From: an uncultured Candidatus Saccharibacteria bacterium
GTDB taxonomy: Bacteria > Patescibacteriota > Minisyncoccia > Spechtbacterales > HO2-43-30
Direction: 5' to 3'
DNA: 64,000 bases
Assembly: GCA_964504205.1 (NCBI GenBank)
Contig: CAZDDE010000001.1
Coordinates: forward strand, 58,473 to 122,472
Part shown: one piece after another, positions 1-64,000 of the stretch
Numbering within the stretch: position 1 is the first letter of the stretch
Layout: every line of letters begins with the position of its first letter
The notes under the pieces: generated by a model
Databases searched by the model: none
What the model was told of the DNA's origin: nothing
The model's input: the letters and a program-made list of their open reading frames with translations, nothing else
Position numbers and translations under genes: made by a program

Positions 1-31
1 CGAGAAAGAAATACGCAATAAAGCAAGCGGC

Positions 32-913
32 ATGATAAAAGTCTATAATGCTTATAGTTCAGCGCCGCAAAACCTTGTGCAAAATACACGATTTGTTTCG
101 GAAGACGGCAAGCTGTTCAGAACAGCCGAAAATATAGTTGTTCCCGGCGCAGAAGTAGAAGATGGGAAGATTTTGCCGAGTTTTACGACTGTGCGCGTGC
201 TTGCCTCGGAGCCCGGCGAGGAATATAACATTGGTCCGGAGTCCTTTTCTATACCAGGTTTTAAGGGCACCCCAAAATACCTTGGATTCTACGGAGAATC
301 TGATAAAGCGATGGACGGCGGAAAAATCGGCACCACAAAATTGATAACAGAAAGCGATTACAATTCTGCTCGCCGTGAACTGGAAAGTGAATTGCTTGCG
401 CTTGCAGATGATGAAGTTGATCTTTTGCTGCCGCAGGGACTAGTAATCCCCGAGGGCGCAAAAGACGAGGTCAAAGTAAAAATTACAAGCTCTGCCAACA
501 TTGGCGATACGGCGAATGATTTTGTGTTTAAGGGGGTTGCTACGATACGCGCTTTTGCGATAAGCGAAGGCAGCGTTTTAGATATGTTGACCGAAGATTT
601 TTTTGAGCGGTTCCCGGATAAAATACTGCTTGTCTCCGGAACGCATCCGCAATACAAAATATCGAAAACAGATTTTACAAAAGGCACTATAGCGTTTACG
701 ATTAGCGTTTCGCGGAACGTTTATAGCAGGGTGGATCCCAAAGAAATAATTGAAAACATATATGGAAAAAGCGAGAGAGATGTGCGTGAGCATCTTAGTG
801 GACTTAAGAATATAAAAGGGGCAAAAATAACCTTCTGGCCTTTTTGGGTGAAAGATATGCCTAATGAGCGCATGAAAATTAAAGTCATTGTTGAAGGTGT
901 GCCGACTCCTTGA
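32..913 (+). CDS. hypothetical protein. The frame is open back to position 2, so it is probably 5'-partial at the window edge.
   Basis: 293-aa ORF; no stop between positions 2 and 32 in the same frame; no recognisable motifs. Confidence 0.5.
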   Translation: MIKVYNAYSSAPQNLVQNTRFVSEDGKLFRTAENIVVPGAEVEDGKILPSFTTVRVLASEPGEEYNIGPESFSIPGFKGTPKYLGFYGESDKAMDGGKIGTTKLITESDYNSARRELESELLALADDEVDLLLPQGLVIPEGAKDEVKVKITSSANIGDTANDFVFKGVATIRAFAISEGSVLDMLTEDFFERFPDKILLVSGTHPQYKISKTDFTKGTIAFTISVSRNVYSRVDPKEIIENIYGKSERDVREHLSGLKNIKGAKITFWPFWVKDMPNERMKIKVIVEGVPTP

Positions 914-952
914 CTTTTTTAACCATATAGACAATAATAGGTACTAGCACGA

Positions 953-1174
953 ATGACTGCCGAATCTGTCAAGGAAAATCAAAAGATGGGTACGGTGCGC
1001 GAATCTTTGCCGAGTGCAAATTTTCGTGTACGTTTAGACGACGGCAAAGAGGTCTTAGCTCATCTATCAGGAAAAATGCGTATTAACTTTATCCGCATTT
1101 TGCCGGGCGATAGAGTGGCTGTCGAACTTTCTCCAGATGCCGAGCGAGGCAGAATAGTATATCGCTATAAATAA
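953..1174 (+). CDS. infA: translation initiation factor IF-1
   Basis: 73 aa; GTV..LP..FRV.L..G.E..AH.SGKMR.N.IRIL.GD.V.VEL.P....GRIV.R matches the IF-1 S1-like fold; located in the ribosomal cluster. Alternative start at 986. Confidence 0.9.
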
Positions 1175-1176
1175 TT

Positions 1177-1293
1177 ATGAAGGTTCGCTCGTCGGTACAC
1201 AAAATTTGCAGGTCGTGTAAAAGCATTCGGCGGAATGGTCGAGTTTTTATTATATGCAAAGCCAATCCTAAGCATAAACAGAGACAAGGTTAA
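1177..1293 (+). CDS. rpmJ: 50S ribosomal protein L36. Missed by the ORF track because it is under 60 aa.
   Basis: 38-aa [41 protein letters not shown] with the C-x2-C...C-x5-H zinc-ribbon pattern of L36; canonical position between infA and rpsM. Confidence 0.85.
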
Positions 1294-1294
1294 T

Positions 1295-1684
1295 ATGCCT
1301 CGTATTGCAGGGGTCAACATACCCGAGAACAAACAAATATGGGTTTCGCTGACCTACATATATGGCATAGGGCGCAGTTTAAGTTACAAAATTTTACAGC
1401 AATGCGGTATCAACCCGTCCTTAAAAATCGATCGGATAAGTGCCGAAGAGGTCAATGCATTACGAAGTGCTGTTGAGAGTAATTATAAGGTTGAGGGCGA
1501 GTTGCGGCGGGAAAAACAGATGAATATTAAGCGCTTAAAGGATATCAGCTGTTACCGTGGCATAAGGCATATCAAAGGTCTTCCGGTGCGCGGTCAGCAA
1601 ACGCGCACAAACGGCCGCACTATTCGCGGCAATGTTCGCCGTACTATGGGCAGCGGCCGCAAGCCAGCAGCAAGCCCAACATAA
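1295..1684 (+). CDS. rpsM: 30S ribosomal protein S13
   Basis: MPRIAGVNIP... canonical S13 N-terminus. Start moved from the track's 1235 to the conserved MPRIAGV methionine, one nucleotide after the rpmJ stop. Confidence 0.9.
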   Translation: MPRIAGVNIPENKQIWVSLTYIYGIGRSLSYKILQQCGINPSLKIDRISAEEVNALRSAVESNYKVEGELRREKQMNIKRLKDISCYRGIRHIKGLPVRGQQTRTNGRTIRGNVRRTMGSGRKPAASPT

Positions 1685-1713
1685 AATTAAGCTAGTAAAT
1701 ATATAAATAACAA

Positions 1714-2151
1714 ATGGGCAAGAAGCGTATTATACAACAAGAAGAGATTGCGGCAGGGTCCCAAGAGGGGAAACCAGTAAAGTCTAAGGGCGCAAGACAG
1801 AAGCAGTTTTCGCATTCCCGTATTTTTGTTTTAGCCAGCTATAACAATACCTTGGTTTCAGTCGGAGATGCAAATGGGAATATTATTTCGTGGTCAAGCG
1901 CTGGCACTCTTGGGTTTAAAGGACCAAGGAAGGCAACGCCATTTGCGGCCTCGAAAGTAGTCGAAAATATTTTTGAAAAGTTGGCGGGAGTTAATTTAGG
2001 GAAAGTCGCGATTTCGGTGCAGGGAGTAGGCGGAGGCCGGGACGCGGCGGTGCGCGCGCTTGCTTCGCGCGGACTTGATATTACTTCTCTGCGCGACGCG
2101 ACTCCGTTGCCGCACAACGGCTGTCGTCCACGCAAGGCACGGCGTGTTTAA
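1714..2151 (+). CDS. rpsK: 30S ribosomal protein S11
   Basis: IFVLASYNNTLVSVGDANGN..SWSSAG...KGPRKATPFAA S11 signature. Confidence 0.93.
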   Translation: MGKKRIIQQEEIAAGSQEGKPVKSKGARQKQFSHSRIFVLASYNNTLVSVGDANGNIISWSSAGTLGFKGPRKATPFAASKVVENIFEKLAGVNLGKVAISVQGVGGGRDAAVRALASRGLDITSLRDATPLPHNGCRPRKARRV

Positions 2152-2166
2152 TTTGTAATTTTAAGT

Positions 2167-2655
2167 ATGGCAAACCGACGTCCAAAACAGAAGTCAGAAT
2201 ACGGCAGGCAGCTTGATGAAAAGCAGGAGCTTAAAGCAACATACGCTTTGCGCGAGAGGCAGTTCAGGAAATTTTTCCGAGCGGGTTCCGATCCCGAGTT
2301 GATTTATCGGATGCTTGAATTGCGAGTTGACAACGTGGTATATCGCGCTGGTTTCGCGTCGACCATCCGCGCCGCACGGCAAATTGTTAGCCATGGGCAC
2401 ATCCTGATTAATGGCAAAAAGACGGATATTCCTTCAGTTGCGATAAAACTGAATGATGTGATTAGTTTTCATAGTTCCAGTGTTAAAAAAATTCCTTTCC
2501 AGGATTTAGTGGTTCAGCTCAAAAAATATGAGCCGCCGCCATGGATTACTTTAAATATGGAGGATTTGAGCGCTAAGATTACCGCGCTTCCGGTAAGTGC
2601 CGATTCAATGACTATAAATAGAATTAAACCAGTCATTGGGTTCTATTCTCGATAA
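2167..2655 (+). CDS. rpsD: 30S ribosomal protein S4
   Basis: S4 N-terminal motifs YALRERQ..RKFF and an S4 RNA-binding domain (IVSHGHILINGKKTDIPS). Confidence 0.9.
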   Translation: MANRRPKQKSEYGRQLDEKQELKATYALRERQFRKFFRAGSDPELIYRMLELRVDNVVYRAGFASTIRAARQIVSHGHILINGKKTDIPSVAIKLNDVISFHSSSVKKIPFQDLVVQLKKYEPPPWITLNMEDLSAKITALPVSADSMTINRIKPVIGFYSR

Positions 2656-2669
2656 TTAGCTGTAAAAAT

Positions 2670-3431
2670 ATGCAAATAACTTTACCGAAACTACCCAAAA
2701 TTAAAGAGGAAGAAAAAAATAGAGCCGTATTTGTAATCGAAGATTTGTATCCGGGTTATGGCGTTACTGTCGGTAATGCCTTGCGACGCGCGCTTTATTC
2801 GTCAATACCCGGCGCGGCGATATCGCAGGTTAAAATAAAAGGCGCATCCCATGAGTTTTCAACCTTGAAGGGAGTGCTTGAAGATATTCTCGAGATAACT
2901 CTGAATCTTAAACAAATTTGTATCAAATTGCATGGCGACGAACCGCAGACCGCTTCCGTTAAGGTTAAGGGCGTTCGTGAGGTTACAGCGGCCGACATTG
3001 ATGCTCCAAGTCAGGTCGAAGTTATAAACAAGGATGCACACATCGCGACATTAACCAGTAAAGACGCGTCTTTCGAAATAGAACTGCTTATTGAAGCCGG
3101 ACTCGGTTACGTTCCGGTAGAGCAGCGCCAAAATGTTGGGGCGGAGATCGGTTCAATACCTTTGGATGCTATTTTTACGCCAATGCGTAAAGTAAATTTT
3201 GAAATTGAGAATATGCGCGTTGGCGACCGAACGGATTATAATCGCTTGGCGCTTGAAATAGTTACTAACGGGGCTATTTCTCCGCGAGAAGCACTTGTCT
3301 ACGCGGCAAAACTTCTCACCGAGCACTTTGCATTGGCGGGTGATATTGAGTTGCCAAAGGATTCTGCCGGAAAAGATAAAACTAAGGATAAACCGAGAAA
3401 AAAGATAATACGAAAAAAGATCAAGAAATAA
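2670..3431 (+). CDS. rpoA: DNA-directed RNA polymerase alpha subunit. It has the N-terminal dimerisation/assembly domain only and ends in a lysine-rich tail with no alpha C-terminal domain.
   Basis: 253 aa; alpha N-terminal domain motifs (GYGVTVGNALRRAL.SSIPGAAI); rplQ starts 9 nt downstream, so there is no room for a C-terminal domain. Confidence 0.88.
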   Translation: MQITLPKLPKIKEEEKNRAVFVIEDLYPGYGVTVGNALRRALYSSIPGAAISQVKIKGASHEFSTLKGVLEDILEITLNLKQICIKLHGDEPQTASVKVKGVREVTAADIDAPSQVEVINKDAHIATLTSKDASFEIELLIEAGLGYVPVEQRQNVGAEIGSIPLDAIFTPMRKVNFEIENMRVGDRTDYNRLALEIVTNGAISPREALVYAAKLLTEHFALAGDIELPKDSAGKDKTKDKPRKKIIRKKIKK

Positions 3432-3439
3432 AATAGATC

Positions 3440-3787
3440 ATGAACAAAAATAATTCAAGGAGAAAGTTTGGCCGCAAACGCGACCAGCGCGAAGCTTTGT
3501 TGGAAGGTTTGGCAAATGCGCTCGTATTGCATGAGAAAATTTTAACGACTGCGCCGCGTGCGAAGGAATTGCGCAAATATATCGAACCGATTATAACCAA
3601 ATCAAAATTAGATACGGTGAAAAATCGGCGTCTCGTCGCGAGAAAAATAAATAGCGCAGCCGTAAAAAAGTTATTTAGTAGTATCGCTCCGCGCTATAAG
3701 GAAATTTTTGGCGGATATACGCGCATAGTAAAGCATTCTCCACGCAAGACCGACTCTTCGCCCCTTGCAGTAATTGAATTGCGATGA
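3440..3787 (+). CDS. rplQ: 50S ribosomal protein L17
   Basis: L17-like; follows rpoA as in the canonical cluster. Confidence 0.9.
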   Translation: MNKNNSRRKFGRKRDQREALLEGLANALVLHEKILTTAPRAKELRKYIEPIITKSKLDTVKNRRLVARKINSAAVKKLFSSIAPRYKEIFGGYTRIVKHSPRKTDSSPLAVIELR

Positions 3788-4122
3788 CTTATAAAATTGA
3801 TGCAACAGCTAAAATTCTTGGTCGTTTGGCAACAGAAATTGCGGTGATTTTGCGCGGGAAAAATTTAGCGAATTTTACGCTCAACAGAAAACCTTCCATT
3901 AAGGTTGAGATTAGTAATGTTGGCAAAATTAGAGTGAGCGGAGATAAGGAGAAGTCAAAATTGTATTGGCATTATAGTGGTTATCCGGGCGGCATATACA
4001 AAACAAATTATGCGGATTTAAAACGGCAGAATCATAGTTTGATATTAAAAAAAGCTGTTTATGGGATGCTGCCGAAAAATCGTCTTCGCGCAAAGATGAT
4101 GAAAAATCTAATCGTAAAGTAA
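3784..4122 (+). CDS. rplM: 50S ribosomal protein L13
   Basis: L13 family similarity (ILGRLAT.IA..LRGK), immediately upstream of rpsI. Confidence 0.85.
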   Translation: MTYKIDATAKILGRLATEIAVILRGKNLANFTLNRKPSIKVEISNVGKIRVSGDKEKSKLYWHYSGYPGGIYKTNYADLKRQNHSLILKKAVYGMLPKNRLRAKMMKNLIVK

Positions 4123-4132
4123 AAAGTATATT

Positions 4133-4624
4133 ATGGCTACCGCGAAATCTTCAAAAAAAATTAAAAAGGCTAAGGTGAAGGAAGTAAAGGCCAAGGTGAT
4201 GGAAACGGAGGCTCCGGCAGAATCAAAGTCTCCAAGCCGCTATTATGAGGGTCTTGGCAGACGAAAACGCGCAGTTGCCCGCGTGCGCCTTTTTACCAGA
4301 GGCGAAAAGGGATTTCTGATCAATAATGTTGCGCATATTCAATATTTTCCAACCGAGGAGCTGCGCCTTATTGCGGACGCGGCATTAAGGAGAATGAAAG
4401 TGCTGGACAAGTTTGTGGTCTCGGTCAAGGTGATGGGTGGAGGAACTGCCGGGCAGGCAGAGGCCGTGCGGCATGGCATCTCGCGTGCGCTTATCAAATT
4501 TAATCCGGATTTCCGCAAGCGTCTCAAAAAATCTGGATTTTTGCGCCGCGATCCGCGGGAAAAAGAACGGCGCAAATTTGGCCTTAAGAAAGCAAGGAGA
4601 GCCCCGCAGTGGCAAAAGCGGTAG
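4133..4624 (+). CDS. rpsI: 30S ribosomal protein S9
   Basis: C-terminal GGG..GQA.A...GI.RAL......R..LKK.G.L.RD.R..ERKK.G..KAR.....KR is the S9 signature; a lysine-rich N-terminal extension is present. Confidence 0.92.
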   Translation: MATAKSSKKIKKAKVKEVKAKVMETEAPAESKSPSRYYEGLGRRKRAVARVRLFTRGEKGFLINNVAHIQYFPTEELRLIADAALRRMKVLDKFVVSVKVMGGGTAGQAEAVRHGISRALIKFNPDFRKRLKKSGFLRRDPREKERRKFGLKKARRAPQWQKR

Positions 4625-4642
4625 TGGCTTAGCGATCGTCGT

Positions 4643-5914
4643 TCACTTGAGTTCTGCGGCGTAGAGCGATCCTCCAGAAAGAAAGTAAAGAGTATTGCGC
4701 GTGTCGTCATAAGATAGCTTTTGCGCGCGCATGCTAATAATTTTATAAAGATTCTGCCTGTCTCTAGTATCTAACTCAATAATTTTTATTGCCTCCTCTT
4801 CGGAAAATATTATGTATTCGTTGTTTTTTGTAAACCAAATAGCGTCAAAGACGGGCGAATCATTCCTGACTACCTTTATCGTATCGCCGGTGTCGCGGAA
4901 AGGCTGTGTGTGATTATTTTCTAGCCACTGCACCCATATATCGTTTTCTTCGATAACTAAGAATTTCTTTCTATCCGGTGTAAACACTTTATCTGTTTCG
5001 CGGTCATCCGCCGGATGAAATGTCAGCTGTCGGATGTCGCCGGTCTGAAGGTCCAGCAGACTTTTCGTTTGAGTAACGGTGGAAATATAGATAATGTTAT
5101 TATCGTTAATTGTGAAAGAGGAAACATCGTGCGCCAACGTTTGGGGCAGTTTTCGGTTTTTCGTGCTATGTTTTAAAAGCAGATTAAACTTTTCATTCGC
5201 GGCAGTGAATATAATATCATCGGTATCGAGCGGATTCCAGGCGATTTTTAGAATACGCGCCTGTGATATCCTCAACTCATAGCTTGTATAACCTTTAAGT
5301 TCCTTGATTATCAGGCGTGCGCGGCTGATTCCGTTAAGCAAGAGGGCCACTTTCGAGGAATCAGGACTCCAGACTATTGCGGTTGCCTCGAAATTTGTTG
5401 AGGTTGCGCTATCCTGGTAAAGCAGACTTTTCTTGTCGGTGCGCTTCTCATATATATGGATATTGAGAATGGGATTTGTTTCGACGATGGCAATACGTTC
5501 ATTATCCGGAGATGGATAAAATTCAGCAAGATTTGATGCAAGGATTTTAGGAACAACATTCTTGGGAAATAAATAAATATTTTTTGCTTCAGTAACAAGC
5601 TTTGGCAGAACGGTTAACTTTTTCCCCCAGGAGAAATATCCGTCTTTTTTAACTTCAATGAGATAAGACCTTGGGAAAAGATTTCCGATGTAGATATTTT
5701 GAAAAACAAAATTGCTTTGTTTCTTTAATTTGCCATCGAAATACGCCCCTACCGGCGCTGGACGCGGTTCGAGGAATAATGCGCCAGTCTTAATAATCGC
5801 GCCGTAACGTAAGTCAAAACGGTATCCCTGGGAATACATAATGATAAGCGGAGTAATCAAGATAAACAGCGCGGCCATGGTAAAGAAAAGTATAGAACGA
5901 GTAGATGTTTTCAC
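4643..5914 (-). CDS. membrane-anchored protein with a predicted beta-propeller/PEGA-like ectodomain
   Basis: N-terminal transmembrane helix (ILFFTMAALFILITPLIIM), then a 400-aa beta-rich region with WD/TolB-like repeats. No catalytic motifs. Confidence 0.6.
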   Translation of the reverse strand: MKTSTRSILFFTMAALFILITPLIIMYSQGYRFDLRYGAIIKTGALFLEPRPAPVGAYFDGKLKKQSNFVFQNIYIGNLFPRSYLIEVKKDGYFSWGKKLTVLPKLVTEAKNIYLFPKNVVPKILASNLAEFYPSPDNERIAIVETNPILNIHIYEKRTDKKSLLYQDSATSTNFEATAIVWSPDSSKVALLLNGISRARLIIKELKGYTSYELRISQARILKIAWNPLDTDDIIFTAANEKFNLLLKHSTKNRKLPQTLAHDVSSFTINDNNIIYISTVTQTKSLLDLQTGDIRQLTFHPADDRETDKVFTPDRKKFLVIEENDIWVQWLENNHTQPFRDTGDTIKVVRNDSPVFDAIWFTKNNEYIIFSEEEAIKIIELDTRDRQNLYKIISMRAQKLSYDDTRNTLYFLSGGSLYAAELK

Positions 5915-6007
5915 TAGTTTGAATAATTACTTTTAACTTTTATTCAGGCACTATAACTCAAAATTTAAAATATTGCTACAGCAGCAAATTTATAGTATGG
6001 TGATTGA

Positions 6008-7294
6008 ATGTCCACATATCTTGTAATCAAAGGCGGAAAACGTTTATCCGGCACAATCCCTGTTTATGGATCAAAGAACGCCGCTTTGCCGATCATTGCG
6101 GCAACAATCCTCACAAAAACCCCATGCGTTATACGCAATATTCCGCGTGTTACGGATGTTCATGTAATGATTGATGCCCTGCGCGATATGGGCGCAAAAG
6201 TCTTGTGGAAGGATCGGCGGACGGTTATTATTGAGAATAAAGAGATTGATCCTGACAAGCTAAGCCAAAGCGCTGTGCAGAAAATGCGCGCCTCCATACT
6301 CTTTTGCGGTCCGCTGCTTGCGCGGTTTGGCGAAGTACGCAAAATGCATTACCCCGGCGGATGCAGTATAGGCGCGCGCCCAATCGATGTTCATTTGCGT
6401 TCATTTGAAGATTTGGGCGCAAAAGTAATTCGCGCGAATAATTTTTTCTCTATCTACAGAGAAGCGCGTCCCCGGTCACAAAATTCAGTTGTTTTAAACG
6501 AATTCAGTGTTACAGCAACCGAAAATGTTTTATTATTTGCAAGCGCAGTGCCGGAGCAAACGACGATTAAAATTGCTGCCGCAGAACCGCATGTTGCTGA
6601 TCTCGCCAAATTCCTTACAAAGACAGGTGCGCGAATACATGGCGCTGGGACTGCGCAAATCTCTATACGCGGTTCTGCAAATTTAATTGGAGCAACGCAC
6701 AGGATAATTGCTGATTACATTGAGGCCGGCACCTTTATCCTCATGGCTTTGGTGGCTGGCAGGGCAATTGAAATAAAAAATGCCCCAATCGAACATCTGG
6801 ACCTTGTTATTAAAAAACTTCGCGCGGCTGGAGGAAACATCGCTTGCAATCATCGCAAAAAAACAATAACCGTTCAATCTGGACGAAAAAGTTTAATTCT
6901 CGATAAGGTGCAAATCATGCCTTATCCCGGCATACCCACAGATTTGCAATCCGCCTTTGGCGTTTTTGCGGCTCGAACCGTTGGAGAAACGCTTATTCAC
7001 GAACCATTATATGAAAATCGTTTTGCCTGCCTAAAGGAACTAGCAAAATTTGGCGTAAGAATTAAAGCGCTTGATCCGCACCGTGCGATTGTGCATGGGC
7101 CAACAAACTTAAATGCCGCGGAAGTCAGCGGACACGACTTGCGCAGTGTCGCGGCCTTGGTCATTGCCGGGCTTGCGGCAAAGGGCACGACAATTGTCCG
7201 CGGCGCCGAGCACGTGGAGCGCGGCTACGAAAATTTGGAAGGCCGCCTGCTCGCCCTCGGGGCGAATATAAAGAAGGTTACAACTGACGATTGA
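6008..7294 (+). CDS. murA: UDP-N-acetylglucosamine 1-carboxyvinyltransferase
   Basis: 428 aa; MurA/EPSP-synthase fold motifs (GGK.LSG...V.GSKNAALPI..A..L; active-site loop ...PGGCSIG.RPID.H). Confidence 0.92.
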   Translation: MSTYLVIKGGKRLSGTIPVYGSKNAALPIIAATILTKTPCVIRNIPRVTDVHVMIDALRDMGAKVLWKDRRTVIIENKEIDPDKLSQSAVQKMRASILFCGPLLARFGEVRKMHYPGGCSIGARPIDVHLRSFEDLGAKVIRANNFFSIYREARPRSQNSVVLNEFSVTATENVLLFASAVPEQTTIKIAAAEPHVADLAKFLTKTGARIHGAGTAQISIRGSANLIGATHRIIADYIEAGTFILMALVAGRAIEIKNAPIEHLDLVIKKLRAAGGNIACNHRKKTITVQSGRKSLILDKVQIMPYPGIPTDLQSAFGVFAARTVGETLIHEPLYENRFACLKELAKFGVRIKALDPHRAIVHGPTNLNAAEVSGHDLRSVAALVIAGLAAKGTTIVRGAEHVERGYENLEGRLLALGANIKKVTTDD

Positions 7295-7304
7295 CTTTTG
7301 TTAA

Positions 7305-8324
7305 TTGTTTTTCATGTTTTCTCCTCGTAAAATTGGTATAGATCTTGGCACCTCAAACTCGCTTGTTTATGTGCCGAAAAAAGGCATTGTCATCAACGAG
7401 CCTTCGGTGGTGGCAATTTCAGTTGGCGATGGGGAAGTGCTCGCAGTGGGCAATGCCGCAAAAGCGATGATCGGCCGCACGCCTGATACAATCGTTGCTC
7501 ATCGCCCATTGAAGGACGGAGTTATCGCAGATTACCGCGTAACCGAAGCAATGATACGTCATTTTATCAGCCAAGTCAGCGGAAGAATACGTTTGTTTAA
7601 GCCGGAGGTTATGGTTTCCGTTCCAGCAGGGATTACCTCCACCGAACGGCGCGCGGTTATCGAAGCAACCATAAAAGCCGGCGCAAAGGCGGCATATGTG
7701 GTGAAAGAGCCGATTGTTGCAGCGATCGGGGCGGGCATTCCGATAAATTCTTCAACAGGGCATATGGTTGTGAATATTGGCGGCGGTACAACGGAAGTTG
7801 CGGTGATTTCATTGGGCGGAATAGTTTTTGCGAGTTCCGCCCGCGTCGGAGGCAACAAGATAGATGCGGCTATTACGGCGCATATTAAGCAAAAGCACGA
7901 TCTTGCTATTGGTGAACAAACCGCCGAAGAAATTAAAAAATCAATCGGCAGCGCTATACCAATAAAAGATGAGGAGGAACTTGTCATTCGCGGTCGCGAT
8001 ATGCTTACTGGTTTACCGCGCAATATCACTATAAAAACCAACGAGGTTACCGAGGCAATGACTGATATTCTGCGCGTGATTGTGCAAACTGTTAAGGCGG
8101 TTTTGCGGGAAACTCCGCCCGAACTTTCGGCGGATGTTATGGATAAAGGTATGGTCCTCACTGGCGGCGGGTCGCTCTTGCGCAACATAGATACTCTGCT
8201 TACGGAAGCTACCGGCGTTGCCGCGCATCTTGCCGAGGACCCTCTCCTTTGCGTCGCCAAAGGCACCGGTGTTGCGCTCGAAAACTTGGAAGTGTACAAG
8301 CGCAGCATAATGAGTAAGAAATAG
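7305..8324 (+). CDS. mreB: rod shape-determining protein MreB, paralog 1
   Basis: IGIDLGTSNS phosphate-1 motif, NIGGGTTEVAVISLGG phosphate-2 motif, an adenosine motif and LTGGGSLL; actin/Hsp70 fold. Confidence 0.9.
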   Translation: MFFMFSPRKIGIDLGTSNSLVYVPKKGIVINEPSVVAISVGDGEVLAVGNAAKAMIGRTPDTIVAHRPLKDGVIADYRVTEAMIRHFISQVSGRIRLFKPEVMVSVPAGITSTERRAVIEATIKAGAKAAYVVKEPIVAAIGAGIPINSSTGHMVVNIGGGTTEVAVISLGGIVFASSARVGGNKIDAAITAHIKQKHDLAIGEQTAEEIKKSIGSAIPIKDEEELVIRGRDMLTGLPRNITIKTNEVTEAMTDILRVIVQTVKAVLRETPPELSADVMDKGMVLTGGGSLLRNIDTLLTEATGVAAHLAEDPLLCVAKGTGVALENLEVYKRSIMSKK

Positions 8325-9449
8325 ATGCTAGAGGCGATACACAATAAAAAGATTGCCTTGGTTCATGACTATTTATTGCGTTTTGGCGGAGCGGAAAGGG
8401 TGCTTAGAGTATTGCATAGAATGTTTCCGGAAGCGCCGATATATACTGTTGTATATGATAAGGAGTTTACAAAACGATTTCTTGGCGATTGTCATGAGGG
8501 AGCTTGCCCTGAGCTTGTCGAAGGGTCATTTTTGCAAAAATTGCCTTTCTTGCTACAGAGGCGCTATCAATACTTTTTGCCTTTGATACCTTCAGCAGTA
8601 GAAAACATAGATTTATCTGATTTTGATGTTGTAATTTCTTCATGCTCGGCGTTTTGCAAAGGTGTAATTACACGCCCCGATGCGCTGCATATATGCTATT
8701 GCCACACACCAACGCGATTTTTATGGGATTTGACGCATCAATACTCAAGCGCAAAAATTATTCTGCATTTTCTGCGATTTTGGGATAGGCAGGCGGCGGG
8801 ACGAGTTGACTATTTTATCGCCAATTCCAAGCATATCGCGGCGCGAATTAAAAAATTTTATGGCCGCGAAGCCCAGGTGATTTATCCCCCCGTCGCATTA
8901 CGAGTTACTCGTTGCCAGTTACCAGTTGCGCAAGGTGAGTATTTTCTCATCGTCTCCCAGCTTCGTCCATACAAACAAATAGATATCGCGTTAGAAGTGT
9001 TCAAGAAATTAGGATTTAATTTGATTGTTATAGGTGAAGGCAATGATAGAAAGCGGCTTGAGCGAATTGCCGGCGGCGCACGCAATATAAAATTCCTTGG
9101 TTTTTTGCCGGATGAAAAAGTTTTGGAGTATTATAGAAATTGTAAAGCGCTTATATTCTGCGGAGAGGAAGATTTTGGCATGGTGATGGCGGAAGCGATG
9201 CTCGCCGGCAAGCCGGTTTTAGCCCTGCGCCAAGGGGGGGCGAAGGAAATCATTGACGAGGGGATTACCGGCGAGTTTTTCGACGATGCGCACCCGTTGG
9301 TTTTGGCAGATGGCGTTCGGCGTTTGCTTGAAAATTACGTCAATTACAGCCCGCAGGTGATAAAATCGCGCGCAGAAAGATTTTCGTGTAATAAATTTGA
9401 AAAGTCGCTATTGGAATACATTGCGAAATGTTGTAAAATAAAGCCATGA
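8325..9449 (+). CDS. GT4-family glycosyltransferase (GT-B fold)
   Basis: KIALVHDYL..FGGAERV N-terminus and a C-terminal E..FG.V..EAM..G.PV motif typical of GT4. Confidence 0.7.
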   Translation: MLEAIHNKKIALVHDYLLRFGGAERVLRVLHRMFPEAPIYTVVYDKEFTKRFLGDCHEGACPELVEGSFLQKLPFLLQRRYQYFLPLIPSAVENIDLSDFDVVISSCSAFCKGVITRPDALHICYCHTPTRFLWDLTHQYSSAKIILHFLRFWDRQAAGRVDYFIANSKHIAARIKKFYGREAQVIYPPVALRVTRCQLPVAQGEYFLIVSQLRPYKQIDIALEVFKKLGFNLIVIGEGNDRKRLERIAGGARNIKFLGFLPDEKVLEYYRNCKALIFCGEEDFGMVMAEAMLAGKPVLALRQGGAKEIIDEGITGEFFDDAHPLVLADGVRRLLENYVNYSPQVIKSRAERFSCNKFEKSLLEYIAKCCKIKP

Positions 9450-10150
9450 TTGAACCCGAGATTATCCTTGCAAAACTTTTGCGAAGCGCAAATGTCCCGC
9501 ACGCGCTTTTGTTTACCGGCTTGGATGAAGGGCGCAAAACCAATGCCGCCTTTAATTTTATCAAAGGTTTGCTTACGGAGCGTGCCATGCCATTTGATTT
9601 TTTGCACGTCACAGATTCACCAGTACCAATAGAAAGAATCCGTGATCTAAAGTCAGCTTTTGCGAAGAGTCCATTGGCGGGCGCGCACAAAGCCGCACTT
9701 ATTGCCGATGCGGGCAGTTTCCGCGCGGATGCCGCAAATTCCTTTTTGAAGCTCCTTGAAGAACCCGCCGGCCAAGCGCTTTTTATTCTTATGGCCCATG
9801 CGCGTTCCAGCGTTTTACCGACAATTGTTTCCCGGACGCTCGAAGTTAGGTTTCCAGTGACGGGTAGAATCGGTCAAAAAACGGCCGGGGATGACGAGAC
9901 GTTTAACATCTTTATCGGCGATAACCTGACGGATAAATTGCGCGCAGCGCAAAAATACAGTTTGAAAAATAAATCCGAATTGTTAAGCATTTTAGATGTT
10001 TGGCTTATGAAACTGCGGAGTAAACTTTGTTTAGGCGAAGACATTAATGTTTGTTTTATAAAAAAGATATTGCAGCTGAAAAAAATTATTGTAAGTACCA
10101 ATGCTAATCCACAGCTACAGCTCGAAGAATTATTTGTAAGTTCGCTTTAA
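9446..10150 (+). CDS. holB: DNA polymerase III delta' subunit (clamp loader, AAA+ without a Walker A)
   Basis: HALLFTG (degenerate P-loop as in delta'), SR.. sensor motif (TIVSRT); 4-nt overlap with the upstream gene. Confidence 0.65.
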   Translation: MIEPEIILAKLLRSANVPHALLFTGLDEGRKTNAAFNFIKGLLTERAMPFDFLHVTDSPVPIERIRDLKSAFAKSPLAGAHKAALIADAGSFRADAANSFLKLLEEPAGQALFILMAHARSSVLPTIVSRTLEVRFPVTGRIGQKTAGDDETFNIFIGDNLTDKLRAAQKYSLKNKSELLSILDVWLMKLRSKLCLGEDINVCFIKKILQLKKIIVSTNANPQLQLEELFVSSL

Positions 10151-10152
10151 CT

Positions 10153-11250
10153 ATGCGCGATGCCGCTGTCATAACCATTACTCTTATCCTTGTTTTTTTG
10201 CTGTTAGGCTACACCTATAATTTAGTTTCGCCGTATTTGATAAAACTTGGTGTGATAGAAAAATCCGATAAGCGAGCTGTTCTTGCGCCGGACGGCGGGA
10301 TATTCCGCTCGGAAGATTTTGGCCGCACTTGGGCGCAAGCCAATAAGACAACCGACGGCGGAGAGCTTGAAAAAAGTGATGTTTTTGAGATAAAATTTTC
10401 ACCGAAGGACGCGCGCATGATTTATGCGGCAACGGCAAAGGGGCTGTTTGTAAGTCAGGACAGTGCAAATACCTGGCGCAATATTTTGGACGCAAAGATA
10501 GTTTTTTCAGACGAGGCGATTGTTGCATTTGCTTTGGATCAGAAAAATCCGCAAAGAATGTATCTTGCGGCCTTCGAGGTTAACAAACGAAGCCGTATAC
10601 TCAAGACAAAAGGAGTTGGATTTTATGAGGTTTATTCCACTGCCGCGGCTGAAAATAAAATTACCGGGCTTTGGGTTGATTCGTTTGATCCGAGTGTAAT
10701 TTATGCCGGCACGACTCAAGGTTTACTTCTTGTAAGCCGCGATTTTGGCGAATCTTGGGGAATAGTGCATGAATTTACAGGTCCGGTAGGTGAGCTTGAA
10801 ATGTTGCCTTCCGATACGCGCGTTATCCTTGTTGCCGCGGGAGGATCAATTTTTAAATCGCCGAATCAAGGGAATACTTTTAAGCAAATCTGGCAGGAGG
10901 GGGGTATCGGCGCAACTTCAACCTTGATAAACGACCTCTCTATTGATCCCCATGATGAGACTGTGATTTATGCGGCTACATCGCGCGGGCTGTTTAGATC
11001 CAGCGATAGCGGCCTTTCATTTACACAGCTCAAATTCCCAATCGCCGCTGAAGCGGCGAATGTAGCTACCGTTTATGCGGCGCGCGAAAAAAAGAATCTG
11101 CTTTTGCTTGGCATTAATTCCGATATTTACAAAAGCGAGGATGCTGGCGTAAGTTGGCAAATTCAGCAGCTCAACAGTTCGCGTAAAGTTAGCGTAGTTA
11201 AAATAAAACCAGGCGATCTGCAGACAATTTTTGCAGGCGTAAAGCAATAA
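10153..11250 (+). CDS. membrane-anchored BNR/Asp-box repeat beta-propeller protein (Ycf48/sialidase-like)
   Basis: N-terminal transmembrane helix plus five S-x-D-x-G-x-(T/S)-(W/F) Asp-box repeats (SEDFGRTW, SQDSANTW, SRDFGESW, SSDSGLSF, SEDAGVSW). Confidence 0.65.
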   Translation: MRDAAVITITLILVFLLLGYTYNLVSPYLIKLGVIEKSDKRAVLAPDGGIFRSEDFGRTWAQANKTTDGGELEKSDVFEIKFSPKDARMIYAATAKGLFVSQDSANTWRNILDAKIVFSDEAIVAFALDQKNPQRMYLAAFEVNKRSRILKTKGVGFYEVYSTAAAENKITGLWVDSFDPSVIYAGTTQGLLLVSRDFGESWGIVHEFTGPVGELEMLPSDTRVILVAAGGSIFKSPNQGNTFKQIWQEGGIGATSTLINDLSIDPHDETVIYAATSRGLFRSSDSGLSFTQLKFPIAAEAANVATVYAAREKKNLLLLGINSDIYKSEDAGVSWQIQQLNSSRKVSVVKIKPGDLQTIFAGVKQ

Positions 11251-11265
11251 TAATACCATACCGCT

Positions 11266-11802
11266 ATGATTCGCGATGAACTTGTAAAAATTCACGACTA
11301 CCTTAAATCAGAGTTTCTCAAAACGCGCGTCGGGCGCGCCTCCATCGATTTGGTTGAAGATATAAAAGTTGAAGTTTATGGCACAAAAATGCCGCTCAAC
11401 GAGCTCGCCACGCTTTCAGCGCCGGAGCCGCGGCTTGTTGTTGTGCAGCCATGGGATAAAAATATTTTAAAAAATATCGAAAAAGCTCTGCGGGAAAACT
11501 TAGCCGACTTCAACCCCATAATTGCTAGTGATTTAATACGCATTCCCTTCCCAGCCCCTAGCGCAGAGAGGAGAAAGGTGCTAGTAAAGGAAATTGGGAA
11601 GATTGCGGAAGAAGCAAGAATAAAAATTCGCCGCGCGCGGGAAGATGCTGTTTCCGCGATTGAAGCAGGGGAGCAGCGTGGTGAAATTTCCGAGGATGAA
11701 CTCCATCGCCAAAAAGATGCGGTGCAAAGGCAAGTTGATGAATTTAATCGTCTCGTGGAAGAAGAACGCAGAAAAAAGGAGGAAGAAATAATGAGTGTTT
11801 AA
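11266..11802 (+). CDS. frr: ribosome recycling factor
   Basis: 178 aa; RRF family (VYGTKMPLNELA..S.PE.R...V.PWD, coiled-coil C-terminus). Confidence 0.9.
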   Translation: MIRDELVKIHDYLKSEFLKTRVGRASIDLVEDIKVEVYGTKMPLNELATLSAPEPRLVVVQPWDKNILKNIEKALRENLADFNPIIASDLIRIPFPAPSAERRKVLVKEIGKIAEEARIKIRRAREDAVSAIEAGEQRGEISEDELHRQKDAVQRQVDEFNRLVEEERRKKEEEIMSV

Positions 11803-12881
11803 TGATTACCATTTTTTTACTTATCGCGATACTCGCGATTTTAATATTTGTTCACGAATTTGGCCATTTTATCATTGCGAAGCGCTCGGGAGCGCGCGTT
11901 GAAGAATTCGGTTTCGGATTTCCGCCGCGCGTTTTTGGCGTAAAAAAGGGAGAAACAGTTTACTCTCTCAACCTTTTGCCGATTGGTGGATTCGTGAAGA
12001 TTTTTGGCGAAGACGGCGACGAGCGAAAAGATAAACGCAGTTTTGGCTCAAAATCAATTGCAACGCGCGCTTTAATCATTGGCGCCGGAGTGATTATGAA
12101 TATGTTGCTTGCGGCAATCTTATTGTCATTTGGGCATATGATTGGGCTTCCGCAGGTTATCGACGGCGAAGGCGCTGGCGCCAATGTTAAAAATATCGCC
12201 ATTCGCGTTGCCGAAGTTGCTAAAAACTCACCAGCGGAATCTGCTGATATTAAAAATGGCGATGTAATTTATGCGATGGGTTTGGACCATCTTAGGGATG
12301 TTGCGGAGATTACGGAGATTCAGAATTTTACAAATGAACATCTTGGGGAAAAAATTAAAGTTGTTGTAAAGCGCGGCAATGCGGTTGTTACTAAAGAACT
12401 TGTTCCGAGGGTAGTTTATCCTGAAGGCGAAGGACCAATCGGCATTGCAATGGTGAAGACCGGCCAAATTTCTTATCCATTTTACATTGCGCCGTTTAAA
12501 GGCGTAGAAAGCACAGCTATTATTGCTTGGAATACCGTACAGGCATTCGTCAAAATTTTTGCGGATTTGTTTATGACCGGCAAACTTACGGAAGATCTCG
12601 CCGGACCAATCGGCATTGCGGTTATAACCGGCGAGGTTCAAAAAATGGGCTTCATCTTTCTTTTGCAGTTCGTTGCCTTAATGTCTATCAATTTAGCTAT
12701 AATCAATGTTTTGCCGATTCCAGCCCTTGATGGCGGGCGACTTTTATTCCTGGCTATTGAAAAAATTAAAGGATCACCAGTAAAGCAAAAATATGAAAAG
12801 ATGGCGCACACGATTGGTTTTGCAGTCTTAGTATTTTTGATGATCCTCGTAACTTTTCGGGATATAGGCAAGTTATTGTAG
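11802..12881 (+). CDS. rseP: RIP zinc metalloprotease RseP (site-2 protease)
   Basis: HEFGHF HExxH motif in TM1, a PDZ domain, and a C-terminal LDGG motif (PIPALDGGRLL). Confidence 0.88.
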   Translation: MITIFLLIAILAILIFVHEFGHFIIAKRSGARVEEFGFGFPPRVFGVKKGETVYSLNLLPIGGFVKIFGEDGDERKDKRSFGSKSIATRALIIGAGVIMNMLLAAILLSFGHMIGLPQVIDGEGAGANVKNIAIRVAEVAKNSPAESADIKNGDVIYAMGLDHLRDVAEITEIQNFTNEHLGEKIKVVVKRGNAVVTKELVPRVVYPEGEGPIGIAMVKTGQISYPFYIAPFKGVESTAIIAWNTVQAFVKIFADLFMTGKLTEDLAGPIGIAVITGEVQKMGFIFLLQFVALMSINLAIINVLPIPALDGGRLLFLAIEKIKGSPVKQKYEKMAHTIGFAVLVFLMILVTFRDIGKLL

Positions 12882-12941
12882 TCTTTAGTAAAGTTAGTAC
12901 TTACGCGTTTGCCGTATTTTATTCATAACTCCCCCTTGCCT

Positions 12942-13018
12942 CCCCCTCTTACCTTAAGAGGGGGAAACTCGGCACACGGCTTTGTGCTGCGCTCCCCTCT
13001 CTTAATGTAAGAGAGGGG
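12942..13018. repeat. pair of near-identical GC-rich palindromic hairpins (REP-like)
   Basis: CCCCCTCTTA-cct-TAAGAGGGGG (12942-12964) and CCCCTCTCTTA-atg-TAAGAGAGGGG (12994-13018), each a perfect 10-11-bp stem. No T-tract follows, so they are not classical terminators. Confidence 0.7.
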
Positions 13019-13075
13019 ACGGGGGTGAGTTATACAGTGCAAGCGCGTAAGTCCTAAAATTTAGGCATATCTAAA

Positions 13076-14066
13076 ATGGTTCAATAGAGCCAAAAATAGA
13101 AATCATCTACTAAAAAATGGTTCTACAAGGCCGTTTTTTAATATGTAACTACGTTTTCTAATCAATAGCTTTGCATCACCTCGTTCGGTGTTTTGAACTG
13201 TAATCCCATATGCGGTCGTTCCTCATTGTAGTATCGGAGATAATCCGGTATTTCTTTTTGCCACGATTTCAAACTCCTTGGGATACGGTTCAAACACTCG
13301 TCCTGTATGGTCCGATTGAACCTCTCAAGATGAGCGTTGTCGTTCGGTTTTCGGACTCGAGAATGGCGATGCGCGATCCCGTCAACCGCCACCATTTTCG
13401 TGAACCACTTCGAGAACTCCGGTCCGTGATCCGACTGCAGGGTCTTGACCAGAAATGGTAGTGACGCTGTCCGCACAAATTTCAGACTTCTATGGGTACT
13501 GATTCTCATTGCTGGCTCGGCCCTGGAACAAACATCCAGTATGGTATATACATACAATCTATTCTCATGCGGTCCATCGTGAATCGTGTCAATTTCCACT
13601 AATACGCCTGGTTTTTCAGCTAAAGGCCGTTCCGGATACTGATGCCACTTCTTCCAGCGGGAGTACCGGCTGCAGCCAAATCTCTTCAATACCCGCTTCA
13701 CCGAACTCAAGCTTGCCTGGTAGCCGTCATTCGTTAATCGATGGTGGAGAATCTCCGCGCACTGATGTCTTTCCGACCGGTATTCAAGAATCTTCCTTAC
13801 GATTTCTTGAGAAAGTTCCCGCGGATGATGATGGGGACGACAAGAGCGAGTGGGGATTACCAGTAAGTTAGAATTCCGCGCCTGTTCGACCCAGCGGACA
13901 ATGGAACTTTGATGGTATCCGGTGTGCCTGGAGACTCGTCTCGTGCTCCAGCCGTCACGAATTACCAACTGAGCGGCTTTCATCCGAAGCCGAGGAATAT
14001 ATTGATTTGTAGTGTATGGCATACCCATAGCTTAGAGCCATAGGTGATGCAAAGCTATTGAACCAT
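13076..14066 (-). mobile_element. IS481-family insertion sequence (single-ORF DDE transposase) with 24-bp terminal inverted repeats; the left repeat is interrupted
   Basis: Right inverted repeat GGTGATGCAAAGCTATTGAACCAT (14043-14066). Its reverse complement ATGGTTCAATAG|CTTTGCATCACC occurs on the left as 13076-13087 plus 13169-13180, split by about 75 bp followed by a repeated CAATAG. Confidence 0.7.
13162..14028 (-). CDS. IS481-family transposase (rve/DDE integrase core with N-terminal HTH)
   Basis: D (VEIDTIH), D (LQSDHGPEF), E (NDNAHLERFNRTIQDE), ERPHMGL motif; 288 aa single ORF. Confidence 0.88.
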   Translation of the reverse strand: MGMPYTTNQYIPRLRMKAAQLVIRDGWSTRRVSRHTGYHQSSIVRWVEQARNSNLLVIPTRSCRPHHHPRELSQEIVRKILEYRSERHQCAEILHHRLTNDGYQASLSSVKRVLKRFGCSRYSRWKKWHQYPERPLAEKPGVLVEIDTIHDGPHENRLYVYTILDVCSRAEPAMRISTHRSLKFVRTASLPFLVKTLQSDHGPEFSKWFTKMVAVDGIAHRHSRVRKPNDNAHLERFNRTIQDECLNRIPRSLKSWQKEIPDYLRYYNEERPHMGLQFKTPNEVMQSY

Positions 14067-14067
14067 A

Positions 14068-14889
14068 ACGAACTATTGACAAATATATTATTATATGCTA
14101 TAATGGGACTGTAAAATAAAGATACAAAAGTTCCTTGAAACAGAACAAGAGAAGAGAGACCCAACCCGAGGGCATCGGGATATAACCATAAGCAGGTTAA
14201 AGTATATGTTAAATAAGACGGTTGAGAAATCTCTTCTCTAGATGAAGTATCTAAGAAAAGATTTCCCAGCCGTTTTTCATTGCCCTTCCGAAGCTCCCGA
14301 GAGCGAAGGAGGGAGGAGAGAGTAATAAGATGGGTGGACACTAAACAACATATAATTGGTCTTAACCCACATCTTACAAAATTCATCCCGCACTTATTAT
14401 GAACAAGCTACGCTTAGAAACGCAGTCAGTTCATAATAAGTGCGGGACTCATCCTCCATCCTTGGCCCTCGAAGCTTTATGCGAAGTGGGCCTTCTCTCT
14501 AGATACGAGAGAAGATGTGAATTTAAGAGCTTGGGTAGTTCTTTCAAACGAAATAGTCATAGGTGGGGGACAAAGTGTCCTTGATGCAGAATTGAGGATA
14601 TCTCGTCCTTCACCTTCTCCGACTGCTCTGGATAAATTTCAAATCGTCCAGTGAAAGTGGAGGTCCCCTCAAGGTAAGGGAAAGGAGATAGACGTCGGCT
14701 TAGCCGACGTAATCCTCAGCATGGCATGGGTCTCGACCTGGCCATGTCTAAAGGGGCAGGATAACCTGCTCCGCGTGTCCTAACGAAAAGTTAGGGGAGC
14801 GCGTATTGCAAGATACGTAGCTCCCCGCTTCCACCGAATTTCTCACTTGCAAAAGTGGGAGATTCAGAGGAGGAGAGTTCTCTGAGAGA
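14068..14889. ncRNA. ORF-free, highly structured ~820-bp region; candidate large noncoding RNA of unknown class
   Basis: No ORF of 60 aa or more in any frame in an otherwise gene-dense genome. Many perfect or near-perfect local hairpins: 18-bp stem CCCGCACTTATTATGAAC/GTTCATAATAAGTGCGGG at 14383-14445; GCAGG-ataa-CCTGC; CGCG...CCTAAC-gaaaa-GTTAGG...CGCG (GNRA-like loop); GACGTCGGC-tta-GCCGACGT; CATGGC...GCCATG. Confidence 0.4.
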
Positions 14890-15147
14890 TTATCGATAGA
14901 TGTCTTTGCGATGGTCTATATCAAAAAAGACAGCGTGGTTTGTATCTTTGAAGTAAAAGAAAACCCGATATCGTCGGGTAATACGGAAAGAAAGCGCGTA
15001 ACCAAGACTTTGCACCTTCTTGATATGCAGACGGGAGTCTCGCCAGTTCAAAAAGAAGCGTTGTTGTTGTAGAGTGTAAATTTTCTGAATTTCTTTCGGG
15101 AGTTTGCGCGACGCTTTTTCAAAGTCGGCGGTCTTGATTATTTCCAT
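14890..15147 (-). CDS. type II toxin, RelE/ParE superfamily
   Basis: 85 aa; ...RITRRYRVFFYF.....AVFFDIDHRKDIY matches the RelE/ParE C-terminal beta-sheet and R/K catalytic pattern; overlaps the upstream antitoxin ORF by 10 nt. Confidence 0.7.
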   Translation of the reverse strand: MEIIKTADFEKASRKLPKEIQKIYTLQQQRFFLNWRDSRLHIKKVQSLGYALSFRITRRYRVFFYFKDTNHAVFFDIDHRKDIYR

Positions 15148-15353
15148 GAGAAAGGAGCAGGAGGATGCTTCCGTGTTGCGTTTTCATAGGAACGTTTGAG
15201 ACGAGTGGGATGGGCATAGTTTTTTAAACGATCCTGCGGGAGAAAAAGCATCATATCATTGCGAAGATAGCGCAATTCCTGCAGAATCGCTTGTAGTATC
15301 TCTGAATTTTCAGTAGTCTTTTTAGGAAAATTTGCTGTATTAGTTAAAGCCAT
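15138..15353 (-). CDS. putative antitoxin partner of the RelE/ParE-like toxin
   Basis: 71-aa ORF immediately upstream of the toxin with a 10-nt overlap; antitoxin-first gene order. Confidence 0.5.
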   Translation of the reverse strand: MALTNTANFPKKTTENSEILQAILQELRYLRNDMMLFLPQDRLKNYAHPTRLKRSYENATRKHPPAPFSWK

Positions 15354-15579
15354 ATACCTATTGTATCTTTCTAAATAAAAAAGTCAAATTTCTCCATCAA
15401 AGCGCGTCTTTCGGTAAACTCAAGATGCTTTTCGGTGGGGAAGTAAGCCCAAAATGATGAGGTTTTTCAAACAAATATTCCTCATGAGGCTGCCGAGTTA
15501 TGGGACATAAATCTCTCTTCTCACTCATCGCTTATGCGATGAGCTGTCCCGTGGCTCGCAGCCTCATGGTGAGTATTTA

Positions 15580-15615
15580 AAAATCCCCTGTCATCATATG
15601 ACAGGGGATTTTGCT
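15580..15615. terminator. bidirectional rho-independent terminator
   Basis: ATCCCCTGTCAT-cat-ATGACAGGGGAT perfect 12-bp stem flanked by an A-run on the 5' side and a T-run on the 3' side; 2 nt past the CDF transporter stop. Confidence 0.8.
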
Positions 15616-15616
15616 T

Positions 15617-16267
15617 TTAGACAGATTTTAATTCAGAGCGACTCTCGCGGATTGTCTTTGCCCCGAGGTACAAAGCGGCGAGGGCTATTGGGATAGCGGC
15701 GATACCATCGGCGCGATAAAATCCAGTCGTTAAAATAATCAAGCCGCCGATAAGCACGCCAATTGAGGAGAACATATCAATAAAATTATCGCGCAGGGCA
15801 ATTTTCATGAGAAACGTTTTGCGAGCTCGCGTACCTTTGTAAGTTACCGAGAGCATTAAAATTGCCTGGATGATTTCGCTTGTAAGCGCAATAGATGCAA
15901 CAACGATCATGTACGCGCTTAAAATTTCGCCAGGCGATATGATCCTGATGATCCCCGACGCGCCTATATATAGGGCAGTGCCGATGATGACCCATCCCAT
16001 ATACAATCCGGCGCGTGCCTGTTTGCGTCTGTGTCCGGCCGCATTGCCCCAAAGAGCTATTGAAAAAATGGCGGCATGAAAAAGACTATGCAAGGCATCG
16101 CCAAGCACGGCGGCGCTTCCTCCAGAAAGCCGCCAGAAAATAAGGCCAAGTATAAAAGTAGTTAGAGTAAAGGCGATTCCTAGCTTAAGCAGCCAAGGCG
16201 GCGCTTTAGCGTGCGAGTGACGGCCATGCATATGGTCGTTCTCGCCGTGCGATGCGTGACTATGCAT
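15617..16267 (-). CDS. cation diffusion facilitator (CDF) family transporter, transmembrane domain only
   Basis: His-rich N-terminus (HSHASHGENDHMHGRHSH), six transmembrane helices, a TM2 SAAVLGDALHSLFHA metal-site motif; 216 aa with no C-terminal cytoplasmic domain. Confidence 0.7.
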   Translation of the reverse strand: MHSHASHGENDHMHGRHSHAKAPPWLLKLGIAFTLTTFILGLIFWRLSGGSAAVLGDALHSLFHAAIFSIALWGNAAGHRRKQARAGLYMGWVIIGTALYIGASGIIRIISPGEILSAYMIVVASIALTSEIIQAILMLSVTYKGTRARKTFLMKIALRDNFIDMFSSIGVLIGGLIILTTGFYRADGIAAIPIALAALYLGAKTIRESRSELKSV

Positions 16268-16361
16268 AACCGTCCTCCCATTTTTAATGTACCGATGCCA
16301 ACATTAGCATATTTGCGTCGGCAAAGCAACCTGCTATAATATTTAGAAGCACATTTTATTT

Positions 16362-17627
16362 ATGAAATTTACGGAATTATTTACTAAAACTTTGAAAGAA
16401 GCGCCGGCAGACGAACCGGCGAAAAATGCGCAGCTTTTAACGCGCGGAGGTTTTGTTTACAAAAATTCGGCGGGAGTTTACTCGTACTTGCCGCTCGGCT
16501 GGCTGGTTATAAACAAGATCAATAAAATTGTGCGCGAAGAGATGAATGCCATTGGCGGAGTAGAGATGTTCATGCCCGCGCTTGTGGATAGAAAGTATCT
16601 GGAGACAACGGATCGGTTTAAGCTGGATGTCGGATTTGATGCCCTCGGGAAAAAAGATAAAAAAGCGCCGTATGCCTTGGGTTGGACGCACGAAGAAGTG
16701 CTGACCGATATTGTTTCAAAGTATATTTATTCATACAAAGATTTGCCTATCGCTGTTTATCAGATTCAGACAAAGTTTCGCAACGAAGCGCGCGCGAAAA
16801 GCGGCCTTTTGCGCGGCCGCGAATTTCTCATGAAGGATCTCTATAGTTTTCATGCGGACGAAAAAGATCTTTTTGCATACTACGAAAAAGTAAAGCAGGC
16901 CTATTTTAATGTTGCGAGACGATGCGGCTTAAACACTTACTACACTGTTGCCGGCGGGGGAGATTTCACTATGTCCAACACTCACGAATTTCAGGTTTTA
17001 TCTGATGTTGGCGAAGATGAAATATATTATTGCAGTGATTGCGGTTACTCTGAAAATAAAGAGATATCAAAGTTAAAGCAAGGCGAAAAATGCCCTGCCC
17101 AAGAATGCGCCGGACTGATTAAGCACGACAACGCGATAGAAGTGGGCAATATTTTTCCGCTTGGAACTAAATATTCCCAAGCATTTAATCTCAAATATAG
17201 CGATGAGACTGGCAATAAAAAATTCGTAGTTATGGGTTCATACGGCATTGGCATCAGCCGATTGATAGGCACGGTCGTTGAAATTTCGAGCGACACAAAA
17301 GGGATAATTTGGCCAAAAGAAATCGCGCCATTTGACGCGCATCTTGTTTATCTTGCAACGAGCAACACACATGTGAAAGAAGAAGCAGATAAGATTTATG
17401 GTCTTTTACAGAAGGAGGGGATTGGAGTATTATACGATAATCGGGAAAACGCGACTGCCGGCGAAAAATTTACTGACGCCGATTTGCTGGGCATGCCTTG
17501 GCGCATCGTTATAAGCGATAAAACCTTAGCGCATAATTCCAGCGTGGAATTAAAGCGGCGCGATGAAAAAAATGCAGTACTATGCTCTCTAAACTCTTCG
17601 GTTATTTCTCAAAAGATATCGGCATAG
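16362..17627 (+). CDS. proS: prolyl-tRNA synthetase, short form without the editing insertion
   Basis: class II aaRS motifs, an anticodon-binding domain, and an inserted Cys-cluster zinc ribbon (CSDCGY...CPAQEC); 421 aa. Confidence 0.85.
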   Translation: MKFTELFTKTLKEAPADEPAKNAQLLTRGGFVYKNSAGVYSYLPLGWLVINKINKIVREEMNAIGGVEMFMPALVDRKYLETTDRFKLDVGFDALGKKDKKAPYALGWTHEEVLTDIVSKYIYSYKDLPIAVYQIQTKFRNEARAKSGLLRGREFLMKDLYSFHADEKDLFAYYEKVKQAYFNVARRCGLNTYYTVAGGGDFTMSNTHEFQVLSDVGEDEIYYCSDCGYSENKEISKLKQGEKCPAQECAGLIKHDNAIEVGNIFPLGTKYSQAFNLKYSDETGNKKFVVMGSYGIGISRLIGTVVEISSDTKGIIWPKEIAPFDAHLVYLATSNTHVKEEADKIYGLLQKEGIGVLYDNRENATAGEKFTDADLLGMPWRIVISDKTLAHNSSVELKRRDEKNAVLCSLNSSVISQKISA

Positions 17628-18619
17628 ATTTAGGTACGGCAAATACCCTTGTTTATGTGCGCGGCCGCGGAATTGTCATCAACGAACCGTCGGTTGTGGC
17701 GATTAATCAAAAAACTGGACAGGTGCTTGCCATTGGCGAGGAAGCGCGGCGTATGGTTGGGCGCACTCCGGCGCACATTGTTGCGAGCCGTCCTCTTCGC
17801 GAGGGCGTTATTTCGGATTTCGAAGTAACCGAGCAGATGCTCAAGTACTTTATAAACAAGGTGCATAAAGGATCGCTTTTTCCATTTCCAAGGCCGCGTG
17901 TTGTTATTGGCATACCTTCCGGAGTTACTGAAGTAGAAAGAAAGGCCGTCCAGGACGCGGCTAAAAACGCCGGTGCGCGCGAAGTGTATCTCATCGAAGA
18001 GCCAATTGCTGCGGCGATTGGTGCGCGCATGCCTGTACAAGATGCTATTGGAAATATGATTGTGGATATCGGCGGCGGCACTACAGAAATAGCCGTGATC
18101 TCGCTTGGGGGTCTTGTTGTGGCAAAAAGCATCCGTATTGCGGGTGATAAAATGGACGAAGATATTATCAGTTTTGCGCGCGATGAGCTCAATCTTTTGC
18201 TCGGCGAACGTACTGCCGAGGAAATAAAAATTGAAATCGGCTCCTGTCTTCCCTTAGAGCAGTCACTTCCTGCAACTATGCGCGGACGCGATCTTGTTTC
18301 CGGCTTGCCACGGGAAATTGCGGTAACCGACAAGCAAATCCGCAACGCCCTTGAAAAATCAGTTAATTTCCTGGTGGCGAGGGTTAAGGAAACTATCGAA
18401 GCAACTCCACCAGAGTTGCTTGCTGATATTATGCGCAATGGCATAGTTCTTGCCGGCGGAGGCGGTTTGCTTAGGAAATTTGATGAGCTGCTTGCACGCG
18501 AAACGCAGGTTCCGGTGAAACTCGCCGAAGATCCCTTAACCGCGGTTGTGCGCGGCACGGGCGTTATTCTTGAAAATATAGAAAAACTCAAAGATACTTT
18601 CATTCCTGACGAATATTAA
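17582..18619 (+). CDS. mreB: rod shape-determining protein MreB, paralog 2
   Basis: IGIDLGTANTLVYV, DIGGGTTEIAVISLGG, LAGGGGLL motifs; overlaps the proS 3' end by 46 nt; directly upstream of mrdA. Confidence 0.88.
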   Translation: MLSKLFGYFSKDIGIDLGTANTLVYVRGRGIVINEPSVVAINQKTGQVLAIGEEARRMVGRTPAHIVASRPLREGVISDFEVTEQMLKYFINKVHKGSLFPFPRPRVVIGIPSGVTEVERKAVQDAAKNAGAREVYLIEEPIAAAIGARMPVQDAIGNMIVDIGGGTTEIAVISLGGLVVAKSIRIAGDKMDEDIISFARDELNLLLGERTAEEIKIEIGSCLPLEQSLPATMRGRDLVSGLPREIAVTDKQIRNALEKSVNFLVARVKETIEATPPELLADIMRNGIVLAGGGGLLRKFDELLARETQVPVKLAEDPLTAVVRGTGVILENIEKLKDTFIPDEY

Positions 18620-18626
18620 AAACATT

Positions 18627-20549
18627 GTGGATGAAACAAAATTTTCAAAATATAAAGTTCAGGTTTCGCTTCGCGAACAAATTGAACCCGACGAAATTTT
18701 TTTTGATGGTTCGAAGATTAAGGAATTTGAAGCTGGGGAATTAGAGGTCGGAAAATTTGAAACGCCAATATCCTCTGCCGCGTTTAGATTTTTTGCGGTT
18801 GTACAATTTGGAGCACTCATTTTTATTGGCGCAGTTACCGGATTCATGATTGTTTCAAGCGGTCATGACCATGTTGCGCAAGCTAACAAAAACACGGAGC
18901 GTGTTTTTCCAATTTTTGCGCCGCGCGGTTTGATTTTCTCATCGGATGGCGAAATTCTTGCGCAAAATGAACTATATTTTGATTTGCTCGTCAATTCGGC
19001 GGAAATTCCTCCAGCTGATGCGCTTGTGCGCGAAATCTCTGATGACATTAGTTCATCCTTAAACCTGAATTCCCTTGCTATTTATGAAAATTTGCGCCAA
19101 GCCGTTCAAAAACGTTTCGCCGAATACGTTTTATTGAAAGGAATGTCAAAGGAGGAACTGGATAAGATTGAAGGCATTATAGCCGGTAAATCATTTTTTG
19201 AAATACGGGAGGTTTATCGGCGGAATTATCCCGATGGACAAGCATTTGCGCATATACTAGGATATACCGGCGAGGTTCCGCCTGGGGAATTAAGCAATCG
19301 TGATTATTTCCCCGGGGAACGCATTGGAAAAGCCGGGATTGAAGCATTTTACGACGAAGTGCTTAGCGGCAAGAGTGGAATACTCATCAAAAAGACAAAT
19401 TCGCGCGGCGAGATATTTGGCCAGGATATTGAGCGTGAAGCACGCGCAGGGGAAGATATGCGCATTTCAGTTAACGCGAAACTTCAAAAAAAAATCTATG
19501 AAATCCTGAATCAGCATGTAAGGGCCTTGAAAATATCCTCCGCTGCGGCAGTTCTTCTAGATCCGCGATCTGGGGAAGTTTTAGCGCTAGTAAGTCTGCC
19601 GGGTTTCAACGCCAATTTATTTGAAGGAGGCATAACCGATAACAAACTCGCGGATATATTGAGCGATGAGAAAAAACCGCTGTTTAATCGCGCAGTAGCC
19701 GGCGAATACCCAAGCGGCTCAACAATTAAACCGCTGATTGCCGCGGCTGCGCTGGAGGAGAAGTTGATTTCGGCGGATTTTTTAGTTTACAGCGGCGGAG
19801 CAATTTCTGTGCCAAGCGCTTACAACAGCGCAATCACCTATGAGTTTAAAGATTGGAAAGCGCACGGCTGGACAGATTTGCGTAAAGCGATTGCCGATTC
19901 GGTTAACGTTTATTTTTATACTATCGGCGGAGGCTATAACAATCAGCAAGGACTCGGTATCAAAAAAATCAGTGAATATCTTCTAAGGTTTGGCTGGGGA
20001 GATATCCTTGGCATTGATATCATTGGAGAGAAAGGCGGTTTAATACCATCGCCAAAATGGAAAAAGGAAACAAAGGGCGAAAACTGGTATATCGGTGATA
20101 CGTATCTTACTTCTATCGGGCAAGGCGATATCCTTGTAACTCCATTGCAAATTGCAGCCGCGACAGCAGTTTTTGCAAATGGCGGTACGCTTTTTACCCC
20201 GCATTTTGCTGCGAAACAAAACAATGCGCCAAAGATTACCCGCCGCAATTTTGTAAGCAGTGAGAATATAGATATAATTCGCGAAGGAATGCGCCGAGCA
20301 GTAACTTCCGGATCCAGCAGGTTTTTATCGGATTTACCGTATACTGTTGCGGGAAAAACCGGTACCGCACAAACCGCTCGTGCGCGAAACCATGCTTGGT
20401 TCACCGGGTTTGCGCCATATGAAAATCCGGAAGTTGCAATCACCGTACTTCTCGAAGAGGGCGAGAGCAGCAATTACGCTGTGCGCGCCGCTAAAGACAT
20501 CCTTGACGCTTATTTTGAAATATTTTATCCACAAGATTCAAGTAGTTGA
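18627..20549 (+). CDS. mrdA: penicillin-binding protein 2 (elongasome transpeptidase)
   Basis: N-terminal transmembrane helix, RG.I.D..G..LA start motif, SGSTIKP (SxxK), SVN (SxN) and KTGTA (KTG) motifs. Confidence 0.85.
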   Translation: MDETKFSKYKVQVSLREQIEPDEIFFDGSKIKEFEAGELEVGKFETPISSAAFRFFAVVQFGALIFIGAVTGFMIVSSGHDHVAQANKNTERVFPIFAPRGLIFSSDGEILAQNELYFDLLVNSAEIPPADALVREISDDISSSLNLNSLAIYENLRQAVQKRFAEYVLLKGMSKEELDKIEGIIAGKSFFEIREVYRRNYPDGQAFAHILGYTGEVPPGELSNRDYFPGERIGKAGIEAFYDEVLSGKSGILIKKTNSRGEIFGQDIEREARAGEDMRISVNAKLQKKIYEILNQHVRALKISSAAAVLLDPRSGEVLALVSLPGFNANLFEGGITDNKLADILSDEKKPLFNRAVAGEYPSGSTIKPLIAAAALEEKLISADFLVYSGGAISVPSAYNSAITYEFKDWKAHGWTDLRKAIADSVNVYFYTIGGGYNNQQGLGIKKISEYLLRFGWGDILGIDIIGEKGGLIPSPKWKKETKGENWYIGDTYLTSIGQGDILVTPLQIAAATAVFANGGTLFTPHFAAKQNNAPKITRRNFVSSENIDIIREGMRRAVTSGSSRFLSDLPYTVAGKTGTAQTARARNHAWFTGFAPYENPEVAITVLLEEGESSNYAVRAAKDILDAYFEIFYPQDSSS

Positions 20550-20573
20550 CAGCGTTAATTGCTTCAATATAAT
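20546..20573 (+). promoter_or_regulatory. sigma70-type promoter for greA; TTGACA, 16-bp spacer, TATAAT; predicts a leaderless mRNA
   Basis: TTGACA 20546-20551 and TATAAT 20568-20573; the greA ATG at 20583 is only 9 nt past the -10 element. Confidence 0.55.
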
Positions 20574-20582
20574 TGATTGCAT

Positions 20583-21047
20583 ATGTCTAATGAATTTATC
20601 ACGCAAAAAGGCCTTGAAAAACTGCGTAAGGAATTGGAAAATCTCAAGAATACAAAGCGAATGGAAGTTACCGAAAAACTTCGCGTGGCTTTAAGCTTTG
20701 GTGATATTTCAGAAAACCCGGAATATGCCGAAGCAAAAGAAGAGCAGGCCTTTGTCGAGGGCCGCATCAGTGAGATCGAAAGTATTTTGCGTGGTTCCGT
20801 GCTTATCCAAACGGTAAGCGGCGGGCGATCGGAGGTTGTTGCAATTGGTTGTGCGGTAGAGCTTATTTCCGGCAGGCAAAAACGGCGATTTGTGTTGGTG
20901 GGCAGGGGTGAAGGCGATCCGATGAGCGGTGAAATTTCTTCAGATTCTCCGCTCGGGAGCGCGGTGCTTGGCAAGAGACTTGGCGCGCTTATTAAAGTAT
21001 CTATCCCATCCGGCAGAAAGCAGTATAAAATCGTACACATTTCATAA
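20583..21047 (+). CDS. greA: transcription elongation factor GreA
   Basis: N-terminal coiled-coil ITQKGLEKLRKELENL and a C-terminal FKBP-like domain. The track's TTG start at 20577 is replaced by the ATG at 20583. Confidence 0.88.
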   Translation: MSNEFITQKGLEKLRKELENLKNTKRMEVTEKLRVALSFGDISENPEYAEAKEEQAFVEGRISEIESILRGSVLIQTVSGGRSEVVAIGCAVELISGRQKRRFVLVGRGEGDPMSGEISSDSPLGSAVLGKRLGALIKVSIPSGRKQYKIVHIS

Positions 21048-21069
21048 ATTTGCTATGATGTAGATTGCT

Positions 21070-22542
21070 ATGGCACTTTACGATATCAAGCAAAATCGTT
21101 TCGAGAAAGGCGAAAGACTTAAATCCGCCAAGATTAATCCTTATCCGCTATGCGCACGGCGCACACATTTGTCCCAAGATGCCAATGCGCATTTCGATGC
21201 CTTGATGGCCTCGCAAGGCGAAGTGATTTTGGCTGGCCGCCTGATGTCTCTTCGCGAGCACGGCGGTTCAGCCTTTGCGCATATTCAGGACGGCGCAGGG
21301 AGATTTCAGATTTATCTTAAAAGGGATATTCTTGGTGAAAAATTCTATAACGATTTTTTTGACTTTTTTGATATTGGCGATATAGTGCAGGCGCGCGGAG
21401 TTTTGTTTAAAACAAAAAAAGGAGAAAAAACACTTGAAGTTCGCGATATTCAAATCTTGACCAAGGCCCTTCTGCCGCTGCCGGAAAAATGGCATGGGTT
21501 AAAGGATATCGAAGAGAGATTTCGCAAAAGGTATCTAGATATTTTAATGAACGAGGATGTCCGCCGTATTTTTGAAGTAAGAAGTAAAATTATTAAAGCG
21601 ACCCGCGAGTTTCTGGATAAAAATGGTTTTCTTGAAGTAGAGACTTCTATTCTCCAACCGATTCCGGGCGGCGCTTCAGCGCGTCCCTTTAAGACTCATC
21701 TTAATGCGCTGGATATGGATTTGTATTTGCGCGTCGCTCCGGAGCTTGACTTGAAAAAATTGCTTGTTGGCGGATTTGAAAAGGTTTATGAAATTGGCCG
21801 CTCGTTTCGCAACGAAGGTATGGATTATGCGCATAATCCAGAGTTTACTTCACTTGAGTTTTATTGGGCGTATACTGACTATAAAGAATTGATGAAATTT
21901 TCCGAGGAACTATTTGCGCACGTTTTTAAATCAATCAATGTTTATCCAGAACTTGTCCACGAGAGCAAGAGTATTGATCTTGCGCCTCCATGGCCGCGCG
22001 TAGAATTTACGGCGCTTTTTCAGAAATACTTGGATATTGATTATACAGCGTTAAATCGCGATGCGCTTAGCAAAAAGGGTGAGGAGCTGGGAATAAAAGC
22101 AGAGGGCCATCTTAGCAAAGGCCAGGTTGCCGACCAGATTTATAAAAAGGCCATCCGTTCCAAAATTAAAAATCCGACATTTATTATTCATCACCCCGCT
22201 GAACTTGCGCCGCTTGCAAAGCCCCTTCCCGATAATCCAAGTTATGACGCCCGCTTTCAGCTGGTCATAGATGGGTGGGAAGTGGTGAATGCCTTTTCCG
22301 AGTTAAATGATCCCGTTTTACAGCGCCAGTTTTTTGAAGAGCAGGAAAAGCAGCGCAAGCGCGGCGATGAGGAAGCCCAGCACTTAGACGATAGCTTTCT
22401 TGAAGCCCTTGAATACGGCCTTCCTCCAGCCGCCGGGTTTGCTTTTGGCGTGGATCGCCTCACAGCTCTTTTAACAAATTCTCATTCCCTGCGAGAGGTC
22501 ATTTTATTCCCCACGATGCGGCCAAAAAAGAATGATGGATAA
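21070..22542 (+). CDS. lysS: lysyl-tRNA synthetase, class II
   Basis: 490 aa; OB anticodon-binding domain plus class II motifs (FRNEG, GGFEKVYEIGR.FRNE, GLPP.AG...G.DRL). Confidence 0.95.
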   Translation: MALYDIKQNRFEKGERLKSAKINPYPLCARRTHLSQDANAHFDALMASQGEVILAGRLMSLREHGGSAFAHIQDGAGRFQIYLKRDILGEKFYNDFFDFFDIGDIVQARGVLFKTKKGEKTLEVRDIQILTKALLPLPEKWHGLKDIEERFRKRYLDILMNEDVRRIFEVRSKIIKATREFLDKNGFLEVETSILQPIPGGASARPFKTHLNALDMDLYLRVAPELDLKKLLVGGFEKVYEIGRSFRNEGMDYAHNPEFTSLEFYWAYTDYKELMKFSEELFAHVFKSINVYPELVHESKSIDLAPPWPRVEFTALFQKYLDIDYTALNRDALSKKGEELGIKAEGHLSKGQVADQIYKKAIRSKIKNPTFIIHHPAELAPLAKPLPDNPSYDARFQLVIDGWEVVNAFSELNDPVLQRQFFEEQEKQRKRGDEEAQHLDDSFLEALEYGLPPAAGFAFGVDRLTALLTNSHSLREVILFPTMRPKKNDG

Positions 22543-23221
22543 ATACCAAATTAAGCTTACCAAACGAGAAGTAATCGCTACTGGCACGATGGCATTTTAC
22601 TTTGAAAAACCAGTAAAGTTCGATTTTATTGCTGGTCAGCATGTCGTGCTTGAACTTATCAACCCTCCAGGGGTCTATGATGACGGCAACAGGCGGGTTT
22701 TTTGTTTTGCGAGCGCTCTTTATGAGAAAGACCTGGTCTTTGCGACGCGCATGCGCGACACCGCCTTTAAGTGGGTACTAAAGACCATGCCGCTCGGGAC
22801 TGAACTTACAATGACAGGTCCCTATGGTTCGTTTGTCTTACATGAAGATGCCTTACGACCAGCAATTTTTCTTGTCGGCGGCATTGGCATTACTCCAATC
22901 CGAAGCATGCTTCTACAAGCGGCTCTTGAAAAGTCTCCGCGCGAATTTTATTTATTTTATTCTAACCGCCGGACTGCAGAGGCCGCTTTTCTTGATGAAT
23001 TAAAAAGTCTTGCTCTTTCGCATTATAAATTTATTCCGATTATGTCGGACGCCGAGGGTTACATTGATCAAACAAAATTATCGCAACGTCTAGGTAATAT
23101 GATTGGGCCAATTTATTATGTTGTGGGCCCGCCGGGATTTGTTTTGGCGATGTGCGGAATGCTTAATGAAATGGGCATCAACCCCGACGATATAAAGACC
23201 GATCAATTTTCTGGATACTAA
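22532..23221 (+). CDS. FAD/NAD(P)-binding oxidoreductase, ferredoxin-NADP reductase-like
   Basis: FAD-binding beta-barrel (R.F..AS) and an NAD-binding GGIGITP glycine motif. Confidence 0.6.
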   Translation: MMDKYQIKLTKREVIATGTMAFYFEKPVKFDFIAGQHVVLELINPPGVYDDGNRRVFCFASALYEKDLVFATRMRDTAFKWVLKTMPLGTELTMTGPYGSFVLHEDALRPAIFLVGGIGITPIRSMLLQAALEKSPREFYLFYSNRRTAEAAFLDELKSLALSHYKFIPIMSDAEGYIDQTKLSQRLGNMIGPIYYVVGPPGFVLAMCGMLNEMGINPDDIKTDQFSGY

Positions 23222-23222
23222 T

Positions 23223-23648
23223 ATGCAAAACTTTGAAATCATAGCTCGCGCGGTGATCATAGACAATGATAAAATTTTGCTCTGCAAGCGCAAAGATCGC
23301 GATTACTATTTTTTGCCCGGCGGGCATGTTGAGTTTGGCGAAAAAACGGAAGACGCGCTCGCGCGCGAAATAAAGGAAGAACTTGGCGCAGTTAGTAGCG
23401 AGATAAATTTTATAGGCGCGTGTGAGAATATTTTTACACAAGATGGGCAAAAACGCCATGAGTTAAATTTGGCCTTTGCGGCAAAACTCGCCGCGTCAAG
23501 AACAATAAGCATGGAGGATCATCTTGAATTTAAATTAGTTGACTTCAGTGAATTCACAGACACCAACGTTCTTCCAGTTGCGTTAACGCAAGGTGTAGTC
23601 AGGTGGCTAAGCGACAAGCAGCTTTTTTGGGTTGCTTATCAGTCTTGA
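23223..23648 (+). CDS. NUDIX hydrolase
   Basis: Nudix box GGHVEFGEKTEDALAREIKEELG (G-x5-E-x7-REUxEExGU). Confidence 0.75.
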   Translation: MQNFEIIARAVIIDNDKILLCKRKDRDYYFLPGGHVEFGEKTEDALAREIKEELGAVSSEINFIGACENIFTQDGQKRHELNLAFAAKLAASRTISMEDHLEFKLVDFSEFTDTNVLPVALTQGVVRWLSDKQLFWVAYQS

Positions 23649-23672
23649 CAGAGGATTGATAATGGCTATAAT
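23645..23672 (+). promoter_or_regulatory. sigma70-type promoter overlapping the hrcA start region; TTGACA, 16-bp spacer, TATAAT
   Basis: TTGACA 23645-23650 and TATAAT 23667-23672. This implies a transcript start near 23679-23680, and the in-frame GTG at 23680 gives MLTERQ..., the canonical HrcA N-terminus. Confidence 0.5.
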
Positions 23673-24357
23673 GGAAAATGTGCTGACAGAACGGCAGGAG
23701 AAAATTTTATATTCCATCATTGATGAATACATCCAGACTGCAGATCCGGTGAGTTCCGGGGCTATTTTCGGTATAGCAAATTTTGGCGTGAGTTGCCCGA
23801 CAATTCGCAACGAAATGGCGGAGCTCACGGAACTTGGCTATCTTGCCCAGCCGCATACCTCAGCCGGTCGCGTGCCAACTGAACAAGGTTATCGTTTTTT
23901 TGTGGACAAGCTTATGGATGATTATGCTAGCAATTTAGTGAAAAAAATTCGTCGCCCGAGAAAAGCAAATACTCGCACCAATATCAACTTTGCGGCAAAA
24001 GAAATCTCCGTACAAAGCGGCGACGCAGTAATACTTGCAGATGACGAAGGTGAAATAAAATATTTTGGGCTTAAAAAATTGTTTTCCAATCCCGAATTTA
24101 AAACTAGCGAAGCAATTGTTGCCCTGATAGGGGAGTTGGAAAAGTTTGAAAATGCCATTGAAGATGCCTTTGCGCAGATTCGTGCATTTGACAATGACGT
24201 CGAAGTTTTTATCGGTAGCGAAAATCCGTTTTTCGCAAGTTCTAGTTACAGTCTTATTGTTTCTCGGCTTTCCAATGAATACGCATTCATTTCTCTGCTT
24301 GGTCCAACCCGAATGGATTACCGGCGCAATATCGCCATACTTAACAAATTTCTATGA
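23662..24357 (+). CDS. hrcA: heat-inducible transcription repressor HrcA, short form. The start is uncertain among ATG 23662, ATG 23671 and a leaderless GTG at 23680.
   Basis: N-terminal winged HTH LTERQ..IL..II..Y....PVSS..I.......S.ATIRNEMAELTELGYL..PHTSAGRVPTEQGYRFFVD matches HrcA; sits first in a grpE-dnaK-dnaJ operon. Confidence 0.72.
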   Translation: MAIMENVLTERQEKILYSIIDEYIQTADPVSSGAIFGIANFGVSCPTIRNEMAELTELGYLAQPHTSAGRVPTEQGYRFFVDKLMDDYASNLVKKIRRPRKANTRTNINFAAKEISVQSGDAVILADDEGEIKYFGLKKLFSNPEFKTSEAIVALIGELEKFENAIEDAFAQIRAFDNDVEVFIGSENPFFASSSYSLIVSRLSNEYAFISLLGPTRMDYRRNIAILNKFL

Positions 24358-24890
24358 GTACAACCGAAGAAAGGCAATATATCAATGAGGAAAGTAGCGT
24401 TGATAATGACGCTGCAAGTTTGCGCATTAAAAAGATAAAACGCGTACTTAAAAGATGCCGCGCGGAAAAGCAGGAGTATCTTGCCGGTTGGCAGCGCGCG
24501 ATGGCAGATTTTCAAAATTATAAAAAACAGCAAGGCGCTGAAAGAGAGGAATTTATAAAATTTGCCAACACCAGTCTGCTTTTGAGGTTCTTGCCTGTTT
24601 TAGATAATCTGGTTCTGACGTGCGAAACGATGCCCGAAAACGAACGCGAAAGTTCATGGGCAAAAGGCGTTTTGAGTATCTTGCGGCAATTTGAAGGACT
24701 GCTTACAGTAGAGGGGTTAGAAGAAATAAAAGTTCAAACGGGCGATAAATTTAATCCCGAAATACACGAAGCAATTGGAGAAACTACGGGTGGGGGAGAG
24801 CCGGGAACTGTGGCGGAAGTTCTGCGGAGAGGCTATAAGCTTCATGATAAAGTTATTCAAGTTACGAGAGTAAAAGTAATTAAGCAATAA
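24354..24890 (+). CDS. grpE: nucleotide exchange factor GrpE
   Basis: GrpE coiled-coil plus a C-terminal beta domain (FNPE.HEA). Confidence 0.9.
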   Translation: MSTTEERQYINEESSVDNDAASLRIKKIKRVLKRCRAEKQEYLAGWQRAMADFQNYKKQQGAEREEFIKFANTSLLLRFLPVLDNLVLTCETMPENERESSWAKGVLSILRQFEGLLTVEGLEEIKVQTGDKFNPEIHEAIGETTGGGEPGTVAEVLRRGYKLHDKVIQVTRVKVIKQ

Positions 24891-24902
24891 AGTAATAAAC
24901 AT

Positions 24903-26768
24903 ATGAGCAAAATTTTAGGAATAGACCTGGGCACAACTAATTCAGCAATGGCAATCATTGAGGCGGGTCAGCCGAGAATCATTGAGAATAAAGAGGGCAA
25001 CCGCACGACACCTTCGGTTGTCGCTATTTCGAAAGCCGGCGAGCGACTTGTTGGCGTGCTTGCAAAACGGCAGGCCGTTACGAATCCCCCAAACACTATT
25101 TATTCAGCCAAACGTCTTATCGGCCGAAAATTTTCTGACGCTGAAGTTCAGCGCGATAAAAAACATTTAAGCTATGAGATTAGAGAATCAAAGGAAAGCG
25201 GCGTTGAAATTAAAATGGGCGAAAAATATTATCGTCCGGCGGAAATTTCCGCGATGGTTTTGGCAAAATTAAAGCAAGATGCCGAAGCCAGACTTGGCGA
25301 AACGATAACTGAAGCAGTTATTACGGTGCCAGCGTATTTTGATGATTCGCAGCGCAAGGCAACAAAGGACGCCGGAGAAATAGCCGGATTTACAGTGAGA
25401 AGAATAATTAACGAACCGACCGCGGCCGCTCTTGCTTATGGCTTGGAGAAGAAAAAGAACGAGCAAATAGTTGTTTATGATTTTGGCGGCGGAACATTTG
25501 ATGTTTCGGTGCTTGAAGTTTCCCAAGATACAGTTGAAGTTAAATCAACCGGCGGAGATACGCACCTTGGGGGAGATGATTTTGATCAGAAAATAATTGA
25601 CTGGTTGACTGCCGAGTTCAAAAAACAAGAAGGCATCGATCTTTCTAGAGATACCCTTGCCCTGCAGCGTCTCAAGGATGCTGCGGAAAAAGCTAAGCAC
25701 GAGCTGTCAAGTTCGCTGGAAACTGCTATTAATATCCCATTTATTACATCGGATGCAAATGGCCCCAAGCACCTAGATTTGAAATTCGCGCGCGCAAAAC
25801 TGGAGGAGTTGGTGGGAGAATTTATCGTGCGGGCCGAAGAACGTACGCGCGCTACAGTTAGCGATTCTGGTTTTAAGATAGAAGATATTAACCAAGTTGT
25901 TTTGGTTGGCGGACAAACGCGGATGCCGGCTATTCAGGAATCGGTTAAAAAGATGTTTGGCAAAGAGCCGCACATGGGCATTAATCCCGATGAGGTTGTG
26001 GCTGTCGGCGCGGCAATCCAAGGCGGCATCTTTCAAGGTGAAGTTAAAGACGTTTTGCTTTTAGATGTTACGCCCCTTTCCCTTGGCATTGAAACTCTTG
26101 GCGGCGTTATGACAAAACTTATTGAAAAAAATACAACTATCCCGACTGCAAAGTCCCAAGTATTTTCAACTGCCGCTGACAATCAGCCATCGGTTGAAAT
26201 TCATGTCTTACAAGGAGAACGCGAAATGGCTTCTGACAACAAAACGCTCGGACGTTTCATCCTGGATGGCATCCCTCCGGCTCCGCGCGGTCTGCCGCAA
26301 GTTGAAGTAACTTTTGATATAGATGCCAACGGCATTTTAAGCGTTAAAGCAGTTGACAAAGCAACGAACAAGGAACAGTCCATTCGCATTGAGGCATCTT
26401 CCGGTTTATCCAAAGAAGATATTGAAAAAATGAAGAAAGAAGCCGCGCAATATGCCGAAGAAGATAAGAATAATCGCGAGAAAGTTGAAGTCAAGAACAG
26501 CGCAGAGCAGATTGTTTACTTGGCGGAAAAATCCTTGCGCGAAGCTGGCGATAAAGTGAGCGAAGATATAAAAAAAGAGGTTCAGGAAAAAATTGACGCG
26601 CTTAAAAAAGTTAAAGATGGCGATGACGTTGAAGTTATAAAAGCTAAACTTCAAGAGCTCAGTACAACCTTGCAAAAAATAGGGCAGGCAATGTATCAGC
26701 AATCTCAACAACAACAGTCGCCGCCAAATCAGGATAATCCGCCAGGTAATGATGGAAAAAAGGAATGA
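24903..26768 (+). CDS. dnaK: molecular chaperone DnaK (Hsp70)
   Basis: [18 protein letters not shown] and the full Hsp70 nucleotide-binding and substrate-binding domains; 621 aa. Confidence 0.97.
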
Positions 26769-26787
26769 TGTGATATAGTAGCCCTGT

Positions 26788-27861
26788 ATGAAAAATTATT
26801 ATGAGATTCTCGGCGTCCCTAAAAACGCAAGCAAGGAAGAAATCAAGCAAGCGTATCGTAAACTTGCGCATCAATATCATCCCGACAAAGGGGGCGACGA
26901 GAAAAAATTTAAGGAAATTAACGAAGCATATCAGGTTCTTGGCGATGAACGCAAAAAGGCCCAGTATGATCAGTTCGGGTCGTCTTTTGGGTCGCAAGGA
27001 TCTGCGGGTTTTGAGGGTTTTGATTTCCGAAATTTTTCCGGATTTGGCAGAGAGGGGTTCACCCAGGACTTTGATTTAGGCGATATTTTCTCCGAATTTT
27101 TCGGCGGAGGCGCGCGGAGCCAAACGCAGGCGAGAAAGAATGTTGGCCAGCATATCCAGATTGATATTATGATTACTTTGGAAGAGGCGTATCGGGGAAC
27201 TGAAAACACATTTTCGTTGAAGAAGTATAATATGTGCGACAGGTGCCGGGGCGAAAAAAATGAGCCGGGCAGTGGATTTAAAAATTGCAAAAATTGCGGC
27301 GGCACGGGAGAAATACGCAGACAGCAAAGGATTATGTTTGGCGCATTTACGCATGTTTCAGAATGTCCGGAGTGCCGAGGCGCCGGGAAGATTCCCGAGA
27401 AAAAATGCGAGAAATGCCATGGTTTAGGACGTATGCTGTGCGTAGAAAGCATCGCGATCAGGATACCGGCTGGTATACATTCCGGGGAATCAATAAGGGT
27501 GGCCGGCAAAGGGGAAGCGGGAGAAGGCGGTTACGGCGATCTCTACGCAAATGTTCACGTCAAAGATCACAAGCTTTTTGCCCGTGATGGCGATAATATC
27601 TTTTCACAAATCGCGCTGGCGTTTTCCCAAGCGGCGCTGGGCGCGGATATTTTAGCGAAAACACTTGCGGGCGATGTGTACATTAAAATACCCTCTGGTA
27701 TTCAATCGGGCGAGATGATAAAATTGAATGGTAAGGGCATGCCGCGCTTGCATGGATCGGGATATGGCGATCACTATGTTAAAATTACAGTAACTACTCC
27801 CCAAAAGTTTTCCCGCAAAGCGCGGGAATTATTCGCGGAATTAAGAAAGGAGGGCATTTAA
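26788..27861 (+). CDS. dnaJ: molecular chaperone DnaJ
   Basis: J-domain with HPD (YHPDKGGD), a Gly/Phe-rich region and four CxxCxGxG zinc-finger repeats. Confidence 0.95.
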   Translation: MKNYYEILGVPKNASKEEIKQAYRKLAHQYHPDKGGDEKKFKEINEAYQVLGDERKKAQYDQFGSSFGSQGSAGFEGFDFRNFSGFGREGFTQDFDLGDIFSEFFGGGARSQTQARKNVGQHIQIDIMITLEEAYRGTENTFSLKKYNMCDRCRGEKNEPGSGFKNCKNCGGTGEIRRQQRIMFGAFTHVSECPECRGAGKIPEKKCEKCHGLGRMLCVESIAIRIPAGIHSGESIRVAGKGEAGEGGYGDLYANVHVKDHKLFARDGDNIFSQIALAFSQAALGADILAKTLAGDVYIKIPSGIQSGEMIKLNGKGMPRLHGSGYGDHYVKITVTTPQKFSRKARELFAELRKEGI

Positions 27862-28382
27862 TGCAATATCTAGTGGCACTATCTCAAAATTTTGTCCTAT
27901 CTTGGGATCTCGTTATAGTGGTTTTCTTATTCTTTGCCGCTTTTTTCTATGGTTTTAGCGCAGGATCGCGCAAGATCGGCACTCTCCTTGTAAGTTTCTA
28001 TTTTAGTTATACGCTTATCGGGATTGCGCCGTATCTTGAGTTTTTTCTTGATGAAATGTCCGATTATCGCGCCGCGATCATGAAAGTTGCGCTTTTTGTT
28101 CTGCTAGGTTTTGTTTTATTTTTTCTGCTTACTGGCTCAATCCTGCGCTCTTCGCTTGGATTGCCGAAGAAAGAAGATAATCAGTGGTGGCACTTTTTGC
28201 TGCTGGGCATAGTTTCTGCCGGATTTTTAATTTCTTCAGCGCTTGTATTTACACCCGAGTCGTTTTATGATAAACTTTCTACTATCACGCGCGAGAGTTT
28301 TTTGGAAAACAATGCGCAATTTTGGTGGGCGCTGGGGGGAGTAGCCGCGCTTGTAATTTTACGAAAAACGAAAAAAGGGTAG
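27861..28382 (+). CDS. small integral membrane protein, CvpA-like topology
   Basis: 173 aa with four predicted transmembrane helices; no catalytic motifs. Confidence 0.4.
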   Translation: MQYLVALSQNFVLSWDLVIVVFLFFAAFFYGFSAGSRKIGTLLVSFYFSYTLIGIAPYLEFFLDEMSDYRAAIMKVALFVLLGFVLFFLLTGSILRSSLGLPKKEDNQWWHFLLLGIVSAGFLISSALVFTPESFYDKLSTITRESFLENNAQFWWALGGVAALVILRKTKKG

Positions 28383-28501
28383 CGACAATGTACTCTCGCC
28401 TTCGGCGAGAGCCCGGGGAAACCTTTGTTATGCCGTCCCGCTTCGCGGGACATGGCAAACTAAGGTAGGTTTCCCGCAAAAAGCCAAGCAGTTGGCTTTT
28501 T
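28383..28501 (+). ncRNA. compact structured element (three nested hairpins, two with a UUCG loop) ending in a terminator-like hairpin, immediately 5' of tRNA-Lys
   Basis: CTCTCGC-CTTCGG-CGAGAG; long-range GGGAAACCT...AGGTTTCCC stem enclosing GTCCCG-CTTCG-CGGGAC; then GCCAA-gcagt-TGGC followed by TTTTTG. Confidence 0.4.
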
Positions 28502-28575
28502 GCCCCTATAGCTCAACGGCAGAGCAATGGCCTTTTAAGCCACTGATGAAGGTTCGATTCCTTCTGGGGGCACCA
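28502..28575 (+). tRNA. tRNA-Lys (anticodon UUU), with encoded CCA
   Basis: Manual cloverleaf: acceptor GCCCCTA/TGGGGGC, D-stem GCTC/GAGC, anticodon stem TGGC/GCCA with loop CTTTTAA, T-arm GAAGG-TTCGATT-CCTTC; 74 nt. Confidence 0.9.
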
Positions 28576-28703
28576 GATAATACTTTCACGATCTTGGGGG
28601 AAAGAAAACTTTGGGATGAATGACTAAATTTGGTTGATACTAAATAAGGGAAAGTAGCTCTTTTCCAAGCTCATTTGGTTGTTTTCTGCCATGATTCGCG
28701 TGT

Positions 28704-29696
28704 ATGAAAACACTACACGCGAAATCTCCTTGTTGCCGAGGGAATATAAATCGTTTCGGCAAGCGTCGCAGACAATGTTCGATATGCAAGCGCACATGGC
28801 GCATCCGGCAAAAAAGCCGTGGCAGGAAGCGGAAACGCGTTGATCGCCGACTGGTTCACCGGATACTCGTCGAGCATCGGACTTTTCAGCATCACTGTCG
28901 CAAAGGAGCGATTTCACAAAGCGGTTTCAGCAAACGATTTTCAAAAGCCATCCGTTCCGATCCGCAACTCGGATCGCGCCTGCGTTTTCCATCTGGCCCA
29001 TACGCGCTATTGGGCGATGGCTTGTATTTCAAATTCAAACGGATGGACTGGGTAATGTATGTTATGGCGGTGAAGCCGGTTAAATCTCGTCGAGCTTTCT
29101 TTCTTGATCCTGTCTTGCTTCAAGGAAAAGAATGTTATGAGCGATGGCGCATGGCTTTAGATACACTGCGACCAGAGACCAAGAAGCGCATTAAGGCCTT
29201 TGTTTCCGATGGCTTTCGAGGATCCAAGCTCATCGCCAAGGAAGATGACTGGATTCATCAACGCTGTCATTTCCACCTCTTGATGGCGCTGATCCGCAGA
29301 CACGGCAGGCGATCGTATCGCACCAAGGGCGCGGGTATTCGTGAAAAATTGTTGGGAGTTGTTCGGATATTGCTTACTACTCCGGACAGTACCGCTTTGA
29401 AAAGGCAGACGCTTAAAGCCCGACGACTAATCTCACATCCGCTTTGTCCGCCTTGGATCCGCATCCAGACCGTTGAGTTTCTTCGCACCCTCGATGATTT
29501 CCGCGCTTATCTTATACATCCAGAATTGAATCTGCCGACAACCAACAACTCAATCGAATCCAGCGGAAAGATTATTAGAAAAGCAACAAGTACCGCGCGA
29601 ACACCGCAGTCGGTTCTACTTCGCGCGACGGCGTTTCTGCGGCTCAAGAAATCTATTACTTGCAACGGCAAATCTTCAACCAAATTACGTCAATGA
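28704..29696 (+). CDS. IS1-family-like DDE transposase with an N-terminal InsA-type zinc finger
   Basis: CC..(11)..QCSICKRTW resembles the InsA CxxC...CxxC-RKTW finger; central ..VSDGFRGSKLI.... and C-terminal TTNNSIESSGKIIRK recall DDE transposases (IS1/IS66-like); 11-bp inverted repeats AATTTGGTTGA at 28627-28637 and 29677-29687 (reverse complement); sits next to a tRNA. Confidence 0.55.
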   Translation: MKTLHAKSPCCRGNINRFGKRRRQCSICKRTWRIRQKSRGRKRKRVDRRLVHRILVEHRTFQHHCRKGAISQSGFSKRFSKAIRSDPQLGSRLRFPSGPYALLGDGLYFKFKRMDWVMYVMAVKPVKSRRAFFLDPVLLQGKECYERWRMALDTLRPETKKRIKAFVSDGFRGSKLIAKEDDWIHQRCHFHLLMALIRRHGRRSYRTKGAGIREKLLGVVRILLTTPDSTALKRQTLKARRLISHPLCPPWIRIQTVEFLRTLDDFRAYLIHPELNLPTTNNSIESSGKIIRKATSTARTPQSVLLRATAFLRLKKSITCNGKSSTKLRQ

Positions 29697-29840
29697 ACCC
29701 AAAACTTTTCATAAGATTCTTTCCAAGAGGCGGCGCGTGCCGCATCTTGACTTTTATGGTCTGATATACTATCTTTGATTGAAGCTTTGGCATGGTGCTG
29801 AAGCAGGAATCAACCTGTACCTTGAAAGGAGGATAGACAA

Positions 29841-30473
29841 GTGGAAAGAATCTACGCATTCCTTCCGTCCGTTTTGGTCATGGCCTGTATCGCTGGTGTC
29901 ACGTTTCTCTACGTGAAGTGGGTCATCAAGCGGTTCGGCGACAACTTCAAGAGCGTCGAGTGGCATGAGAAGAATCAGCGGAAGGTCATCTGGGCCGTCG
30001 GCACGCCACTGGCCCATGTGTGGGCACCAGCAGTGGAGGAATTGATCTTCCGCGCTCCACTCATCATCGCGTTTGGTGCGATGTCTTCAGTCGCATGGTA
30101 CGGAGTTTTCGCGTCAAGCGGGCTCTTCGCGTTATCACACTGGTTCGGAAAGAAAATCTGGATGCCAGATATTCTTTCCGCGCGAGAGAATGGCAACCAC
30201 AAGACAGACGATGTGGTGGCAGAAGCGAATCGGCTCCACGCAGAGGAGGGGAAGATGATTATGGTGCGTAAGGTGCTCCATGTTGTCTTCACTCTACCCC
30301 TCGGCATCTTGGCTGGATACTACGGTATCAAGTATCAATCCATCTGGGTGGCCTTCGGGATTCACTCGGTGTGGAACCTCGTCATGCCGATCGTGGTTTC
30401 AATCCTCATGCTCTTGGGAGTGCTCACCCTCGTCGGCATCTCGTCTCTGTGGGACAGAGTAAGGTCGTGGTAA
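29841..30473 (+). CDS. CPBP-family (CAAX protease / Abi) intramembrane metalloprotease
   Basis: EELIFR (EExxxR motif 1), FALSHWF (FxxxH motif 2), HSVWN (HxxxN motif 3); GTG start with an AAGGAGG RBS. The gene uses mainly G/C-ending codons (GTC, ACG, TTC, GGC, AAG), whereas the flanking housekeeping genes use mainly A/T-ending codons (AAA, GAA, ATT). Confidence 0.75.
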   Translation: MERIYAFLPSVLVMACIAGVTFLYVKWVIKRFGDNFKSVEWHEKNQRKVIWAVGTPLAHVWAPAVEELIFRAPLIIAFGAMSSVAWYGVFASSGLFALSHWFGKKIWMPDILSARENGNHKTDDVVAEANRLHAEEGKMIMVRKVLHVVFTLPLGILAGYYGIKYQSIWVAFGIHSVWNLVMPIVVSILMLLGVLTLVGISSLWDRVRSW

Positions 30474-30488
30474 CTCAGCAAACAGTCA

Positions 30489-30545
30489 AGCGAGCACAAC
30501 TCGCTCCATATAGCTCCTCGCTCACGCGCGGAGCTATTTCTTTTT
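30489..30545 (+). terminator. rho-independent terminator downstream of the CPBP protease gene
   Basis: AGCTCC-tcgctcacgcgc-GGAGCT followed by ATTTCTTTTT. Confidence 0.6.
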
Positions 30546-30844
30546 AATAATTTGAAAGAACAAAGAATTTGCCGCCAAGACTGAAATTCGTTAGAATTTC
30601 AGTAATCCGAATGCCGCCAAAGAAAAACTTGAAATTGTCATTCGTGCGGCTCCGCCGCCTTTCCGGATTTTCGCGGGGGGACTTCCTCGCTCCGACGCAG
30701 GTCGGAGCGAAAGCGGTTCGGACTAATTCAAGTATCCTACATTTTAATCCGATATTATTAAGAAGGAGTACGCCGAGCCACTCGCTAAGAGGGTTTAAGC
30801 CCGAGCAGAACGCCACCTTAAACCTCTTCTGACCTGTCTTAAAT

Positions 30845-30882
30845 AAAAAAAACGTTCTGCCCGAGAATAATACGGCAGAACG
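30845..30882 (-). terminator. rho-independent terminator for the minus-strand gene 30907-31335
   Basis: CGTTCTGCC / GGCAGAACG 9-bp stem with an 8-nt T-run on the minus strand (A8 on plus at 30845-30852). Confidence 0.7.
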
Positions 30883-30906
30883 TGCCTTACGCAATAGTTT
30901 TGTTTA

Positions 30907-31335
30907 TTAATCCTGCGCATCGCCTTTTTGCCAGGGAAGCTTTAGGACTTCACAAACTTTATACTCCCCGGTCTCCTCTTCCCTTTCAATACAACCAACA
31001 AGTTTTCCTTCCTCCGTCTTCTCTACGCACCAAGAAACGACAAGGAGCGCGTATTTTATCAATTCATCAGCGGTTTTACTGCCAGTTTTCGCGATTAAAT
31101 TGTTCAATGACTCTGTAGCAGCAAGACCACTTTGCTCCCTTGACGTTATTGTTACGCATCTTGCGCACCATTCTCCTATTTCCCCATCTTCTGTTCTATA
31201 TATTCGCAGCCTTCTCTGACATAATGGGTGGACGTAAAAGCTAGCAACAGAGCGACCCGGCTTAACAGATATATCCGTTTCCCCACAGTCTATTATTCCT
31301 AACCTTCTCGCTTTGGCGTTTATGTTGCCAAACAT
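30907..31335 (-). CDS. hypothetical Cys-containing protein. Start placed at the internal ATG with a GGAGG RBS; the track's GTG start at 31401 has no RBS.
   Basis: 142-164 aa; strong GGAGG 5 nt upstream of ATG 31335; HPLC....EWCARC cysteine cluster; no family recognised. Confidence 0.45.
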   Translation of the reverse strand: MFGNINAKARRLGIIDCGETDISVKPGRSVASFYVHPLCQRRLRIYRTEDGEIGEWCARCVTITSREQSGLAATESLNNLIAKTGSKTADELIKYALLVVSWCVEKTEEGKLVGCIEREEETGEYKVCEVLKLPWQKGDAQD

Positions 31336-31401
31336 CTCAACCTCCGCTGTATCTTTGGCTAATTTACAACCTAGGGCTAGATTAACATTTCTTATGCCCA
31401 C

Positions 31402-31429
31402 ATGTCAAGGCATTACGCCGCTTGACATA
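31402..31429. promoter_or_regulatory. palindromic operator/divergent promoter element ATGTCAAG-N11-CTTGACAT. Each arm carries a TTGACA -35 hexamer on the opposite strand.
   Basis: Perfect 8-bp inverted repeat between divergent genes 30907-31335 (-) and 31505-31798 (+). Confidence 0.5.
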
Positions 31430-31504
31430 CGCTTTATGCTGTGCTTCAATGGAGTCATAGTAGCTCGATAACAGCACATTTCACAACAGAAAGGAGCGAA
31501 AGTT

Positions 31505-31798
31505 ATGGCAAAGAAGATTCCCGGACTGAAACTGATCAGGCACAACGCCAGTGGCGTAGACTTGCCGGACGACCCGTCCTTCCCATTCAAGCTGGAGGCC
31601 AACTTCAGCTCCCCGAAGTTCATGGAGTTCGCGTTCGTTTCGATATGCGGTGGGAGCGAGGAAATCGTCGTGCGGGGCATGACGAAGGAGTCGCTGGACG
31701 AGTTCGTGGAGATGAACCATCTTAGCACTCATGCGAGGCTCCGTGGGCTCACGATAACCGGTCCCGACGGCATCGTGGAGCAAATACCGAAAGTCTAG
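31505..31798 (+). CDS. hypothetical small protein
   Basis: 97 aa; AAAGGAG RBS 7 nt upstream; mainly G/C-ending codons like the CPBP gene; preferred over the overlapping minus-strand ORF 31405-31728. Confidence 0.55.
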   Translation: MAKKIPGLKLIRHNASGVDLPDDPSFPFKLEANFSSPKFMEFAFVSICGGSEEIVVRGMTKESLDEFVEMNHLSTHARLRGLTITGPDGIVEQIPKV

Positions 31799-32028
31799 CT
31801 CCGCAACTCGAAGTGAGCCGAGCAAATGTTCACGCCAGGGCCCCTCGCGGAATTCAATTCTGCTTGGGGCTCTACTTTTTTCTAAAATTGAAAGATAATC
31901 ATGTTTTATCGGGCAGGGCCGAGATATGTGATATTGTTCGCTTGACACAAAGTATCGGCGGTGTTAATGTTAAGATAGTTTAGATAATTTACAGTACATG
32001 GCACATTAAAAATTTTGAGGGAGGTAAT

Positions 32029-32826
32029 ATGACTACTCCAGCCGACCGCAACAAGCAAGAAATAGTTTTTTTGGGTGAGCTATTAGAGCTATTAGGCCAC
32101 GGTGGTGCGATTGTAAAATGGCAGCGCGATGAACTAAAGGAAGTATTGCTTGCCAATCTTATACCCGATCGTGTTTCGGCAAAGTATACAGCAGTATTTG
32201 TCGTTGATATGATCAATGATTTCTGCAGGCCCGGCGGAGCTTTGTACGATCCGCGCATCGAAGCGATTATTCAACCTGTGGTTGACTTGCTTAAATCCGC
32301 GCATGCGCTCGGAGTTGAAAAATTTATCCTTGTTCAGGAGGGCCATTCGCCCGACGCAAAAGAGTTTAACCAGTTTCCTGCGCATGGCGTATGGGGGACT
32401 GAAGGTGCCGAAGTAATTGATGAAATAACGCGGCTTCCTTTTGCCCAAAAGTTTGTTGTTTTTCGCAAAAATGCCATCCCGCCGATATTTGCCCGCGAGC
32501 AAATCATGATTGCAAACCGCGTTCCCGCGCTTGGTATGACCATGGAGCAGTTTATGCGCCGTCTTGACGCAAAACTAGTCATTAACATTGGCGACTGCAC
32601 GGACCTTTGTGCGCGTGAAATGCCGATGTATCAAAAGTATTGGGCTAATCAGTTCCAGCGCGATTTGCGGATTATTGTCCCCGAAAACTGCGTCGCCACA
32701 TTTCACTTGGCAGTGGAAACCGCCAAACAACTCGGATTAAAATCGCATCCGGCGGAAGTAATGCATCTTCTCGCCCTTTATGAAATGTCCCGTCACGGAA
32801 TCGAAGTTGTGAAAAGGTTAGTGTAA
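32029..32826 (+). CDS. pncA: isochorismatase-family cysteine hydrolase, nicotinamidase-like
   Basis: AVFVVDMINDFC (Asp of the catalytic triad), GDCTDLC (catalytic Cys), strong GAGGGAGG RBS; 1-nt overlap with pncB. Confidence 0.7.
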   Translation: MTTPADRNKQEIVFLGELLELLGHGGAIVKWQRDELKEVLLANLIPDRVSAKYTAVFVVDMINDFCRPGGALYDPRIEAIIQPVVDLLKSAHALGVEKFILVQEGHSPDAKEFNQFPAHGVWGTEGAEVIDEITRLPFAQKFVVFRKNAIPPIFAREQIMIANRVPALGMTMEQFMRRLDAKLVINIGDCTDLCAREMPMYQKYWANQFQRDLRIIVPENCVATFHLAVETAKQLGLKSHPAEVMHLLALYEMSRHGIEVVKRLV

Positions 32827-34061
32827 TGGAACCGATTTTCAATTCACAGCTCGATGTAGATTTCTATAAATTTCCGATGGCACAGATGGTTTTTCATAAG
32901 TATCCCGATGTTCCCGTACGATATGCGCTAACGAACAGAACATCTGGCGTGAATCTAGCAGATCATATTCGCCAAGGGGATGTGCGATATGAACTGGATC
33001 ATGTACGCACGCTCCGATTTGGCAATAGTGATTTGCATTATCTTCGCGGCACAAATGAACATGGCATGCGCATGTTTGCGGAGGATTATCTTGATTTTCT
33101 GCGCACACTTCAACTGCCTCCTTACGACCTTTTTGTTTCTGCCGGCCAATTAAAACTGGAGTTTAGCGGCCGCTGGTGCGAGGCGATATATTGGGAGACG
33201 ATCGCTCTTTCTATAATTAACGAATTATATAACCGTTCGCAATTAAATCGGTTGAGCAAATTTGCACAGGATTTAGTATATGCCGAAGGCAAACAGCGAC
33301 TCGGAAAAAAGATCATACAATTGCGCCACGAGGCTTTTCCTGTGATGTTTTCTGATTTCGGCACGCGCCGCCGCTTTTCCCGCGAATGGCAAGATTATGT
33401 AATCGGCGTCTTGGTTGAAGAATTGCCGAAAAACTTTATTGGAACGTCCAATGTCGCGTTTGCCCAAAAGTATAACATAGTGCCGATGGGTACATCTGCA
33501 CATGAGCTTTATATGGCGATGGGCGCTATAATGGAAGCGCGCGGTAGAAGTGTTAAAGAAGCCCAACAGCAAGTTATGCAGGACTGGTGGGATGAATTCG
33601 GCTGGGGCTTGTCTATAGCTCTTACAGATACGTGGGGCACAGATTTTTTCTTTGAGCAAATGACTCATGAGCAGGCAAGAGACTGGAAGGGTTTAAGACA
33701 AGATTCTGGAGATCCTTTTGCGTTTGGGGAGAAAGCCTTGCGCTTTTACAAATTTCACAACGTTGATTCGCAGGGGAAAATGATTATTTTCAGTGATGGA
33801 TTAGATGTCGCGACGATGATTGAATTAAACAAACGGTTCCGTGATTACATACGTGTTAGTTTCGGATGGGGTACAAATCTCACTAACGACCTTGGAATTC
33901 CAGCGCTTTCGCTTGTGGTAAAGCTCATCGAAGCGATGGGCCGAGGAACCGTAAAGTTAAGCGATAATCTCGCGAAAGCCGTCGGCAGGGCAGAAGATAT
34001 AGAACGTTATAAACGAGAACTTGGCTACACAAATACATTCTTTCAAAACTGCAAATACTAA
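32826..34061 (+). CDS. pncB: nicotinate phosphoribosyltransferase
   Basis: SDFGTRRR, GTSAHE and a C-terminal S.GL motif typical of NAPRTase. Confidence 0.85.
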   Translation: MEPIFNSQLDVDFYKFPMAQMVFHKYPDVPVRYALTNRTSGVNLADHIRQGDVRYELDHVRTLRFGNSDLHYLRGTNEHGMRMFAEDYLDFLRTLQLPPYDLFVSAGQLKLEFSGRWCEAIYWETIALSIINELYNRSQLNRLSKFAQDLVYAEGKQRLGKKIIQLRHEAFPVMFSDFGTRRRFSREWQDYVIGVLVEELPKNFIGTSNVAFAQKYNIVPMGTSAHELYMAMGAIMEARGRSVKEAQQQVMQDWWDEFGWGLSIALTDTWGTDFFFEQMTHEQARDWKGLRQDSGDPFAFGEKALRFYKFHNVDSQGKMIIFSDGLDVATMIELNKRFRDYIRVSFGWGTNLTNDLGIPALSLVVKLIEAMGRGTVKLSDNLAKAVGRAEDIERYKRELGYTNTFFQNCKY

Positions 34062-34135
34062 CCCCGCTTGCCAAAGGCGGGTTTTTTGTTAGGATGATCT
34101 TAGAACCTTTAGCAAAACGCAAAACGGAGGCTAAG

Positions 34136-34768
34136 ATGGGAAATCGGGCAGTTTGGCTTGCGGCTGTTGACCATATAACCTATGTTGTTAGCCCACATAC
34201 GATCAAGCGATGGGCATGGTATTATACCGAAATCTTGGGCGGAAAACTCACTAAGAGAATAGATGATGTTGACCCCAAAGGCAAATCTAGTATGATGCTT
34301 TGGGAGATCGATTTTGGCAGTTTTGCAATCGCTCTTGTCGCTGGGATAGATCGTAAAGAGAAGTCGCACATCACCACTTTTTGGCGTATGCACGGCGACC
34401 GCACTGTTCAGCACGTCGCCTTTCGACCGCGAGGCGAAGATCTAGATGGCCTTAATGCACGCCTTGAGCAATACGGCGCTCGCTTTCAAGGCAAGCTTCT
34501 GGTTCGACAGGAAGGCGATGATTTAGTGAAACAAATCTTCTTAGCGCCGGCAGATGAGATGGTTAATCCGGCGGAGTCTAGTTTTGACGAGCTCCAACGC
34601 AGACCGGGCAAAGATTCACCAATAACATTTGATGAAAATGTCGCGGAAAATCTATACCACTCAGCTCAAGAACGGATGACGAGCGGTACCTGTGTGCCCA
34701 TGGTTGACTGGTCGCTGATGCCCAAGGACTGGGAGCCGCCAGAGCCAGAGCCAGAACCAGAAAGCTAG
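34136..34768 (+). CDS. hypothetical protein, possibly VOC/glyoxalase-like, with a C-terminal PEPEPE tail
   Basis: GGAGG RBS before ATG 34136 (the track start at 34094 lacks an RBS); weak similarity to beta-alpha-beta-beta-beta VOC modules; low confidence in function. Confidence 0.4.
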   Translation: MGNRAVWLAAVDHITYVVSPHTIKRWAWYYTEILGGKLTKRIDDVDPKGKSSMMLWEIDFGSFAIALVAGIDRKEKSHITTFWRMHGDRTVQHVAFRPRGEDLDGLNARLEQYGARFQGKLLVRQEGDDLVKQIFLAPADEMVNPAESSFDELQRRPGKDSPITFDENVAENLYHSAQERMTSGTCVPMVDWSLMPKDWEPPEPEPEPES

Positions 34769-34810
34769 GGAAACCTAGCTTTTTTACTTCTCCTGTGATA
34801 TATTGTCCAC

Positions 34811-35473
34811 ATGACGCATCAAGATCAAAATATCAAAGTTGCCGTTGACATTGTCATTTTTACAATACTGGATAATGCCCTGCAGGTTATTTTAATTCAA
34901 ATGAAGAAACGGCCATTGACAAAAAAATGGGCTTTCCCGGGCGGGCTGATCGCGAATTCTGAATCTCTTGATGACGCGGCGAAACGAGAACTTGCCGAAA
35001 AAGCCGGCGTAAAAAATGTCTATCTTGAACAGCTTTATACTTTCGGCCACCCTAAGCGCGATCCGTATGGCCGGGTTGTATCTTGTGCCTATTTTGCGCT
35101 TATCAACAGCGAGAGCATCAAATTAGAGACAACCGAAAAATACTCTGGCGTTAAATGGTTTAATGTTAAAAAACTTCCAGAATTTGCGTACGATCATGTA
35201 AAGTTAGCAAAATATGCCCTCCAGCGCCTGCACTGGAAGCTTGAATATACTAATGTTGTCTATAGCCTTCTGCCGCGGCGTTTTACGCTTTCCAATTTGC
35301 GCCGTGTTTACGAAATAATTCTTGGTCGTAAAATAGACCGGCGCAATTTTCAGCGCAAAGTCCTTTCACTGAATTTGCTTAAAACAACACGGCGAAGACA
35401 ATTTGGCAAACATAGACCGGCAGTACTTTATGAATTTAAAATACGGAAACCAGCGATTGTGGAGGTATTGTAG
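34811..35473 (+). CDS. nrtR: NrtR-type Nudix-related transcriptional regulator of NAD metabolism
   Basis: N-terminal Nudix fold (GGLIANSESLDDAAKRELAEKAGV) fused to a C-terminal winged-helix domain (FTLSNLRRVYEIILGRKIDRRNFQRKV) characteristic of NrtR; sits within the pncA-pncB...nadK cluster. Confidence 0.72.
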   Translation: MTHQDQNIKVAVDIVIFTILDNALQVILIQMKKRPLTKKWAFPGGLIANSESLDDAAKRELAEKAGVKNVYLEQLYTFGHPKRDPYGRVVSCAYFALINSESIKLETTEKYSGVKWFNVKKLPEFAYDHVKLAKYALQRLHWKLEYTNVVYSLLPRRFTLSNLRRVYEIILGRKIDRRNFQRKVLSLNLLKTTRRRQFGKHRPAVLYEFKIRKPAIVEVL

Positions 35474-36465
35474 TGAACATCGAAAAATGGCGGAGCAATT
35501 TTATCCGATGCCCAAGCCGTTTGTGCAAAAATCCCAAAATGGGCTGGACTGTTGTGCGACAACTCGGTAACGGTCTTCGTGAGTATAAATGCTCTTGTTG
35601 CGCGAGGTCATTCTACTTTAATGTAAAGACTTGGCAGATGTTTCGCTGGCATCCCAAATATAGTTCCTTGAAATATCTGCCGTTTGCAAAGAGAATGGAT
35701 GAAACGGATCAAAACACCATTAATAGATTCTCGAGCCGCGCGCGAAAACTCGGCATTACCCCTGAATTTAATGCGCAAGATTGCGATTTTCTGCTCGTTC
35801 TTGGCGGCGATGGCACCATGCTTAAAGCGGTGCATAACTTTGCTGAATTCCATAAACCCTTTGTGGGTATAAATTATGGTCATCGCGGATTTCTGCTTAA
35901 CGAAAAGGACGAATTTTTCTTTGAAAAAATCCGCGACGAGGATTATGATATTTTCAGCGCGCCCTTACTTGAGGCAATAATCACAATGGAAGACAACAGC
36001 CAAGTTCGCGAACTCGCCCTGAACGACATCATAATCAGTGAAGATAGCGGACAAAGCGCCTTGCTTGAAGTCATGATCAACGACGTCATTCTTGACAGCG
36101 GCCTATTTGGCGATGGGTTGATTGTAAGCACGCCTCTTGGCTCCACGGCATACACAGCTAATGCCGGCGGCGTGCCAATAGCGCCAACCCTGCCAGTCCT
36201 TGAACTTACCCCGATTGCTCCTCAACCGCGGAATCGCATACCGCTCGTTGTGCCGGAAACGAGCATCGTTACGATAAAAGCGCTTGAATTGCCGAAACGC
36301 AAGGTAAAAGTTAATCAGGGGAGTATTTTTCAGCATAGTGATGTGTCCAAGGTAGAAGTGCGCCTTGCAAAGGAACGTGTCGAGTTAGTATTCTTTAAAC
36401 CGCGCGATATATCTTGGGACAACTTTTTCCTTGAGCGATTTTGCGAAAAAGTATATAAAGTATAA
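35473..36465 (+). CDS. nadK: NAD kinase with an N-terminal C4 zinc-ribbon extension
   Basis: GGDGT, NYGHRGFL (NxGxxGFL) and DGLIVSTPLGSTAYTANAGGVPI motifs; the N-terminal 40 aa CPSRLC...(17)...CSCC resemble an InsA-type transposase zinc ribbon. Confidence 0.85.
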   Translation: MNIEKWRSNFIRCPSRLCKNPKMGWTVVRQLGNGLREYKCSCCARSFYFNVKTWQMFRWHPKYSSLKYLPFAKRMDETDQNTINRFSSRARKLGITPEFNAQDCDFLLVLGGDGTMLKAVHNFAEFHKPFVGINYGHRGFLLNEKDEFFFEKIRDEDYDIFSAPLLEAIITMEDNSQVRELALNDIIISEDSGQSALLEVMINDVILDSGLFGDGLIVSTPLGSTAYTANAGGVPIAPTLPVLELTPIAPQPRNRIPLVVPETSIVTIKALELPKRKVKVNQGSIFQHSDVSKVEVRLAKERVELVFFKPRDISWDNFFLERFCEKVYKV

Positions 36466-36480
36466 AAGGAGCATTAAATT

Positions 36481-36837
36481 ATGCCGGAAGCACAACCAAG
36501 ATACACAACTGATTTAGATGCTTTGGCGAAGGAATGCGTATTTGAGTTCTTTCGATCTTCCGGTCCTGGCGGGCAGAACGTTAATAAAGTAGAGAGCGGC
36601 GTGCGCCTGCGGCACATTCCAAGCGGCATCACTATACGCGTGGAAGAAACACCCAGTCAGGCGCGCAACCGCGAGATTGCGTTTGAGCGATTGCGGGCGA
36701 TCTTGGAGAAGCTCAATAATCCACCCCCGAAACGCAAGCCCACTAAGATTCCTTTTCACGAAAAAATAAAAAGGCGCATTGAAAAACATCGTCGCAGTGA
36801 AGTAAAGGAGTTGCGTAAGCCGCCTGCTATTGACTAA
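36481..36837 (+). CDS. arfB: alternative ribosome-rescue factor ArfB (peptidyl-tRNA hydrolase, ICT1/YaeJ family)
   Basis: GGQ motif (SGPGGQNVNKVESGVRLRH) and a basic C-terminal tail. Confidence 0.8.
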   Translation: MPEAQPRYTTDLDALAKECVFEFFRSSGPGGQNVNKVESGVRLRHIPSGITIRVEETPSQARNREIAFERLRAILEKLNNPPPKRKPTKIPFHEKIKRRIEKHRRSEVKELRKPPAID

Positions 36838-36894
36838 TTATAAAGAATGAGTTATGATTATATCAAGCAACTTTATTCAAGAAGGAGATGGAGA

Positions 36895-37098
36895 ATGATT
36901 GATTTTAAGGCGTGTCCAAGGTGCAGGGGGGATTTAACGGAGGATATAGATATGTACGGCAAGTATATCAAGTGCCTGCAGTGCGGTCATATTGTGACGG
37001 ATCTAGAAATTAAACAAACCGCACTGCAAGTTCAGCAGGAATTTCCACCGGTTGCCCACAAACCTCCAAAACATCCGGCAAAGCCAGGGGCGTTATAA
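36895..37098 (+). CDS. small zinc-ribbon protein
   Basis: CPRC...(17)...CLQC; AAGGAG RBS before ATG 36895 (the track start at 36847 is in the same frame). Confidence 0.5.
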   Translation: MIDFKACPRCRGDLTEDIDMYGKYIKCLQCGHIVTDLEIKQTALQVQQEFPPVAHKPPKHPAKPGAL

Positions 37099-37125
37099 AT
37101 CGGCATAGCATACTCTCACCAAGTT

Positions 37126-38535
37126 TTAGGTGAGAGTTTTTATTTCGGGGCCTCGATCGGTGTCATCAATCTTATATCCCATAGATTCTATTTTACGGCG
37201 AATGATATCGGCTTCCTCCCAGTTTTCCTCTCGCCGCATTTGTTCGCGCTTGGCCGCGAGCACGACTATTTCTTCCGGGATTATTTCGCCGCGCATCGCC
37301 GGAATTATTCCAAAAATTTTATCTACATCATTTAAAAATTTTACTATTTCGCTCGCGGCAACGGCCGTAATTTTGTTTTTGGCAAGAAGCGCGTTGCCCG
37401 CGCGCATCAAATCGAAAAGTGCGGCAAGGGCTTTTGGAGTGTTAAAGTCGTCGTTGAGATTAGAAAAAAAATCAGCAATTCCCCTCGTTGCTAAGTGGGG
37501 GAGGGGGTTGGCAGAGGAAGCATTCTGTTCCACTCTAGCTAGCGCAGATATTTTCGTACAGAACTCGCCTAACCGCTTCACATTCACCTCCGCCTGCTTT
37601 ACCGCCGCCTCGCTGTAATCAATCGGTGAGCGATAATGGCTGGATAGTATAAACAGCCGGAAAGTTTCTTTTGAATATTTTTGCAGGAATTCATGGATAG
37701 TTACAAAGTTGCCGAGCGACTTGGACATCTTTTCGCCATTGATCGTAAGAAAACCGGTATGCATCCAGAAATTCACAAGCGGCTCTTTCCCCGAAATTGC
37801 TTCCATTTGGGCAATTTCCGATTCGTGATGCGGAAAGATTAAATCGCGCGCGCCGCCATGAATATCATATTGCTGTCCAAGTTCAGCTTCGCTGATCGCT
37901 GTATCCTCAATATGCCAGCCGGGTCGGCCTTTTCCCCATGAGCTGTCCCAAGACGGTTCGCCCGATTTAGAAAATTTCCACAAAGCAAAATCTCCTTTGT
38001 TGCGCTTATTGAGAGAATCATCTATTCGTGACACGGCATCTTCTGCCGCCACAGCCGTTCGTCCTGATAGTTTCCCGTAATTTTCAAATTTAGAAATATC
38101 GTAGTACACGCCATCACCCGCGATAATATAGGCATAGCCATTCGTGATCAGCCGTTCAACTTGCGAAACTATTTGCGGAATATAATCTGTCGCTCGCGCG
38201 TATTTATCCACCGAGTCAATGTCAAGTTTTTCCATATCGTGATAGTATTCCGTTTCAAAATTGCGGGCGAGTTCCTGCGGCGTCTGATGTAATTCATTGG
38301 CGCGCGCGATTATTTTATCGTCTAAATCCGTGATATTCTGCACATAACGGACTTCGTATTCTAAATGGCGAAGATACTTGATAAATGCGTCAAAAGCAAT
38401 ATATGTGCGCGCGTGGCCGATATGCGCATAATCATAAACAGTTGGCCCGCAAACGAAAAAATTAACCCTCTTATCTTGGAGGGGCAAAAATTCCTTTACG
38501 GCTTTGGATCGCGTGTCGTATAGCGTTAGAGCCAT
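37126..38535 (-). CDS. cysS: cysteinyl-tRNA synthetase
   Basis: CGPTVYDYAHIGHARTY (HIGH), KMSKS, class I Rossmann fold; 469 aa. Confidence 0.95.
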   Translation of the reverse strand: MALTLYDTRSKAVKEFLPLQDKRVNFFVCGPTVYDYAHIGHARTYIAFDAFIKYLRHLEYEVRYVQNITDLDDKIIARANELHQTPQELARNFETEYYHDMEKLDIDSVDKYARATDYIPQIVSQVERLITNGYAYIIAGDGVYYDISKFENYGKLSGRTAVAAEDAVSRIDDSLNKRNKGDFALWKFSKSGEPSWDSSWGKGRPGWHIEDTAISEAELGQQYDIHGGARDLIFPHHESEIAQMEAISGKEPLVNFWMHTGFLTINGEKMSKSLGNFVTIHEFLQKYSKETFRLFILSSHYRSPIDYSEAAVKQAEVNVKRLGEFCTKISALARVEQNASSANPLPHLATRGIADFFSNLNDDFNTPKALAALFDLMRAGNALLAKNKITAVAASEIVKFLNDVDKIFGIIPAMRGEIIPEEIVVLAAKREQMRREENWEEADIIRRKIESMGYKIDDTDRGPEIKTLT

Positions 38536-39437
38536 TTCTTTTTCTTAAAATAGCCAATCATCAAAATTACCATCAGTCCCATTACTGCGGTAATAATCCA
38601 GAAGGAGCCGGTTTCCCGAAGGGGCATGCCGTCTATATTCATTCCCCAGATGTTCGCTAAAAATGTAACTGGCATAAAAATTGTCGAAACGATCGTCAGA
38701 ATTTTGATTATTTCATTTATTTTTGTGGAAAGCAATGAGCTATTTGTGTCGGCAAGCGCGGCGAGAGTTTCGCGCTGTTCCTCCAGCTCATTCCAAACAT
38801 TATCAAAATTTCCGTGCAAGTTGGCAAGATGCGGCGCAAACTCTTCGCCAAAAAAAACGCGGCTATCTGCAACGAGAGACGCGAAAACCGATCTTTGCGG
38901 CGCAAGAATTCGGCGGAAATCAATGATATCGCGCTGGGTTTCGGAAATTTCAAAGACCATTTCTTTTTCGCGGCCCTTAAATATCGCTTTTTCAATGTAA
39001 TCAACCCTATGCTCGATGTGTTCTAGTTTGGTCAGTACGTTGGCGAGGATTGAACGAATCAGATAAAAAAACAGATAAGCCGTTCCCTCGGACATATATT
39101 CCTTCTTTGCGTCATTGTGAAGATTGATCCGAGCGAATAGTGATTTTAACGGCAGAATTGTTTTGTAGTGGCTAGTGATAAGGTGGCTTTTGGTAACAAT
39201 AATATCCAACTCTCGGGCAAAAGCCTCACTCTTTTTTTTGTTGAAGGCGGGGTAGTAAAGTACCATAAAGAGATAATCCCCGTGATTTTCAACCTTTGGC
39301 CGATGACTCGCCGGAATTATTTCTTTCAAAACAATTTCATGGAAATTAAAGTTATCCTGCAAAAATTGTATATCTTCTTTTTGCGGGTTCTGGATATTTA
39401 TCCACTTTAAGTTATTGTGCTCGATAGATTGCCTCAT
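38526..39437 (-). CDS. corA: magnesium/cobalt transporter CorA
   Basis: C-terminal two transmembrane helices with the GMN motif (IWGMNIDGMP). Confidence 0.9.
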   Translation of the reverse strand: MRQSIEHNNLKWINIQNPQKEDIQFLQDNFNFHEIVLKEIIPASHRPKVENHGDYLFMVLYYPAFNKKKSEAFARELDIIVTKSHLITSHYKTILPLKSLFARINLHNDAKKEYMSEGTAYLFFYLIRSILANVLTKLEHIEHRVDYIEKAIFKGREKEMVFEISETQRDIIDFRRILAPQRSVFASLVADSRVFFGEEFAPHLANLHGNFDNVWNELEEQRETLAALADTNSSLLSTKINEIIKILTIVSTIFMPVTFLANIWGMNIDGMPLRETGSFWIITAVMGLMVILMIGYFKKKKWL

Positions 39438-39570
39438 GCCTCAACTATACCATATGGGCAGGCTGTGTATAACTAGATAGGGGACACCGTACACTTGACA
39501 AAATTTTTAGCTAAAGCATAATGCATTTAGGCTCGCGAAGAACAATAATACAAAAATAAGGAGGTAGAAT

Positions 39571-40206
39571 ATGAGCGCAAGAACAAAGAAGGCTCTGCTG
39601 GTTACGCTCGTGTGTGTTTTTGTAGCTGTGCTCTTCTTTGGAGCGCTACCGCTTCTAGCACGTCACCTTGGAGATACAAAAGAGGGAGTAGTCGCTGTAC
39701 CGCGCAACGTTGAGAGCGCGCTTGAGACGGAAAATCTCACTTTTGGTTTCGTCGCGTCTACCGATAAGTTTTTCACGATCTTTTACAAAGAAACAAAAAA
39801 TTCCCCTGGTTATATCCAGATATATTCAAGCGCTGAATTTGTCCTTTGGTTTAAAGCAGGAAACGGAACAGAGCTTTCTAAGGCATATATCAGAACAGGG
39901 ATTGGTCACTACTTTGTCTACTGGGCGCCGCTGTTTAACGGATTGGCTAATGTGGTCTATTATGAAAAGATTGATTTTTCTCCCTATCCCTTCTTATTTG
40001 CAGAAGTCAATCTCAAAGAAACGCCATCGGCAGTAGATACACAGATTCTTGTTAGCTACACTCAAAAAGAATTTTTTTGGATATTCGCAATGTTTGGGGG
40101 AGTGATGATAGTACTGTTAGGCTTAGTAATCTTTCTTAACTTTAATCGACGTGCTTATACGCGCGCCCAGCGCGCGGCGAGACGTTCTGATGCGCAGCAT
40201 CCTTAA
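39571..40206 (+). CDS. hypothetical membrane protein (N- and C-terminal transmembrane helices)
   Basis: AAGGAGG RBS; a terminator hairpin at 40205-40234 follows. Confidence 0.5.
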   Translation: MSARTKKALLVTLVCVFVAVLFFGALPLLARHLGDTKEGVVAVPRNVESALETENLTFGFVASTDKFFTIFYKETKNSPGYIQIYSSAEFVLWFKAGNGTELSKAYIRTGIGHYFVYWAPLFNGLANVVYYEKIDFSPYPFLFAEVNLKETPSAVDTQILVSYTQKEFFWIFAMFGGVMIVLLGLVIFLNFNRRAYTRAQRAARRSDAQHP

Positions 40207-40329
40207 ACGCCTTTCTAAAAGGCGTTTATTTATTGTTATCATGCTTGCAAAGCTTGAGTTTCTATGTGAGTATATTTTGAAAGTTCGTTGACAAAAATTT
40301 TATAAAATAGAATCGCCAGGAGGAGGATT

Positions 40330-42804
40330 ATGAAAGATCACGCAATGATTCTGTCATCGCAGGAGTTGCTGGAATTGCATAAACTGTTATGTCGCACGGG
40401 GGCTCTTAATCTAGCGATAACGCATCTGCGCCGCGAGGTTTTTGGGGCGTGTCTTTTAGGCACGCTCATGGAGACGGTTTCCGTTGTGCCGATGTTTGCT
40501 TTATTAAAGAAAGGCATTTTATTTGAAAGTGATGTCAGTGGCGATCACCGCACCAATTGGGGAGTTCTTACGGTTAAAGACGAGGTCACGCGCCCAATCA
40601 ACGGGCACGATCATATTCGTGAGATATTTCGCAATCATTTTAACCGCGCCACCGGCGGCAACCGCGGCCGTGACGGCAATATTCATTTGGGGTGTCTGGA
40701 CTGCAATATCGTTCCATTTATGTATTCTGATATGGGCGGCATGACTGGTATCATGGCCGGACGCGCCGAGAAATTGGCGCGGCAATGGCACGATCTTCCG
40801 CGCAAACAGCGCCCCATTGCCGTATCATTCTATGGCGAAGGCGCTGAACAGCAGGGCCTTTTGCATGAAACGCGCAACGCCGTGGCTGTAAGCAACTTCA
40901 AGTGGGATCTGGAAGAATTCTCCAAACGTTATGGCGAACAATTTATAACTCCGCTTATGCGCGAGCTAAAAGTTTCGCGCGGCGCGCCCACTCTTTACAT
41001 AATTGTACTTAACCACCGATCGCTTTTTGCTGACGCAATAGAGGAATACGCTAATTCCGATCTTGTTAAGAGGGCCTTGGGCTATGGCGATATGGTCGGC
41101 GTGCAAGTGAATAGTTTTGATGTGCTGAAATACTACGCCGAGTGCGAAAAGGCGATAGAGCGCGCGCAAGAATGCGTAGCCACATTAATGGTTGTGGATA
41201 CTTATCGCGGCACCGGGCACAATCAGGAACAAATTCAGTATGAAAAAGCCCTATCGGATATTGCAACGCGCGAAGATCTCGCAAGAGTTAAACGCGTTTG
41301 GGGAGTATATGACTTAAGTGAATTCCACGCGGCGTGGAAGAAAGATCCCATTTTATACCCTAATTATATTCTCGCTACCGAAACTGCGAATAAGGAAACT
41401 TTGGATAGAATACGTGTCCAAGAAGAAAGAAACGTGCTTGCTCTTGCCGCGGAAGTGCTTAAAGAGCCGCCAATTACGGTTCTGGAAGATAAAAAAGACC
41501 GTAATATTTTTCCGCCGATTGACCTGGCGCTTTTGCCAAAAGAACCAAGCGCGGCCTCTCTGCTTAAAACTGATCCGGGCAACACACGGCTTGTTATAGC
41601 GCGGCAAGCGCGTGAGATGGGGTATGTGCTGGACGGGAGCAAGGCAAATAAATGGGGATACAACGAAGCATATACGCGAACAGTCAAGCAGTTGATGCGC
41701 GATGACAAAATGGTTATCTACTATGGCGAGGACGTCGGTTCTAGAGAAGGCGGGGTTCTTAGTCTAACTCGCGCCAGAGGCGACATTTCGCTCGCGGAAG
41801 AATTTGGTCCCGGTCGCGTGCCTAATTTTCCGATATCCGAAGAGGCCGGCCTTTCTATGGTCGCTGGTCATGCGTTGAATGGCCCGAAGGGTTTTTGGGA
41901 AAATCAGTTTGGCTGGTTCTTTGCCGATTCCTACCGAGTTATGGATGGTACGGGCCCTCAGTATTATCAGAAAAAAATGAAGTTTCGTTATATTGCTGTT
42001 TTCCCCTGTGGAAAAGTGCACGGCGGAGGAAGCGGCGATTTTCACGAGCGTTATGTTGAGGAAATTATTCAAACTATGGGTGGAATTGCGATACTATTTC
42101 CAAGCAATGCCTATGATCTGGTTGGACTTTTACGCACAGCTTATTTATACGATGGGCCGGTCGCGCTGATCCTTGAAATATCCGCAAGCAACTCTTCGGA
42201 GTTTGCGCATCTTGCGCGCAACTGGGCGACTGATGAAATTGATCTTACCATGCCGCAAGGCGTGCCCATTGAGCCATATGCTATTCCCTTTGGCACGGCA
42301 AGGATCGTGCGGCCGGGCAAAGATTTTACTGTCGTTGCATACGGCGCCTGCGCGGTTGCCGCGGCCAAAAACGAGGCGGATTTTCTTTATAAGGAAGAGG
42401 AGATTGATGCGGAAGTAATAGATTTGCGCACGGTGCATCCATTTGACATTGAAGCTGTAAAGTTTTCTGTAGTCAAAACCGGACGAATGGTTGTTATGCA
42501 GTCGGCCAATGAATTTCGCGGCGCCGGGCATTACATTCAATCTAAACTGATCGAAGAAGATGATATTTTCTGGAATCTTCTTTCCAAGCCCAAACTTATT
42601 TATGCCGGCATGGAGGGAGATATTTTTGTCCCTACGGCAAAGACATTACTCGAAGCTCGTTTGCCGTGGCAGGAGATTGAAGTTTCCGTCTTTGATTTAG
42701 AGAGCCGTAAAGATGCCGAGAACGAACAGAAATACTATACCCAGCGCATTCATCGCTCGCATCAGTTGGCCGAGTGTATACTCGCTGGTATGAAAGATCG
42801 ATAG
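40330..42804 (+). CDS. 2-oxoacid (pyruvate/acetoin-type) dehydrogenase E1 component, fused alpha-beta single chain
   Basis: N-terminal half E1-alpha-like (GDHR, TGGNRGRDGNIH, FYGEGA...N TPP/Mg motif with GEG in place of GDG); C-terminal half E1-beta-like (YYGEDVGSREGGVLSLTRA..FGPGRVPNFPISEE); 824 aa; AGGAGGAGG RBS. Confidence 0.78.
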   Translation: MKDHAMILSSQELLELHKLLCRTGALNLAITHLRREVFGACLLGTLMETVSVVPMFALLKKGILFESDVSGDHRTNWGVLTVKDEVTRPINGHDHIREIFRNHFNRATGGNRGRDGNIHLGCLDCNIVPFMYSDMGGMTGIMAGRAEKLARQWHDLPRKQRPIAVSFYGEGAEQQGLLHETRNAVAVSNFKWDLEEFSKRYGEQFITPLMRELKVSRGAPTLYIIVLNHRSLFADAIEEYANSDLVKRALGYGDMVGVQVNSFDVLKYYAECEKAIERAQECVATLMVVDTYRGTGHNQEQIQYEKALSDIATREDLARVKRVWGVYDLSEFHAAWKKDPILYPNYILATETANKETLDRIRVQEERNVLALAAEVLKEPPITVLEDKKDRNIFPPIDLALLPKEPSAASLLKTDPGNTRLVIARQAREMGYVLDGSKANKWGYNEAYTRTVKQLMRDDKMVIYYGEDVGSREGGVLSLTRARGDISLAEEFGPGRVPNFPISEEAGLSMVAGHALNGPKGFWENQFGWFFADSYRVMDGTGPQYYQKKMKFRYIAVFPCGKVHGGGSGDFHERYVEEIIQTMGGIAILFPSNAYDLVGLLRTAYLYDGPVALILEISASNSSEFAHLARNWATDEIDLTMPQGVPIEPYAIPFGTARIVRPGKDFTVVAYGACAVAAAKNEADFLYKEEEIDAEVIDLRTVHPFDIEAVKFSVVKTGRMVVMQSANEFRGAGHYIQSKLIEEDDIFWNLLSKPKLIYAGMEGDIFVPTAKTLLEARLPWQEIEVSVFDLESRKDAENEQKYYTQRIHRSHQLAECILAGMKDR

Positions 42805-42815
42805 GAGGTGATGCG

Positions 42816-44168
42816 ATGAGGATAAAGTTTGGATTTTTACTAAGCATGGTCAAGGAAACAGTCGGCGGTGCGTATGATCCTGTAGCGAATTTTAGAGAAC
42901 AGCGCATCACGGCATGGCTTGTGAAGGTTGGCGATAAAGTAACTGAAGATTCGTTGATCGTTCAATTTGCCACAGATAAAGTTGATGTCGAAGTGCCGTT
43001 GGCTGGTCTTTGCAATACGATAAAAAGCGGAGTAATCGCTAAACTCAATTACAATACTGGCGATACCTGGAAATATCTGGGCGTCGCAGAGGTCCCGGGC
43101 GACGATAAAATGTTTTTGCCCGAGCTTGGCTGGATTGAAACCGATGAGAATAGTCACGAGACGCTTCAACCTTCTTTACCCGCCGAAACGGCCGAAGTTT
43201 CTGTGGAAAAGAAACCTGCGTCTGCAAGTCCAGCGGCACGCAAGCTTGCCCATGAAAACGGTGTTGATATCAACGCCGTGAAAGGCACGGGATCTTTCGG
43301 CAAAGTCATGCGCAAGGATGTGGAGTGGGTAGTCGCTGAAATAAAAAGACGGGAGACTCTGCCGCCGCAGTCGGCCGTAAAGCCAACTAGCGAAAGGGCA
43401 GTAGCGGATGACCGCGTGCCGCTTAACGCGACCCAAATTCGCAAGACTATCGCTTACTTTATGCAAAAGAGCCACGCGGAGATCCCCAAAGCCGGCGATG
43501 CGATTACAGTGGATATAACTAATCTCTGGGAGTTTTACCAAAAGCGGCAAATTGCATGGCGCGAGGATACCAGAACTGACTTTAGCTTCACAGGCATTTT
43601 TATGTTCCTTTCCGCAAAATTACTGCACGAGCAAAAAGATAGATTCGGCATAATCAACGCTTACTGGGATAAGGATGAAAGCGAAGCATATCTATTCAAG
43701 CATGTCAATATCGGCATCGCGGTGCAGACGGCGGATGGTCTAATGGTCCCGGTTATTCATAACGCCGAGGCATTATCGTTTCGCGAATTTATGACTGCGG
43801 TGCATGCCAAAATTCAGGGCGCAATGAGCCGCAAAATTACCATGCCGGAATTGCGCGACCTGACTTTCACTGTAAATAACGTTGGCGCTATGGGCGGCGA
43901 GAGCCCGGATTCAATTGTGCCCTATACACGCGAAGCAAATGGCAAAGAACGGCCGACCGGCATGATCTTGGTGCTTACGGCTAAATGGGAAGTATCCGAT
44001 AGGCAATATATGCGGTTGGCATTCAGTTTTGATCATCGTTTGTTTGACGGAGCGCCGGGATTGGAGTTTGTGCGCGCGATACGCAGCTATATTGAAAGCA
44101 AGAGATATCCCGACGAATTTCGCGAATTGTTCAGCGAAGATTTTTCGCTTTTACAAAGCGAAAAATAA
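42816..44168 (+). CDS. dihydrolipoamide acyltransferase E2 component
   Basis: lipoyl domain (FATDKVDVEVP), E3/E1-binding domain (SPAARKLAHENGVDINAVKGTG), catalytic DHRLFDG motif; start at ATG 42816 after an AGGAGGTG RBS. Confidence 0.85.
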   Translation: MRIKFGFLLSMVKETVGGAYDPVANFREQRITAWLVKVGDKVTEDSLIVQFATDKVDVEVPLAGLCNTIKSGVIAKLNYNTGDTWKYLGVAEVPGDDKMFLPELGWIETDENSHETLQPSLPAETAEVSVEKKPASASPAARKLAHENGVDINAVKGTGSFGKVMRKDVEWVVAEIKRRETLPPQSAVKPTSERAVADDRVPLNATQIRKTIAYFMQKSHAEIPKAGDAITVDITNLWEFYQKRQIAWREDTRTDFSFTGIFMFLSAKLLHEQKDRFGIINAYWDKDESEAYLFKHVNIGIAVQTADGLMVPVIHNAEALSFREFMTAVHAKIQGAMSRKITMPELRDLTFTVNNVGAMGGESPDSIVPYTREANGKERPTGMILVLTAKWEVSDRQYMRLAFSFDHRLFDGAPGLEFVRAIRSYIESKRYPDEFRELFSEDFSLLQSEK

Positions 44169-44192
44169 CCCCTTTGGATGAAGGGGTTTTAT
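44160..44192. terminator. bidirectional rho-independent terminator between convergent E2 and lipoyl-transferase genes
   Basis: AACCCCTT-tggatg-AAGGGGTT flanked by an A-run and a T-run. Confidence 0.75.
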
Positions 44193-45160
44193 ATTAACTC
44201 GTGCGCCTTGCCAGAAATTTCCGAGAATTGTTTGACCAGCGCTATGGCGAGCATTTTGGCGACCTTGGGCAAACTGTGCTTTTCTCCGGTGATCTTGTGC
44301 ACTGAAGTCATCCTTAAATTTAAGCCGCAAGGAAATATAGCGTCATAATACGATAAATCCGTTGACAGATTCAGAGCAAAACCGAAAAGGGTAAAGATTC
44401 TTTCCGTGCCACTACTGTAATGCTGCCGGACGGCTTTTATCCCACGCGACATTATTTTAGATGGCAAGCCATCCGCGATCATCCATACTCCGCTTGCAGC
44501 GAGATTAATCGTGCGTTTTCCCGTTTCATCACTTGAAACTGCGCCCTGCAAAATAAGATCGTTCTGTATCGCCGGATCCGCAAGATCGTATGTTTCTTTT
44601 AAGGTATAAGCTTTTACGCCCAAAGACATAAGAACATCTTTGACAGCTCCCTCCATCGCCTTATTTAGATCCAGTAAACTAATTCCAATCGTTTGAAGAT
44701 CACAGATAAGATAAAGTATAAGTTGTCCGGGACCATGATAGGTTATTGAACCGCCATGATTTGCCACTGGCAGGCAATGCGGTCTTGCGGGAAGCGTCTC
44801 AAGCGTAAAACCTGGCTTGATAAGCGTTTGGCATGCCACAGAATCCTCGAGCTTCTCCTCGTCTAATTTGGGAAAAGTATAAACGGAATCAAGTTCGGCA
44901 AAGAGTAGAAAATTTGGCGTGTCTTGACTAGTTTGCGCGGGAAACAAGCTGGGAATGGGAAGTTGAGCATTTTGGATATACTTTTGCCACTCGGCCTTGG
45001 TGTATATGGGTTTAATCGCCTTGCCGTGTTCTGCGGTCAGGGCGTTGATTTTTCTTTCCAGTAAAAAAATTTGCCACTCAAGCGCTTCTTCGATAGAGGA
45101 GAGGCGCTCGTGATCAAAGCTTGGCAGGATGTTTAGGTAGTTCCAGAAAAATTTGGCCAC
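44189..45160 (-). CDS. lipB: lipoate-protein ligase / octanoyltransferase (BPL_LplA_LipB family) with an N-terminal extension
   Basis: NHGGSITYHGPGQLILY matches the LipB/LplA R-GG-xTYHGPGQ catalytic motif. Confidence 0.65.
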   Translation of the reverse strand: MAKFFWNYLNILPSFDHERLSSIEEALEWQIFLLERKINALTAEHGKAIKPIYTKAEWQKYIQNAQLPIPSLFPAQTSQDTPNFLLFAELDSVYTFPKLDEEKLEDSVACQTLIKPGFTLETLPARPHCLPVANHGGSITYHGPGQLILYLICDLQTIGISLLDLNKAMEGAVKDVLMSLGVKAYTLKETYDLADPAIQNDLILQGAVSSDETGKRTINLAASGVWMIADGLPSKIMSRGIKAVRQHYSSGTERIFTLFGFALNLSTDLSYYDAIFPCGLNLRMTSVHKITGEKHSLPKVAKMLAIALVKQFSEISGKAHELI

Positions 45161-45322
45161 AGCGTCTCACCTCCTTTATTTTAAGTTGCTAGTTAAACTC
45201 TAGCACATCTTGACAATTTTTGCCAGAGATGCAAATATATCGTATGCTCTGTTGCGCAGAGCTAGTCCTGGCGATAGTGTCGCCGAGGCTTGTCCCAAAC
45301 TTTAACTTTAAGGAGGGGCAAA

Positions 45323-46078
45323 GTGGAGAACCTTGAAAATCTAAAAAATCTAGCACGCGAAGCCGCTGTTTCGCATTTCCTGTGGGAATTGGGTATACGC
45401 GTGCCTTCTGCAAACCAAGCGCGCAAAGTGTGCCAAATACTTGGATTAAACTTGGCAGATGAAAAGCGTGTCAAAGCGGTTTTGCGAATGCGCGAAGAAA
45501 ATCCCGATATTCTCCTTGAAATTTGCGGTGAAGCGGCTAACGAAGGAGAAAAAGAGATGGTGGAAGTAATTGCCGGCCCCAAGCACTATGAGCGAGAAGC
45601 CGAAATAAAGGATAGCGAACTGTGGGAGAAAATTGCACGAGACTGTAATATTCATACTGCGGGTAGCCAGAATCCTGCAGCTTATCCCTTTATGCGTTTT
45701 TCGACAAATGAGGAACAGTTGCGCTACCCGAATTCTGACTACCTTTCGTTTCCGGTCACAATACATTTTGAATCATCAAGGTACATGATTAAAATTTTAC
45801 CGGTAAGGTACTATCCGTTGAATTTCGCAAAAGGGGTAGAAACGCTATTAAGAAATATTAATGAGATACGGGTCGAATCTTTTTTCGTTGATGTGCGAGC
45901 ATTTGGTGCAACAGGTAAAGAAGATAGAGTGTATAATGGAAGATATTGGAATACCGCAGTTCTTATTGCTGAGCACAAAGACGTGTTAAAGCTCGCCACT
46001 CGGCTCGCCGCGGCCTACGAAGCCGAGACTGCCCGCCGCAAAAAGCCGGCCAAAGCAATCGTGCTGAAGAATTACTAA
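45323..46078 (+). CDS. hypothetical protein
   Basis: GTG start 45323 preceded by an AAGGAGG RBS (the track ATG at 45290 has no RBS); a structured ~80-nt leader; a terminator hairpin at 46088-46118. Confidence 0.5.
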   Translation: MENLENLKNLAREAAVSHFLWELGIRVPSANQARKVCQILGLNLADEKRVKAVLRMREENPDILLEICGEAANEGEKEMVEVIAGPKHYEREAEIKDSELWEKIARDCNIHTAGSQNPAAYPFMRFSTNEEQLRYPNSDYLSFPVTIHFESSRYMIKILPVRYYPLNFAKGVETLLRNINEIRVESFFVDVRAFGATGKEDRVYNGRYWNTAVLIAEHKDVLKLATRLAAAYEAETARRKKPAKAIVLKNY

Positions 46079-46136
46079 GAGCTATGTACTCCGTATTTAA
46101 ATACGGAGTTTTATTTATGGTGAGTTTGCCAAACCC

Positions 46137-46165
46137 TTGACAATTTTTTGCCATGGTCTTATAAT
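46137..46165 (+). promoter_or_regulatory. consensus sigma70 promoter for groES-groEL; TTGACA, 17-bp spacer, TATAAT
   Basis: TTGACA 46137-46142 and TATAAT 46160-46165, with exact consensus and spacing. Confidence 0.7.
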
Positions 46166-46188
46166 GGGGTGTACATTAAAATTATCAG

Positions 46189-46295
46189 TCAAAGGTCAAG
46201 TTTGATAAAAGGTCATGAAACCTGAAACCTGAAACCTGAATTATTTTTTCAACAAAGGATCATGTTTCAGTAGTTGTGTTTCGTGTTTCATGTTT
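46189..46295 (+). promoter_or_regulatory. repeat-structured groES leader: GGTCA repeats, (TGAAACC)x3 and an imperfect inverted (GTTTCA) repeat set; candidate non-CIRCE heat-shock control element
   Basis: AGTCAAAGGTCAAG...GGTCA; TGAAACCTGAAACCTGAAACCTGAA (46216-46240); CATGTTTCAGTAGTTGTGTTTCGTGTTTCATG (46261-46292) can pair with the heptad array. Confidence 0.5.
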
Positions 46296-46303
46296 TAAGT
46301 TAC

Positions 46304-46594
46304 ATGAAGTTACGTCCGCTTCGTGATCATGTCGTCCTTGAGGCAATCAAGGAAGACAAAAAAAGCAAGGGAGGCATTGTGCTTCCGGATACGGCTTCAA
46401 AAGAGAGGCCGGAGCAGGGCAAAGTGGTGGCTGTTGGGCCCGGCCGCCTAAATTTGAAGGGGCAAAGAGTGCCGATGGAAGTGAAAAAAGGCGATACTGT
46501 CTTATTTTCTAAATACGGCCCAAACGAAATCAAGGTCGATGAAAAAGAATATTTAGTCGCGAAAGAGGAGGATATATTAGCTATTCTTGAATAA
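46304..46594 (+). CDS. groES: co-chaperonin GroES
   Basis: MKLRPL.D.V......E....GGI.LP mobile-loop region; start moved to ATG 46304. Confidence 0.9.
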   Translation: MKLRPLRDHVVLEAIKEDKKSKGGIVLPDTASKERPEQGKVVAVGPGRLNLKGQRVPMEVKKGDTVLFSKYGPNEIKVDEKEYLVAKEEDILAILE

Positions 46595-46616
46595 ATTCAA
46601 GAATAGCAATTCCTAA

Positions 46617-48290
<1,674 letters not shown>

Positions 48291-48294
48291 TACT

Positions 48295-48334
48295 AAAACA
48301 AATCATCGGGGTCAGCCCCGATGATTTGTTTTAG
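48295..48334 (+). terminator. rho-independent terminator after groEL
   Basis: AAACAAATCATCGGGG-tcag-CCCCGATGATTTGTTT perfect 16-bp stem followed by T-rich sequence. Confidence 0.85.
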
Positions 48335-48460
48335 TCTGTGGTTTTATTTTGGCGCATATTACCCTCTGTTTTTTCTTACCGAAGAGTGGTATGAAAAAGA
48401 TGGCTCATTAAAATTTTTATATTCTCCCCCGTAAGAATAGGGGAGTAGGAGGTGATCGTT

Positions 48461-49939
48461 ATGCCTGCATACGCGGTTATCGGCGGACAATGGGGCGATG
48501 AAGGCAAGGGTAAAGTAGTTGATTATTGCGCGAGCGATGCGCGCGTGCTTAATCCGGAGATTAAAAGCAAAAAAGCGGTGCCGGTTGATATAGTCGTGCG
48601 GTTTAACGGAGGGAATAATGCCGGACACACGGTGTTTAATCCGGCGGGCGAATTCAAGTTGCATCTTGTGCCCTGCGGAATTGCCATACCAGGCGTTGAG
48701 CTAAATATCATCGGACCAGGATGTGCGGTTGACCCAGTCGCTCTTGTGGACGAACTTGAAACCACTAGCAGAATACTTGGTGTTCCAGTAGAAGATCTGT
48801 TAGAACGGCTGATGGTTAGCCCCAAAACTCACTTGGTGTTTCCATGGCATATTGCCGAAGATATGGCGTTAGAAATTTTGCGTGATAATCTTGAAATAGG
48901 CACAACCAAGCGCGGCATGGGCCCGGTCTTTGCCGATAAAGCCTTGCGTATCGGGTTTAGGGTGGGAGAAGTGCTTGATACTAAAGTATTTTCTGATAAC
49001 TTCGCAAGCGCGTGGAAAAAAAAAGCCGAGCAATTTAACAATTTTTATTTAGATTACATTGTTGATGCACTTAATCTTCCCAAGCAGGACGAACAGGACT
49101 TACGGCATAAATTAGTTCTTGCTTTTCAGGGAGGATATGAGAAGGGGTTTTACAAAAAAATCCTCGATCAAGTGATCGCTTTTGCGGAAAAGTTCAGAAA
49201 GCGCATTCAGAATGTGGAATATTTGCTGCAGGAGGCAAATGCGCAGGGCAAAAATATTCTTTTTGAAGGCGCGCAGGGAGCGCTGTTGGATATAGACCAC
49301 GGTACTTATCCGTATGTCACCTCATCGCATTGCGGTATATCTGCGGCATACGGCAGCGGCATAGACAGATTTGACAAAGTGATAGGTGTATTCAAATTTC
49401 CCTACTGTACGCGCGTGGGCGGCGGGCCTTTTCCAAGCGAGATGCGCGATGAAGACGCAGAAACCGCAGTGCATATTCGTGATATTGCCAATGAATACGG
49501 TGTAACGACCGGCCGGCCGCGGCGGATTGGCTGGTTTGATTATACTGCGGCAAAATATTCTCTTATGATAAACGGCGCAACGCATCTTGCCCTAACTCGC
49601 CTTGATATTTTTGATGAAGAAAAAACTATCAAAGTCGGCGTGGGCTACGACTGCATGCATAATGGTTTCGCCGCCGGCAAGGCAATGCCGCAAGTAAATG
49701 ATCTTTACTGTCAAGATTTTAACCATGTCATGCAAAACGGCGAAGTGCGCGCGGTACTCGCAGAGCGCGATGGCTGGGCCGACCGCGGAGGAAAAGTCCA
49801 TGGCAAGCGGCGCTTTGCGAACTTGCCGCAAGAAGCGCAAAAACTTTGCTTAGAAACAGAAGAAAAGACCGGTATGCCGATTTTACTTGTTTCCACGGGA
49901 GCGAAGAGACAGGAAACGATAGTTATGTCCTCGCATTAA
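48461..49939 (+). CDS. purA: adenylosuccinate synthetase
   Basis: GGQWGDEGKGK P-loop, GGNNAGHTV, TKRGMGP and GTTGRPRRIGW motifs; ATG 48461 with an AGGAGG RBS at 9-nt spacing (the track's GTG at 48452 abuts the RBS); 30-aa insertion after the P-loop. Confidence 0.9.
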   Translation: MPAYAVIGGQWGDEGKGKVVDYCASDARVLNPEIKSKKAVPVDIVVRFNGGNNAGHTVFNPAGEFKLHLVPCGIAIPGVELNIIGPGCAVDPVALVDELETTSRILGVPVEDLLERLMVSPKTHLVFPWHIAEDMALEILRDNLEIGTTKRGMGPVFADKALRIGFRVGEVLDTKVFSDNFASAWKKKAEQFNNFYLDYIVDALNLPKQDEQDLRHKLVLAFQGGYEKGFYKKILDQVIAFAEKFRKRIQNVEYLLQEANAQGKNILFEGAQGALLDIDHGTYPYVTSSHCGISAAYGSGIDRFDKVIGVFKFPYCTRVGGGPFPSEMRDEDAETAVHIRDIANEYGVTTGRPRRIGWFDYTAAKYSLMINGATHLALTRLDIFDEEKTIKVGVGYDCMHNGFAAGKAMPQVNDLYCQDFNHVMQNGEVRAVLAERDGWADRGGKVHGKRRFANLPQEAQKLCLETEEKTGMPILLVSTGAKRQETIVMSSH

Positions 49940-49967
49940 TGCGGGGATTTTTGTTATAATAAATACG

Positions 49968-52583
49968 ATGATCCATTGGCACGCTTTAACAACCGAAGAA
50001 GTTTTTAAAAAACTCGTAACGAGCGAAGATGGCATAAGCATGGAAGAAGCGCAGAAGCGCCTGAAAAAATACGGCCCTAATAAACTGCCGGAAGCAAAGC
50101 GCTTCACGCGTTTAGAAATATTTTCGCGCCAGTTTAAAAGCCCGCTCATCTACTTATTGGTTATTGCAAGCGGCGTATCTTTTTTTCTGCACGATGCCAT
50201 AAACGCCTATATTATTCTCGCCGCGGTCGTACTTTCCGTGGTTTTTGGCTACCTACAGGAGCAAAAAGCCGAAGGAACGCTTGCTAAGCTCGAAAAAATG
50301 GTCAGGTATAAAACGCGAATTATTCGCGGCGGCGCAGAAACCGAACTTTCGGCTGCAGAGCTTGTGCCGGGCGATTTCGTTTTAATTGCTTCCGGGGACA
50401 AGGTGCCGGCAGATCTTCGGCTGGTCTCGGCAAGAAATTTAGAAATCCAGGAAGCCGCTTTGACCGGAGAGTCCATGCCGGTGTTTAAAAACTCCAAGTC
50501 CTTGCTGGCCGGAACTGTTTTGAACGAGCGCGCTAACATCGCTTTTATGGGGACGGTTGTCGCCAAGGGACGCGCCAGCGGAGTCGTTGTTGCAACTGGC
50601 CTTGAAACCGAATTTGGAAAAATTGCCGAAAGCGTTGCAACTATAAGCGAAGAAAAAACTCCTTTTCAGACAAAAATTGCCTATCTGGCGCGATGGATTT
50701 CGCTTATCATTTTAGGCGTTGTTTTCTTGACTTTTATCGGCGGGTTATGGCGCGGCATTGCGTTTACGGAGATGTTTGCGGCATCGGTGGCGGTGGCGGT
50801 GGCGGCGATACCAGAGAGTTTGGTCATTGCCGTAACTGCTATTTTAGCGATAGGCATGATGCGCCTTTTGCGCAAGAAAGCGCTCGTGCGCAAACTTGCT
50901 TCGGCCGAAACTTTAGGTAGCACAACGGTAATTTGCGCAGACAAGACCGGCACACTTACGGAAGGTGAAATGAAAGTAGCTGAAGTCTATGTGGAGAATG
51001 GCGCGGAGACACGGGAGCTCGCTTTAGAAATCGGCATGATTGCGAACGAAGGCTTTATTGAGAACCCGCGAGAGGATGTTTCAAAGTGGCATATTCATGG
51101 CGATCCGACAGAGAAGGCGTTGATTAAAGCGGGGATAGAAGCCGGATTAGCTGAAAAACTTCTGGCAAGCGAGGAACAAATTTTAGACGAGATGCCGTTT
51201 GAATCGCAGAATCAGTTTATGGCAACTTTGCTTAAGGGGCATGGGAATGTAATTTACTACAAAGGGGCTCCGGAAAAGATATTGGCCGCATCAATCTATA
51301 TTCACGATCCAGGAGCACGTGATATGAACACAAAACTTTATGCTGCGCATTTTAAAAAATTGGAAAAAATTTACGAGGATTTTTCTAAAAATGGCCTGCG
51401 CGTACTCGCGGTGGCGTATCGCAACATAGATCCTATAAATTTTTTAAGTGAAATAAGCGCTGTATTATCAAACCTAACTTTTGTCGGCTTTATTGCCCTG
51501 CACGACCCTATTCGCTTGAACGTCAAAGAGACGATTCAAGAAGCGCACGGTGCCGGCATAAAAGTCGTTATGGTTACCGGCGATAACAAATATACTGCAA
51601 GCTCCGTGGCAAAGGAGCTCGGGCTTCTTGATCACGAGAAAATAATCGAAGGCCGGGAACTCACCGCAATGGATTATGAAACTTTGAAGCGCCAAGTAAA
51701 AAATATATCGGTGTATGCGCGCATCCTTCCGCACGATAAACTGCGCATTATTGAGGCGTTTCAGGCGAATGGCGAAGTAGTCGCCATGACCGGTGATGGC
51801 GTCAACGATGCTCCGGCTCTTAAAAAAGCCGACATTGGCGTGGCGATGGGCTCGGGCACGGACGTTGCCAAAGAAACTTCCGATATGATAATTTTGGATA
51901 ACAATTTCAAAAGTATCGTTCACGCCGTTGAGCAGGGCAGAGTAATTTTTGATAACTTAAAAAAAGTCGTCACTTATCTTTTGGCCGATAGTTTCACCGA
52001 AGTTATCTTGATTGCCGGGAGTATCATAGCCGGCCTTCCTCTGCCGGTGCTCGCCGGACAGATTCTTTGGGTTAATCTTGTGTTAGACGGTCTGCCAAGT
52101 TTTGCTTTGGCTTACGAACCAAAGGAAAAGGATGTGATGAAACTGCCGCCGACTGGCCGCCAAGCGCCAATACTAGACAGAGCAATGAAGGCGATTATTT
52201 TTATCGTTGGCATTGTTTCAGATTTAATTTTACTTGGTCTTTTCTTGTTCTTATTGCATAAAACCCAGGACATCAATTATGTCCGTACTGTTGTCTTTTC
52301 GGCGCTTGGGATGAATTCATTGCTGTACATATTTTCAATCAAGAGTTTGCGCCGTTCTATATTTAGTGTGGATTTGCTGAACAATCTTTACCTTATCGCT
52401 GCGGTCCTGTTTGGTTTCGCCATGCTTTTTGCGGCAATTTACCTGCCATTCTTGCAAAATATTCTGCGCACGGTGCCGCTTTCCGGAAGCGACTTAGCTA
52501 TAATCTTTGCGCTTGGCGCGCTTGAAATAATTAGTATTGAAATTGCCAAGAAAGTGTTTATGATAAAGAGAAAACATGGCTAA
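49968..52583 (+). CDS. P-type ATPase, type IIA/IIB-like (Ca2+/Mg2+-transporting)
   Basis: DKTGTLT, TGDGVNDAPALKKADIGVAMG, ten transmembrane helices with a PE..L motif in TM4; 871 aa. Confidence 0.88.
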   Translation: MIHWHALTTEEVFKKLVTSEDGISMEEAQKRLKKYGPNKLPEAKRFTRLEIFSRQFKSPLIYLLVIASGVSFFLHDAINAYIILAAVVLSVVFGYLQEQKAEGTLAKLEKMVRYKTRIIRGGAETELSAAELVPGDFVLIASGDKVPADLRLVSARNLEIQEAALTGESMPVFKNSKSLLAGTVLNERANIAFMGTVVAKGRASGVVVATGLETEFGKIAESVATISEEKTPFQTKIAYLARWISLIILGVVFLTFIGGLWRGIAFTEMFAASVAVAVAAIPESLVIAVTAILAIGMMRLLRKKALVRKLASAETLGSTTVICADKTGTLTEGEMKVAEVYVENGAETRELALEIGMIANEGFIENPREDVSKWHIHGDPTEKALIKAGIEAGLAEKLLASEEQILDEMPFESQNQFMATLLKGHGNVIYYKGAPEKILAASIYIHDPGARDMNTKLYAAHFKKLEKIYEDFSKNGLRVLAVAYRNIDPINFLSEISAVLSNLTFVGFIALHDPIRLNVKETIQEAHGAGIKVVMVTGDNKYTASSVAKELGLLDHEKIIEGRELTAMDYETLKRQVKNISVYARILPHDKLRIIEAFQANGEVVAMTGDGVNDAPALKKADIGVAMGSGTDVAKETSDMIILDNNFKSIVHAVEQGRVIFDNLKKVVTYLLADSFTEVILIAGSIIAGLPLPVLAGQILWVNLVLDGLPSFALAYEPKEKDVMKLPPTGRQAPILDRAMKAIIFIVGIVSDLILLGLFLFLLHKTQDINYVRTVVFSALGMNSLLYIFSIKSLRRSIFSVDLLNNLYLIAAVLFGFAMLFAAIYLPFLQNILRTVPLSGSDLAIIFALGALEIISIEIAKKVFMIKRKHG

Positions 52584-53670
52584 TCTCGTTTTATATCGCA
52601 AATATCGCCCGCAGAAATTTTCGGATGTCGTCGGGCAGGAGCACATTACGCGTACGCTTGCGAATGCGATTTCCATGAACGAAGCGGCGCATGCGTATCT
52701 TTTCGCGGGGCCGCGCGGCACCGGCAAGACCACTCTCGCGCGCCTTTTGGCTAAATCCTTAAATTGCGAGGGACGAAAAAAGGGGAGTTACGAACCGTGT
52801 CTCAAATGTCTTTCCTGCGATGAAGTTTCGCGCAACATTTCGCCGGATATAATTGAAATAGATGCCGCGAGCAATCGCGGCATAGATGAGATTCGTTTAC
52901 TGAAGGAAGCGGTGCGTTTTGCGCCAACGCGGGGAGAGTACAAAGTTTATATCGTAGATGAGGTGCATATGTTGACAAAGGAAGCGTTTAATGCTCTATT
53001 AAAAACATTGGAGGAGCCGCCTTCGCATGTGATATTCGTTATGGCAACTACAGAAATTAACAAAGTTCTGCCAACGATTATTTCGCGTTCGCAGAGGTTT
53101 GATTTTCGCCGTTTGCGTCATAGCGAGATAAGAGACCGTCTTGCCTATCTTGCCAAGTGCGAAGCCAAAAAGATTGATCCCAAAATTTTAGATATGATCG
53201 CCGCTCGTTCCGACGGCTGTGCGCGCGACGCGGAAAGCTTGCTTGGGCAGATTTTCGTAGTCGGCGACGGCTTGAATTTGGATGAAATTCGTTCGTTGCT
53301 CGGGCTTACGGACATTCAAGCGATTTCAGAGTTTATTGGGCATATTGCCGCGGGTTCGCGCAAAGAAGCGCTTACGCACTTGAGCGCGCTTGGCGAAAAA
53401 GGGGTGGACTGCGAAGAATTTATAAAAAGTTTGCTTGGATACTTGCGCTGGATGATGTATCTTAAGGTGGACGAAAAATTAAGCGACATTGTCTCGCGCG
53501 AGATTTCCGAAGAAGATTTGGCCGTAATTAAAGCGATGACGCAGAAATTTGAAATGCACAAGCTTCAACAGGCGTCACGGCTGTTTTTAGAAGCAATGCA
53601 GAATATCAAATATTCGCCTATTCCCGAGTTGCCGATAGAATTGGCAGTAGTAGAGTTGCTGGGTTCGTAA
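52576..53670 (+). CDS. dnaX: DNA polymerase III subunit gamma/tau (short, gamma-like)
   Basis: GPRGTGKTT Walker A, a zinc module C..C..C (CEGRKKGSYEPCLKCLSC), DEVHML Walker B, SRSQ sensor; 364 aa. Confidence 0.85.
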   Translation: MANLVLYRKYRPQKFSDVVGQEHITRTLANAISMNEAAHAYLFAGPRGTGKTTLARLLAKSLNCEGRKKGSYEPCLKCLSCDEVSRNISPDIIEIDAASNRGIDEIRLLKEAVRFAPTRGEYKVYIVDEVHMLTKEAFNALLKTLEEPPSHVIFVMATTEINKVLPTIISRSQRFDFRRLRHSEIRDRLAYLAKCEAKKIDPKILDMIAARSDGCARDAESLLGQIFVVGDGLNLDEIRSLLGLTDIQAISEFIGHIAAGSRKEALTHLSALGEKGVDCEEFIKSLLGYLRWMMYLKVDEKLSDIVSREISEEDLAVIKAMTQKFEMHKLQQASRLFLEAMQNIKYSPIPELPIELAVVELLGS

Positions 53671-53671
53671 T

Positions 53672-53742
53672 TCCGGGCTCGTCTAATGGCAGGACAGGGG
53701 CCTTTGAAGCCCTCAATCTACGTCCGAATCGTAGGCCCGGAA
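53672..53742 (+). tRNA. tRNA-Gln (anticodon UUG); no encoded CCA; atypical T-loop (UCCGAAU, C at position 55)
   Basis: Manual cloverleaf: acceptor TCCGGGC/GCCCGGA, D-stem GTCT/GGAC, anticodon stem GGGGC/GCCCT with loop CTTTGAA, T-arm CTACG-TCCGAAT-CGTAG; starts 1 nt after the dnaX stop. Confidence 0.6.
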
Positions 53743-53820
53743 CAATAGTGGTTCGCCCCGTCATGCGATGGGGCGGGGGGTCGTATGACCCCTCGAATCC
53801 TAGTCCCCGAGCTATTCAGC

Positions 53821-53852
53821 AATAAATACGCACGTCGACGTGCGTATTTATT
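53821..53852. terminator. perfect 32-bp palindrome hairpin between the tRNA and the DEAD-box helicase 3' end
   Basis: AATAAATACGCACGTC|GACGTGCGTATTTATT. Confidence 0.6.
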
Positions 53853-53869
53853 GGCTCTTTGAAGCTTTT

Positions 53870-55171
53870 CTAGCGGTGCCTTAGGCGGCCAGAGGGCCCG
53901 GATCGGCGCCTTGCTCCGAGATAAAACGCGCTCCTGCTGTGCGCGGAATCGTCTCGTTTGAACTGTCTTTCCGGCGGAAGCTCGGGGAGTCTGGAAATCG
54001 GAAGGCTTGCCTTGATCAAGCGCTCAATGCGCCCCACTTCGCCTCGCTGTTCCGGCATAACAAACGATATCGCGTGGCCCCCCGCGCCCGCGCGGGCAGT
54101 GCGGCCAATCCTATGGACATAGTCTTCGGGACCATTTGGCATATCATAGTTCATCACAAGGCCGATGTCGGCGACATCAATGCCGCGCGAGGCGATGTCT
54201 GTCGCTACAAGCACCAGGTACTTACCCGATCTGAACCCTTCAAGCGCCTCGCGCCGCTGGAAAACCGATCTATTGGAATGGATTTCGGCGGCACTATAGC
54301 CCATAGCGCGAACTTTTTGCGTAAGCCGCTTTGCGCCATGTTTTGTTCTCGCAAAAATAAGGGTGGTCCTTGAATATTGCTCAAGGAGCTTTTCCATAAG
54401 GCGATCCTTGTTGCCCCTTTCAATTATGAAGACTTCTTGCGTCACGCGCTCCACCGTGGTCCCCGAAGGGGCAACCTCCACGCGAATTGGCAATTTCATA
54501 TATCTTGTCGCGATTTTCATAATTCCCTGCGGCATTGTCGCGCAGAACAGCAATGTCTGTCGATCTTGAGGAACCGCGTCAAAGATTTTTTTTATTTGCG
54601 GCGCAAAGCCCATATCAAGCATGCGGTCCGCCTCATCCAAAACAACAATGCGCATGCCCTTGAGCGTAACATTTCTGTGCTCTAAGTGATCAATCAATCT
54701 GCCCGGTGTCGCGACGATGATATGAGGATCTTTCCTAAGCGCTCTTTCTTGTGCCCGTGAGTCAACACCGCCGATAAGAACCGCGACTCTAAGATTGATT
54801 GCATGGCCTACTTGTCGCAAAACCCCTTCTACTTGAGTGGCAAGTTCGCGCGTTGGCAGAACCACGAGGCCTTGGCCTTTAGTCTGGGCCAGCCTTTGAA
54901 TCATGGGGATTCCAAACGCAAATGTTTTGCCGGTTCCGGTTTGCGCTATGCCGACAATGTCGTTGCCCCCAAGCGCCACAGGAATGGCTTGCTGTTGAAT
55001 CGGAGTGGGGTTTACGCATTTCAACCTCGTCAACGCCTCAACAAGTGCCGGAGCAACGCCAAGAGCCGTAAAGCCAGGAGCTGCTTGTGCGGAAACGCTG
55101 TATTTTGTTTTGCTTGCTTGATTTTCCATTTTTCTATATTCTTTTATAGCATAGGCGAAAGTACTTGTCAA
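53870..55171 (-). CDS. DEAD-box ATP-dependent RNA helicase with an Arg/Gly-rich C-terminal tail
   Basis: Q-motif, AQTGTGKT (motif I), PTRELA, DEAD (VLDEADRMLDMGF), SAT and HRIGRTAR motifs. Confidence 0.9.
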   Translation of the reverse strand: MTSTFAYAIKEYRKMENQASKTKYSVSAQAAPGFTALGVAPALVEALTRLKCVNPTPIQQQAIPVALGGNDIVGIAQTGTGKTFAFGIPMIQRLAQTKGQGLVVLPTRELATQVEGVLRQVGHAINLRVAVLIGGVDSRAQERALRKDPHIIVATPGRLIDHLEHRNVTLKGMRIVVLDEADRMLDMGFAPQIKKIFDAVPQDRQTLLFCATMPQGIMKIATRYMKLPIRVEVAPSGTTVERVTQEVFIIERGNKDRLMEKLLEQYSRTTLIFARTKHGAKRLTQKVRAMGYSAAEIHSNRSVFQRREALEGFRSGKYLVLVATDIASRGIDVADIGLVMNYDMPNGPEDYVHRIGRTARAGAGGHAISFVMPEQRGEVGRIERLIKASLPISRLPELPPERQFKRDDSAHSRSAFYLGARRRSGPSGRLRHR

Positions 55172-55246
55172 TCATTACGTCTAACTCTGGACAATTTGTT
55201 TCTTTGTTGTATTATGAAATGACCCGCGCACGCTGGGTCGTTTTCT

Positions 55247-57034
55247 ATGGAAATACGCAACATCGCAATCATTGCCCATGTGGATCATGGCAAGACAACT
55301 CTTACCGATGCCATTATGCGCGAGACCGGTATGTTTGTGGACGGTATGAGCATGGACACAAATGCGCTCGAGCAGGAGCGCGGTATTACGATTTACTCAA
55401 AAAATTCTGCGTTTTTTTACAAAGGCACAAAAATTAACATCGTTGACACTCCGGGGCACGCGGATTTTGGATCGGAGGTGGAACGAGTTCTGCGATCCAT
55501 TGATTCGGTCGTTCTTGTCGTTGACGCGCAGGATGGGCCGATGCCGCAAACCCGTTTTGTGCTGAAAAAATCTCTTGAACTCGGATTAAAGCCAATCGTC
55601 GTTATCAATAAAATTGATAAAGCGGCCGCGAATCCAAAACTTTGCGAAGAGCAAGTTCTGGAACTTTTCTTTGATCTTGGCGCCGACGAAGAACAGCTTA
55701 ACTTCTCGCTTGTCTACGCGATTGGCCGCGAAGGAATCGCGAAGCGGAATCTTACTGACGAAGGGAAGGATTTGAGTCCGCTTCTTGATCTAATTCTTGA
55801 GAAGGTGAAGCGAGCTCCGGCTGAAGTTGGAATTCCGTTGCGCGCCCAGCCATTTAATCTTGGGTACGATAATTTTCTTGGGAGGCTCGCTATTGTGCGA
55901 ATATATGAAGGGATGATTCACGTCGGAGACAATGTGTATGTGAAAAACTCCATTGGCGAAAGCCGCAGTGGAAAAGTTACAAAACTTTTTACGTTTCGGG
56001 GCCTTGCGCGGGAGGAAGTGAGTGAAGCGTACGCGGGTGATATTGTAATGATTGCCGGCCTTGCGGATATTACGATAGGAGAGACGATCTGTGAATCGCC
56101 TGCGCAAGATCCGCTTCCGGCGATCAAAGTTGACGAGCCGACGATTGTGCTTTATTTTTTGGTCAATGATTCGCCCTTCGCGGGGCGGGAAGGAAAGTTT
56201 GTGACTTCGCGGCAGATTCGCGAGCGGCTGGAAAAAGAACTTGAAGTAAATGTCGGTTTACAGGTGGACTTTAATGATGCGGCTGGATTTAAGGTCTATG
56301 GCCGGGGAGAACTGCACATCGCGATTCTTCTTGAAAATATGCGGCGCGAAGGATACGAAACGCAGGTTTCTCAACCGCAAGTGATTATCAAAAAAATAGA
56401 CGGAGTGAAAATGGAGCCGTTTGAAGAAGTGACGGTTGATGTGCCGCTTGAATTTCAGGGGCAAGTTATTGAGAAAATGGCAAAGCGAGCCGCCAGATTA
56501 CTCGATGTCAAACAGCAAGAAGAGACGATCCGGCTTATCTTTAAGGGGCCGACAAGAGGACTTTTCGGGTATCGCGGAGAATTTATGATTGAAACGAAAG
56601 GAGAAGGGATATTTTCAAGCAGGGTTGTGGGCTTTGAGCCATATGCCGGGGAAATCCAGAAACGCAAGGTTGGCTCCATGACTTCCATGATGACAGGCAA
56701 AGCCCTGGCGTTTCCTCTTTGGAATCTTCAGGAGCGCGGCATGCTGTACATCGAGGCCAATACGGAAGTCTACGAGGGTATGGTTATCGGCAATACGACC
56801 AAGGGTTTTGAGATGGCGGTCAATCCAATCAAGGGGAAGGATCTTACCAATATGCGGAGATCGGTCAAGGAAGAATCAGTTCATCTTACCACGCCGCAAC
56901 TTTTAACAATCGAGCGAGGCCTTGAAATAATGCGCGATGACGAATATCTTGAGATTACCCCCCAAAGCATCCGTCTGCGCAAAAAATATCTTAGTGCAGC
57001 GGATAGAAGAAAGTTTGAGAGGGCAAAGGAATGA
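55247..57034 (+). CDS. typA: translational GTPase TypA/BipA
   Basis: NIAIIAHVDHGKTTL, DTPGHADF, NKIDK, EF-G-like domain architecture; 595 aa. Confidence 0.9.
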   Translation: MEIRNIAIIAHVDHGKTTLTDAIMRETGMFVDGMSMDTNALEQERGITIYSKNSAFFYKGTKINIVDTPGHADFGSEVERVLRSIDSVVLVVDAQDGPMPQTRFVLKKSLELGLKPIVVINKIDKAAANPKLCEEQVLELFFDLGADEEQLNFSLVYAIGREGIAKRNLTDEGKDLSPLLDLILEKVKRAPAEVGIPLRAQPFNLGYDNFLGRLAIVRIYEGMIHVGDNVYVKNSIGESRSGKVTKLFTFRGLAREEVSEAYAGDIVMIAGLADITIGETICESPAQDPLPAIKVDEPTIVLYFLVNDSPFAGREGKFVTSRQIRERLEKELEVNVGLQVDFNDAAGFKVYGRGELHIAILLENMRREGYETQVSQPQVIIKKIDGVKMEPFEEVTVDVPLEFQGQVIEKMAKRAARLLDVKQQEETIRLIFKGPTRGLFGYRGEFMIETKGEGIFSSRVVGFEPYAGEIQKRKVGSMTSMMTGKALAFPLWNLQERGMLYIEANTEVYEGMVIGNTTKGFEMAVNPIKGKDLTNMRRSVKEESVHLTTPQLLTIERGLEIMRDDEYLEITPQSIRLRKKYLSAADRRKFERAKE

Positions 57035-57131
57035 ATAGAAAGGGGCTGTGAATGCGGAAAATTTGACAAGGTTATAATTTTATGCTAGTTATAAGTATTC
57101 GGATTCAGGTCACCCCCTAAGGAGATGTTAA

Positions 57132-57512
57132 ATGTTAAAATTTCTGATGGATGCTTACTTCGCTCCGAAGTTATTTGAGAAAGACGGTAAAGATATACGA
57201 ACTTTTGGGAGTTCGTATCTTCAAGAAGTTCCTACCGACTTGTGGAGATTATATGCTTCGATATACAGGACTTCGACTCCTAAACTATGGCTCTTCGGAG
57301 ACGCTCAAGCGCTGGGAGATTTTCACAAGGCTATACGAAACAGCACATCTAGTTTTCTTCGTAATAATGTTCGTACTAATGCTCTACGGTCTTCTGGGTT
57401 CTTTTTCGGTGCTAGCATTTGTTCTGAATCTTGTAGTGAATCTTGTAGTGAATGTCTACCCGATGATGGTTCAACGTTACAACAGAGGAAGAATCTACAG
57501 GATACTTCATAA
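57132..57512 (+). CDS. hypothetical protein, frame A of two overlapping open frames; has the strong RBS
   Basis: TAAGGAG 9 nt upstream of ATG 57132; third codon positions are strongly T-biased; a 12-nt tandem repeat encodes SCSESCSEC. Confidence 0.35.
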   Translation: MLKFLMDAYFAPKLFEKDGKDIRTFGSSYLQEVPTDLWRLYASIYRTSTPKLWLFGDAQALGDFHKAIRNSTSSFLRNNVRTNALRSSGFFFGASICSESCSESCSECLPDDGSTLQQRKNLQDTS

Positions 57513-57555
57513 AAGAGAGGCAAGCAGAGCGACCACTAGCGTTCAAAGACTTTGA
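57151..57555 (+). CDS. hypothetical small membrane protein, frame B overlapping frame A; no RBS of its own
   Basis: 134 aa with a 40-residue uncharged hydrophobic hairpin (HLVFFVIMFVLMLYGLLGSFSVLAFVLNLVVNLVVNVYPMMV) and a basic tail. This may be a shadow of a T3-biased frame A. Confidence 0.3.
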   Translation: MLTSLRSYLRKTVKIYELLGVRIFKKFLPTCGDYMLRYTGLRLLNYGSSETLKRWEIFTRLYETAHLVFFVIMFVLMLYGLLGSFSVLAFVLNLVVNLVVNVYPMMVQRYNRGRIYRILHKREASRATTSVQRL

Positions 57556-57601
57556 CATTGGTCATCTGACAGCTAATACGAGTACGAGACGAAGTAGAAG
57601 G

Positions 57602-57647
57602 GGTTCTAACCGTTCATGCGGGTACCCAAAGTTAGAACCTTTTTTTG
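57602..57647 (+). terminator. rho-independent terminator
   Basis: GGTTCTAAC...GTTAGAACC 9-bp stem followed by TTTTTTT. Confidence 0.8.
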
Positions 57648-57699
57648 TTTCCGCTCTTGTGCTAATCACAGGATTATCTTTTTGTGCTATAATTTGCAT

Positions 57700-58287
57700 A
57701 TGGCTAGAATTAACTTTTTATTTTTACAAAAAATTGCTGTTTCCCTAGGCATTGTTATTGTGTTGAATCTGCTTTTTAACATTGCCGTAGGAACTTTTTA
57801 TAATACGCCAAAATATGACGATTTTTGCCGTGAGGAACATCGCAGGTACTACGATAACAAAGAGGCGTGTTCGGCAGTGGGCGGAGAATGGGGCGCGTAT
57901 ATTGATGGGCCGTATTATCCGCGGTCGGCTCCGGCAAAAGTTGTTGGGGAGGAAAACGAATCTGATGAACCAAAAGAATACTGCAACCCCGCTAAAACTT
58001 GCCAGAAGGAATACGACAGCGCGCGCAATTTATACAATCGCAACGTGTTTATAGTTTTAGTTTCGCTTGGCGCTGTATCCATTATCTTATCTATATTTTT
58101 GGTACAAGTAAGAGCTGTGTCCTCCGGCTTTCTGTTCGGTGGCCTCTTATCTATATTCATCGGAACAACGCGATACTGGTCTGATATGGACGAGTATTTG
58201 CGCCTGATAGCGCTCGCTATCGTTTTAGCGGGGTTGGTATGGGTAGGGTACAAAAAGCTCAAGGATAAAAGAGATATGCCAAAATAA
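57700..58287 (+). CDS. hypothetical membrane protein with a Cys-containing extracytoplasmic loop; predicted leaderless
   Basis: Extended -10 TGcTATAAT (57685-57693) ends 6 nt before ATG 57700; N-terminal transmembrane helix, four Cys in the loop, two C-terminal transmembrane helices. Confidence 0.5.
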   Translation: MARINFLFLQKIAVSLGIVIVLNLLFNIAVGTFYNTPKYDDFCREEHRRYYDNKEACSAVGGEWGAYIDGPYYPRSAPAKVVGEENESDEPKEYCNPAKTCQKEYDSARNLYNRNVFIVLVSLGAVSIILSIFLVQVRAVSSGFLFGGLLSIFIGTTRYWSDMDEYLRLIALAIVLAGLVWVGYKKLKDKRDMPK

Positions 58288-58291
58288 CAAT

Positions 58292-59845
58292 ATGGTCTCC
58301 AGCGACAAGGAAAACAATGTGAATATGTACGAATCTGACCCGGAAGGGAGCAGGTATGTGCATGTTGATTATGTTGCAAGTAAGGTCTCGTTTCTCTATG
58401 AAAAGATTCGTCAGGTTATTGATTATCATGAGGAACATTTGTTGCGCGAGAATGCGATAGAGCGCAGCATCCGGCGGCATCTTCTACTTACGCAAACTCC
58501 TGCGCCATTTGCACGTGATCTCATCGAAGAGATGATACGCGGCGGGTACTTTGCGAACGACACAATTTTAAACACGAGCATTGTAAAAGTTCAAAAAATT
58601 CTTGATAGATATACTGAAACATTACGGATTGCGGTCGCAAAGAAATTAAGGGACAAAAATCTTGCAAACTTTCTTTACGGCATCGCGTCTTGCGAAATCG
58701 AAGAGTTTCTTGATTATCCGTCTAAAGAACTTTTGCTTCTGGAGTTTGAATATGCGACTCTCAAAAATCATTTGCGCATCTTTGGCGCTGAAATTGGGGA
58801 AGATGACAAAGAAATGCTTCTTTTTATTGCTATCAACCAAACCCTTCTGCGTGCCGACCAAAGACGGATTTATTTTCGGCTGATGCAAAAAATGCATCCC
58901 GAATGGTTTGAAAAGGAAGCGTCTGAAGCCGCCGAATTTCTTCCGATTATTTCACGCGCAAAAATGCGTTTTGAATCTTTATTTCATAATTCTGCGCTGA
59001 AACGGATAAAAAACAGAGCAGGGCAGTTTGCGATAATTTTTCAAACACTCTCCGATATTTCCGGGGACGATCCCCAGCGCCTCGCCGGTTTTGCTGAAGA
59101 TCCGCAGGAATTATCAAAAGCTGTCGGAAAATCGTATACTCGCCGTTTTAACAATTTGAGGACAAAATTGAAGCGAGCTGGTTTCCGGTCAGTCCTCTCC
59201 ATATTTTTTGGGAAAATTCTTATTGCGCTCGCTATCGAGGTTCCAGCTGAATTGCTCTTTGCCGGACAAATTATTCCTTATGCGCTTATGCTAAGCATTA
59301 TTTTTCCGCCATCGATCATGCTTTTTGCCGTATTATCGATCCGCATGCCTTCGCGCGATAACTTGCAAAAATTAATCGGGCAGGTATCAAGTATTATGCA
59401 GGGCGCTTTTGAATATGAACCGATAGAAATCACGAACCGGAAGAGAAGTTCGTTTATTTCCTTTATACTCACCATTCTTTATATTTTGACGTTCGCAATT
59501 TCTTTTGGCGGTGTGATAGCTGGTTTAAACATGCTTCATTTCAACGTATTAAGCATTATTGTATTTTGGCTTTTCCTCTCACTCATTATTTTTTCCGCAA
59601 TGCGCATCAAGCAGTGGGCTAGGGAACTTAATGTTGGTCCGCAAAAAGAAGGATTTGGAGGATTCTTCCTTGACATTTTCACTATTCCAATTGTGGGTTT
59701 TGGAAAATTTTTATCCGGCGAGCTAAGCCGCTTTAACATCTTGGTTTTACTTTTCAATCTCTTTTTCGAAGCACCGTTTCAAAGCTTTGTACAGTTTATT
59801 GAGGAGTGGAGAAGATTTATCCGCGAAAAAAAGGAGGAGTTGTAA
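58292..59845 (+). CDS. hypothetical protein: ~300-aa soluble N-terminal domain plus C-terminal polytopic membrane domain
   Basis: 517-aa ORF, no recognisable motifs; four to five C-terminal transmembrane helices. Confidence 0.5.
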   Translation: MVSSDKENNVNMYESDPEGSRYVHVDYVASKVSFLYEKIRQVIDYHEEHLLRENAIERSIRRHLLLTQTPAPFARDLIEEMIRGGYFANDTILNTSIVKVQKILDRYTETLRIAVAKKLRDKNLANFLYGIASCEIEEFLDYPSKELLLLEFEYATLKNHLRIFGAEIGEDDKEMLLFIAINQTLLRADQRRIYFRLMQKMHPEWFEKEASEAAEFLPIISRAKMRFESLFHNSALKRIKNRAGQFAIIFQTLSDISGDDPQRLAGFAEDPQELSKAVGKSYTRRFNNLRTKLKRAGFRSVLSIFFGKILIALAIEVPAELLFAGQIIPYALMLSIIFPPSIMLFAVLSIRMPSRDNLQKLIGQVSSIMQGAFEYEPIEITNRKRSSFISFILTILYILTFAISFGGVIAGLNMLHFNVLSIIVFWLFLSLIIFSAMRIKQWARELNVGPQKEGFGGFFLDIFTIPIVGFGKFLSGELSRFNILVLLFNLFFEAPFQSFVQFIEEWRRFIREKKEEL

Positions 59846-59948
59846 TACAAAGAAGCTTTGCGTGGCTATTCGTAAAAGCGAGATTTTGGAGATTGTACAC
59901 AGGATAGAGATATTTACTTGACTGGAGAAAATATATTATAATAAATGT

Positions 59949-60365
59949 ATGTTTGATACATTTGGCAATCGTTTTCAAAAATACGCCTCTCTTTTTTTGC
60001 GTTTGGGATTGGGAATAGTATTTTTTCTGTTTGGATTGAAGAAACTGATGGACCCCGAACAGAGCACGGCCGAGGTTCAACTGCTTTTGAGTTTTGAATT
60101 GGCCGATGCCGCGGCGCTAAGTTTTTATCTTGGTTTGGTTGAAATAATGGTGGCTCTATCTTTTCTAACCGGTCTTAAGGTGCGCGCGTTTGCCTTGATT
60201 GCGGCCGCTCTGACCATTTTGTTTTTCACCTCCTTTTTGGCAAAATATGGCCTTTCGATCAATCCGGATCTCTATCGAGATGTTGGTCTCTTCGGTGCTT
60301 CTATCGCTTTATTTCTCTTGGGCGCGGGGCCAATAAGTTTGGATAATAGATTCAGGCATGAATAA
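59949..60365 (+). CDS. DoxX-family membrane protein
   Basis: 138 aa, four transmembrane helices, DoxX-like LRLGLGIVFFLFGLKKL N-terminus. Confidence 0.65.
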   Translation: MFDTFGNRFQKYASLFLRLGLGIVFFLFGLKKLMDPEQSTAEVQLLLSFELADAAALSFYLGLVEIMVALSFLTGLKVRAFALIAAALTILFFTSFLAKYGLSINPDLYRDVGLFGASIALFLLGAGPISLDNRFRHE

Positions 60366-60789
60366 ATATGTCAGCTTATTTCTTTTTGGATTTTTTCTAT
60401 TTGGGAGCGGCTATGTTTACGCGCACTTTTATCGTCCGGCGGAAATAGGCGGCGTTCCCTCTTCGGGAAATGTGGCGGAGATGGAAATGCGGGTGTCCAA
60501 GAATAAATGGCAGTGGGAACCAAACGTAATCAGGGTTCAGCCGGGCGACAAAGTAGTCTTGCATATTTTTAACGAGGATGATTTTGATCATGGTTTCGCG
60601 ATAGACGTGCTAGGTGTGAATCGCCGGCTTTTTCCGGAACGTACAACAACGGTTGAATTTAAGGCTTCTTTGAGGGGGAAGTTCGCTTTTTACTGTTCCG
60701 TGCCTTGCGGTGAGGGGCATTATGATCAGATTGGGACTATAATTATTGGGAATGAAACAGACGAACTGCACCCGATTTATACACAATGA
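60358..60789 (+). CDS. cupredoxin-fold (CuA/plastocyanin-like) protein with an N-terminal signal/transmembrane helix
   Basis: FYCSVPCGEGH resembles the CuA-type C-x3-C-x2-H copper site; precedes copA with a 4-nt overlap. Confidence 0.55.
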   Translation: MNKYVSLFLFGFFLFGSGYVYAHFYRPAEIGGVPSSGNVAEMEMRVSKNKWQWEPNVIRVQPGDKVVLHIFNEDDFDHGFAIDVLGVNRRLFPERTTTVEFKASLRGKFAFYCSVPCGEGHYDQIGTIIIGNETDELHPIYTQ

Positions 60790-63209
60790 AAGTCCAAAAA
60801 CTATACAGAATTGAGGGCATGCACTGCGCGTCGTGCGCCGTGCTGATCAATAAAGTCCTTGCGAAACAAAAAGGCGTTCAATCGGTCAACGCCAGTTTTG
60901 GCGCGGAAAAGTTAGTCATAGAATTTGATCATGAGCTTATCACCGAAGAGAAGATCAAGCAGCTTGTCAAAGCGCTTGGTTACACGCTTATTTTAGAGGA
61001 AGAAAAGACCGAAGAGGAGTTTAAGAAAGAACGCGATGCGCGCATGCGCGGTTTACGCAACCGCACGATCATAAGCTTTCTTTTGGCAAGCCCGATCATC
61101 GGCTATTATATGGCGGTGCACATGCTTAATTTGCAGCACGTGCACGCAATTACAGTTTCGGGAATTTTTATTGATTTAAACTGGATTTATCTTGTTATGA
61201 CCATTCCCATTCAATTTTGGGTGGGGTGGATATTTTATAAAAGCGCGTGGACGGCATTTAAAGTTGGTTCAACGTCCATGGATACACTTGTCGTCTTGGG
61301 CACCAGCGCCGCGTTTTTTTACAGCTTGTTCGGATTTCTGTTTTCAATAACTTATAATAACATGTGTCACGGAATCTTTAATATTCTTGCCTTTCGTTGC
61401 CAAAGCATTTGGTTTGGTATTGACCATCCATTCTGGGAATCATCGGCGGCGCTGATGTCATTTTTGATTTTAGGACGATACCTTGAAGGTATCTCGCGCG
61501 GCAAGGTTTCTGAAGCCGTCGGCAAACTTTTAGATCTTGCTCCGCAGGGCGCGATTATTGTTGATGAGAGCGGCCATGAAAAGGAAATTCTAGCCAAAGA
61601 TTTGAAAAAGGATGATATTTTTTTGGTCAAACCGGGATCAAAAGTTCCGACCGACGGGATTGTGCTTGACGGCGAAAGCTCGGTTGATGAAAAAATTGTT
61701 ACCGGCGAATCAATGCCGGTTGGCAAAAATCCCGGCGATGAAGTGATCGGCGCCACAATCAATACTTATGGATTATTAAAATGCCGGGCGACAAAAGTCG
61801 GCAAGGAGACATTGCTTTTCCAGATTGTACGGCTGGTGCGCGAGGCGCAGGCGACTCGCGCACCTATGCAAAGGGTCGCCGATTGGCTTTCCGAGCGATT
61901 TGTGCCGGCAGTTATTGCTTTAAGCTTAATTGCTTTTAATTATTGGTTTTTTATTCAGGGCAACGATTTTGCGCCTTCGCTTTTGTTTATGGTGGCGGTT
62001 TTGGTCATTTCCTGTCCTTGCGCTTTGGGTCTTGCGACACCGATTGCGACAATGGTTGGCACGACCAAAGGCGCCGAGTCGGGAATTCTGATTAAAGGCG
62101 GCGAAGCATTGGAAAAAGCGCATAAAATTACGGCGGTGGCGTTTGATAAAACCGGCACGATCACCAAAGGGGAACCGGCTGTTACCGATATTGTGCCATT
62201 CGGAGGCATCAGTAAAGAACAAATGCTTGAGATTGCGGCGATTGCCGAAAGAGGGTCGGAACACCCGTTGGCAAAGGCAGTCATAAAGAGGGCGAATGAC
62301 CTTGGATTTGATGTTCCTGAACCTAAAAATTTTAAGGCGATATCCGGCATGGGAGTTTACGCCGAGCATAACGATTTGAAGATTCTTGTCGGCAATAAAA
62401 TGTTTTTGGAAAAAGAGGGGATTGGCGTCAAAGAATACGCAAAAGAGGTTGATCGTTTAAGCATGGAGGCAAAAACAGTCGTTTTTGTCGCGTATGGGCA
62501 AAAAGTCATTGGCCTTCTTGCACTGGCGGATACTTTGAAAGAATACGCCAAAGAAGCAATCGCGGAGCTGAAGCGGCGCAAGAAAGAGATTATCATGATT
62601 ACCGGCGACAATGAGCATACCGCTCAAGCCATTGCGAAAAAACTTGGTATAGACAAGACCTACGCGAATGTTTTGCCGGAAAAGAAGGAAGAGCTCATAG
62701 AATCAATCAAAAAAGAAGGGAAAGTTGTCGCAATGGTCGGCGACGGCATCAATGATGCGCCAGCGCTTGCGAAGGCCGATTTAGGCCTTGCGGTCGGTTC
62801 AGGCACCGATGTGGCAATTGAGACTGGGGATATTATTTTAATTAAAGATGACCTGCGCGATGTTGTAACCGCAATCGATCTTTCCAGTAAAACTATCTTT
62901 AAGATTTGGCAAAACTTTTTTTGGGCATTTGTGTATAATGTTGTTGCGATTCCAGTTGCGGCGGGTCTGCATTTGGTGCTTACTGTGCGCCAGGGCGAGC
63001 TTGCCGCATGGGCTGTTTCTTTTGGAAATATCCTTGCGTCTATTCCCGCGGCCGGCGAAGTGATACAATCAATATGGGAGAATTTTGCGCAAAGCGGATT
63101 GCGTCCGGAAATCGCCGGTTTCGCGATGGCGTTCAGCTCAATATCAGTCGTGCTGAACTCGTTATTATTGCGATTATATAAAGAGCCCAAATTTGCGCGG
63201 GCAAAATAA
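60786..63209 (+). CDS. copA: copper-translocating P1B-type ATPase
   Basis: HMA domain GMHCASCA, CPC transmembrane motif (SCPCALGLATP), DKTGTIT, GDGINDAPAL, HP motif (SEHPLA). Confidence 0.95.
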   Translation: MKVQKLYRIEGMHCASCAVLINKVLAKQKGVQSVNASFGAEKLVIEFDHELITEEKIKQLVKALGYTLILEEEKTEEEFKKERDARMRGLRNRTIISFLLASPIIGYYMAVHMLNLQHVHAITVSGIFIDLNWIYLVMTIPIQFWVGWIFYKSAWTAFKVGSTSMDTLVVLGTSAAFFYSLFGFLFSITYNNMCHGIFNILAFRCQSIWFGIDHPFWESSAALMSFLILGRYLEGISRGKVSEAVGKLLDLAPQGAIIVDESGHEKEILAKDLKKDDIFLVKPGSKVPTDGIVLDGESSVDEKIVTGESMPVGKNPGDEVIGATINTYGLLKCRATKVGKETLLFQIVRLVREAQATRAPMQRVADWLSERFVPAVIALSLIAFNYWFFIQGNDFAPSLLFMVAVLVISCPCALGLATPIATMVGTTKGAESGILIKGGEALEKAHKITAVAFDKTGTITKGEPAVTDIVPFGGISKEQMLEIAAIAERGSEHPLAKAVIKRANDLGFDVPEPKNFKAISGMGVYAEHNDLKILVGNKMFLEKEGIGVKEYAKEVDRLSMEAKTVVFVAYGQKVIGLLALADTLKEYAKEAIAELKRRKKEIIMITGDNEHTAQAIAKKLGIDKTYANVLPEKKEELIESIKKEGKVVAMVGDGINDAPALAKADLGLAVGSGTDVAIETGDIILIKDDLRDVVTAIDLSSKTIFKIWQNFFWAFVYNVVAIPVAAGLHLVLTVRQGELAAWAVSFGNILASIPAAGEVIQSIWENFAQSGLRPEIAGFAMAFSSISVVLNSLLLRLYKEPKFARAK

Positions 63210-63218
63210 ATTAATGGT

Positions 63219-64000
63219 ATGGAAATAAACAAAATTTACAATGGCGATTTTTTTGAGCTAATAAAACAGATTGATGACAAGTCAATAGACTTGATCGTAT
63301 GCGATGGCCCTTATGGAGTGACTAATCAAGAGTGGGATAGGATAAACAATATTCAGGAATATAATTTGAATTTGATCAAATTATATTCAAGGGTGCTAAA
63401 GGATAATGGGGCTCTTTACTTATTCGGCAAACATGATTGCATTGATTTTATTGATTATCGTCCTTACCTGCAGTTAAATTCTAAAATTGTTTGGTATCAA
63501 CCTAGCAGGTTAGCTCAAGGCAGAATAAGTTATACAAACAATTACGATATTATTGCCTACTTCAGTAAGAGCAAAGTCAAAACCTTTAATCTTGACGATA
63601 TACGAGTCCCGCAATTAGTAGAGTTGGAGCACAGGTTAAGGGTTGAAAAAGTGCCCTCTGTTACTAACGGCAAATTTCACAAAACAAAATTCAATGGGGA
63701 TGGGAAAAATCCGGGTGATGTTTGGGGGGATATAAAACAGCTCACTTATAAATCAAGGGAGTTGATAAATAGAGAATTATTAAATACAATACAAAAACCT
63801 ATTAAATTGATCGATAGAATAGTTAAGGCAAGCTCAAAAGAGGGTAATTTGGTTTTAGATCCATTTGCTGGAGTCGGGACCACATTTGTCGTTTGCAAAG
63901 AGCTTAAAAGAAATTTTATAGGTTTTGAAATCAATCCAGATTATGTTGAGATTTGTAACGAACGAATAAAAGAAGTTGAATTGAAGCAAAGTAGTAAACT
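63219..64000 (+). CDS. DNA methyltransferase (N6-adenine/N4-cytosine, beta-class; motif IV before motif I), 3'-partial
   Basis: CDGPYGV (D/SPPY-like motif IV) near the N-terminus and DPFAGVGTT (FxGxG motif I) near the C-terminus. The track's 63214 ATG hits a stop after 4 codons; ATG 63219 stays open to the window end. AT-rich relative to the flanks. Confidence 0.8.
   Translation, partial: MEINKIYNGDFFELIKQIDDKSIDLIVCDGPYGVTNQEWDRINNIQEYNLNLIKLYSRVLKDNGALYLFGKHDCIDFIDYRPYLQLNSKIVWYQPSRLAQGRISYTNNYDIIAYFSKSKVKTFNLDDIRVPQLVELEHRLRVEKVPSVTNGKFHKTKFNGDGKNPGDVWGDIKQLTYKSRELINRELLNTIQKPIKLIDRIVKASSKEGNLVLDPFAGVGTTFVVCKELKRNFIGFEINPDYVEICNERIKEVELKQSSK

What the first reader, a model, noticed from the sequence alone, without database searches (positions are those of the whole stretch)
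2670..3431. RNA polymerase alpha subunit without a C-terminal domain
rpoA encodes only 253 aa: the alpha N-terminal assembly domain followed by a Lys-rich tail (KDSAGKDKTKDKPRKKIIRKKIKK). rplQ starts 9 nt later, so no alpha C-terminal domain can be encoded here. That domain normally mediates UP-element and activator contacts. Its absence would imply activator-independent, simplified promoter recognition. The repeated near-consensus TTGACAA-ATTTTT...TATAAT promoters in this window (46137, 45210, 39492, 40283, 20546, 23645) are consistent with that.
Basis: partly seen in the sequence, partly recalled or inferred. Interest (0 to 1): 0.5.

Follow-up and report, generated by a model that had tools for sequence, protein, structure and literature searches.

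The report
RNA polymerase alpha lacking its C-terminal domain
This candidate-phyla-radiation bacterium, like many of its relatives, has an RNA polymerase alpha subunit whose regulatory and DNA-binding C-terminal domain is replaced by a short, disordered, lysine-rich tail, so a domain usually treated as universal in bacteria is dispensable across this lineage.

Summary
ORF 2670-3431 encodes a 253-aa RpoA. It consists of the complete alpha N-terminal domain (equivalent to E. coli alpha 10-235) plus a 25-residue disordered Lys-rich tail. rplQ starts 9 nt after the stop codon. No alpha C-terminal domain (aCTD) is encoded in any frame of the 64-kb window.

It is not a frameshift or assembly artefact:
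- The identical protein occurs in two other assemblies.
- All of the 50 closest homologues (Candidatus Spechtbacterales) have the same build.
- 56 of 80 related Patescibacteria species genomes also lack the aCTD.

Of 143 distinct CTD-less proteins, 137 end in a strongly basic patch. A few end in an AT-hook-like KRGRPKK. In relatives that keep the aCTD, the linker is net acidic.

My best reading is a genuine, lineage-wide loss of the aCTD. That removes UP-element reading and aCTD-dependent activation. The polycationic tail probably supplies non-specific contact with upstream DNA; this step is inferred, not shown.

I found one sentence in the literature noting aCTD loss in Parcubacteria. I found no description of the conserved basic tail. 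I could not test whether a stand-alone aCTD lies elsewhere in this genome.

The parts
2670..3431 (+). rpoA: RNA polymerase alpha subunit, 253 aa, N-terminal domain plus basic tail, no aCTD
   Evidence: PF01000 and PF01193 only; TIGR02027 scores 256.7 bits over model positions 2-236 of 298; residues 5-227 align with E. coli alpha 10-235.
2670..3353 (+). Alpha N-terminal domain (residues 1-228): dimerisation and beta/beta' assembly platform. The GNALRR motif, containing the equivalent of E. coli Arg45, is present.
   Evidence: AlphaFold2 pLDDT is mostly above 90 up to about residue 228, and the last helix is 205-223; 26 columns are invariant across 89 orthologues, including L38 R39 R40.
3354..3428 (+). 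Disordered Lys-rich C-terminal tail (residues 229-253, PKDSAGKDKTKDKPRKKIIRKKIKK; 13 K/R, 3 D/E), in the position where the linker and aCTD normally follow
   Evidence: pLDDT 47-58 and no secondary structure; highest K/R count in a C-terminal 25-mer among 68 window ORFs; the basic character is conserved in orthologues although the sequence is not.
3440..3787 (+). rplQ (ribosomal protein L17). It starts 9 nt after the rpoA stop codon, leaving no room for an aCTD.
   Evidence: PF01196, 5.7e-30
2167..2655 (+). rpsD (ribosomal protein S4), the canonical upstream neighbour of rpoA
   Evidence: PF01479, PF00163
953..4624 (+). The surrounding alpha-operon block, in canonical bacterial order: infA, rpsM, rpsK, rpsD, rpoA, rplQ, rplM, rpsI
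   Evidence: ORFs; Pfam calls on the identical ENA contig L001: S13, S11, S4, RpoA, L17, L13, S9

Best explanation
This is a genuine, evolutionarily fixed form of bacterial RpoA in which the aCTD has been lost. A short, intrinsically disordered, polycationic tail now follows directly after the N-terminal domain.

Shown:
- The N-terminal domain is intact and highly conserved. It should therefore still dimerise and nucleate the alpha2-beta-beta' core.
- No aCTD is encoded at the locus or anywhere else in the window.
- The architecture is shared by the whole Spechtbacterales-like clade and by many other Patescibacteria.

Follows from established knowledge of E. coli and B. subtilis RNA polymerase:
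- Such an enzyme assembles and performs sigma-dependent basal transcription.
- It cannot read UP elements or be recruited by activators that work through the aCTD.
- Promoter strength must therefore rest on the sigma-read -35, -10 and extended -10 elements. Regulation must rest on repressors, sigma factors, or activators that touch other surfaces.

Inferred:
- The two basic tails per enzyme (about +10 net charge each here) reach the DNA just upstream of -35. They would provide sequence-independent, or in the AT-hook-like versions AT-minor-groove, electrostatic contacts.
- That would replace the non-specific upstream-DNA contacts that aCTDs normally make.

Approximate confidence by step: real loss at this locus 0.97; lineage-wide trait 0.95; no aCTD supplied in trans 0.7; tail binds upstream DNA 0.4.
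For: Domain content. No aCTD in six frames of the window.

Independent assemblies carry the identical gene and the same neighbours.

Clade-wide distribution:
- The 50 best homologues (57-100% identity, some named Candidatus Spechtbacteria or Spechtbacterales) are 240-283 aa and lack PF03118. CTD-bearing relatives first appear at about 60% identity.
- 56 of 80 GTDB species loci lack the aCTD, with tails of 22-68 aa.
- rplQ follows directly. 61 of the 80 loci were confirmed by the automated scan, and 7 of the 19 it missed were confirmed by reading the ORFs.

Tail conservation:
- 137 of 143 distinct CTD-less proteins have a net charge of +4 or more in their last 12 residues. Tail composition is 35% Lys.
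- Linkers of 52 CTD-bearing relatives have a median net charge of -2.
- RGRP occurs in 5 tails and nowhere else in these proteins. Pfam AT_hook is the only family hit for four of six such tails, at 12-17 bits against a cut-off of 17.4.

AlphaFold2 gives a confident N-terminal domain and a disordered tail.

The window's K/R-rich C-terminus is the extreme among 68 ORFs in a 45.5% GC genome, so it is not a general proteome bias.

B. subtilis cells whose alpha is replaced by a CTD-less version keep growing, with a doubling time of 1.9 h against 1.0 h (PMC4495994). The aCTD is not needed for assembly or basal transcription in E. coli (as summarised in PMC8321222).

Context compatible with this reading:
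- Four perfect consensus promoters occur against 0.09 expected. None has an A/T-rich UP-like block upstream.
- The only transcription factors found in the window are the repressors HrcA and NrtR.
Against: - Only 64 kb of the genome was visible, so a stand-alone aCTD elsewhere is not excluded.
- Two apparently stand-alone aCTD ORFs exist on very short metagenome contigs (P0247 and P0261). The idea of a separate aCTD gene is therefore not absurd.
- DNA binding by the tail is inferred from composition, conservation and position only.
- The window's own tail has no AT-hook.
- Lys-rich termini also occur on ribosomal proteins in this genome; RpsI has 12 K/R in its last 25 residues.
- Six of 143 CTD-less tails are not basic at the end. 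One of these (L040) is purely acidic.
- The promoter and regulator evidence rests on a handful of sites.
Confidence: 0.6

Rival explanations
1. The aCTD is not lost but supplied in trans. A separate small gene elsewhere in the genome would encode a stand-alone aCTD (a split rpoA) that still binds UP elements and activators.
For: The aCTD profile search of 1.84 billion representatives returned two single-domain proteins of 77-80 aa (P0247 and P0261). On their contigs they sit just upstream of rplQ and are not preceded by an RpoA N-terminal domain. One of them comes from a sister sample of the assemblies that contain this window's RpoA.
Against: - No aCTD was found in six frames of the 64-kb window.
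- No second aCTD hit was found anywhere in 491 kb of sequence around the rpoA genes of 80 related species.
- 78 of 80 JGI metagenome loci related to P0261 are ordinary fused rpoA genes. The other two are an in-frame stop and a contig edge.
- The other short hits to P0261 lie on contigs of 0.5-4.4 kb. Three of them retain part of the N-terminal domain, as expected for fragments of full-length RpoA cut at contig edges.
- The two stand-alone cases occupy the slot before rplQ. In this window that slot is taken by the tail-bearing rpoA.
- They lie on contigs of 699 and 1260 bp and could be chimeric.
- An untethered aCTD has no known way of recruiting RNA polymerase beyond a weak contact with sigma region 4 (my own knowledge, not tested here).
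Confidence: 0.15
2. The loss of the aCTD is real, but the tail is a functionless remnant of the inter-domain linker. Its lysine richness would reflect compositional drift in a small, reduced genome, and the polymerase would simply do without upstream contacts.
For: - The tail sequence is not conserved, only its composition.
- Tail lengths vary from 16 to 68 aa.
- A few lineages have non-basic ends (L040, L052).
- The tail is disordered.
- Endosymbionts such as Hodgkinia and Tremblaya lost the aCTD in the course of genome erosion (PMC8321222).
Against: - 137 of 143 tails keep a C-terminal patch of +4 or more. Homologous linkers in CTD-bearing relatives are net acidic, so the basic character was gained, not inherited.
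- AT-hook-like KRGRPKK ends appear on several of the related tails.
- The window is 45.5% GC, and the RpoA tail is the most basic C-terminus of 68 ORFs.
Confidence: 0.2
3. Artefact. A frameshift, premature stop or misassembly truncated an ordinary full-length rpoA in this assembly.
For: The tail coding region contains short A-runs (for example AGAAAAAAG), which are error-prone. One database relative (P0081) does look like a frameshifted Azambacteria rpoA.
Against: - There are only 8 nt between the stop codon and the rplQ start. About 240 nt of missing aCTD coding sequence therefore has nowhere to be.
- The identical protein occurs in two other assemblies.
- More than 140 orthologues down to about 45% identity share the architecture.
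- No aCTD signal was found in any frame.
Confidence: 0.02
4. The basic tail serves another partner rather than promoter DNA. Candidates are nascent RNA, the ribosome (transcription-translation coupling), an acidic regulatory protein, or general nucleoid association.
For: Polycationic disordered tails bind any polyanion. Many tails in the second style carry a long acidic stretch before the basic end, which suggests more than a simple DNA clamp.
Against: - The tail leaves the alpha N-terminal domain at the point where the linker to the DNA-binding aCTD normally emerges, facing upstream DNA (a structural expectation from E. coli holoenzyme structures, not tested here).
- AT-hook-like motifs in relatives point to the minor groove of AT-rich DNA.
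Confidence: 0.1

Closest known systems
Canonical bacterial RpoA (E. coli, B. subtilis, T. thermophilus; TIGR02027; PF01193 + PF01000 + PF03118)
   Same: It has an orthologous N-terminal domain: 158-213 bits to solved alpha chains, with residues 5-227 aligning to E. coli 10-235. It sits in the same operon position between rpsD and rplQ. The GNALRR motif is conserved.
   Different: It lacks the flexible linker plus the roughly 70-80-aa helix-hairpin-helix aCTD that binds UP elements and activators. A 25-aa Lys-rich disordered tail is present instead.
Laboratory aCTD truncations: E. coli alpha(1-235) enzymes, and the B. subtilis RpoA-del strain (PMC4495994)
   Same: Same domain content. These constructs show that such an enzyme assembles, binds DNA, elongates and supports growth for hours, with reduced expression of UP-element-dependent and activator-dependent genes.
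   Different: Those are engineered and handicapped. Here the truncation is the natural, conserved state, and it carries an added basic tail that the laboratory constructs lack.
aCTD loss in extremely reduced insect endosymbionts (Hodgkinia, Tremblaya) and in Euglena chloroplast rpoA (PMC8321222 and its reference 69)
   Same: Natural RpoA retaining mostly the N-terminal domain. This has been interpreted as loss of UP-element recognition during genome reduction.
   Different: Those are degenerating organelle-like genomes, and in some the N-terminal domain is eroded as well. Here the N-terminal domain is intact. The trait spans a large environmental radiation. The C-terminus has gained a conserved polycationic or AT-hook-like patch.
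Archaeal Rpo3 (subunit D) and eukaryotic Rpb3/AC40
   Same: Homologous assembly-platform subunits that naturally lack any aCTD.
   Different: This protein is not of that type. The archaeal subunit D model NF001988 scores 27 bits against a cut-off of 153. The window protein is clearly bacterial RpoA.
AT-hook and histone-H1-like lysine-rich DNA-binding tails (for example HMGA AT-hooks, chlamydial Hc1, the mycobacterial HupB C-terminus)
   Same: Disordered K/A/P/T-rich repeats (AKK, PAKK, TKKK) and, in some relatives, a KRGRPKK core. Such segments bind DNA, often the minor groove of AT-rich DNA, which is the same groove the aCTD reads in UP elements.
   Different: The resemblance is in composition and motif only. 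Pfam AT_hook is below threshold in the relatives and absent from the window's own tail. No binding was tested.

Membership tests
Bacterial RNA polymerase alpha subunit (RpoA, TIGR02027) | Rpb3/Rpb11-type dimerisation domain (PF01193) | tested here: met
   71.5 bits against a cut-off of 24, residues 28-220
Bacterial RNA polymerase alpha subunit (RpoA, TIGR02027) | RpoA insert domain (PF01000) | tested here: met
   102.9 bits against a cut-off of 33.9, residues 54-170, full-length model match
Bacterial RNA polymerase alpha subunit (RpoA, TIGR02027) | Equivalog model score above the curated cut-off | tested here: met
   TIGR02027 scores 256.7 bits against 227.8, although only model positions 2-236 of 298 are matched
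Bacterial RNA polymerase alpha subunit (RpoA, TIGR02027) | C-terminal helix-hairpin-helix domain (PF03118, aCTD) | tested here: not met
   no hit at E<=1; a custom aCTD HMM gives a best hit of E=0.76 anywhere in the six frames of the window. Only 25 residues follow the N-terminal domain.
Bacterial RNA polymerase alpha subunit (RpoA, TIGR02027) | Position in the alpha operon between rpsD and rplQ | tested here: met
Bacterial RNA polymerase alpha subunit (RpoA, TIGR02027) | Assembles into an alpha2-beta-beta' core | not testable with these tools
   Inferred from the intact, conserved N-terminal domain
Archaeal/eukaryotic Rpo3(D)/Rpb3 subunits (naturally without a CTD) | Match to subunit D models above the cut-off | tested here: not met
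   NF001988 scores 27.2 bits against a cut-off of 153; NF011548 scores 13 against 194
AT-hook DNA-binding motif (PF02178) | R-G-R-P core flanked by basic residues, scoring above the Pfam cut-off | tested here: not met
   the window's tail gives no hit. Tails of relatives (L080 16.9, L039 14.5, L032 13.0, L078 12.3 bits) fall just below the 17.4-bit cut-off, so they are AT-hook-like only.
Split rpoA with a stand-alone aCTD gene | A separate ORF with PF03118 in the same genome | tested here: inconclusive
   Absent from the 64-kb window and from 491 kb around 80 related rpoA loci.

The most novel reading that the evidence does not exclude
In a large part of the candidate phyla radiation the aCTD has been lost, probably more than once. 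It has been replaced convergently by a pair of disordered polycationic or AT-hook-like alpha tails. These would act as a sequence-independent clamp on upstream DNA. That would be a distinct mode of promoter engagement for bacterial RNA polymerase, with no UP-element code and no aCTD-mediated activation, and regulation resting largely on repressors and sigma factors.
Probability: 0.35. Interest if true: 0.75.

Novelty: new variant of a known kind. Interest (0 to 1): 0.6.

Why it matters
The aCTD is the textbook docking site for UP elements and for many bacterial activators. A 2025 survey calls it ubiquitously present across all Bacteria (PMC12531629).

A natural, conserved polymerase without an aCTD in a radiation that makes up a large share of bacterial diversity would have several consequences:
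- Regulatory logic inferred from E. coli (class I activation, UP-element-boosted rRNA promoters) cannot be transferred to these organisms.
- It gives a natural experiment on what minimal upstream contact a bacterial polymerase needs.
- It gives a concrete, testable hypothesis: a basic tail acting as a surrogate DNA contact.
- It is practically relevant for designing promoters and inducible systems in Patescibacteria, for which genetic tools are only now being developed (PMC11665869).
- It warns annotators that a roughly 250-aa RpoA in these genomes is not a truncated gene call.

Tried and rejected
1. Frameshift or misassembly. Rejected: there is no room before rplQ, two other assemblies carry the identical gene, and more than 140 orthologues share the build.

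2. aCTD elsewhere in the window. A six-frame search with a custom HMM found only noise.

3. aCTD in the flanks of related loci. None was found outside fused rpoA genes.

4. Stand-alone aCTD family.
- The profile search of 1.84 billion representatives was dominated by unrelated proteins with multiple aCTD-like repeats. It gave two single-domain candidates.
- Following them up showed that they lie on tiny contigs. Their relatives are fused genes or short hits on small contigs. I treat them as rare or possibly chimeric, and they remain unexplained.

5. Cluster look-up of the multi-repeat proteins, to see whether they are CPR proteins. Only one carried a name (Oligoflexia), so there is no link to this finding.

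6. Counting independent losses on a neighbour-joining tree of the N-terminal domain. Parsimony gave 22 changes. CTD-bearing and CTD-less sequences interleave in poorly resolved parts of the tree. I do not trust the number and claim only 'probably more than once'.

7. Automated check that rplQ follows rpoA. Single-sequence phmmer missed divergent L17 in 19 loci. Reading the ORFs in 7 of them showed L17 directly downstream.

8. Literature. Ten full-text searches found no study of CPR RpoA architecture.
- The only mention is one sentence in PMC8321222.
- It cites Nelson & Stegen 2015. The main text of that paper never mentions RNA polymerase, and its supplement only lists rpoA as a core gene.

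9. UP elements. The 30 nt upstream of the consensus -35 hexamers show no A/T-tract pattern. There are too few sites for statistics.

10. Rfam and tRNA scans of the window found only two tRNAs, nothing bearing on the finding.

Full report
**Observation**

The ORF at 2670-3431 (+) encodes 253 aa. It lies in a canonical alpha-operon block: infA, rpsM, rpsK, rpsD, rpoA, rplQ, rplM, rpsI.

Domain content:
- Pfam finds the RpoA insert domain (PF01000, 1.7e-29) and the dimerisation domain (PF01193, 4.6e-20). It finds no RNA_pol_A_CTD (PF03118) even at E<=1.
- The NCBIfam rpoA equivalog TIGR02027 passes its cut-off (256.7 bits against 227.8), but only model positions 2-236 of 298 are matched.
- Against solved structures, residues 5-227 align with E. 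coli alpha 10-235. That is the alpha N-terminal domain as usually delimited.
- The GNALRR motif, which contains the equivalent of E. coli Arg45, is present and invariant across 89 orthologues.

After the N-terminal domain come 25 residues, PKDSAGKDKTKDKPRKKIIRKKIKK, then TAA. The rplQ ATG follows 9 nt later. AlphaFold2, run with an 89-sequence alignment, gives a confident N-terminal domain (pLDDT mostly above 90) and a tail with no secondary structure and pLDDT 47-58.

**Is it an artefact?**

No, for four reasons.
- The roughly 240 nt that an aCTD needs has nowhere to fit.
- An aCTD profile built from 27 CTD-bearing relatives finds only noise in all six frames of the 64-kb window (best E=0.76).
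- The identical protein, with the same neighbours, occurs on contigs from two other ENA assemblies.
- The architecture is shared by relatives. The 50 closest database proteins (57-100% identity; those with names are Candidatus Spechtbacteria or Spechtbacterales) are 240-283 aa and lack PF03118. CTD-bearing proteins (Azambacteria, Nealsonbacteria and others, 300-330 aa) first appear at about 60% identity.

One database protein, P0081, does look like a frameshifted full-length gene. It has a quite different, non-basic tail, which shows what an artefact looks like.

**How widespread is it?**

I scanned one genome per GTDB species for relatives and kept the best 80 loci, all Patescibacteria by sequence. 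Of these, 56 have an RpoA that ends 22-68 residues after the N-terminal domain with no aCTD. The other 24 have a normal aCTD.
- CTD-less records include genomes labelled Spechtbacterales, Magasanikbacteria, Buchananbacteria, Falkowbacteria and Paceibacterota, and a closed 1.17-Mb genome (CP129476.1).
- CTD-bearing records include Azambacteria, Staskawiczbacteria, Vogelbacteria, Kaiserbacteria and Doudnabacteria.
- rplQ directly follows rpoA in 61 of the 80 loci by the automated scan, and in the 7 of the remaining 19 that I read by eye.
- This sample is biased towards relatives of the query, so 70% is not an estimate for the whole radiation.

A neighbour-joining tree of the N-terminal domain interleaves the two states; parsimony gives 22 changes. 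I do not trust that resolution. I conclude only that the loss is ancient, widespread and probably happened more than once.

**The tail**

The tail sequence is not conserved, but its character is. Among 143 distinct CTD-less proteins:
- The median tail length is 40 aa.
- The composition is 35% Lys.
- 137 have a net charge of +4 or more in their last 12 residues.

In 52 CTD-bearing relatives, the homologous linker has a median net charge of -2.

Two styles appear.
- An all-basic, histone-H1-like style (AKK, PAKK and TKKK repeats). This window belongs to it.
- An acidic stretch followed by a short basic end (EKPKKKKASKKK, KPAKKKSKK).

Five tails end in K(K/R)RGRPKK, and one more in AGRPKK. RGRP occurs nowhere else in these proteins. 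Pfam AT_hook is the only family hit for four of the six such tails, just below its cut-off (12-17 bits against 17.4). The window's own tail has no AT-hook.

The basic tail is not a general property of this genome's proteins. The window is 45.5% GC, and RpoA has the most K/R-rich C-terminal 25-mer of 68 ORFs.

**Mechanism**

Established knowledge:
- E. coli enzymes with alpha truncated at residue 235 assemble and carry out basal transcription. They do not respond to UP elements or to activators that act through the aCTD (as summarised in PMC8321222).
- B. subtilis cells in which alpha is replaced by a CTD-less version keep growing, at about half the rate. Expression of ribosome-synthesis and secondary-carbon genes is reduced (PMC4495994).

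So the enzyme here should work. It should rely on sigma-read core elements, and it cannot use aCTD-mediated recruitment.

My inference is that the two polycationic tails per enzyme contact DNA just upstream of -35. They emerge exactly where the linker to the aCTD normally leaves the N-terminal domain. The contact would be non-specific, or biased towards the AT minor groove in the AT-hook-like versions. This would substitute for the sequence-independent upstream contacts of aCTDs. I put this at about 0.4. It is supported by position, conserved charge, the contrast with acidic linkers, and the AT-hook-like variants. Nothing was measured.

**Context in the window**

- Four perfect TTGACA-N16/17-TATAAT sites occur against 0.09 expected, at 14076, 20546, 23645 (in front of the hrcA-grpE-dnaK-dnaJ genes) and 46137 (in front of groES-groEL).
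- The 30 nt upstream of these sites show no A/T-tract UP-like pattern.
- The only transcription factors I found among about 60 ORFs are HrcA and an NrtR-type Nudix regulator next to NAD-salvage genes. Both families are repressors.

All this is compatible with a polymerase that reads only core promoter elements and is regulated mainly by repressors. The numbers are far too small to prove it.
- Three are perfect.
- One (39495) has one mismatch.
- Two (45210 and 40288) have a good -35 only.

**The main rival: an aCTD supplied in trans**

I searched an aCTD profile against 1.84 billion representative proteins. There were 24,471 hits. The top of the list was dominated by proteins with 2-13 tandem aCTD-like repeats. 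It also contained two single-domain proteins of 77 and 80 aa, P0261 and P0247.
- Both lie directly upstream of rplQ on contigs of 1260 and 699 bp. Neither is preceded by an RpoA N-terminal domain. Stand-alone aCTD genes may therefore exist.
- However, a scan of JGI metagenomes with P0261 returned 80 loci. In 78 of them the aCTD is fused to the N-terminal domain in one ORF. The other two are an in-frame stop and a contig edge.
- The other short database hits lie on contigs of 0.5-4.4 kb. Three of them retain part of the N-terminal domain, as expected for fragments cut at contig edges.
- No extra aCTD occurs in 491 kb around the 80 GTDB loci.
- In this window the slot upstream of rplQ is occupied by the tail-bearing rpoA.

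I therefore rate this rival at about 0.15. I could not scan the rest of the genome, and this remains the key open test.

**Literature**

Ten full-text searches found no analysis of RpoA architecture in the candidate phyla radiation.
- One sentence in Rangel-Chavez et al. 2021 (PMC8321222) states that loss of the aCTD 'is also present in Parcubacteria', citing Nelson & Stegen 2015.
- The held main text of that paper never mentions RNA polymerase. Its supplement only lists rpoA as a core gene.
- A 2025 survey of aCTD evolution describes the domain as ubiquitously present across all Bacteria (PMC12531629).

The bare loss has therefore been noted in passing. I found no description of its breadth, the conserved basic end, or the AT-hook-like variants. 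Subscription-only literature was not searchable.

**Verdict**

The loss of aCTD functions is real. 'Activator-independent' overreaches, and the tail is probably functional.
- This is a new variant of a known kind: bacterial RpoA with the CTD replaced by a polycationic tail, conserved across many Patescibacteria.
- Interest 0.6.

Noticed in passing
Proteins P0121-P0270, e.g. P0121 (1031 aa, 12 repeats), P0126 (452 aa), P0203 (205 aa, Oligoflexia): The best matches to an aCTD profile in 1.84 billion representative proteins are not RpoA. They are proteins made of 2-13 tandem aCTD-like helix-hairpin-helix repeats, 180-1800 aa long. Some have a hydrophobic N-terminus. The one named member is annotated only as 'helix-hairpin-helix domain-containing protein'. 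Their role is unknown.
   Followed up: partly
L083 179-421 and L084 83-316 (proteins P0247 and P0261): Two apparently stand-alone aCTD genes (80 and 77 aa) lie directly upstream of rplQ with no RpoA N-terminal domain before them. In L084 the upstream 82 nt is AT-rich and contains TATAAT. The contigs are only 699 and 1260 bp, so this could be a split rpoA or a chimeric assembly. L084 comes from a sister sample of the assemblies that carry this window's RpoA.
   Followed up: partly
L141 96-692 and 696-1031: A metagenome rpoA in which the N-terminal domain and the rest (linker plus aCTD) are in the same frame but separated by a single in-frame stop codon. This could be a sequencing error or an organism with a reassigned stop codon.
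   Followed up: no
window 39495, 40288, 45210, 46137 (+): A -35-like TTGACAA followed by an A/T run ending in TTTT recurs at four intergenic sites: upstream of the ORF at 39571, the E1-type dehydrogenase gene at 40330, the ORF at 45290, and groES. TTGACAAWWWTTTT has 2 exact matches against 0.05 expected. Only 46137 and 39495 have a canonical -10 at 16-17 nt. This might be a shared operator or an extended -35 element.
   Followed up: partly
window 14076-14104 (+), next to 13162-14028 (-): The best promoter match in the window is TTGACA-17-TATAAT with a TG extension. It sits beside an rve-family integrase (IS element) gene and is followed by about 300 nt with no convincing ORF and no Rfam match. 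It could be an outward-facing IS promoter or an unannotated small RNA.
   Followed up: no
window 7305-8324 and 17582-18619 (+): There are two MreB paralogues (441 and 473 bits to PF06723), together with a PBP2-type transpeptidase (18627-20549) and MurA (6008-7294). This is a fairly full rod-shape and cell-wall gene set for an ultrasmall CPR bacterium.
   Followed up: no
window 32029-36465 (+): An NAD-salvage cluster: isochorismatase/PncA-like, nicotinate phosphoribosyltransferase, an NrtR-type Nudix-winged-helix regulator (34811-35473) and NAD kinase. NrtR is one of only two transcription factors detected in the window; the other is HrcA at 23632-24357.
   Followed up: no
window 40330-45160: A fused E1 alpha/beta-type 2-oxoacid dehydrogenase (824 aa), an E2 acyltransferase (464 aa) and a lipoate-protein ligase on the opposite strand. 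This is notable metabolic equipment for a Parcubacteria-type genome.
   Followed up: no
L052 and L053 (contig JAUSHC010000022.1, 42,936 bp): The same rpoA locus appears twice on one contig in opposite orientation (positions 1654-8259 and 34678-41283). This suggests a palindromic assembly artefact or an inverted duplication.
   Followed up: no
window 4133-4624 (+): RpsI (S9) carries an N-terminal Lys/Ala-rich extension of about 35 residues (MATAKSSKKIKKAKVKEVKAKV...) that the usual S9 of about 130 aa lacks. Related loci show similar extensions (e.g. L025 and L059). Basic low-complexity extensions on nucleic-acid-binding proteins may be a wider theme in these genomes.
   Followed up: no

What the first reader, a model, noticed from the sequence alone, without database searches (positions are those of the whole stretch)
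12882..15616. About 2.7-kb accessory insertion between rseP and a CDF transporter
Between two housekeeping genes lies a block with hallmarks of mobile DNA. It contains two REP-like palindromes, an IS481 element, an ORF-free structured region, and an antitoxin-toxin operon on the minus strand. It also carries a nested-palindrome element at 15487-15575: CATGAGGCTGC...GCAGCCTCATG enclosing TCATCGC-ttat-GCGATGA, a plausible autoregulatory operator upstream of the antitoxin gene. The CDF transporter that abuts the block is a transmembrane-domain-only form ending right at the junction, though a clean terminator follows its stop.
Basis: partly seen in the sequence, partly recalled or inferred. Interest (0 to 1): 0.55.

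Follow-up and report, generated by a model that had tools for sequence, protein, structure and literature searches.

The report
Mosaic islet with unclassified structured RNA
The 2.7-kb block is accessory DNA built up stepwise in a normally tiny gap between two genes of a Patescibacteria genome; most of it is ordinary (an insertion sequence and a RelE-type toxin-antitoxin pair), but its gene-free part is a strongly promoted, highly folded RNA that matches no known RNA family.

Summary
The window comes from a Patescibacteria (Parcubacteria) genome. In five related lineages (rseP 65-75% identical) rseP and the CDF gene are only 14-64 bp apart, separated by one terminator hairpin. The block is therefore accessory. 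It is not one insertion but a mosaic:
- a lineage-specific palindromic element;
- a 900-bp IS481-family IS with perfect 20-bp inverted repeats, absent from the sister lineage;
- a RelE/YoeB-fold toxin with a small helical antitoxin, a cassette found elsewhere between unrelated genes;
- a nested palindrome too far from the TA promoter to be a likely operator.

The TMD-only CDF is native to the clade, not truncated by the block.

The 'ORF-free structured region' is the notable part. A perfect TTGACA-17-TGnTATAAT promoter drives a + strand RNA. Its first ~170 nt end in a 27-bp hairpin plus U-tract. The first ~360 nt are 85-100% conserved in a sister lineage whose neutral sites are near saturation. 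A distant Kaiserbacteria locus has the same promoter and hairpin, with compensatory changes. In both relatives this RNA is a ~500-nt leader of unrelated accessory genes; here it is followed by 420 nt of orphan structured RNA. Rfam has no match. Function is unproven.

The parts
11802..12881 (+). rseP-like site-2 protease (left flank; not part of the islet)
   Evidence: Pfam Peptidase_M50 E=3e-55 plus PDZ. frr-rseP-proS-mreB-pbp2 synteny is seen in 80 Patescibacteria loci.
12894..13057 (.). Lineage-specific nested palindromic element: outer arms 12894-12925 and 13026-13057; inner hairpins 12941-12965 and 12993-13019
   Evidence: the repeat finder I1, I3, I17, I24. Single copy in the window. L086 carries an unrelated 66-nt palindrome at the same place.
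13061..13145 (+). Two tandem terminator-like hairpins after rseP; the second is followed by T6. Shared with the sister lineage.
   Evidence: 80% identical to L086 2328-2406, L088 and L101. In L086 both are perfect TGGCTCTAYAGAGCCA palindromes flanked by A and T runs.
13162..14061 (-). IS481-family insertion sequence, 900 bp. Terminal inverted repeats 13162-13181 and 14042-14061. Transposase 13162-14028, 288 aa, candidate DDE residues D147/D200/E235.
   Evidence: Perfect 20-nt inverted repeats. Pfam rve_3 and rve; NCBIfam IS481 E=1.3e-49. Motifs EIDTIH, SDHGPEF and HLERFNRT. Absent from the homologous position in L086/L101. No target-site duplication is visible.
14076..14104 (+). Sigma-70 consensus promoter TTGACA-17-TATAAT with extended -10 TG
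   Evidence: 12 of 12 match. Hexamers and TGC are conserved in L086/L101 and L048 while the spacer diverges.
14111..14281 (+). RNA unit A: purine tract 14147-14159, small hairpin 14165-14179, window-specific hairpin 14183-14199, 27-bp hairpin 14215-14276, then U5 at 14277-14281 (looks like an intrinsic terminator or attenuator)
   Evidence: 85-100% identical to L086/L101. CM R1 finds L048 3762-3871 at 29.7 bits. The hairpin is 95.3% paired over 4 sequences, with 4 pairs changed on both sides; slid controls give 45-56%. The start coordinate is inferred from the promoter.
14282..14465 (+). RNA unit B: GGAGG-rich tract 14302-14322, conserved hairpin 14326-14376 with a large invariant loop, window-specific 62-nt hairpin 14386-14447, CCUCC-rich tract 14448-14463 that pairs with the GGAGG tract
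   Evidence: Long 100%-identical blocks in L086/L101, with hairpin-sized indels. MFE structures agree in both lineages. L101 lacks the 33 nt just after the U-tract.
14466..14889 (+). RNA unit C: orphan structured segment (about 10 hairpins, two with GCAA tetraloops). No ORF. No homolog found outside this organism.
   Evidence: MFE -179.8 kcal/mol (18 G-U pairs) on + against -147.2 on -. Strand asymmetry residual z = -3.1 after composition correction. GC-corrected folding z = -5.1, the strongest in the window. nhmmer hits only same-organism contigs.
14890..15147 (-). RelE/YoeB-fold toxin, 85 aa
   Evidence: PHROG RelE-like 1.8e-6. Pfam ParE_toxin E=0.006, below cutoff. More than 200 homologs, some named RelE by JGI. 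Profile against PDB hits RelE3 3bpq, E=0.002. AF2 pLDDT 90; Foldseek TM 0.74-0.76 to RelE and YoeB. Invariant R55, R58, R61, H79, Y84.
15138..15353 (-). Cognate antitoxin, 71 aa; overlaps the toxin gene by 10 nt
   Evidence: Homologous 66-79-aa ORFs precede the toxin homologs in L109-L115. 75 representative clusters and no Pfam family. AF2 model has two helices, pTM 0.38.
15358..15453 (-). TA promoter (TTGACT-16/17-TACAAT, 15387-15360; the ATG lies 6 nt after the -10, so the mRNA is probably leaderless) inside a block shared with the sister lineage
   Evidence: Promoter scan. 83.5% identical to L086 4748-4844, where the block precedes an unrelated antitoxin. Start context.
15473..15578 (.). 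Nested palindrome: outer arms 15473-15493 and 15558-15578; inner 15524-15543
   Evidence: the repeat finder I6. Arms unique in the window. Not shared with the last 33 nt of L086.
15580..15612 (-). Native bidirectional terminator hairpin of the CDF gene (right boundary of the islet)
   Evidence: 15-bp perfect stem (I12). The empty sites in L085, L107, L108 and L116 each hold a single comparable hairpin between rseP and CDF.
15617..16267 (-). CDF transporter, transmembrane domain only, 216 aa (right flank; native)
   Evidence: Pfam Cation_efflux 4.7e-16. Orthologs of 211-229 aa lacking the C-terminal domain occur in L085, L107 and L108; L117 has a 298-aa form with ZT_dimer.

Best explanation
Window 12882-15579 is a lineage-specific accessory islet. 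It accreted stepwise in the ancestrally 14-64-bp rseP|CDF spacer of a Spechtbacteria-like Parcubacteria genome. The spacer behaves as a recombination and insertion hot spot, and related lineages hold nothing, a PIN toxin, or a different cargo set there.

Shown: the islet's parts have separate histories.
1. An IS481-family IS with an intact DDE transposase landed 14 bp upstream of the RNA promoter, only in this lineage.
2. A RelE/YoeB-type toxin and its small helical antitoxin form a portable two-gene cassette. By analogy with RelBE/YefM-YoeB, the toxin is presumed to cleave ribosome-bound mRNA and the antitoxin to neutralise it, which would stabilise the islet (inferred).
3. Palindromic elements sit at both edges.

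Partly shown: the gene-free 14076-14889 stretch is a transcription unit on the + strand. A consensus extended -10 promoter starts an RNA whose first ~170 nt (unit A) end in a conserved 27-bp hairpin plus U-tract. Units A and B (~360 nt) are conserved in the sister lineage. Unit A and the promoter recur in a Kaiserbacteria genome. In both relatives the RNA is a ~480-530-nt highly folded leader in front of unrelated accessory ORFs.

Inferred mechanism: a portable promoter-plus-leader cassette gates expression of downstream cargo. Gating could work by terminator/antiterminator choice, with the purine tract 14148-14157 competing for the terminator's 5' arm 14230-14239. It could also work by sequestering the Shine-Dalgarno sequence with a CCUCC segment. 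In this window the cargo ORFs are absent. The leader instead runs into 420 nt of orphan structured RNA that abuts the convergent toxin gene. That RNA may act as a stable non-coding product or as a buffer against convergent transcription.
For: Accessory status:
- Empty sites in L085, L116, L107, L117 and L108.
- Alternative contents in L086/L101 and L106.
- None of the 80 more distant loci carries CDF, TA, transposase or the RNA next to rseP.
- The block is a tetranucleotide outlier, 0 of 112 background segments as extreme.

IS: perfect inverted repeats, DDE motifs, best family match IS481, and absence in L086.

TA: fold, profile and conserved gene pairing in unrelated contexts.

RNA:
- 12/12 promoter, conserved at the hexamers but not in the spacer.
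- Folding z-scores of -12.7, and -9.2 and -8.8 for the relatives' leaders.
- Core identity of 85-100%, against 47-55% at fourfold-degenerate sites of the neighbouring rseP and frr.
- All four large indels are self-contained hairpins.
- The CM hit in L048 lies 115 nt downstream of the only other exact copy of the 17-base promoter pattern in 178 loci.
- The hairpin covaries.
- The antiterminator register is 97.5% paired in 4 sequences (slide +1).
- The L048 MFE structure pairs CCUCC with the ORF's GGAGG Shine-Dalgarno sequence.
- No Rfam match.
Against: - There are only three independent RNA lineages, so covariation outside the long hairpin cannot be tested.
- A conserved hairpin plus U-tract could simply be a terminator.
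- L101 lacks 33 nt of a block that is 100% conserved between the window and L086.
- Unit C has no homolog anywhere searched.
- The 5' half folds equally well on both strands, as stacked DNA palindromes would.
- The purine and pyrimidine tracts are low-complexity, so the alternative pairings are not specific: slid registers reach 70-78% paired.
- The extended -10 promoter type also drives an ordinary helicase gene in this window.
- No transcription data exist.
- The IS shows no target-site duplication, and its NCBIfam score (169) is below the family cutoff (224).
Confidence: 0.7

Rival explanations
1. The ORF-free region is non-functional debris: stacked MITE-like palindromic insertions and decayed genes. 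It folds well only because it consists of palindromes.
For: - The indels between lineages are hairpin-sized; one is flanked by an 11-nt direct repeat, GCGAAGGAGGG, in L086.
- The 5' half folds equally well on both strands.
- Unit C is an orphan.
- L101 tolerates a 33-nt deletion.
- The region has a very narrow distribution.
Against: - The consensus promoter is conserved at its hexamers while its spacer drifts.
- The core is 85-100% identical while neutral sites are 47-55% identical.
- A collinear homolog with compensatory changes exists in a different candidate phylum-level group of Parcubacteria.
- The strand asymmetry of unit C exceeds what composition predicts.
- None of the hairpins is repeated elsewhere in the window.
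Confidence: 0.17
2. Unit A is a free-standing trans-acting small RNA of about 170 nt that ends at the hairpin plus U-tract. Units B and C, and the ORFs in relatives, are unrelated downstream sequence.
For: - Unit A has the classic small-RNA layout: a strong promoter, ~100 nt of body, and a long GC-containing stem plus U5-7.
- L101's deletion begins exactly after the U-tract.
- Only unit A is detectably shared with L048.
Against: - Unit B is as strongly conserved as unit A between the window and L086.
- In L086 and L048 no other promoter was seen for the downstream ORFs, which lie on the same strand at +480 to +530.
- An antiterminator-like pairing is available in all four sequences.
Confidence: 0.25
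3. The whole 2.7-kb block is a single mobile element that inserted in one event.
For: - Palindromic elements lie at both edges.
- The block has deviant tetranucleotide composition.
- The block contains an IS and a TA pair.
Against: - There is no integrase or recombinase other than the internal IS.
- There are no direct repeats at the edges, and the edge palindromes are not significantly related.
- The sister lineage shares only some modules and lacks the IS.
- The TA cassette occurs alone elsewhere.
Confidence: 0.07
4. The nested palindrome 15473-15578 is the autoregulatory operator of the TA operon.
For: It lies upstream of the antitoxin gene and is dyad-symmetric.
Against: - Its nearest edge is 86 nt upstream of the -35 hexamer.
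- Homology with L086 stops at 15453, before the palindrome.
- Homologous TA cassettes in L110 and L112 have ~50-nt promoter regions without such an element.
- The antitoxin model is two helices with no RHH, HTH or AbrB fold.
Confidence: 0.08

Closest known systems
IS481 family insertion sequences
   Same: - A single DDE (rve) transposase with an N-terminal HTH.
- Terminal inverted repeats.
- IS481 is the best family-level match: NCBIfam E=1.3e-49, and about 28% identity to annotated IS481 transposases.
   Different: - It is small (900 bp).
- Its score is below NCBIfam's cutoff.
- No target-site duplication is visible.
- The transposase stop codon is the last three bases of the element.
RelBE / YefM-YoeB type II toxin-antitoxin systems
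   Same: - The antitoxin gene comes first and overlaps the toxin gene.
- The 85-aa toxin has the RelE/YoeB fold, TM 0.74-0.76.
- The toxin has conserved basic residues and C-terminal His/Tyr residues.
   Different: - The antitoxin belongs to no Pfam family and shows no recognisable DNA-binding domain.
- The antitoxin mRNA is probably leaderless.
- Activity is untested.
Transcription-attenuation leaders and riboswitch expression platforms
   Same: - A promoter-proximal structured RNA with a terminator hairpin plus U-tract.
- An upstream segment that can pair with the terminator's 5' arm.
- A CCUCC segment able to mask a Shine-Dalgarno sequence.
   Different: - No known aptamer or Rfam family matches.
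- The leader is unusually long (480-780 nt).
- The downstream genes are unrelated accessory cargo.
- In this window there is no downstream ORF at all.
Large ornate bacterial non-coding RNAs (GOLLD, ROOL, OLE, HEARO)
   Same: - It is several hundred nucleotides long.
- It has an extreme predicted structure.
- It is located in mobile or accessory DNA.
   Different: - It does not match their covariance models.
- Its distribution is very narrow so far.
- No covariation support exists beyond one helix.
Genomic islets at intergenic hot spots / TA-stabilised variable regions
   Same: - It is present or absent among close relatives.
- It has alternative cargo at one site.
- It contains an IS and a TA pair.
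- Its oligonucleotide composition is deviant.
   Different: - It has no tRNA target, no integrase and no flanking direct repeats.

Membership tests
IS481 family IS | DDE transposase with an rve integrase-core domain | tested here: met
   Pfam rve_3 7.5e-19 and rve 6e-11. D147/D200/E235 motifs.
IS481 family IS | Transposase scores above the curated IS481 model cutoff | tested here: not met
   NCBIfam NF033577 scores 169.2 bits against a cutoff of 224. It is still the best family, ahead of IS3 at 116.5.
IS481 family IS | Terminal inverted repeats bounding the element | tested here: met
   20-nt perfect inverted repeats at 13162-13181 and 14042-14061.
IS481 family IS | Short target-site duplication flanking the element | tested here: not met
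   The flanks ...TTTTCTAA | ACCATAAC... share no direct repeat.
Type II TA, RelE/ParE superfamily | Toxin with the RelE/ParE-superfamily fold | tested here: met
   AF2 pLDDT 90. Foldseek to 3bpq, 2a6r, 1wmi and 9g12 at TM 0.72-0.76. Profile against RelE3, E=0.002.
Type II TA, RelE/ParE superfamily | Adjacent small antitoxin gene, co-oriented and co-inherited | tested here: met
   10-nt overlap. Homologous antitoxin-toxin pairs occur in L109-L115.
Type II TA, RelE/ParE superfamily | Antitoxin with a DNA-binding domain and an operator at the promoter | tested here: inconclusive
   The model has two helices with pTM 0.38. There is no Pfam match, and no dyad was found over the -35/-10 region.
Type II TA, RelE/ParE superfamily | Toxicity that the antitoxin neutralises | not testable with these tools
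   Needs expression experiments.
REP (repetitive extragenic palindrome) elements | Many dispersed copies of the same palindrome in the genome | tested here: not met
   The motif occurs only at 12941-13019 in the 64-kb window. The rest of the genome was not available.
Any Rfam 15 RNA family | Covariance-model score at or near the gathering threshold | tested here: not met
   Only miRNA-like hairpin noise, far below threshold, appears for the window and for L086.
Intrinsic terminator / attenuator | Stable stem immediately followed by a U-tract, conserved as structure | tested here: met
   14215-14276 plus U5. 95.3% of cells paired, with 4 pairs changed on both sides.
Intrinsic terminator / attenuator | Mutually exclusive antiterminator pairing | tested here: inconclusive
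   10 bp are possible in all 4 sequences (97.5% paired, slide +1). The tracts are low-complexity, so specificity is weak.
Genomic island | Absent from the same site in close relatives | tested here: met
   Five empty sites.
Genomic island | Integrase, tRNA target and flanking direct repeats | tested here: not met
   No tRNA lies nearby, no integrase ORF is present, and there are no edge repeats.
Cation diffusion facilitator | Six-TM Cation_efflux domain plus cytoplasmic ZT_dimer domain | tested here: not met
   Only the TMD is present. The same holds in relatives without the islet; L117 retains ZT_dimer.

The most novel reading that the evidence does not exclude
Units A and B (and perhaps C) represent a previously undescribed family of long, highly structured Parcubacteria RNAs. 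The family would be a portable 'promoter + leader' cassette that travels with accessory or conflict-system cargo (ORF196; ORF159 with MoxR-vWA; TA-flanked islets) and gates its expression through a terminator/antiterminator and anti-Shine-Dalgarno switch that responds to an unknown signal. In this genome it would persist as a stand-alone ~780-nt non-coding RNA.
Probability: 0.3. Interest if true: 0.65.

Novelty: new member of a known kind. Interest (0 to 1): 0.42.

Why it matters
As an islet the block is routine. It does show that even ~1-Mb Patescibacteria genomes keep intergenic hot spots where IS elements and toxin-antitoxin cassettes turn over between lineages that are 75% identical.

The RNA is the part worth following. 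Regulatory RNAs are almost uncharted in the Candidate Phyla Radiation. Here a consensus promoter drives a 0.5-0.8-kb RNA that folds far better than anything else in the window, is conserved well above the neutral rate, recurs with compensatory changes in a Kaiserbacteria genome, and matches no Rfam family. If it is a regulated leader for mobile cargo, it would be a new RNA class and a handle on how these reduced genomes control accessory genes.

Tried and rejected
- Rfam at gathering and permissive thresholds on the window and on L086: only hairpin noise.
- tRNA/tmRNA scan: nothing near the block.
- Search for spurious ORFs that overlap RNA homologs in the 5.8-billion-protein set: only the self hit.
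- Exact-pattern scans for RNA blocks. Five viral-contig scans gave chance hits only. The single metagenome scan found just L101, a variant of L086.
- blastn against phages and plasmids: no match.
- Unit C as a decayed copy of L086's ORF196 or as a duplicate of units A and B: no similarity.
- Unit C as part of the TA cassette: homologous cassettes lack it.
- The edge palindromes as related terminal repeats of one element: not significant.
- RNAalifold on three sequences: too little variation, and MAFFT misaligned the 3' end.
- PADLOC on the cargo and TA proteins: no hits.
- ORF159 (L048) against ORF196 (L086): unrelated.
- Exact look-up of the 288-aa transposase: not on record, because gene callers chose other start codons.
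- The first sliding-window fold script timed out.


Full report
**1. What is in the sequence**

The window belongs to a Patescibacteria (Parcubacteria) genome. Its rseP is 100% identical to a protein seen only in MAG and metagenome contigs. The nearest named relatives are Candidatus Spechtbacteria and Portnoybacteria.

Between rseP (11802-12881, +) and a Cation_efflux gene (15617-16267, -) lie the following features:
- a nested palindromic element at 12894-13057;
- two terminator-like hairpins at 13061-13145;
- a 900-bp element at 13162-14061 with perfect 20-nt terminal inverted repeats and a 288-aa rve-domain transposase;
- an 828-nt stretch without credible ORFs at 14062-14889;
- two overlapping small genes on the - strand, at 15138-15353 and 14890-15147;
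- a promoter block at 15358-15453;
- a nested palindrome at 15473-15578;
- a perfect 15-bp hairpin at 15580-15612 directly after the CDF stop codon.

The nested-palindrome coordinates are a few bases off. The 'REP-like' palindromes are single-copy in the window.

**2. Is it an insertion?**

Across 80 Patescibacteria species representatives (rseP at most 54% identical) the conserved order is frr-rseP-proS-mreB-pbp2. None of them has a CDF gene, a TA pair, a transposase or the non-coding region next to rseP.

Closer relatives were recovered through the protein index, and they are decisive.
- Empty sites: L085 (rseP 74% identical), L116 (75%), L107 (67%), L117 (68%) and L108 (65%). In each, rseP is followed after 14-64 bp by the convergent CDF gene, with a single hairpin between them.
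- Occupied sites differ from the window. L106 (76%) has a PIN-domain toxin 57 bp after rseP.
- L086/L101 (76%) have a different palindrome, the same terminator module, no IS, a homolog of the first ~360 nt of the non-coding region, then two unrelated ORFs. These are followed by a PIN/AbrB-like TA and the same TA-promoter block.

The block is also the most deviant 2.7-kb segment of the window in tetranucleotide usage: L1 distance 0.333 against 0.192 +/- 0.026, with 0 of 112 background segments as extreme. Its GC content is ordinary, 0.448 against 0.455.

The accessory nature is therefore established, but the block is a mosaic assembled in several events at a hot spot, not one insertion. No integrase, tRNA target or flanking direct repeat is present, and the edge palindromes are not significantly related.

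The transmembrane-only CDF (216 aa) is not an artefact of the junction. Orthologs of 211-229 aa without a cytoplasmic domain occur at empty sites. A more distant relative, L117, keeps a 298-aa form with ZT_dimer.

**3. The ordinary parts**

IS element.
- The transposase's best family match is IS481: NCBIfam E=1.3e-49, although its 169 bits are below the 224-bit cutoff. tblastn gives about 28% identity to annotated IS481 transposases.
- It carries D147/D200/E235 motifs with DD(35)E spacing.
- It sits 14 bp upstream of the -35 of the RNA promoter and is absent from L086/L101, so it is a recent arrival.
- No target duplication is visible.

Toxin-antitoxin pair.
- The 85-aa protein belongs to a family with more than 200 members, mostly from Patescibacteria. 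JGI names several of them RelE.
- A family profile hits archaeal RelE3, E=0.002.
- An AlphaFold model (pLDDT 90) superposes on RelE and YoeB structures at TM 0.74-0.76.
- R55, R58, R61, H79 and Y84 are invariant.
- The upstream 71-aa ORF has homologs in front of toxin homologs at unrelated genomic sites, so the pair is a portable cassette.
- The antitoxin has 75 representative clusters, no Pfam family, and a two-helix model without a recognisable DNA-binding fold.

Promoter and nested palindrome.
- The TA promoter (TTGACT...TACAAT) ends 6 nt before the ATG, which suggests a leaderless mRNA.
- The nested palindrome begins 86 nt upstream of the -35 and lies beyond the end of homology with L086. 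It is missing from homologous cassettes. An operator role is therefore unlikely.

**4. The gene-free region is a transcription unit**

Promoter.
- At 14076-14104 there is a 12/12 match to TTGACA-17-TATAAT with an extended -10 TG.
- In L086/L101 and in L048 the hexamers and the TGC are kept while the spacer diverges.
- The 17-base pattern TTGACAA-N12-ATGCTATAMT occurs in only four of 178 fetched loci: the window's own copy, L086, L101 and L048.
- One near-match in the window drives a DEAD-box helicase gene. The motif is therefore this group's strong-promoter consensus and not something specific to the RNA.

Folding.
- The region's z-score is -12.7 on the + strand.
- Its two halves are the top GC-corrected folding outliers among all 400-nt windows.
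- For the 3' half, the + strand is favoured by 33 kcal/mol and has more G-U pairs. This exceeds what base skews predict (residual z = -3.1).
- The 5' half folds equally well on both strands.

Conservation.
- Fourfold-degenerate sites of rseP and frr are 47-55% identical between the window and L086. The RNA core at 14134-14349 is 85-100% identical, while the promoter spacer and the first 30 nt are 60-70% identical.
- The four large indels between the lineages are each self-contained hairpins.

**5. Anatomy of the RNA**

Unit A (about 14111-14281) contains, in order:
- a purine tract;
- a 5-bp hairpin;
- a window-specific hairpin;
- a 27-bp hairpin at 14215-14276 followed by U5, which looks like an intrinsic terminator.

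A covariance model of unit A was searched over 1.42 Mb of Patescibacteria loci. Apart from the training sequences, its best hit was L048 3762-3871 (Candidatus Kaiserbacteria, 29.7 bits, E about 1e-4). That hit lies 115 nt downstream of the promoter pattern just described.

A four-sequence alignment is collinear through the promoter, AAAGTTC-TTG, AGAGRAGAGAG, AAGTA, the hairpin arms and the U-tract. On it the long hairpin is 95.3% paired and has four pairs changed on both sides. Slid controls give 45-56% paired, and at most 4 of 500 shuffles reach the observed values.

The purine tract can pair with the hairpin's 5' arm in all four sequences (97.5% paired in the +1 register). The tracts are low-complexity, so this is only suggestive.

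Unit B (14282-14465) holds a GGAGG-rich tract that pairs with a CCUCC-rich tract around a conserved hairpin with a large invariant loop. It is conserved in L086/L101. L101, however, lacks the 33 nt right after the U-tract.

Unit C (14466-14889) is about ten further hairpins, two of them with GCAA loops. It has no homolog in anything searched.

**6. What the relatives say about function**

In L086 the RNA is a ~530-nt leader (z = -9.2) ahead of a 196-aa ORF with a ribosome-binding site and a probable 65-aa membrane protein.

In L048 it is a ~480-nt leader (z = -8.8) ahead of a 159-aa ORF. That ORF is followed by a MoxR-type AAA+ ATPase (PF20030) and a vWA protein. The minimum-energy fold pairs a CCUCC segment with the ORF's GGAGG Shine-Dalgarno sequence. 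The two cargo sets are unrelated.

The most economical reading is a portable promoter-plus-leader cassette that gates accessory cargo by termination and/or Shine-Dalgarno masking. In the window the cargo is missing. The transcript either stops at 14281 or continues through units B and C up to the convergent toxin gene, where no + strand terminator is seen.

Steps shown: the promoter, the conservation, the hairpin covariation and the leader position in the relatives. Steps inferred: transcription itself, the switch, and any role for unit C.

**7. Comparison with known systems**

The IS and the TA pair are new members of known kinds; the membership table gives the features met and not met.

The RNA matches no Rfam family, including GOLLD, ROOL, OLE, HEARO, riboswitches and T-boxes. 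It has no relative in phage or plasmid collections, IMG/VR, or (for one 18-mer) JGI metagenomes. Literature searches for structured RNAs of Patescibacteria found nothing relevant.

The RNA works most like a transcription-attenuation leader. Membership in any defined class cannot be claimed.

**8. Verdict**

Its under-appreciated component is a strongly promoted, conserved, structured RNA of unknown function. I give about 0.3 probability that this RNA is the first glimpse of a new leader or non-coding RNA family in Parcubacteria.

Overall interest is moderate (0.42).

Noticed in passing
L048:3663-7753: A Candidatus Kaiserbacteria contig carries the same extended promoter and a unit-A-like RNA, then a ~480-nt structured leader. 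Downstream are two unknown ORFs (159 and 119 aa), a MoxR-type AAA+ ATPase (PF20030, the MoxR-vWA-beta-propeller conflict-system domain) and a vWA protein, all inserted after an mreB-like gene.
   Followed up: partly
window 55143-55171 (-): A second near-consensus extended -10 promoter (TTGACAA-N12-ATGCTATAAA) drives a DEAD-box helicase gene through a ~20-nt leader. This promoter type is therefore the general strong-promoter consensus of this organism.
   Followed up: yes
window 12924-12974 and 15491-15502; also 12941-13019 vs 15580-15612: CATAACTC...AACTCGGCA in the left palindromic element reads like CATAACTCGGCA interrupted by a hairpin flanked by AACTC. Its reverse complement, TGCCGAGTTATG, lies in the right nested palindrome. 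The left hairpins (TCCCC...GGGGA) also resemble the native CDF terminator and the terminators at empty sites. Overall the similarity is not statistically significant, but it hints that the terminator hairpin was duplicated when the islet formed.
   Followed up: partly
L086:4046-4475 (-): The PIN toxin of the sister lineage is split into two overlapping frames: a 72-aa N-terminal PIN_3 part and a 116-aa C-terminal part. This is either a frameshifted pseudogene or an assembly error. L106 has an intact-looking C-terminus.
   Followed up: no
L117:2577-3473 vs window 15617-16267: The CDF next to rseP has a cytoplasmic ZT_dimer domain in the 68%-identical relative. The domain is missing (211-229 aa) in all closer relatives, so it was lost in the clade before the islet arose.
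   Followed up: yes
window 15353-15365 (-): The antitoxin ATG lies 6 nt downstream of the TACAAT -10 hexamer and has no Shine-Dalgarno sequence. This implies a leaderless mRNA. In L086 the same promoter sits 9 nt before an unrelated antitoxin.
   Followed up: no
L083 end (window 14038-14067), L081 start (window 14139), L084 end (window 13050): Independent assemblies of the same organism break at the IS end (with a 30-nt fold-back), just inside the RNA, and inside the left palindrome. This fits repeat-induced or hairpin-induced assembly breaks, and possibly more IS copies in the genome.
   Followed up: no
L101:409-420 vs L086:2624-2660: A strain-level variant (97.8% identical) of the sister lineage lacks exactly the 33 nt that follow the unit-A U-tract. 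L086 has an 11-nt direct repeat (GCGAAGGAGGG) around a ~97-nt structured insertion there.
   Followed up: partly
window 17582-17627: The annotated-length mreB ORF overlaps the end of proS by 46 nt. The same overlap is called in L085. The cause may be a conserved overlap or an upstream alternative start codon.
   Followed up: no
window 48001-48400 (+) and 30401-30800 (-): These are the next-strongest GC-corrected folding outliers (z about -3.6 and -3.2). At least the first lies inside a 548-aa ORF.
   Followed up: no

Follow-up and report, generated by a model that had tools for sequence, protein, structure and literature searches.

The window analysed here is a stretch of 64,000 nucleotides whose closest relatives, by genome and protein searches, are Patescibacteria (CPR). 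It contains a non-coding gap of about 0.8 kb (14068-14889) located between an IS481 copy and a toxin-antitoxin pair. One side is occupied by an IS481-type DDE transposase (13162-14028, minus strand; Pfam matches rve/rve_3/LZ_Tnp_IS481) within perfect terminal inverted repeats of 20 nt (13162-13181 and 14042-14061), the other by a weakly assigned ParE-like toxin and its partner, and both neighbours had been correctly named in the preliminary description of this DNA. The whole RNA unit described below sits on a small accessory island placed between rseP and czcD. This island and its RNA are missing in most close relatives, so that their distribution is patchy. Besides the IS, the locus carries toxin-antitoxin cassettes that are swapped between lineages: in L086, a related CPR contig, the toxin-antitoxin promoter region (15358-15453) is kept and a different, PIN-type pair comes next. 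The features that frame the gap are as follows.

13162-14061, minus strand: IS481-family insertion sequence, outside the RNA unit.
14076-14104, plus strand: sigma-70 promoter TTGACA-17-TATAAT with a TG extended -10, matching 12 of 12 consensus positions.
14890-15353, minus strand: convergent type II toxin-antitoxin pair, outside the RNA unit; the ParE-like toxin is 14890-15147.

The promoter is located just beyond the IS481 inverted repeat, the insertion point of the IS being 15 nt 5' of the -35 hexamer. Because L086 carries the RNA without the IS and in uninterrupted sequence, the IS481 copy is regarded as a later insertion. Perfect promoter sites of this kind occur only twice in the window, the second (46137-46165) being found 5' of groES/groEL. 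The promoter is kept in L086 as TTGACA-17-TATACT and also in L052, a Kaiserbacteria MAG, where the flanks CTATTGACAAATA..ATGCTATACT are in common. The same promoter type precedes RNase P RNA in a related locus. The RNA that had been proposed for the gap therefore has a consensus promoter in front of it, from which we infer its transcription, with a start predicted near 14111. No intrinsic terminator with a U-tract was found at the 3' end of the transcript. Because the genome has almost no spare non-coding DNA and these 0.5-0.8 kb stand behind its strongest promoter type, the RNA is unlikely to be idle.

The gap had been described as having no ORF of 60 aa or more, and this is not correct in the mechanical sense since ORFs of 143 aa (13955-14386, minus strand) and 61 aa (14399-14584, plus strand) overlap it. 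Neither is supported as a gene. Between 9 and 20 stop codons per frame are scattered across the region and no protein-family (Pfam) signal was found in any of the six frames. The 143-aa ORF is interrupted in L086, its substitutions are distributed 4/4/5 over the codon positions, and a protein search run with it to reveal miscalled homologues returned the query itself as the sole match. On the absence of Pfam signal, of conservation of the minus-strand ORF and of codon-position bias, the region was rejected as a pseudogene.

This 143-aa frame and the adjoining IS481 copy and toxin-antitoxin pair are what might suggest either a degraded protein gene or an RNA belonging to one of the neighbours, i.e. 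an omega/bridge guide or a type III antitoxin. We hold all of this to be very improbable and largely refuted, for the coding part on the grounds just given. Omega RNAs (IscB/TnpB) and IS110 bridge RNAs are found inside their element, beside the nuclease or recombinase gene with which they are co-inherited. The RNA studied here begins 15 nt outside the right inverted repeat of IS481, neither homologue, in L086 or in L052, is accompanied by an IS, and the transposase is of the DDE rve type. Antitoxins of the ToxI type are tandem direct repeats of about 36 nt that precede an endoribonuclease toxin gene and share its strand. Here no tandem or direct repeats were found, the toxin-antitoxin module is a two-protein pair on the opposite strand, and members of the family stand beside ParE-type or PIN-type modules or beside no module at all.

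We compared the region with known RNA families. At gathering thresholds, the Rfam scan of the whole window returned two tRNAs and nothing else. With Rfam 15 at E<=10, the interval 13900-15100 gave weak miRNA-type hairpins (5-24 bits, against thresholds of 35-94), and scans of both flanks, of the L086 island and of a further locus, L009, gave no match. Not even at E<=10 was the region matched by the GOLLD, ROOL, OLE, HEARO or any other class model, and its placement in an unknown class by the preliminary description holds. The segments said to resemble RNase P strings, in contrast, found no support: bacterial RNase P RNA, whose conserved P4 and P10-12 core is what RF00010/RF00011 detect, gave no match at E<=10 whereas the scan detects a true RNase P RNA in L018 at 217 bits. 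RNase P RNA is unfit also because the region is missing in most close relatives and a housekeeping RNA would be expected in all of them. Group II introns are recognized by Domains V and VI, D1-D4, a 5' GUGYG and a bulged A in DVI. The hairpin at 14794-14826 resembles DV in its AGC triad and GCAA loop, but the hairpin after it lacks a bulged A and the RNA does not begin with GUGYG. Neither Intron_gpII nor group-II-D1D4 matched at E<=10; an ORF-less group II intron was rejected. CsrB/RsmZ-type RNAs expose many GGA motifs in hairpin loops. A sponge of this type was rejected with 17 GGA motifs in the region versus 18.6 +/- 2.9 in dinucleotide shuffles. A REP/MITE-type repeat element, which would come in many similar copies with defined ends and target-site duplications, was rejected as well within the window: these 64 kb have no repeat of at least 40 nt, and the arm of the 18-bp stem described below has no further copy there outside its own hairpin. 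Finally, a full-text literature search gave no paper matching a CPR-specific structured RNA of this kind.

The region folds at -321.2 kcal/mol, against -226.2 +/- 8.3 kcal/mol for dinucleotide shuffles (z = -11.4), and when all 64 kb were scanned in sliding intervals of 300 nt, 14201-14500 and 14601-14900 ranked among the strongest structure outliers. Folding is thus far above chance and every hairpin named in the preliminary description is present. The perfect 18-bp stem is real too, but its arms are 14387-14404 and 14429-14446, a few nucleotides off the 14383-14445 first given. High hairpin density was confirmed at 14068-14889 but is not confined there, as both flanking non-coding pieces match it (12882-13161, z = -9.4; 15354-15616, z = -11.6).

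Two homologous loci conserve the RNA, with compensatory changes in one helix, P2. The first, L086:2477-2985, has core blocks 94-100% identical to the window by pairwise alignment, compared with a background of about 80% in rseP and in the rest of the island DNA that can be aligned. The second, L052:3698-4175, is a distant homologue with collinear motifs. Its discovery was independent, from a ranking of 102 near-consensus promoters on downstream structure, and a covariance model built from the window and L086 alone gave L052:3787-3879 as its top match in 1.35 Mb (26.6 bits, E=0.0074). In all, the distribution amounts to 3 loci in about 1.4 Mb of relatives. No homologue of the region came from the 80 rseP loci of GTDB species that were searched with blastn and nhmmer, L052 having surfaced through the promoter-plus-structure ranking only. 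Neither blastn against phage and plasmid collections nor exact and IUPAC motif scans of viral contigs gave a match, and the 45 loci returned by a metagenome scan with a core 18-mer were all chance matches, one of them within a coding ORF. Of the ~820-bp unit originally proposed, conservation therefore supports the 5' ~435 nt and not the 3' half. From the sequence, these first ~430-435 nt appear to define a previously undescribed family common to distant CPR bacteria, with the following parts.

14111-14545, plus strand: conserved 5' domain of ~430-435 nt, made of a common core of ~300 nt and window-only hairpin insertions.
14127-14162, plus strand: 5' motifs AAAGUUCCUUGAAACAG and AGAGAAGAGAGACC, with collinear matches in L086 and L052.
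14215-14276, plus strand: P2 hairpin of 27 bp, the conserved helix with the best support; the junction UUUUUCAUUG is directly 3'.
14300-14323, plus strand: SD-like purine strand AGAGCGAAGGAGGGAGGAGAGAGU, 5' strand of a long-range helix.
14326-14376, plus strand: P5 hairpin of 15 bp within the long-range helix.
14382-14446, plus strand: window-only insertion with the perfect 18-bp stem, absent at the aligned junction of L086.
14447-14503, plus strand: anti-SD-like pyrimidine tract ACUCAUCCUCCAUCCUU...CUUCUCUCU, 3' strand of the long-range helix.
14507-14520, plus strand: apparent translation-start remnant GAGAGAAG AUG UGA, as read from the sequence, a start codon followed by a stop (14515-14520).

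The 5' domain has a folding z of -10.3 on the plus strand. In the RNAalifold consensus of the three sequences P2 has 26 pairs, and in 4 of these both partners have changed in a compensatory way; the family set comprises three members, two of them mutually close, and covariation beyond P2 rests on manual alignment. The 5' motif AGAGAAGAGAGACC (14148-14157) shows a perfect 10-nt complementarity to UCUCUUCUCU in the P2 5' arm (14230-14239), and an alternative pairing is therefore on offer; written AGAGAAGAGA/UCUCUUCUCU, it is possible in L052 too, as far as can be read from the sequence. The purine strand pairs with 14447-14500 both in the window-only MFE fold and in the alifold consensus, and the pyrimidine tract is split by a window-only hairpin at 14460-14490. 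In the consensus of the window and L086 all 5 differing predicted pairs still pair, one of them after a double change from A-U to U-A and four after a G-U change on one side only; the shuffle control on two sequences was uninformative. When the window-only MFE is compared with L086, 7 of the 10 changed pairs survive on the plus strand versus 2 of 10 on the minus strand. The substitutions relative to L086 that fall in predicted P5 pairs are all one-sided G-C/G-U changes, with pairing kept on the plus strand only. Depletion of substitutions in paired columns between the window and L086 was not significant (p=0.10).

Downstream of position 14545 the window departs from its homologues. This part contains the following features.

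14546-14889, plus strand: window-only 3' extension of ~345 nt with about ten hairpins, including two GCAA tetraloops (14794-14826 and 14836-14865).
14692-14710, plus strand: hairpin ACGUCGGC-UUA-GCCGACGU, previously named.
14719-14747, plus strand: hairpin CAUGGC...GCCAUG, previously named.
14753-14772, plus strand: hairpin GGGGCAGG-AUAA-CCUGCUCC, previously named.
near 14779-14795, plus strand: hairpin CCUAAC-GAAAA-GUUAGG, previously named.

No counterpart of the 3' extension was found in L086, L052 or the other fetched loci, and comparison of the two halves led us to reject it as an internal duplicate of the 5' half. Its hairpins run up to the stop codon of the convergent toxin gene. The extension folds at -159.3 kcal/mol (z = -9.0) on the plus strand and at -128.3 kcal/mol (z = -5.9) on the minus strand; the plus strand is thus 31 kcal/mol better and has 17 G-U pairs versus 9. 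The hairpins that had seemed most conspicuous are consequently not features of the family, the 18-bp stem being a lineage-only insertion and the others lying in this half without homologue.

These observations bear on the idea that the gap is mostly non-functional spacer of a decaying island that gathers palindromic insertions, promoter and core being leftovers and the hairpins having no role at the RNA level. In line with it, all three non-coding island pieces are hairpin-dense, the locus has an IS and swapped toxin-antitoxin cassettes, and hairpins are gained and lost as indels, including the perfect 18-bp stem without wobble and a 142-nt insert in L086. The latter has 11-nt direct repeats on its flanks, those of the window inserts being at most 4-6 nt. 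We nevertheless judge this idea quite unlikely: the core is conserved far above an adjacent essential gene with pairing kept on the plus strand only, covariation of P2 extends to a distant, phylum-level relative, the difference in folding energy between the strands of the 3' half is unexpected for DNA palindromes, and each hairpin is single within the window.

Both homologues show what the conserved part is followed by. In each of them the RNA is a leader of about 0.5 kb ending at an orphan ORF (ORF196 at L086:3004 and ORF159 at L052:4176). The window copy has no ORF after the leader, only AUG-UGA, at the place where L086 reads GAGAGGAAG AUG GAG... and opens ORF196. The AUG-UGA is thus an apparent remnant of a lost translation start. 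No homologue of ORF196 was found in the window by tblastn, nor one of ORF159. The two ORFs (196 and 159 aa) are mutually unrelated; ORF196 has no Pfam or PADLOC match and its AlphaFold model is unusable (pLDDT 32), no family was found for ORF159, and they may not be real genes. The preliminary description had placed the region in the context of large ornate ncRNAs. Because the conserved part precedes an ORF in both homologues, however, a cis-regulatory leader fits better than a stand-alone RNA of the GOLLD/ROOL type.

We then considered the partners of the pyrimidine tract. Its duplex with the upstream purine strand is worth -28.2 kcal/mol in the window, where 1% of shuffles are equally good, and -31.8 kcal/mol in L086, better than shuffles; in L052 it reaches -15.0 kcal/mol, no better than shuffles (p=0.31). 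With the SD of the downstream ORF, the tract forms a duplex of -22.8 kcal/mol in L086 (p=0.04) and of -18.4 kcal/mol in L052 (p=0.007), where the MFE fold has the SD of ORF159 sequestered by the tract. In the window, the tract pairs with the SD-like GAGAGAAG (14507-14514) at -14.9 kcal/mol (p about 0.013). The family therefore has a conserved anti-SD segment with alternative partners, SD or upstream strand, the upstream pairing in L052 not being significant. Since the tract is able to pair upstream or with the ribosome-binding site of the ORF, a conformational switch is the most likely mechanism.

The explanation we propose, to which we give an even chance, is that the locus is one plus-strand unit belonging to a new family of structured 5' leader RNAs in Patescibacteria that act as an SD switch, and that the window copy is without its ORF. 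The extended -10 promoter at 14076-14104 would drive an RNA whose first ~435 nt are the leader. Its core is composed, in order, of the 5' purine motif, the 27-bp P2 with its invariant AUCUCUUCUCU arm, the UUUUYAUUG junction, the SD-like purine strand (GAAGGAGG...), a variable inner domain and the anti-SD-like tract CCUCC.AUC.UU, which resembles the 16S rRNA 3' tail. Pairing of the tract with the SD of the ORF would prevent translation of a cargo mRNA despite its strong transcription, and pairing with the upstream purine strand would release translation of the cargo. In the window, the cargo ORF would have been lost or replaced, with ~345 nt of lineage-only hairpins in its stead. These might stabilise the transcript, or end it short of antisense transcription into the toxin-antitoxin operon.

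The whole ~780-nt transcript could also be a stand-alone trans-acting or structural ncRNA of a new class, for example a scaffold or a decoy mimicking SD/anti-SD pairing, the ORFs of other lineages being incidental cargo. The window core is ~94% identical to that of L086 in a lineage without a downstream ORF, which argues for a role of the RNA by itself, provided that the ORF was not lost very recently. In addition, this promoter type serves stable RNAs and groESL here, and the 3' half is strongly structured specifically on the plus strand, with GNRA loops. An unrelated ORF-free and hairpin-dense RNA of ~730 nt, rejected on comparison as a homologue of the window RNA, is found in L009 behind the same kind of promoter and with its own terminator, so that large RNAs of such style recur in CPR genomes. 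Against this, no homologue of the 3' half was found, two of the three family members run up to an ORF with an SD complementary to the tract, and the RNA appears to be dispensable because its accessory island is missing in most close relatives; on balance we regard a stand-alone RNA as possible but rather unlikely. A more specific version, which strikes us as unlikely, would make the ~780-nt RNA a CPR-specific new class with an internal SD/anti-SD duplex at its conserved centre that mimics the 16S rRNA 3' tail; the RNA would act in trans, e.g. as a decoy or sensor for factors, such as toxins of adjacent modules, that recognise or cut the helix. It would then belong to a set of hairpin-array RNAs in Patescibacteria that evolve fast and stand behind consensus promoters, the 730-nt RNA of L009 being another.

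The ranking of promoters by downstream structure returned RNase P RNA and three unannotated RNAs from about 1.4 Mb, which suggests a cheap way of mining CPR genomes for new RNAs. As a family of leaders, the RNA described here would be a concrete and testable example of post-transcriptional control for accessory or orphan genes in CPR.

Large ornate ncRNAs available for comparison are GOLLD, ROOL, OLE and HEARO (Weinberg et al. 2010 PMC2864571; Weinberg et al. 2017 PMC5737381; Kretsch et al. 2025 PMC12286853). Like them, the window RNA measures 0.6-0.8 kb, is rich in hairpins, some of them closed by GNRA loops, and is located in accessory or mobile DNA. Unlike them, it matches no covariance model at E<=10, is conserved in its 5' half only, leads ORFs in its homologues and has a very narrow distribution: ~1.4 Mb from relatives contained 3 loci, and the searches of viral, phage and plasmid sequences gave none.

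Leaders that sequester an SD include riboswitch expression platforms, RNA thermometers and the fold-back-inhibited hok mRNA of a type I toxin-antitoxin system. The leader family proposed here differs from them in that it has no Rfam leader or riboswitch match, that the window copy has no ORF and that the downstream genes are unrelated orphans instead of one regulated gene family; its conserved core of ~300 nt is also much larger than an RNA thermometer. It shares with them a long structured 5' UTR behind a constitutive promoter and an anti-SD-like tract that pairs with the SD or with an anti-anti-SD purine strand, conserved segments thus giving mutually exclusive helices.

Expansion segments and intervening sequences in stable RNAs, and the palindromic REP, MITE and RPE elements, form a further set for comparison. 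Unlike REP, MITE and RPE elements, the inserted hairpins are all different and none is repeated in the 64-kb window, so that membership in a repeat family cannot be shown. As in expansion segments and palindromic elements, the lineage-specific indels are all self-contained hairpins placed at junctions, which leave the conserved core helices unbroken, and the family shows that a conserved RNA core tolerates fast gain and loss of hairpins.

All the hairpins named in the preliminary description are present in 14068-14889, which folds as RNA with a minimum free energy (MFE) of -321.2 kcal/mol against -226.2 +/- 8.3 in dinucleotide shuffles (z = -11.4); the reverse strand folds with z = -11.3. When the MFE of 300-nt windows was regressed on GC content over the 64 kb, the strongest structure outliers all fell within 12.8-15.7 kb, this region included, and the two adjoining non-coding pieces are outliers as well (12882-13161, z = -9.4; 15354-15616, z = -11.6). 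The statement that no ORF of 60 aa or more exists here is literally wrong: ORFs of 143 aa (13955-14386, - strand) and 61 aa (14399-14584, + strand) overlap the region. Both gave zero Pfam matches, and the six frames of the region contain 9-20 stops each, with protein-family signal absent. The 143-aa ORF was rejected as a gene; in L086, a Patescibacteria locus carrying a homologue, it is split and frameshifted, and substitutions are spread 4/4/5 across codon positions. An Rfam scan with models including RNase P, group I/II introns, OLE, GOLLD, ROOL and HEARO returned no family match for the region at gathering score or at E<=10, in agreement with the earlier assignment to an unknown class. The suggested resemblance to RNase P is unfounded, as RNase P models were among those scanned without a match.

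The elements that delimit and mark the RNA in the window are the following.

13162-14028, - strand: IS481-type transposase, with perfect 20-nt inverted repeats at 13162-13181 and 14042-14061
15 bases past the right inverted repeat, + strand: sigma-70 promoter TTGACA-17-TATAAT with TG extension, 12/12 matches
14387-14404 and 14429-14446, + strand: arms of a perfect 18-bp stem, in a window-only insert

The promoter points into the region on the + strand. The window holds two perfect promoter sites, the other at 46137 immediately 5' of groES/groEL, and the RNase P RNA of a related genome (L018) is driven by the same kind of promoter. No U-tract terminator was found downstream of the region on the + strand; the structured stretch reaches the stop codon of the convergent ParE-like toxin gene and ends there. 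The IS481 copy, taken before as telling context, is a bystander to the RNA, since the L086 copy has no IS. The present IS shows no evident target-site duplication. Upstream of it, the 12-nt ATGGTTCAATAG at 13076-13087 matches the outer end of the right inverted repeat (14055-14066) exactly in reverse complement; it could be a lone end remaining from a previous insertion, or else a sequence preferred as target.

Gap-tolerant alignment of the window with L086, where the promoter reads TTGACA-17-TATACT, showed that the RNA is common to both from its start to about 14545. Its core blocks (14148-14186, 14203-14295, 14300-14381 and 14446-14463) are 94-100% identical; the rseP end and other alignable island DNA are about 80% identical. 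The differences within the RNA are mostly whole hairpins confined to one lineage, all at junctions.

14184-14199, 14382-14442 (18-bp stem), 14460-14490 and 14501-14519, + strand: window-only inserts, absent from L086
L086:2658-2799: L086-only 142-nt piece between flanking 11-nt direct repeats GCGAAGGAGGG
L086 only: 36-nt hairpin
14240/14252, 14251, 14362, 14368 and 14447: substitutions in consensus pairs, window versus L086

Both L086-only inserts begin with AACCCCG and end with CGGGGT, which may point to a family of small palindromic insertion elements in the L086 genome. In an RNAalifold consensus of the shared columns, the pairs that differ between the two sequences all still pair (5/5), one through an A-U to U-A double change and four through one-sided G-U changes that would give C-A mismatches on the opposite strand. 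With the window-only MFE, a structure therefore independent of L086, 7/10 changed pairs survive on the + strand versus 2/10 on the - strand, and the three broken pairs are peripheral. A shuffle control for pair conservation has no power with two sequences, and depletion of substitutions in pairs between window and L086 was not significant (p = 0.10). Past the shared part, L086 has a good Shine-Dalgarno sequence (SD) and then a 196-aa ORF (ORF196), an orphan without match in Pfam or PADLOC and with an unusable structure prediction. The window retains no trace of ORF196; at its position stands GAGAGAAG-AUG-UGA, followed by 345 nt without counterpart in any compared locus.

No further homologues came from nhmmer, from blastn against phages and plasmids, from scans of viral sequences or from a metagenome scan with an 18-mer. 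We also collected all 102 sigma-70 sites with at most one mismatch in the window and in 1.42 Mb of Patescibacteria loci, and ranked them on the folding energy of the 600 nt behind each site. The top five sites (L009, L052, L049, L086 and the window) are all TG-extended and without downstream ORF, and in sixth place comes the promoter of RNase P in L018. The L052 locus belongs to a Kaiserbacteria MAG with an rseP of just 40% identity, and it shares with the window RNA a collinear series of features.

Features shared by L052 and the window RNA, in order
1: promoter flanks CTATTGACAAATA...ATGCTATACT
2: AAAGUUCGUUGUAAGAG, then AGAGGAGAGAG
3: long hairpin with identical AUCUCUUCUCU arm
4: junction UUUUUUUAUUG, then variable hairpin
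5: GAUGAAGGAGGAAG, then variable domain
6: UUACCUCCCAUCUUAAGGG, then hairpin
7: AAGAAGGAGGUGACCGAUG, start of a 159-aa orphan ORF (ORF159) in L052

By RNAalifold the region of P2, the 27-bp hairpin at 14215-14276 (+), has 26 pairs, and four of these show compensatory double changes. When a covariance model was trained on just the window and L086, L052:3787-3879 came top in 1.35 Mb (26.6 bits, E = 0.0074 on a rough calibration); the three-sequence model found no additional family member. In an alignment made by hand, the purine/pyrimidine helix appears to covary in its distal half too (GAAGGA/UCCUUC versus AGAUG/CAUCU). The L052 unit is located after murA-mreB, with orphans and a MoxR-like AAA gene behind it, again an accessory context. 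ORF159 and ORF196 are mutually unrelated.

The window copy has no ORF. That the core is still ~94% identical to L086 although it has no ORF to regulate is the best argument for the main rival reading, in which the RNA functions on its own and not as a leader. The conserved pyrimidine tract (14447-14503), which is similar to the 3' tail of 16S rRNA, has two possible pairing partners.

Pairing energies of the pyrimidine tract
With the upstream SD-like purine strand (14300-14323): window -28.2, L086 -31.8, L052 -15.0 kcal/mol (L052 not significant)
With the SD of the downstream ORF: L086 -22.8 kcal/mol, p = 0.04; L052 -18.4 kcal/mol, p = 0.007
With the remnant SD site in the window: -14.9 kcal/mol, p = 0.013

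In the L052 MFE structure the tract sequesters the ORF159 SD. There is a further conserved alternative pairing, as a 5' AGAGRAGAGA motif is complementary to the UCUCUUCUCU arm of P2, which is invariant, in both the window and L052 (in L052 as read from the sequence). Together these elements have the layout of a translational switch (anti-anti-SD / anti-SD / SD) transcribed from a constitutive promoter, which we regard as the most likely mode of action of the family, with about an even chance of being correct. The 3' tail (14546-14889) folds at -159.3 kcal/mol (z = -9.0) on the + strand versus -128.3 (z = -5.9) on the - strand, with 17 versus 9 G-U pairs and two GCAA tetraloops, and looks like selected RNA despite the missing ORF. 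It may stabilise the transcript, or keep it from extending antisense into the toxin-antitoxin operon. The proposal of a large ornate RNA is supported only in part: strong structure outside known families stands, and a reading of the full transcript as a new, stand-alone class of RNA is unlikely.

The locus is present as identical copies in four other metagenome assemblies, and its host belongs to the Patescibacteria (CPR), with Spechtbacteria and Portnoybacteria as nearest named relatives. We compared the closest relatives through their fetched rseP neighbourhoods. There rseP is followed within 13-64 nt by convergent czcD (L085, L089, L091, L137, L139, L140/141 and L142) or directly by a PIN toxin gene (L090, where the RNA unit is absent on that side), and the 2.7 kb at 12882-15616 are therefore an accessory island. 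Among the closest relatives fetched, a related island was found only in L086, whose rseP is 77% identical.

Both end pieces of the island are non-coding and structured. Between the rseP stop and the IS (12882-13161) lies a nested hairpin of ~150 nt, whose inner palindromes are CTCCCCCTCTTACCTTAAGAGGGGGA and CTCCCCTCTCTTAATGTAAGAGAGGGGA; it is not alignable with L086, where a different perfect hairpin occupies that spot; the two terminator-like hairpins after it (13061-13139) are conserved in L086. Between the antitoxin start and the czcD stop (15354-15616, no Rfam match) lie a hairpin of ~100 nt (about 15473-15570) and, at 15580-15612, a bidirectional terminator with a perfect 15-bp stem. The toxin-antitoxin promoter region (15358-15453) is 83.5% conserved with L086:4748-4844, including TTGACT-16-TACAAT (-), and from the start codon on the two lineages carry different genes (ParE-like pair in the window, PIN + AbrB-like in L086), as if one cassette had been exchanged for another with the promoter staying in place.

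Other structured elements were noted as well. L009:7024-7800 (MAG labelled uncultured Ca. Saccharibacteria, CAYRDM010000011.1), between proS and mreB, is an ORF-free, hairpin-dense RNA candidate of about 730 nt with a perfect 12/12 TG-extended promoter (7024-7053), an intrinsic terminator (7765-7783) and a folding z of -14.3. It contains CACCUCCUU (16S-tail-like) and UGGAGGUGA segments. Rfam models do not match it, it was called neither as tRNA nor as tmRNA, and its sequence is not similar to that of the window RNA. At L049:8887-9150 a near-consensus TG-extended promoter precedes a short transcript (~90 nt) made up of a hairpin and a terminator, after which comes another structured segment; neither matched Rfam at gathering score. 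In the promoter and leader of groES/groEL (46137-46300), GAAACCT is repeated three times in tandem (~46217-46240) and a GTTTC-rich stretch of partial complementarity comes next, with no canonical CIRCE by eye. Directly 3' of groEL, a perfect 20-bp hairpin (48292-48335) is probably a terminator, and a 34-nt perfect palindrome without loop lies near tRNA-Gln (53820-53853); terminators in this genome seem usually to be built as very long perfect stems.

Sequestration of the SD in a long leader is an already known class of mechanism. None of the Rfam 15 families matches the window RNA, and what is new is the RNA family, its size, its combination on accessory islands with orphan ORFs that are unrelated, and the gain and loss of hairpins that it tolerates.
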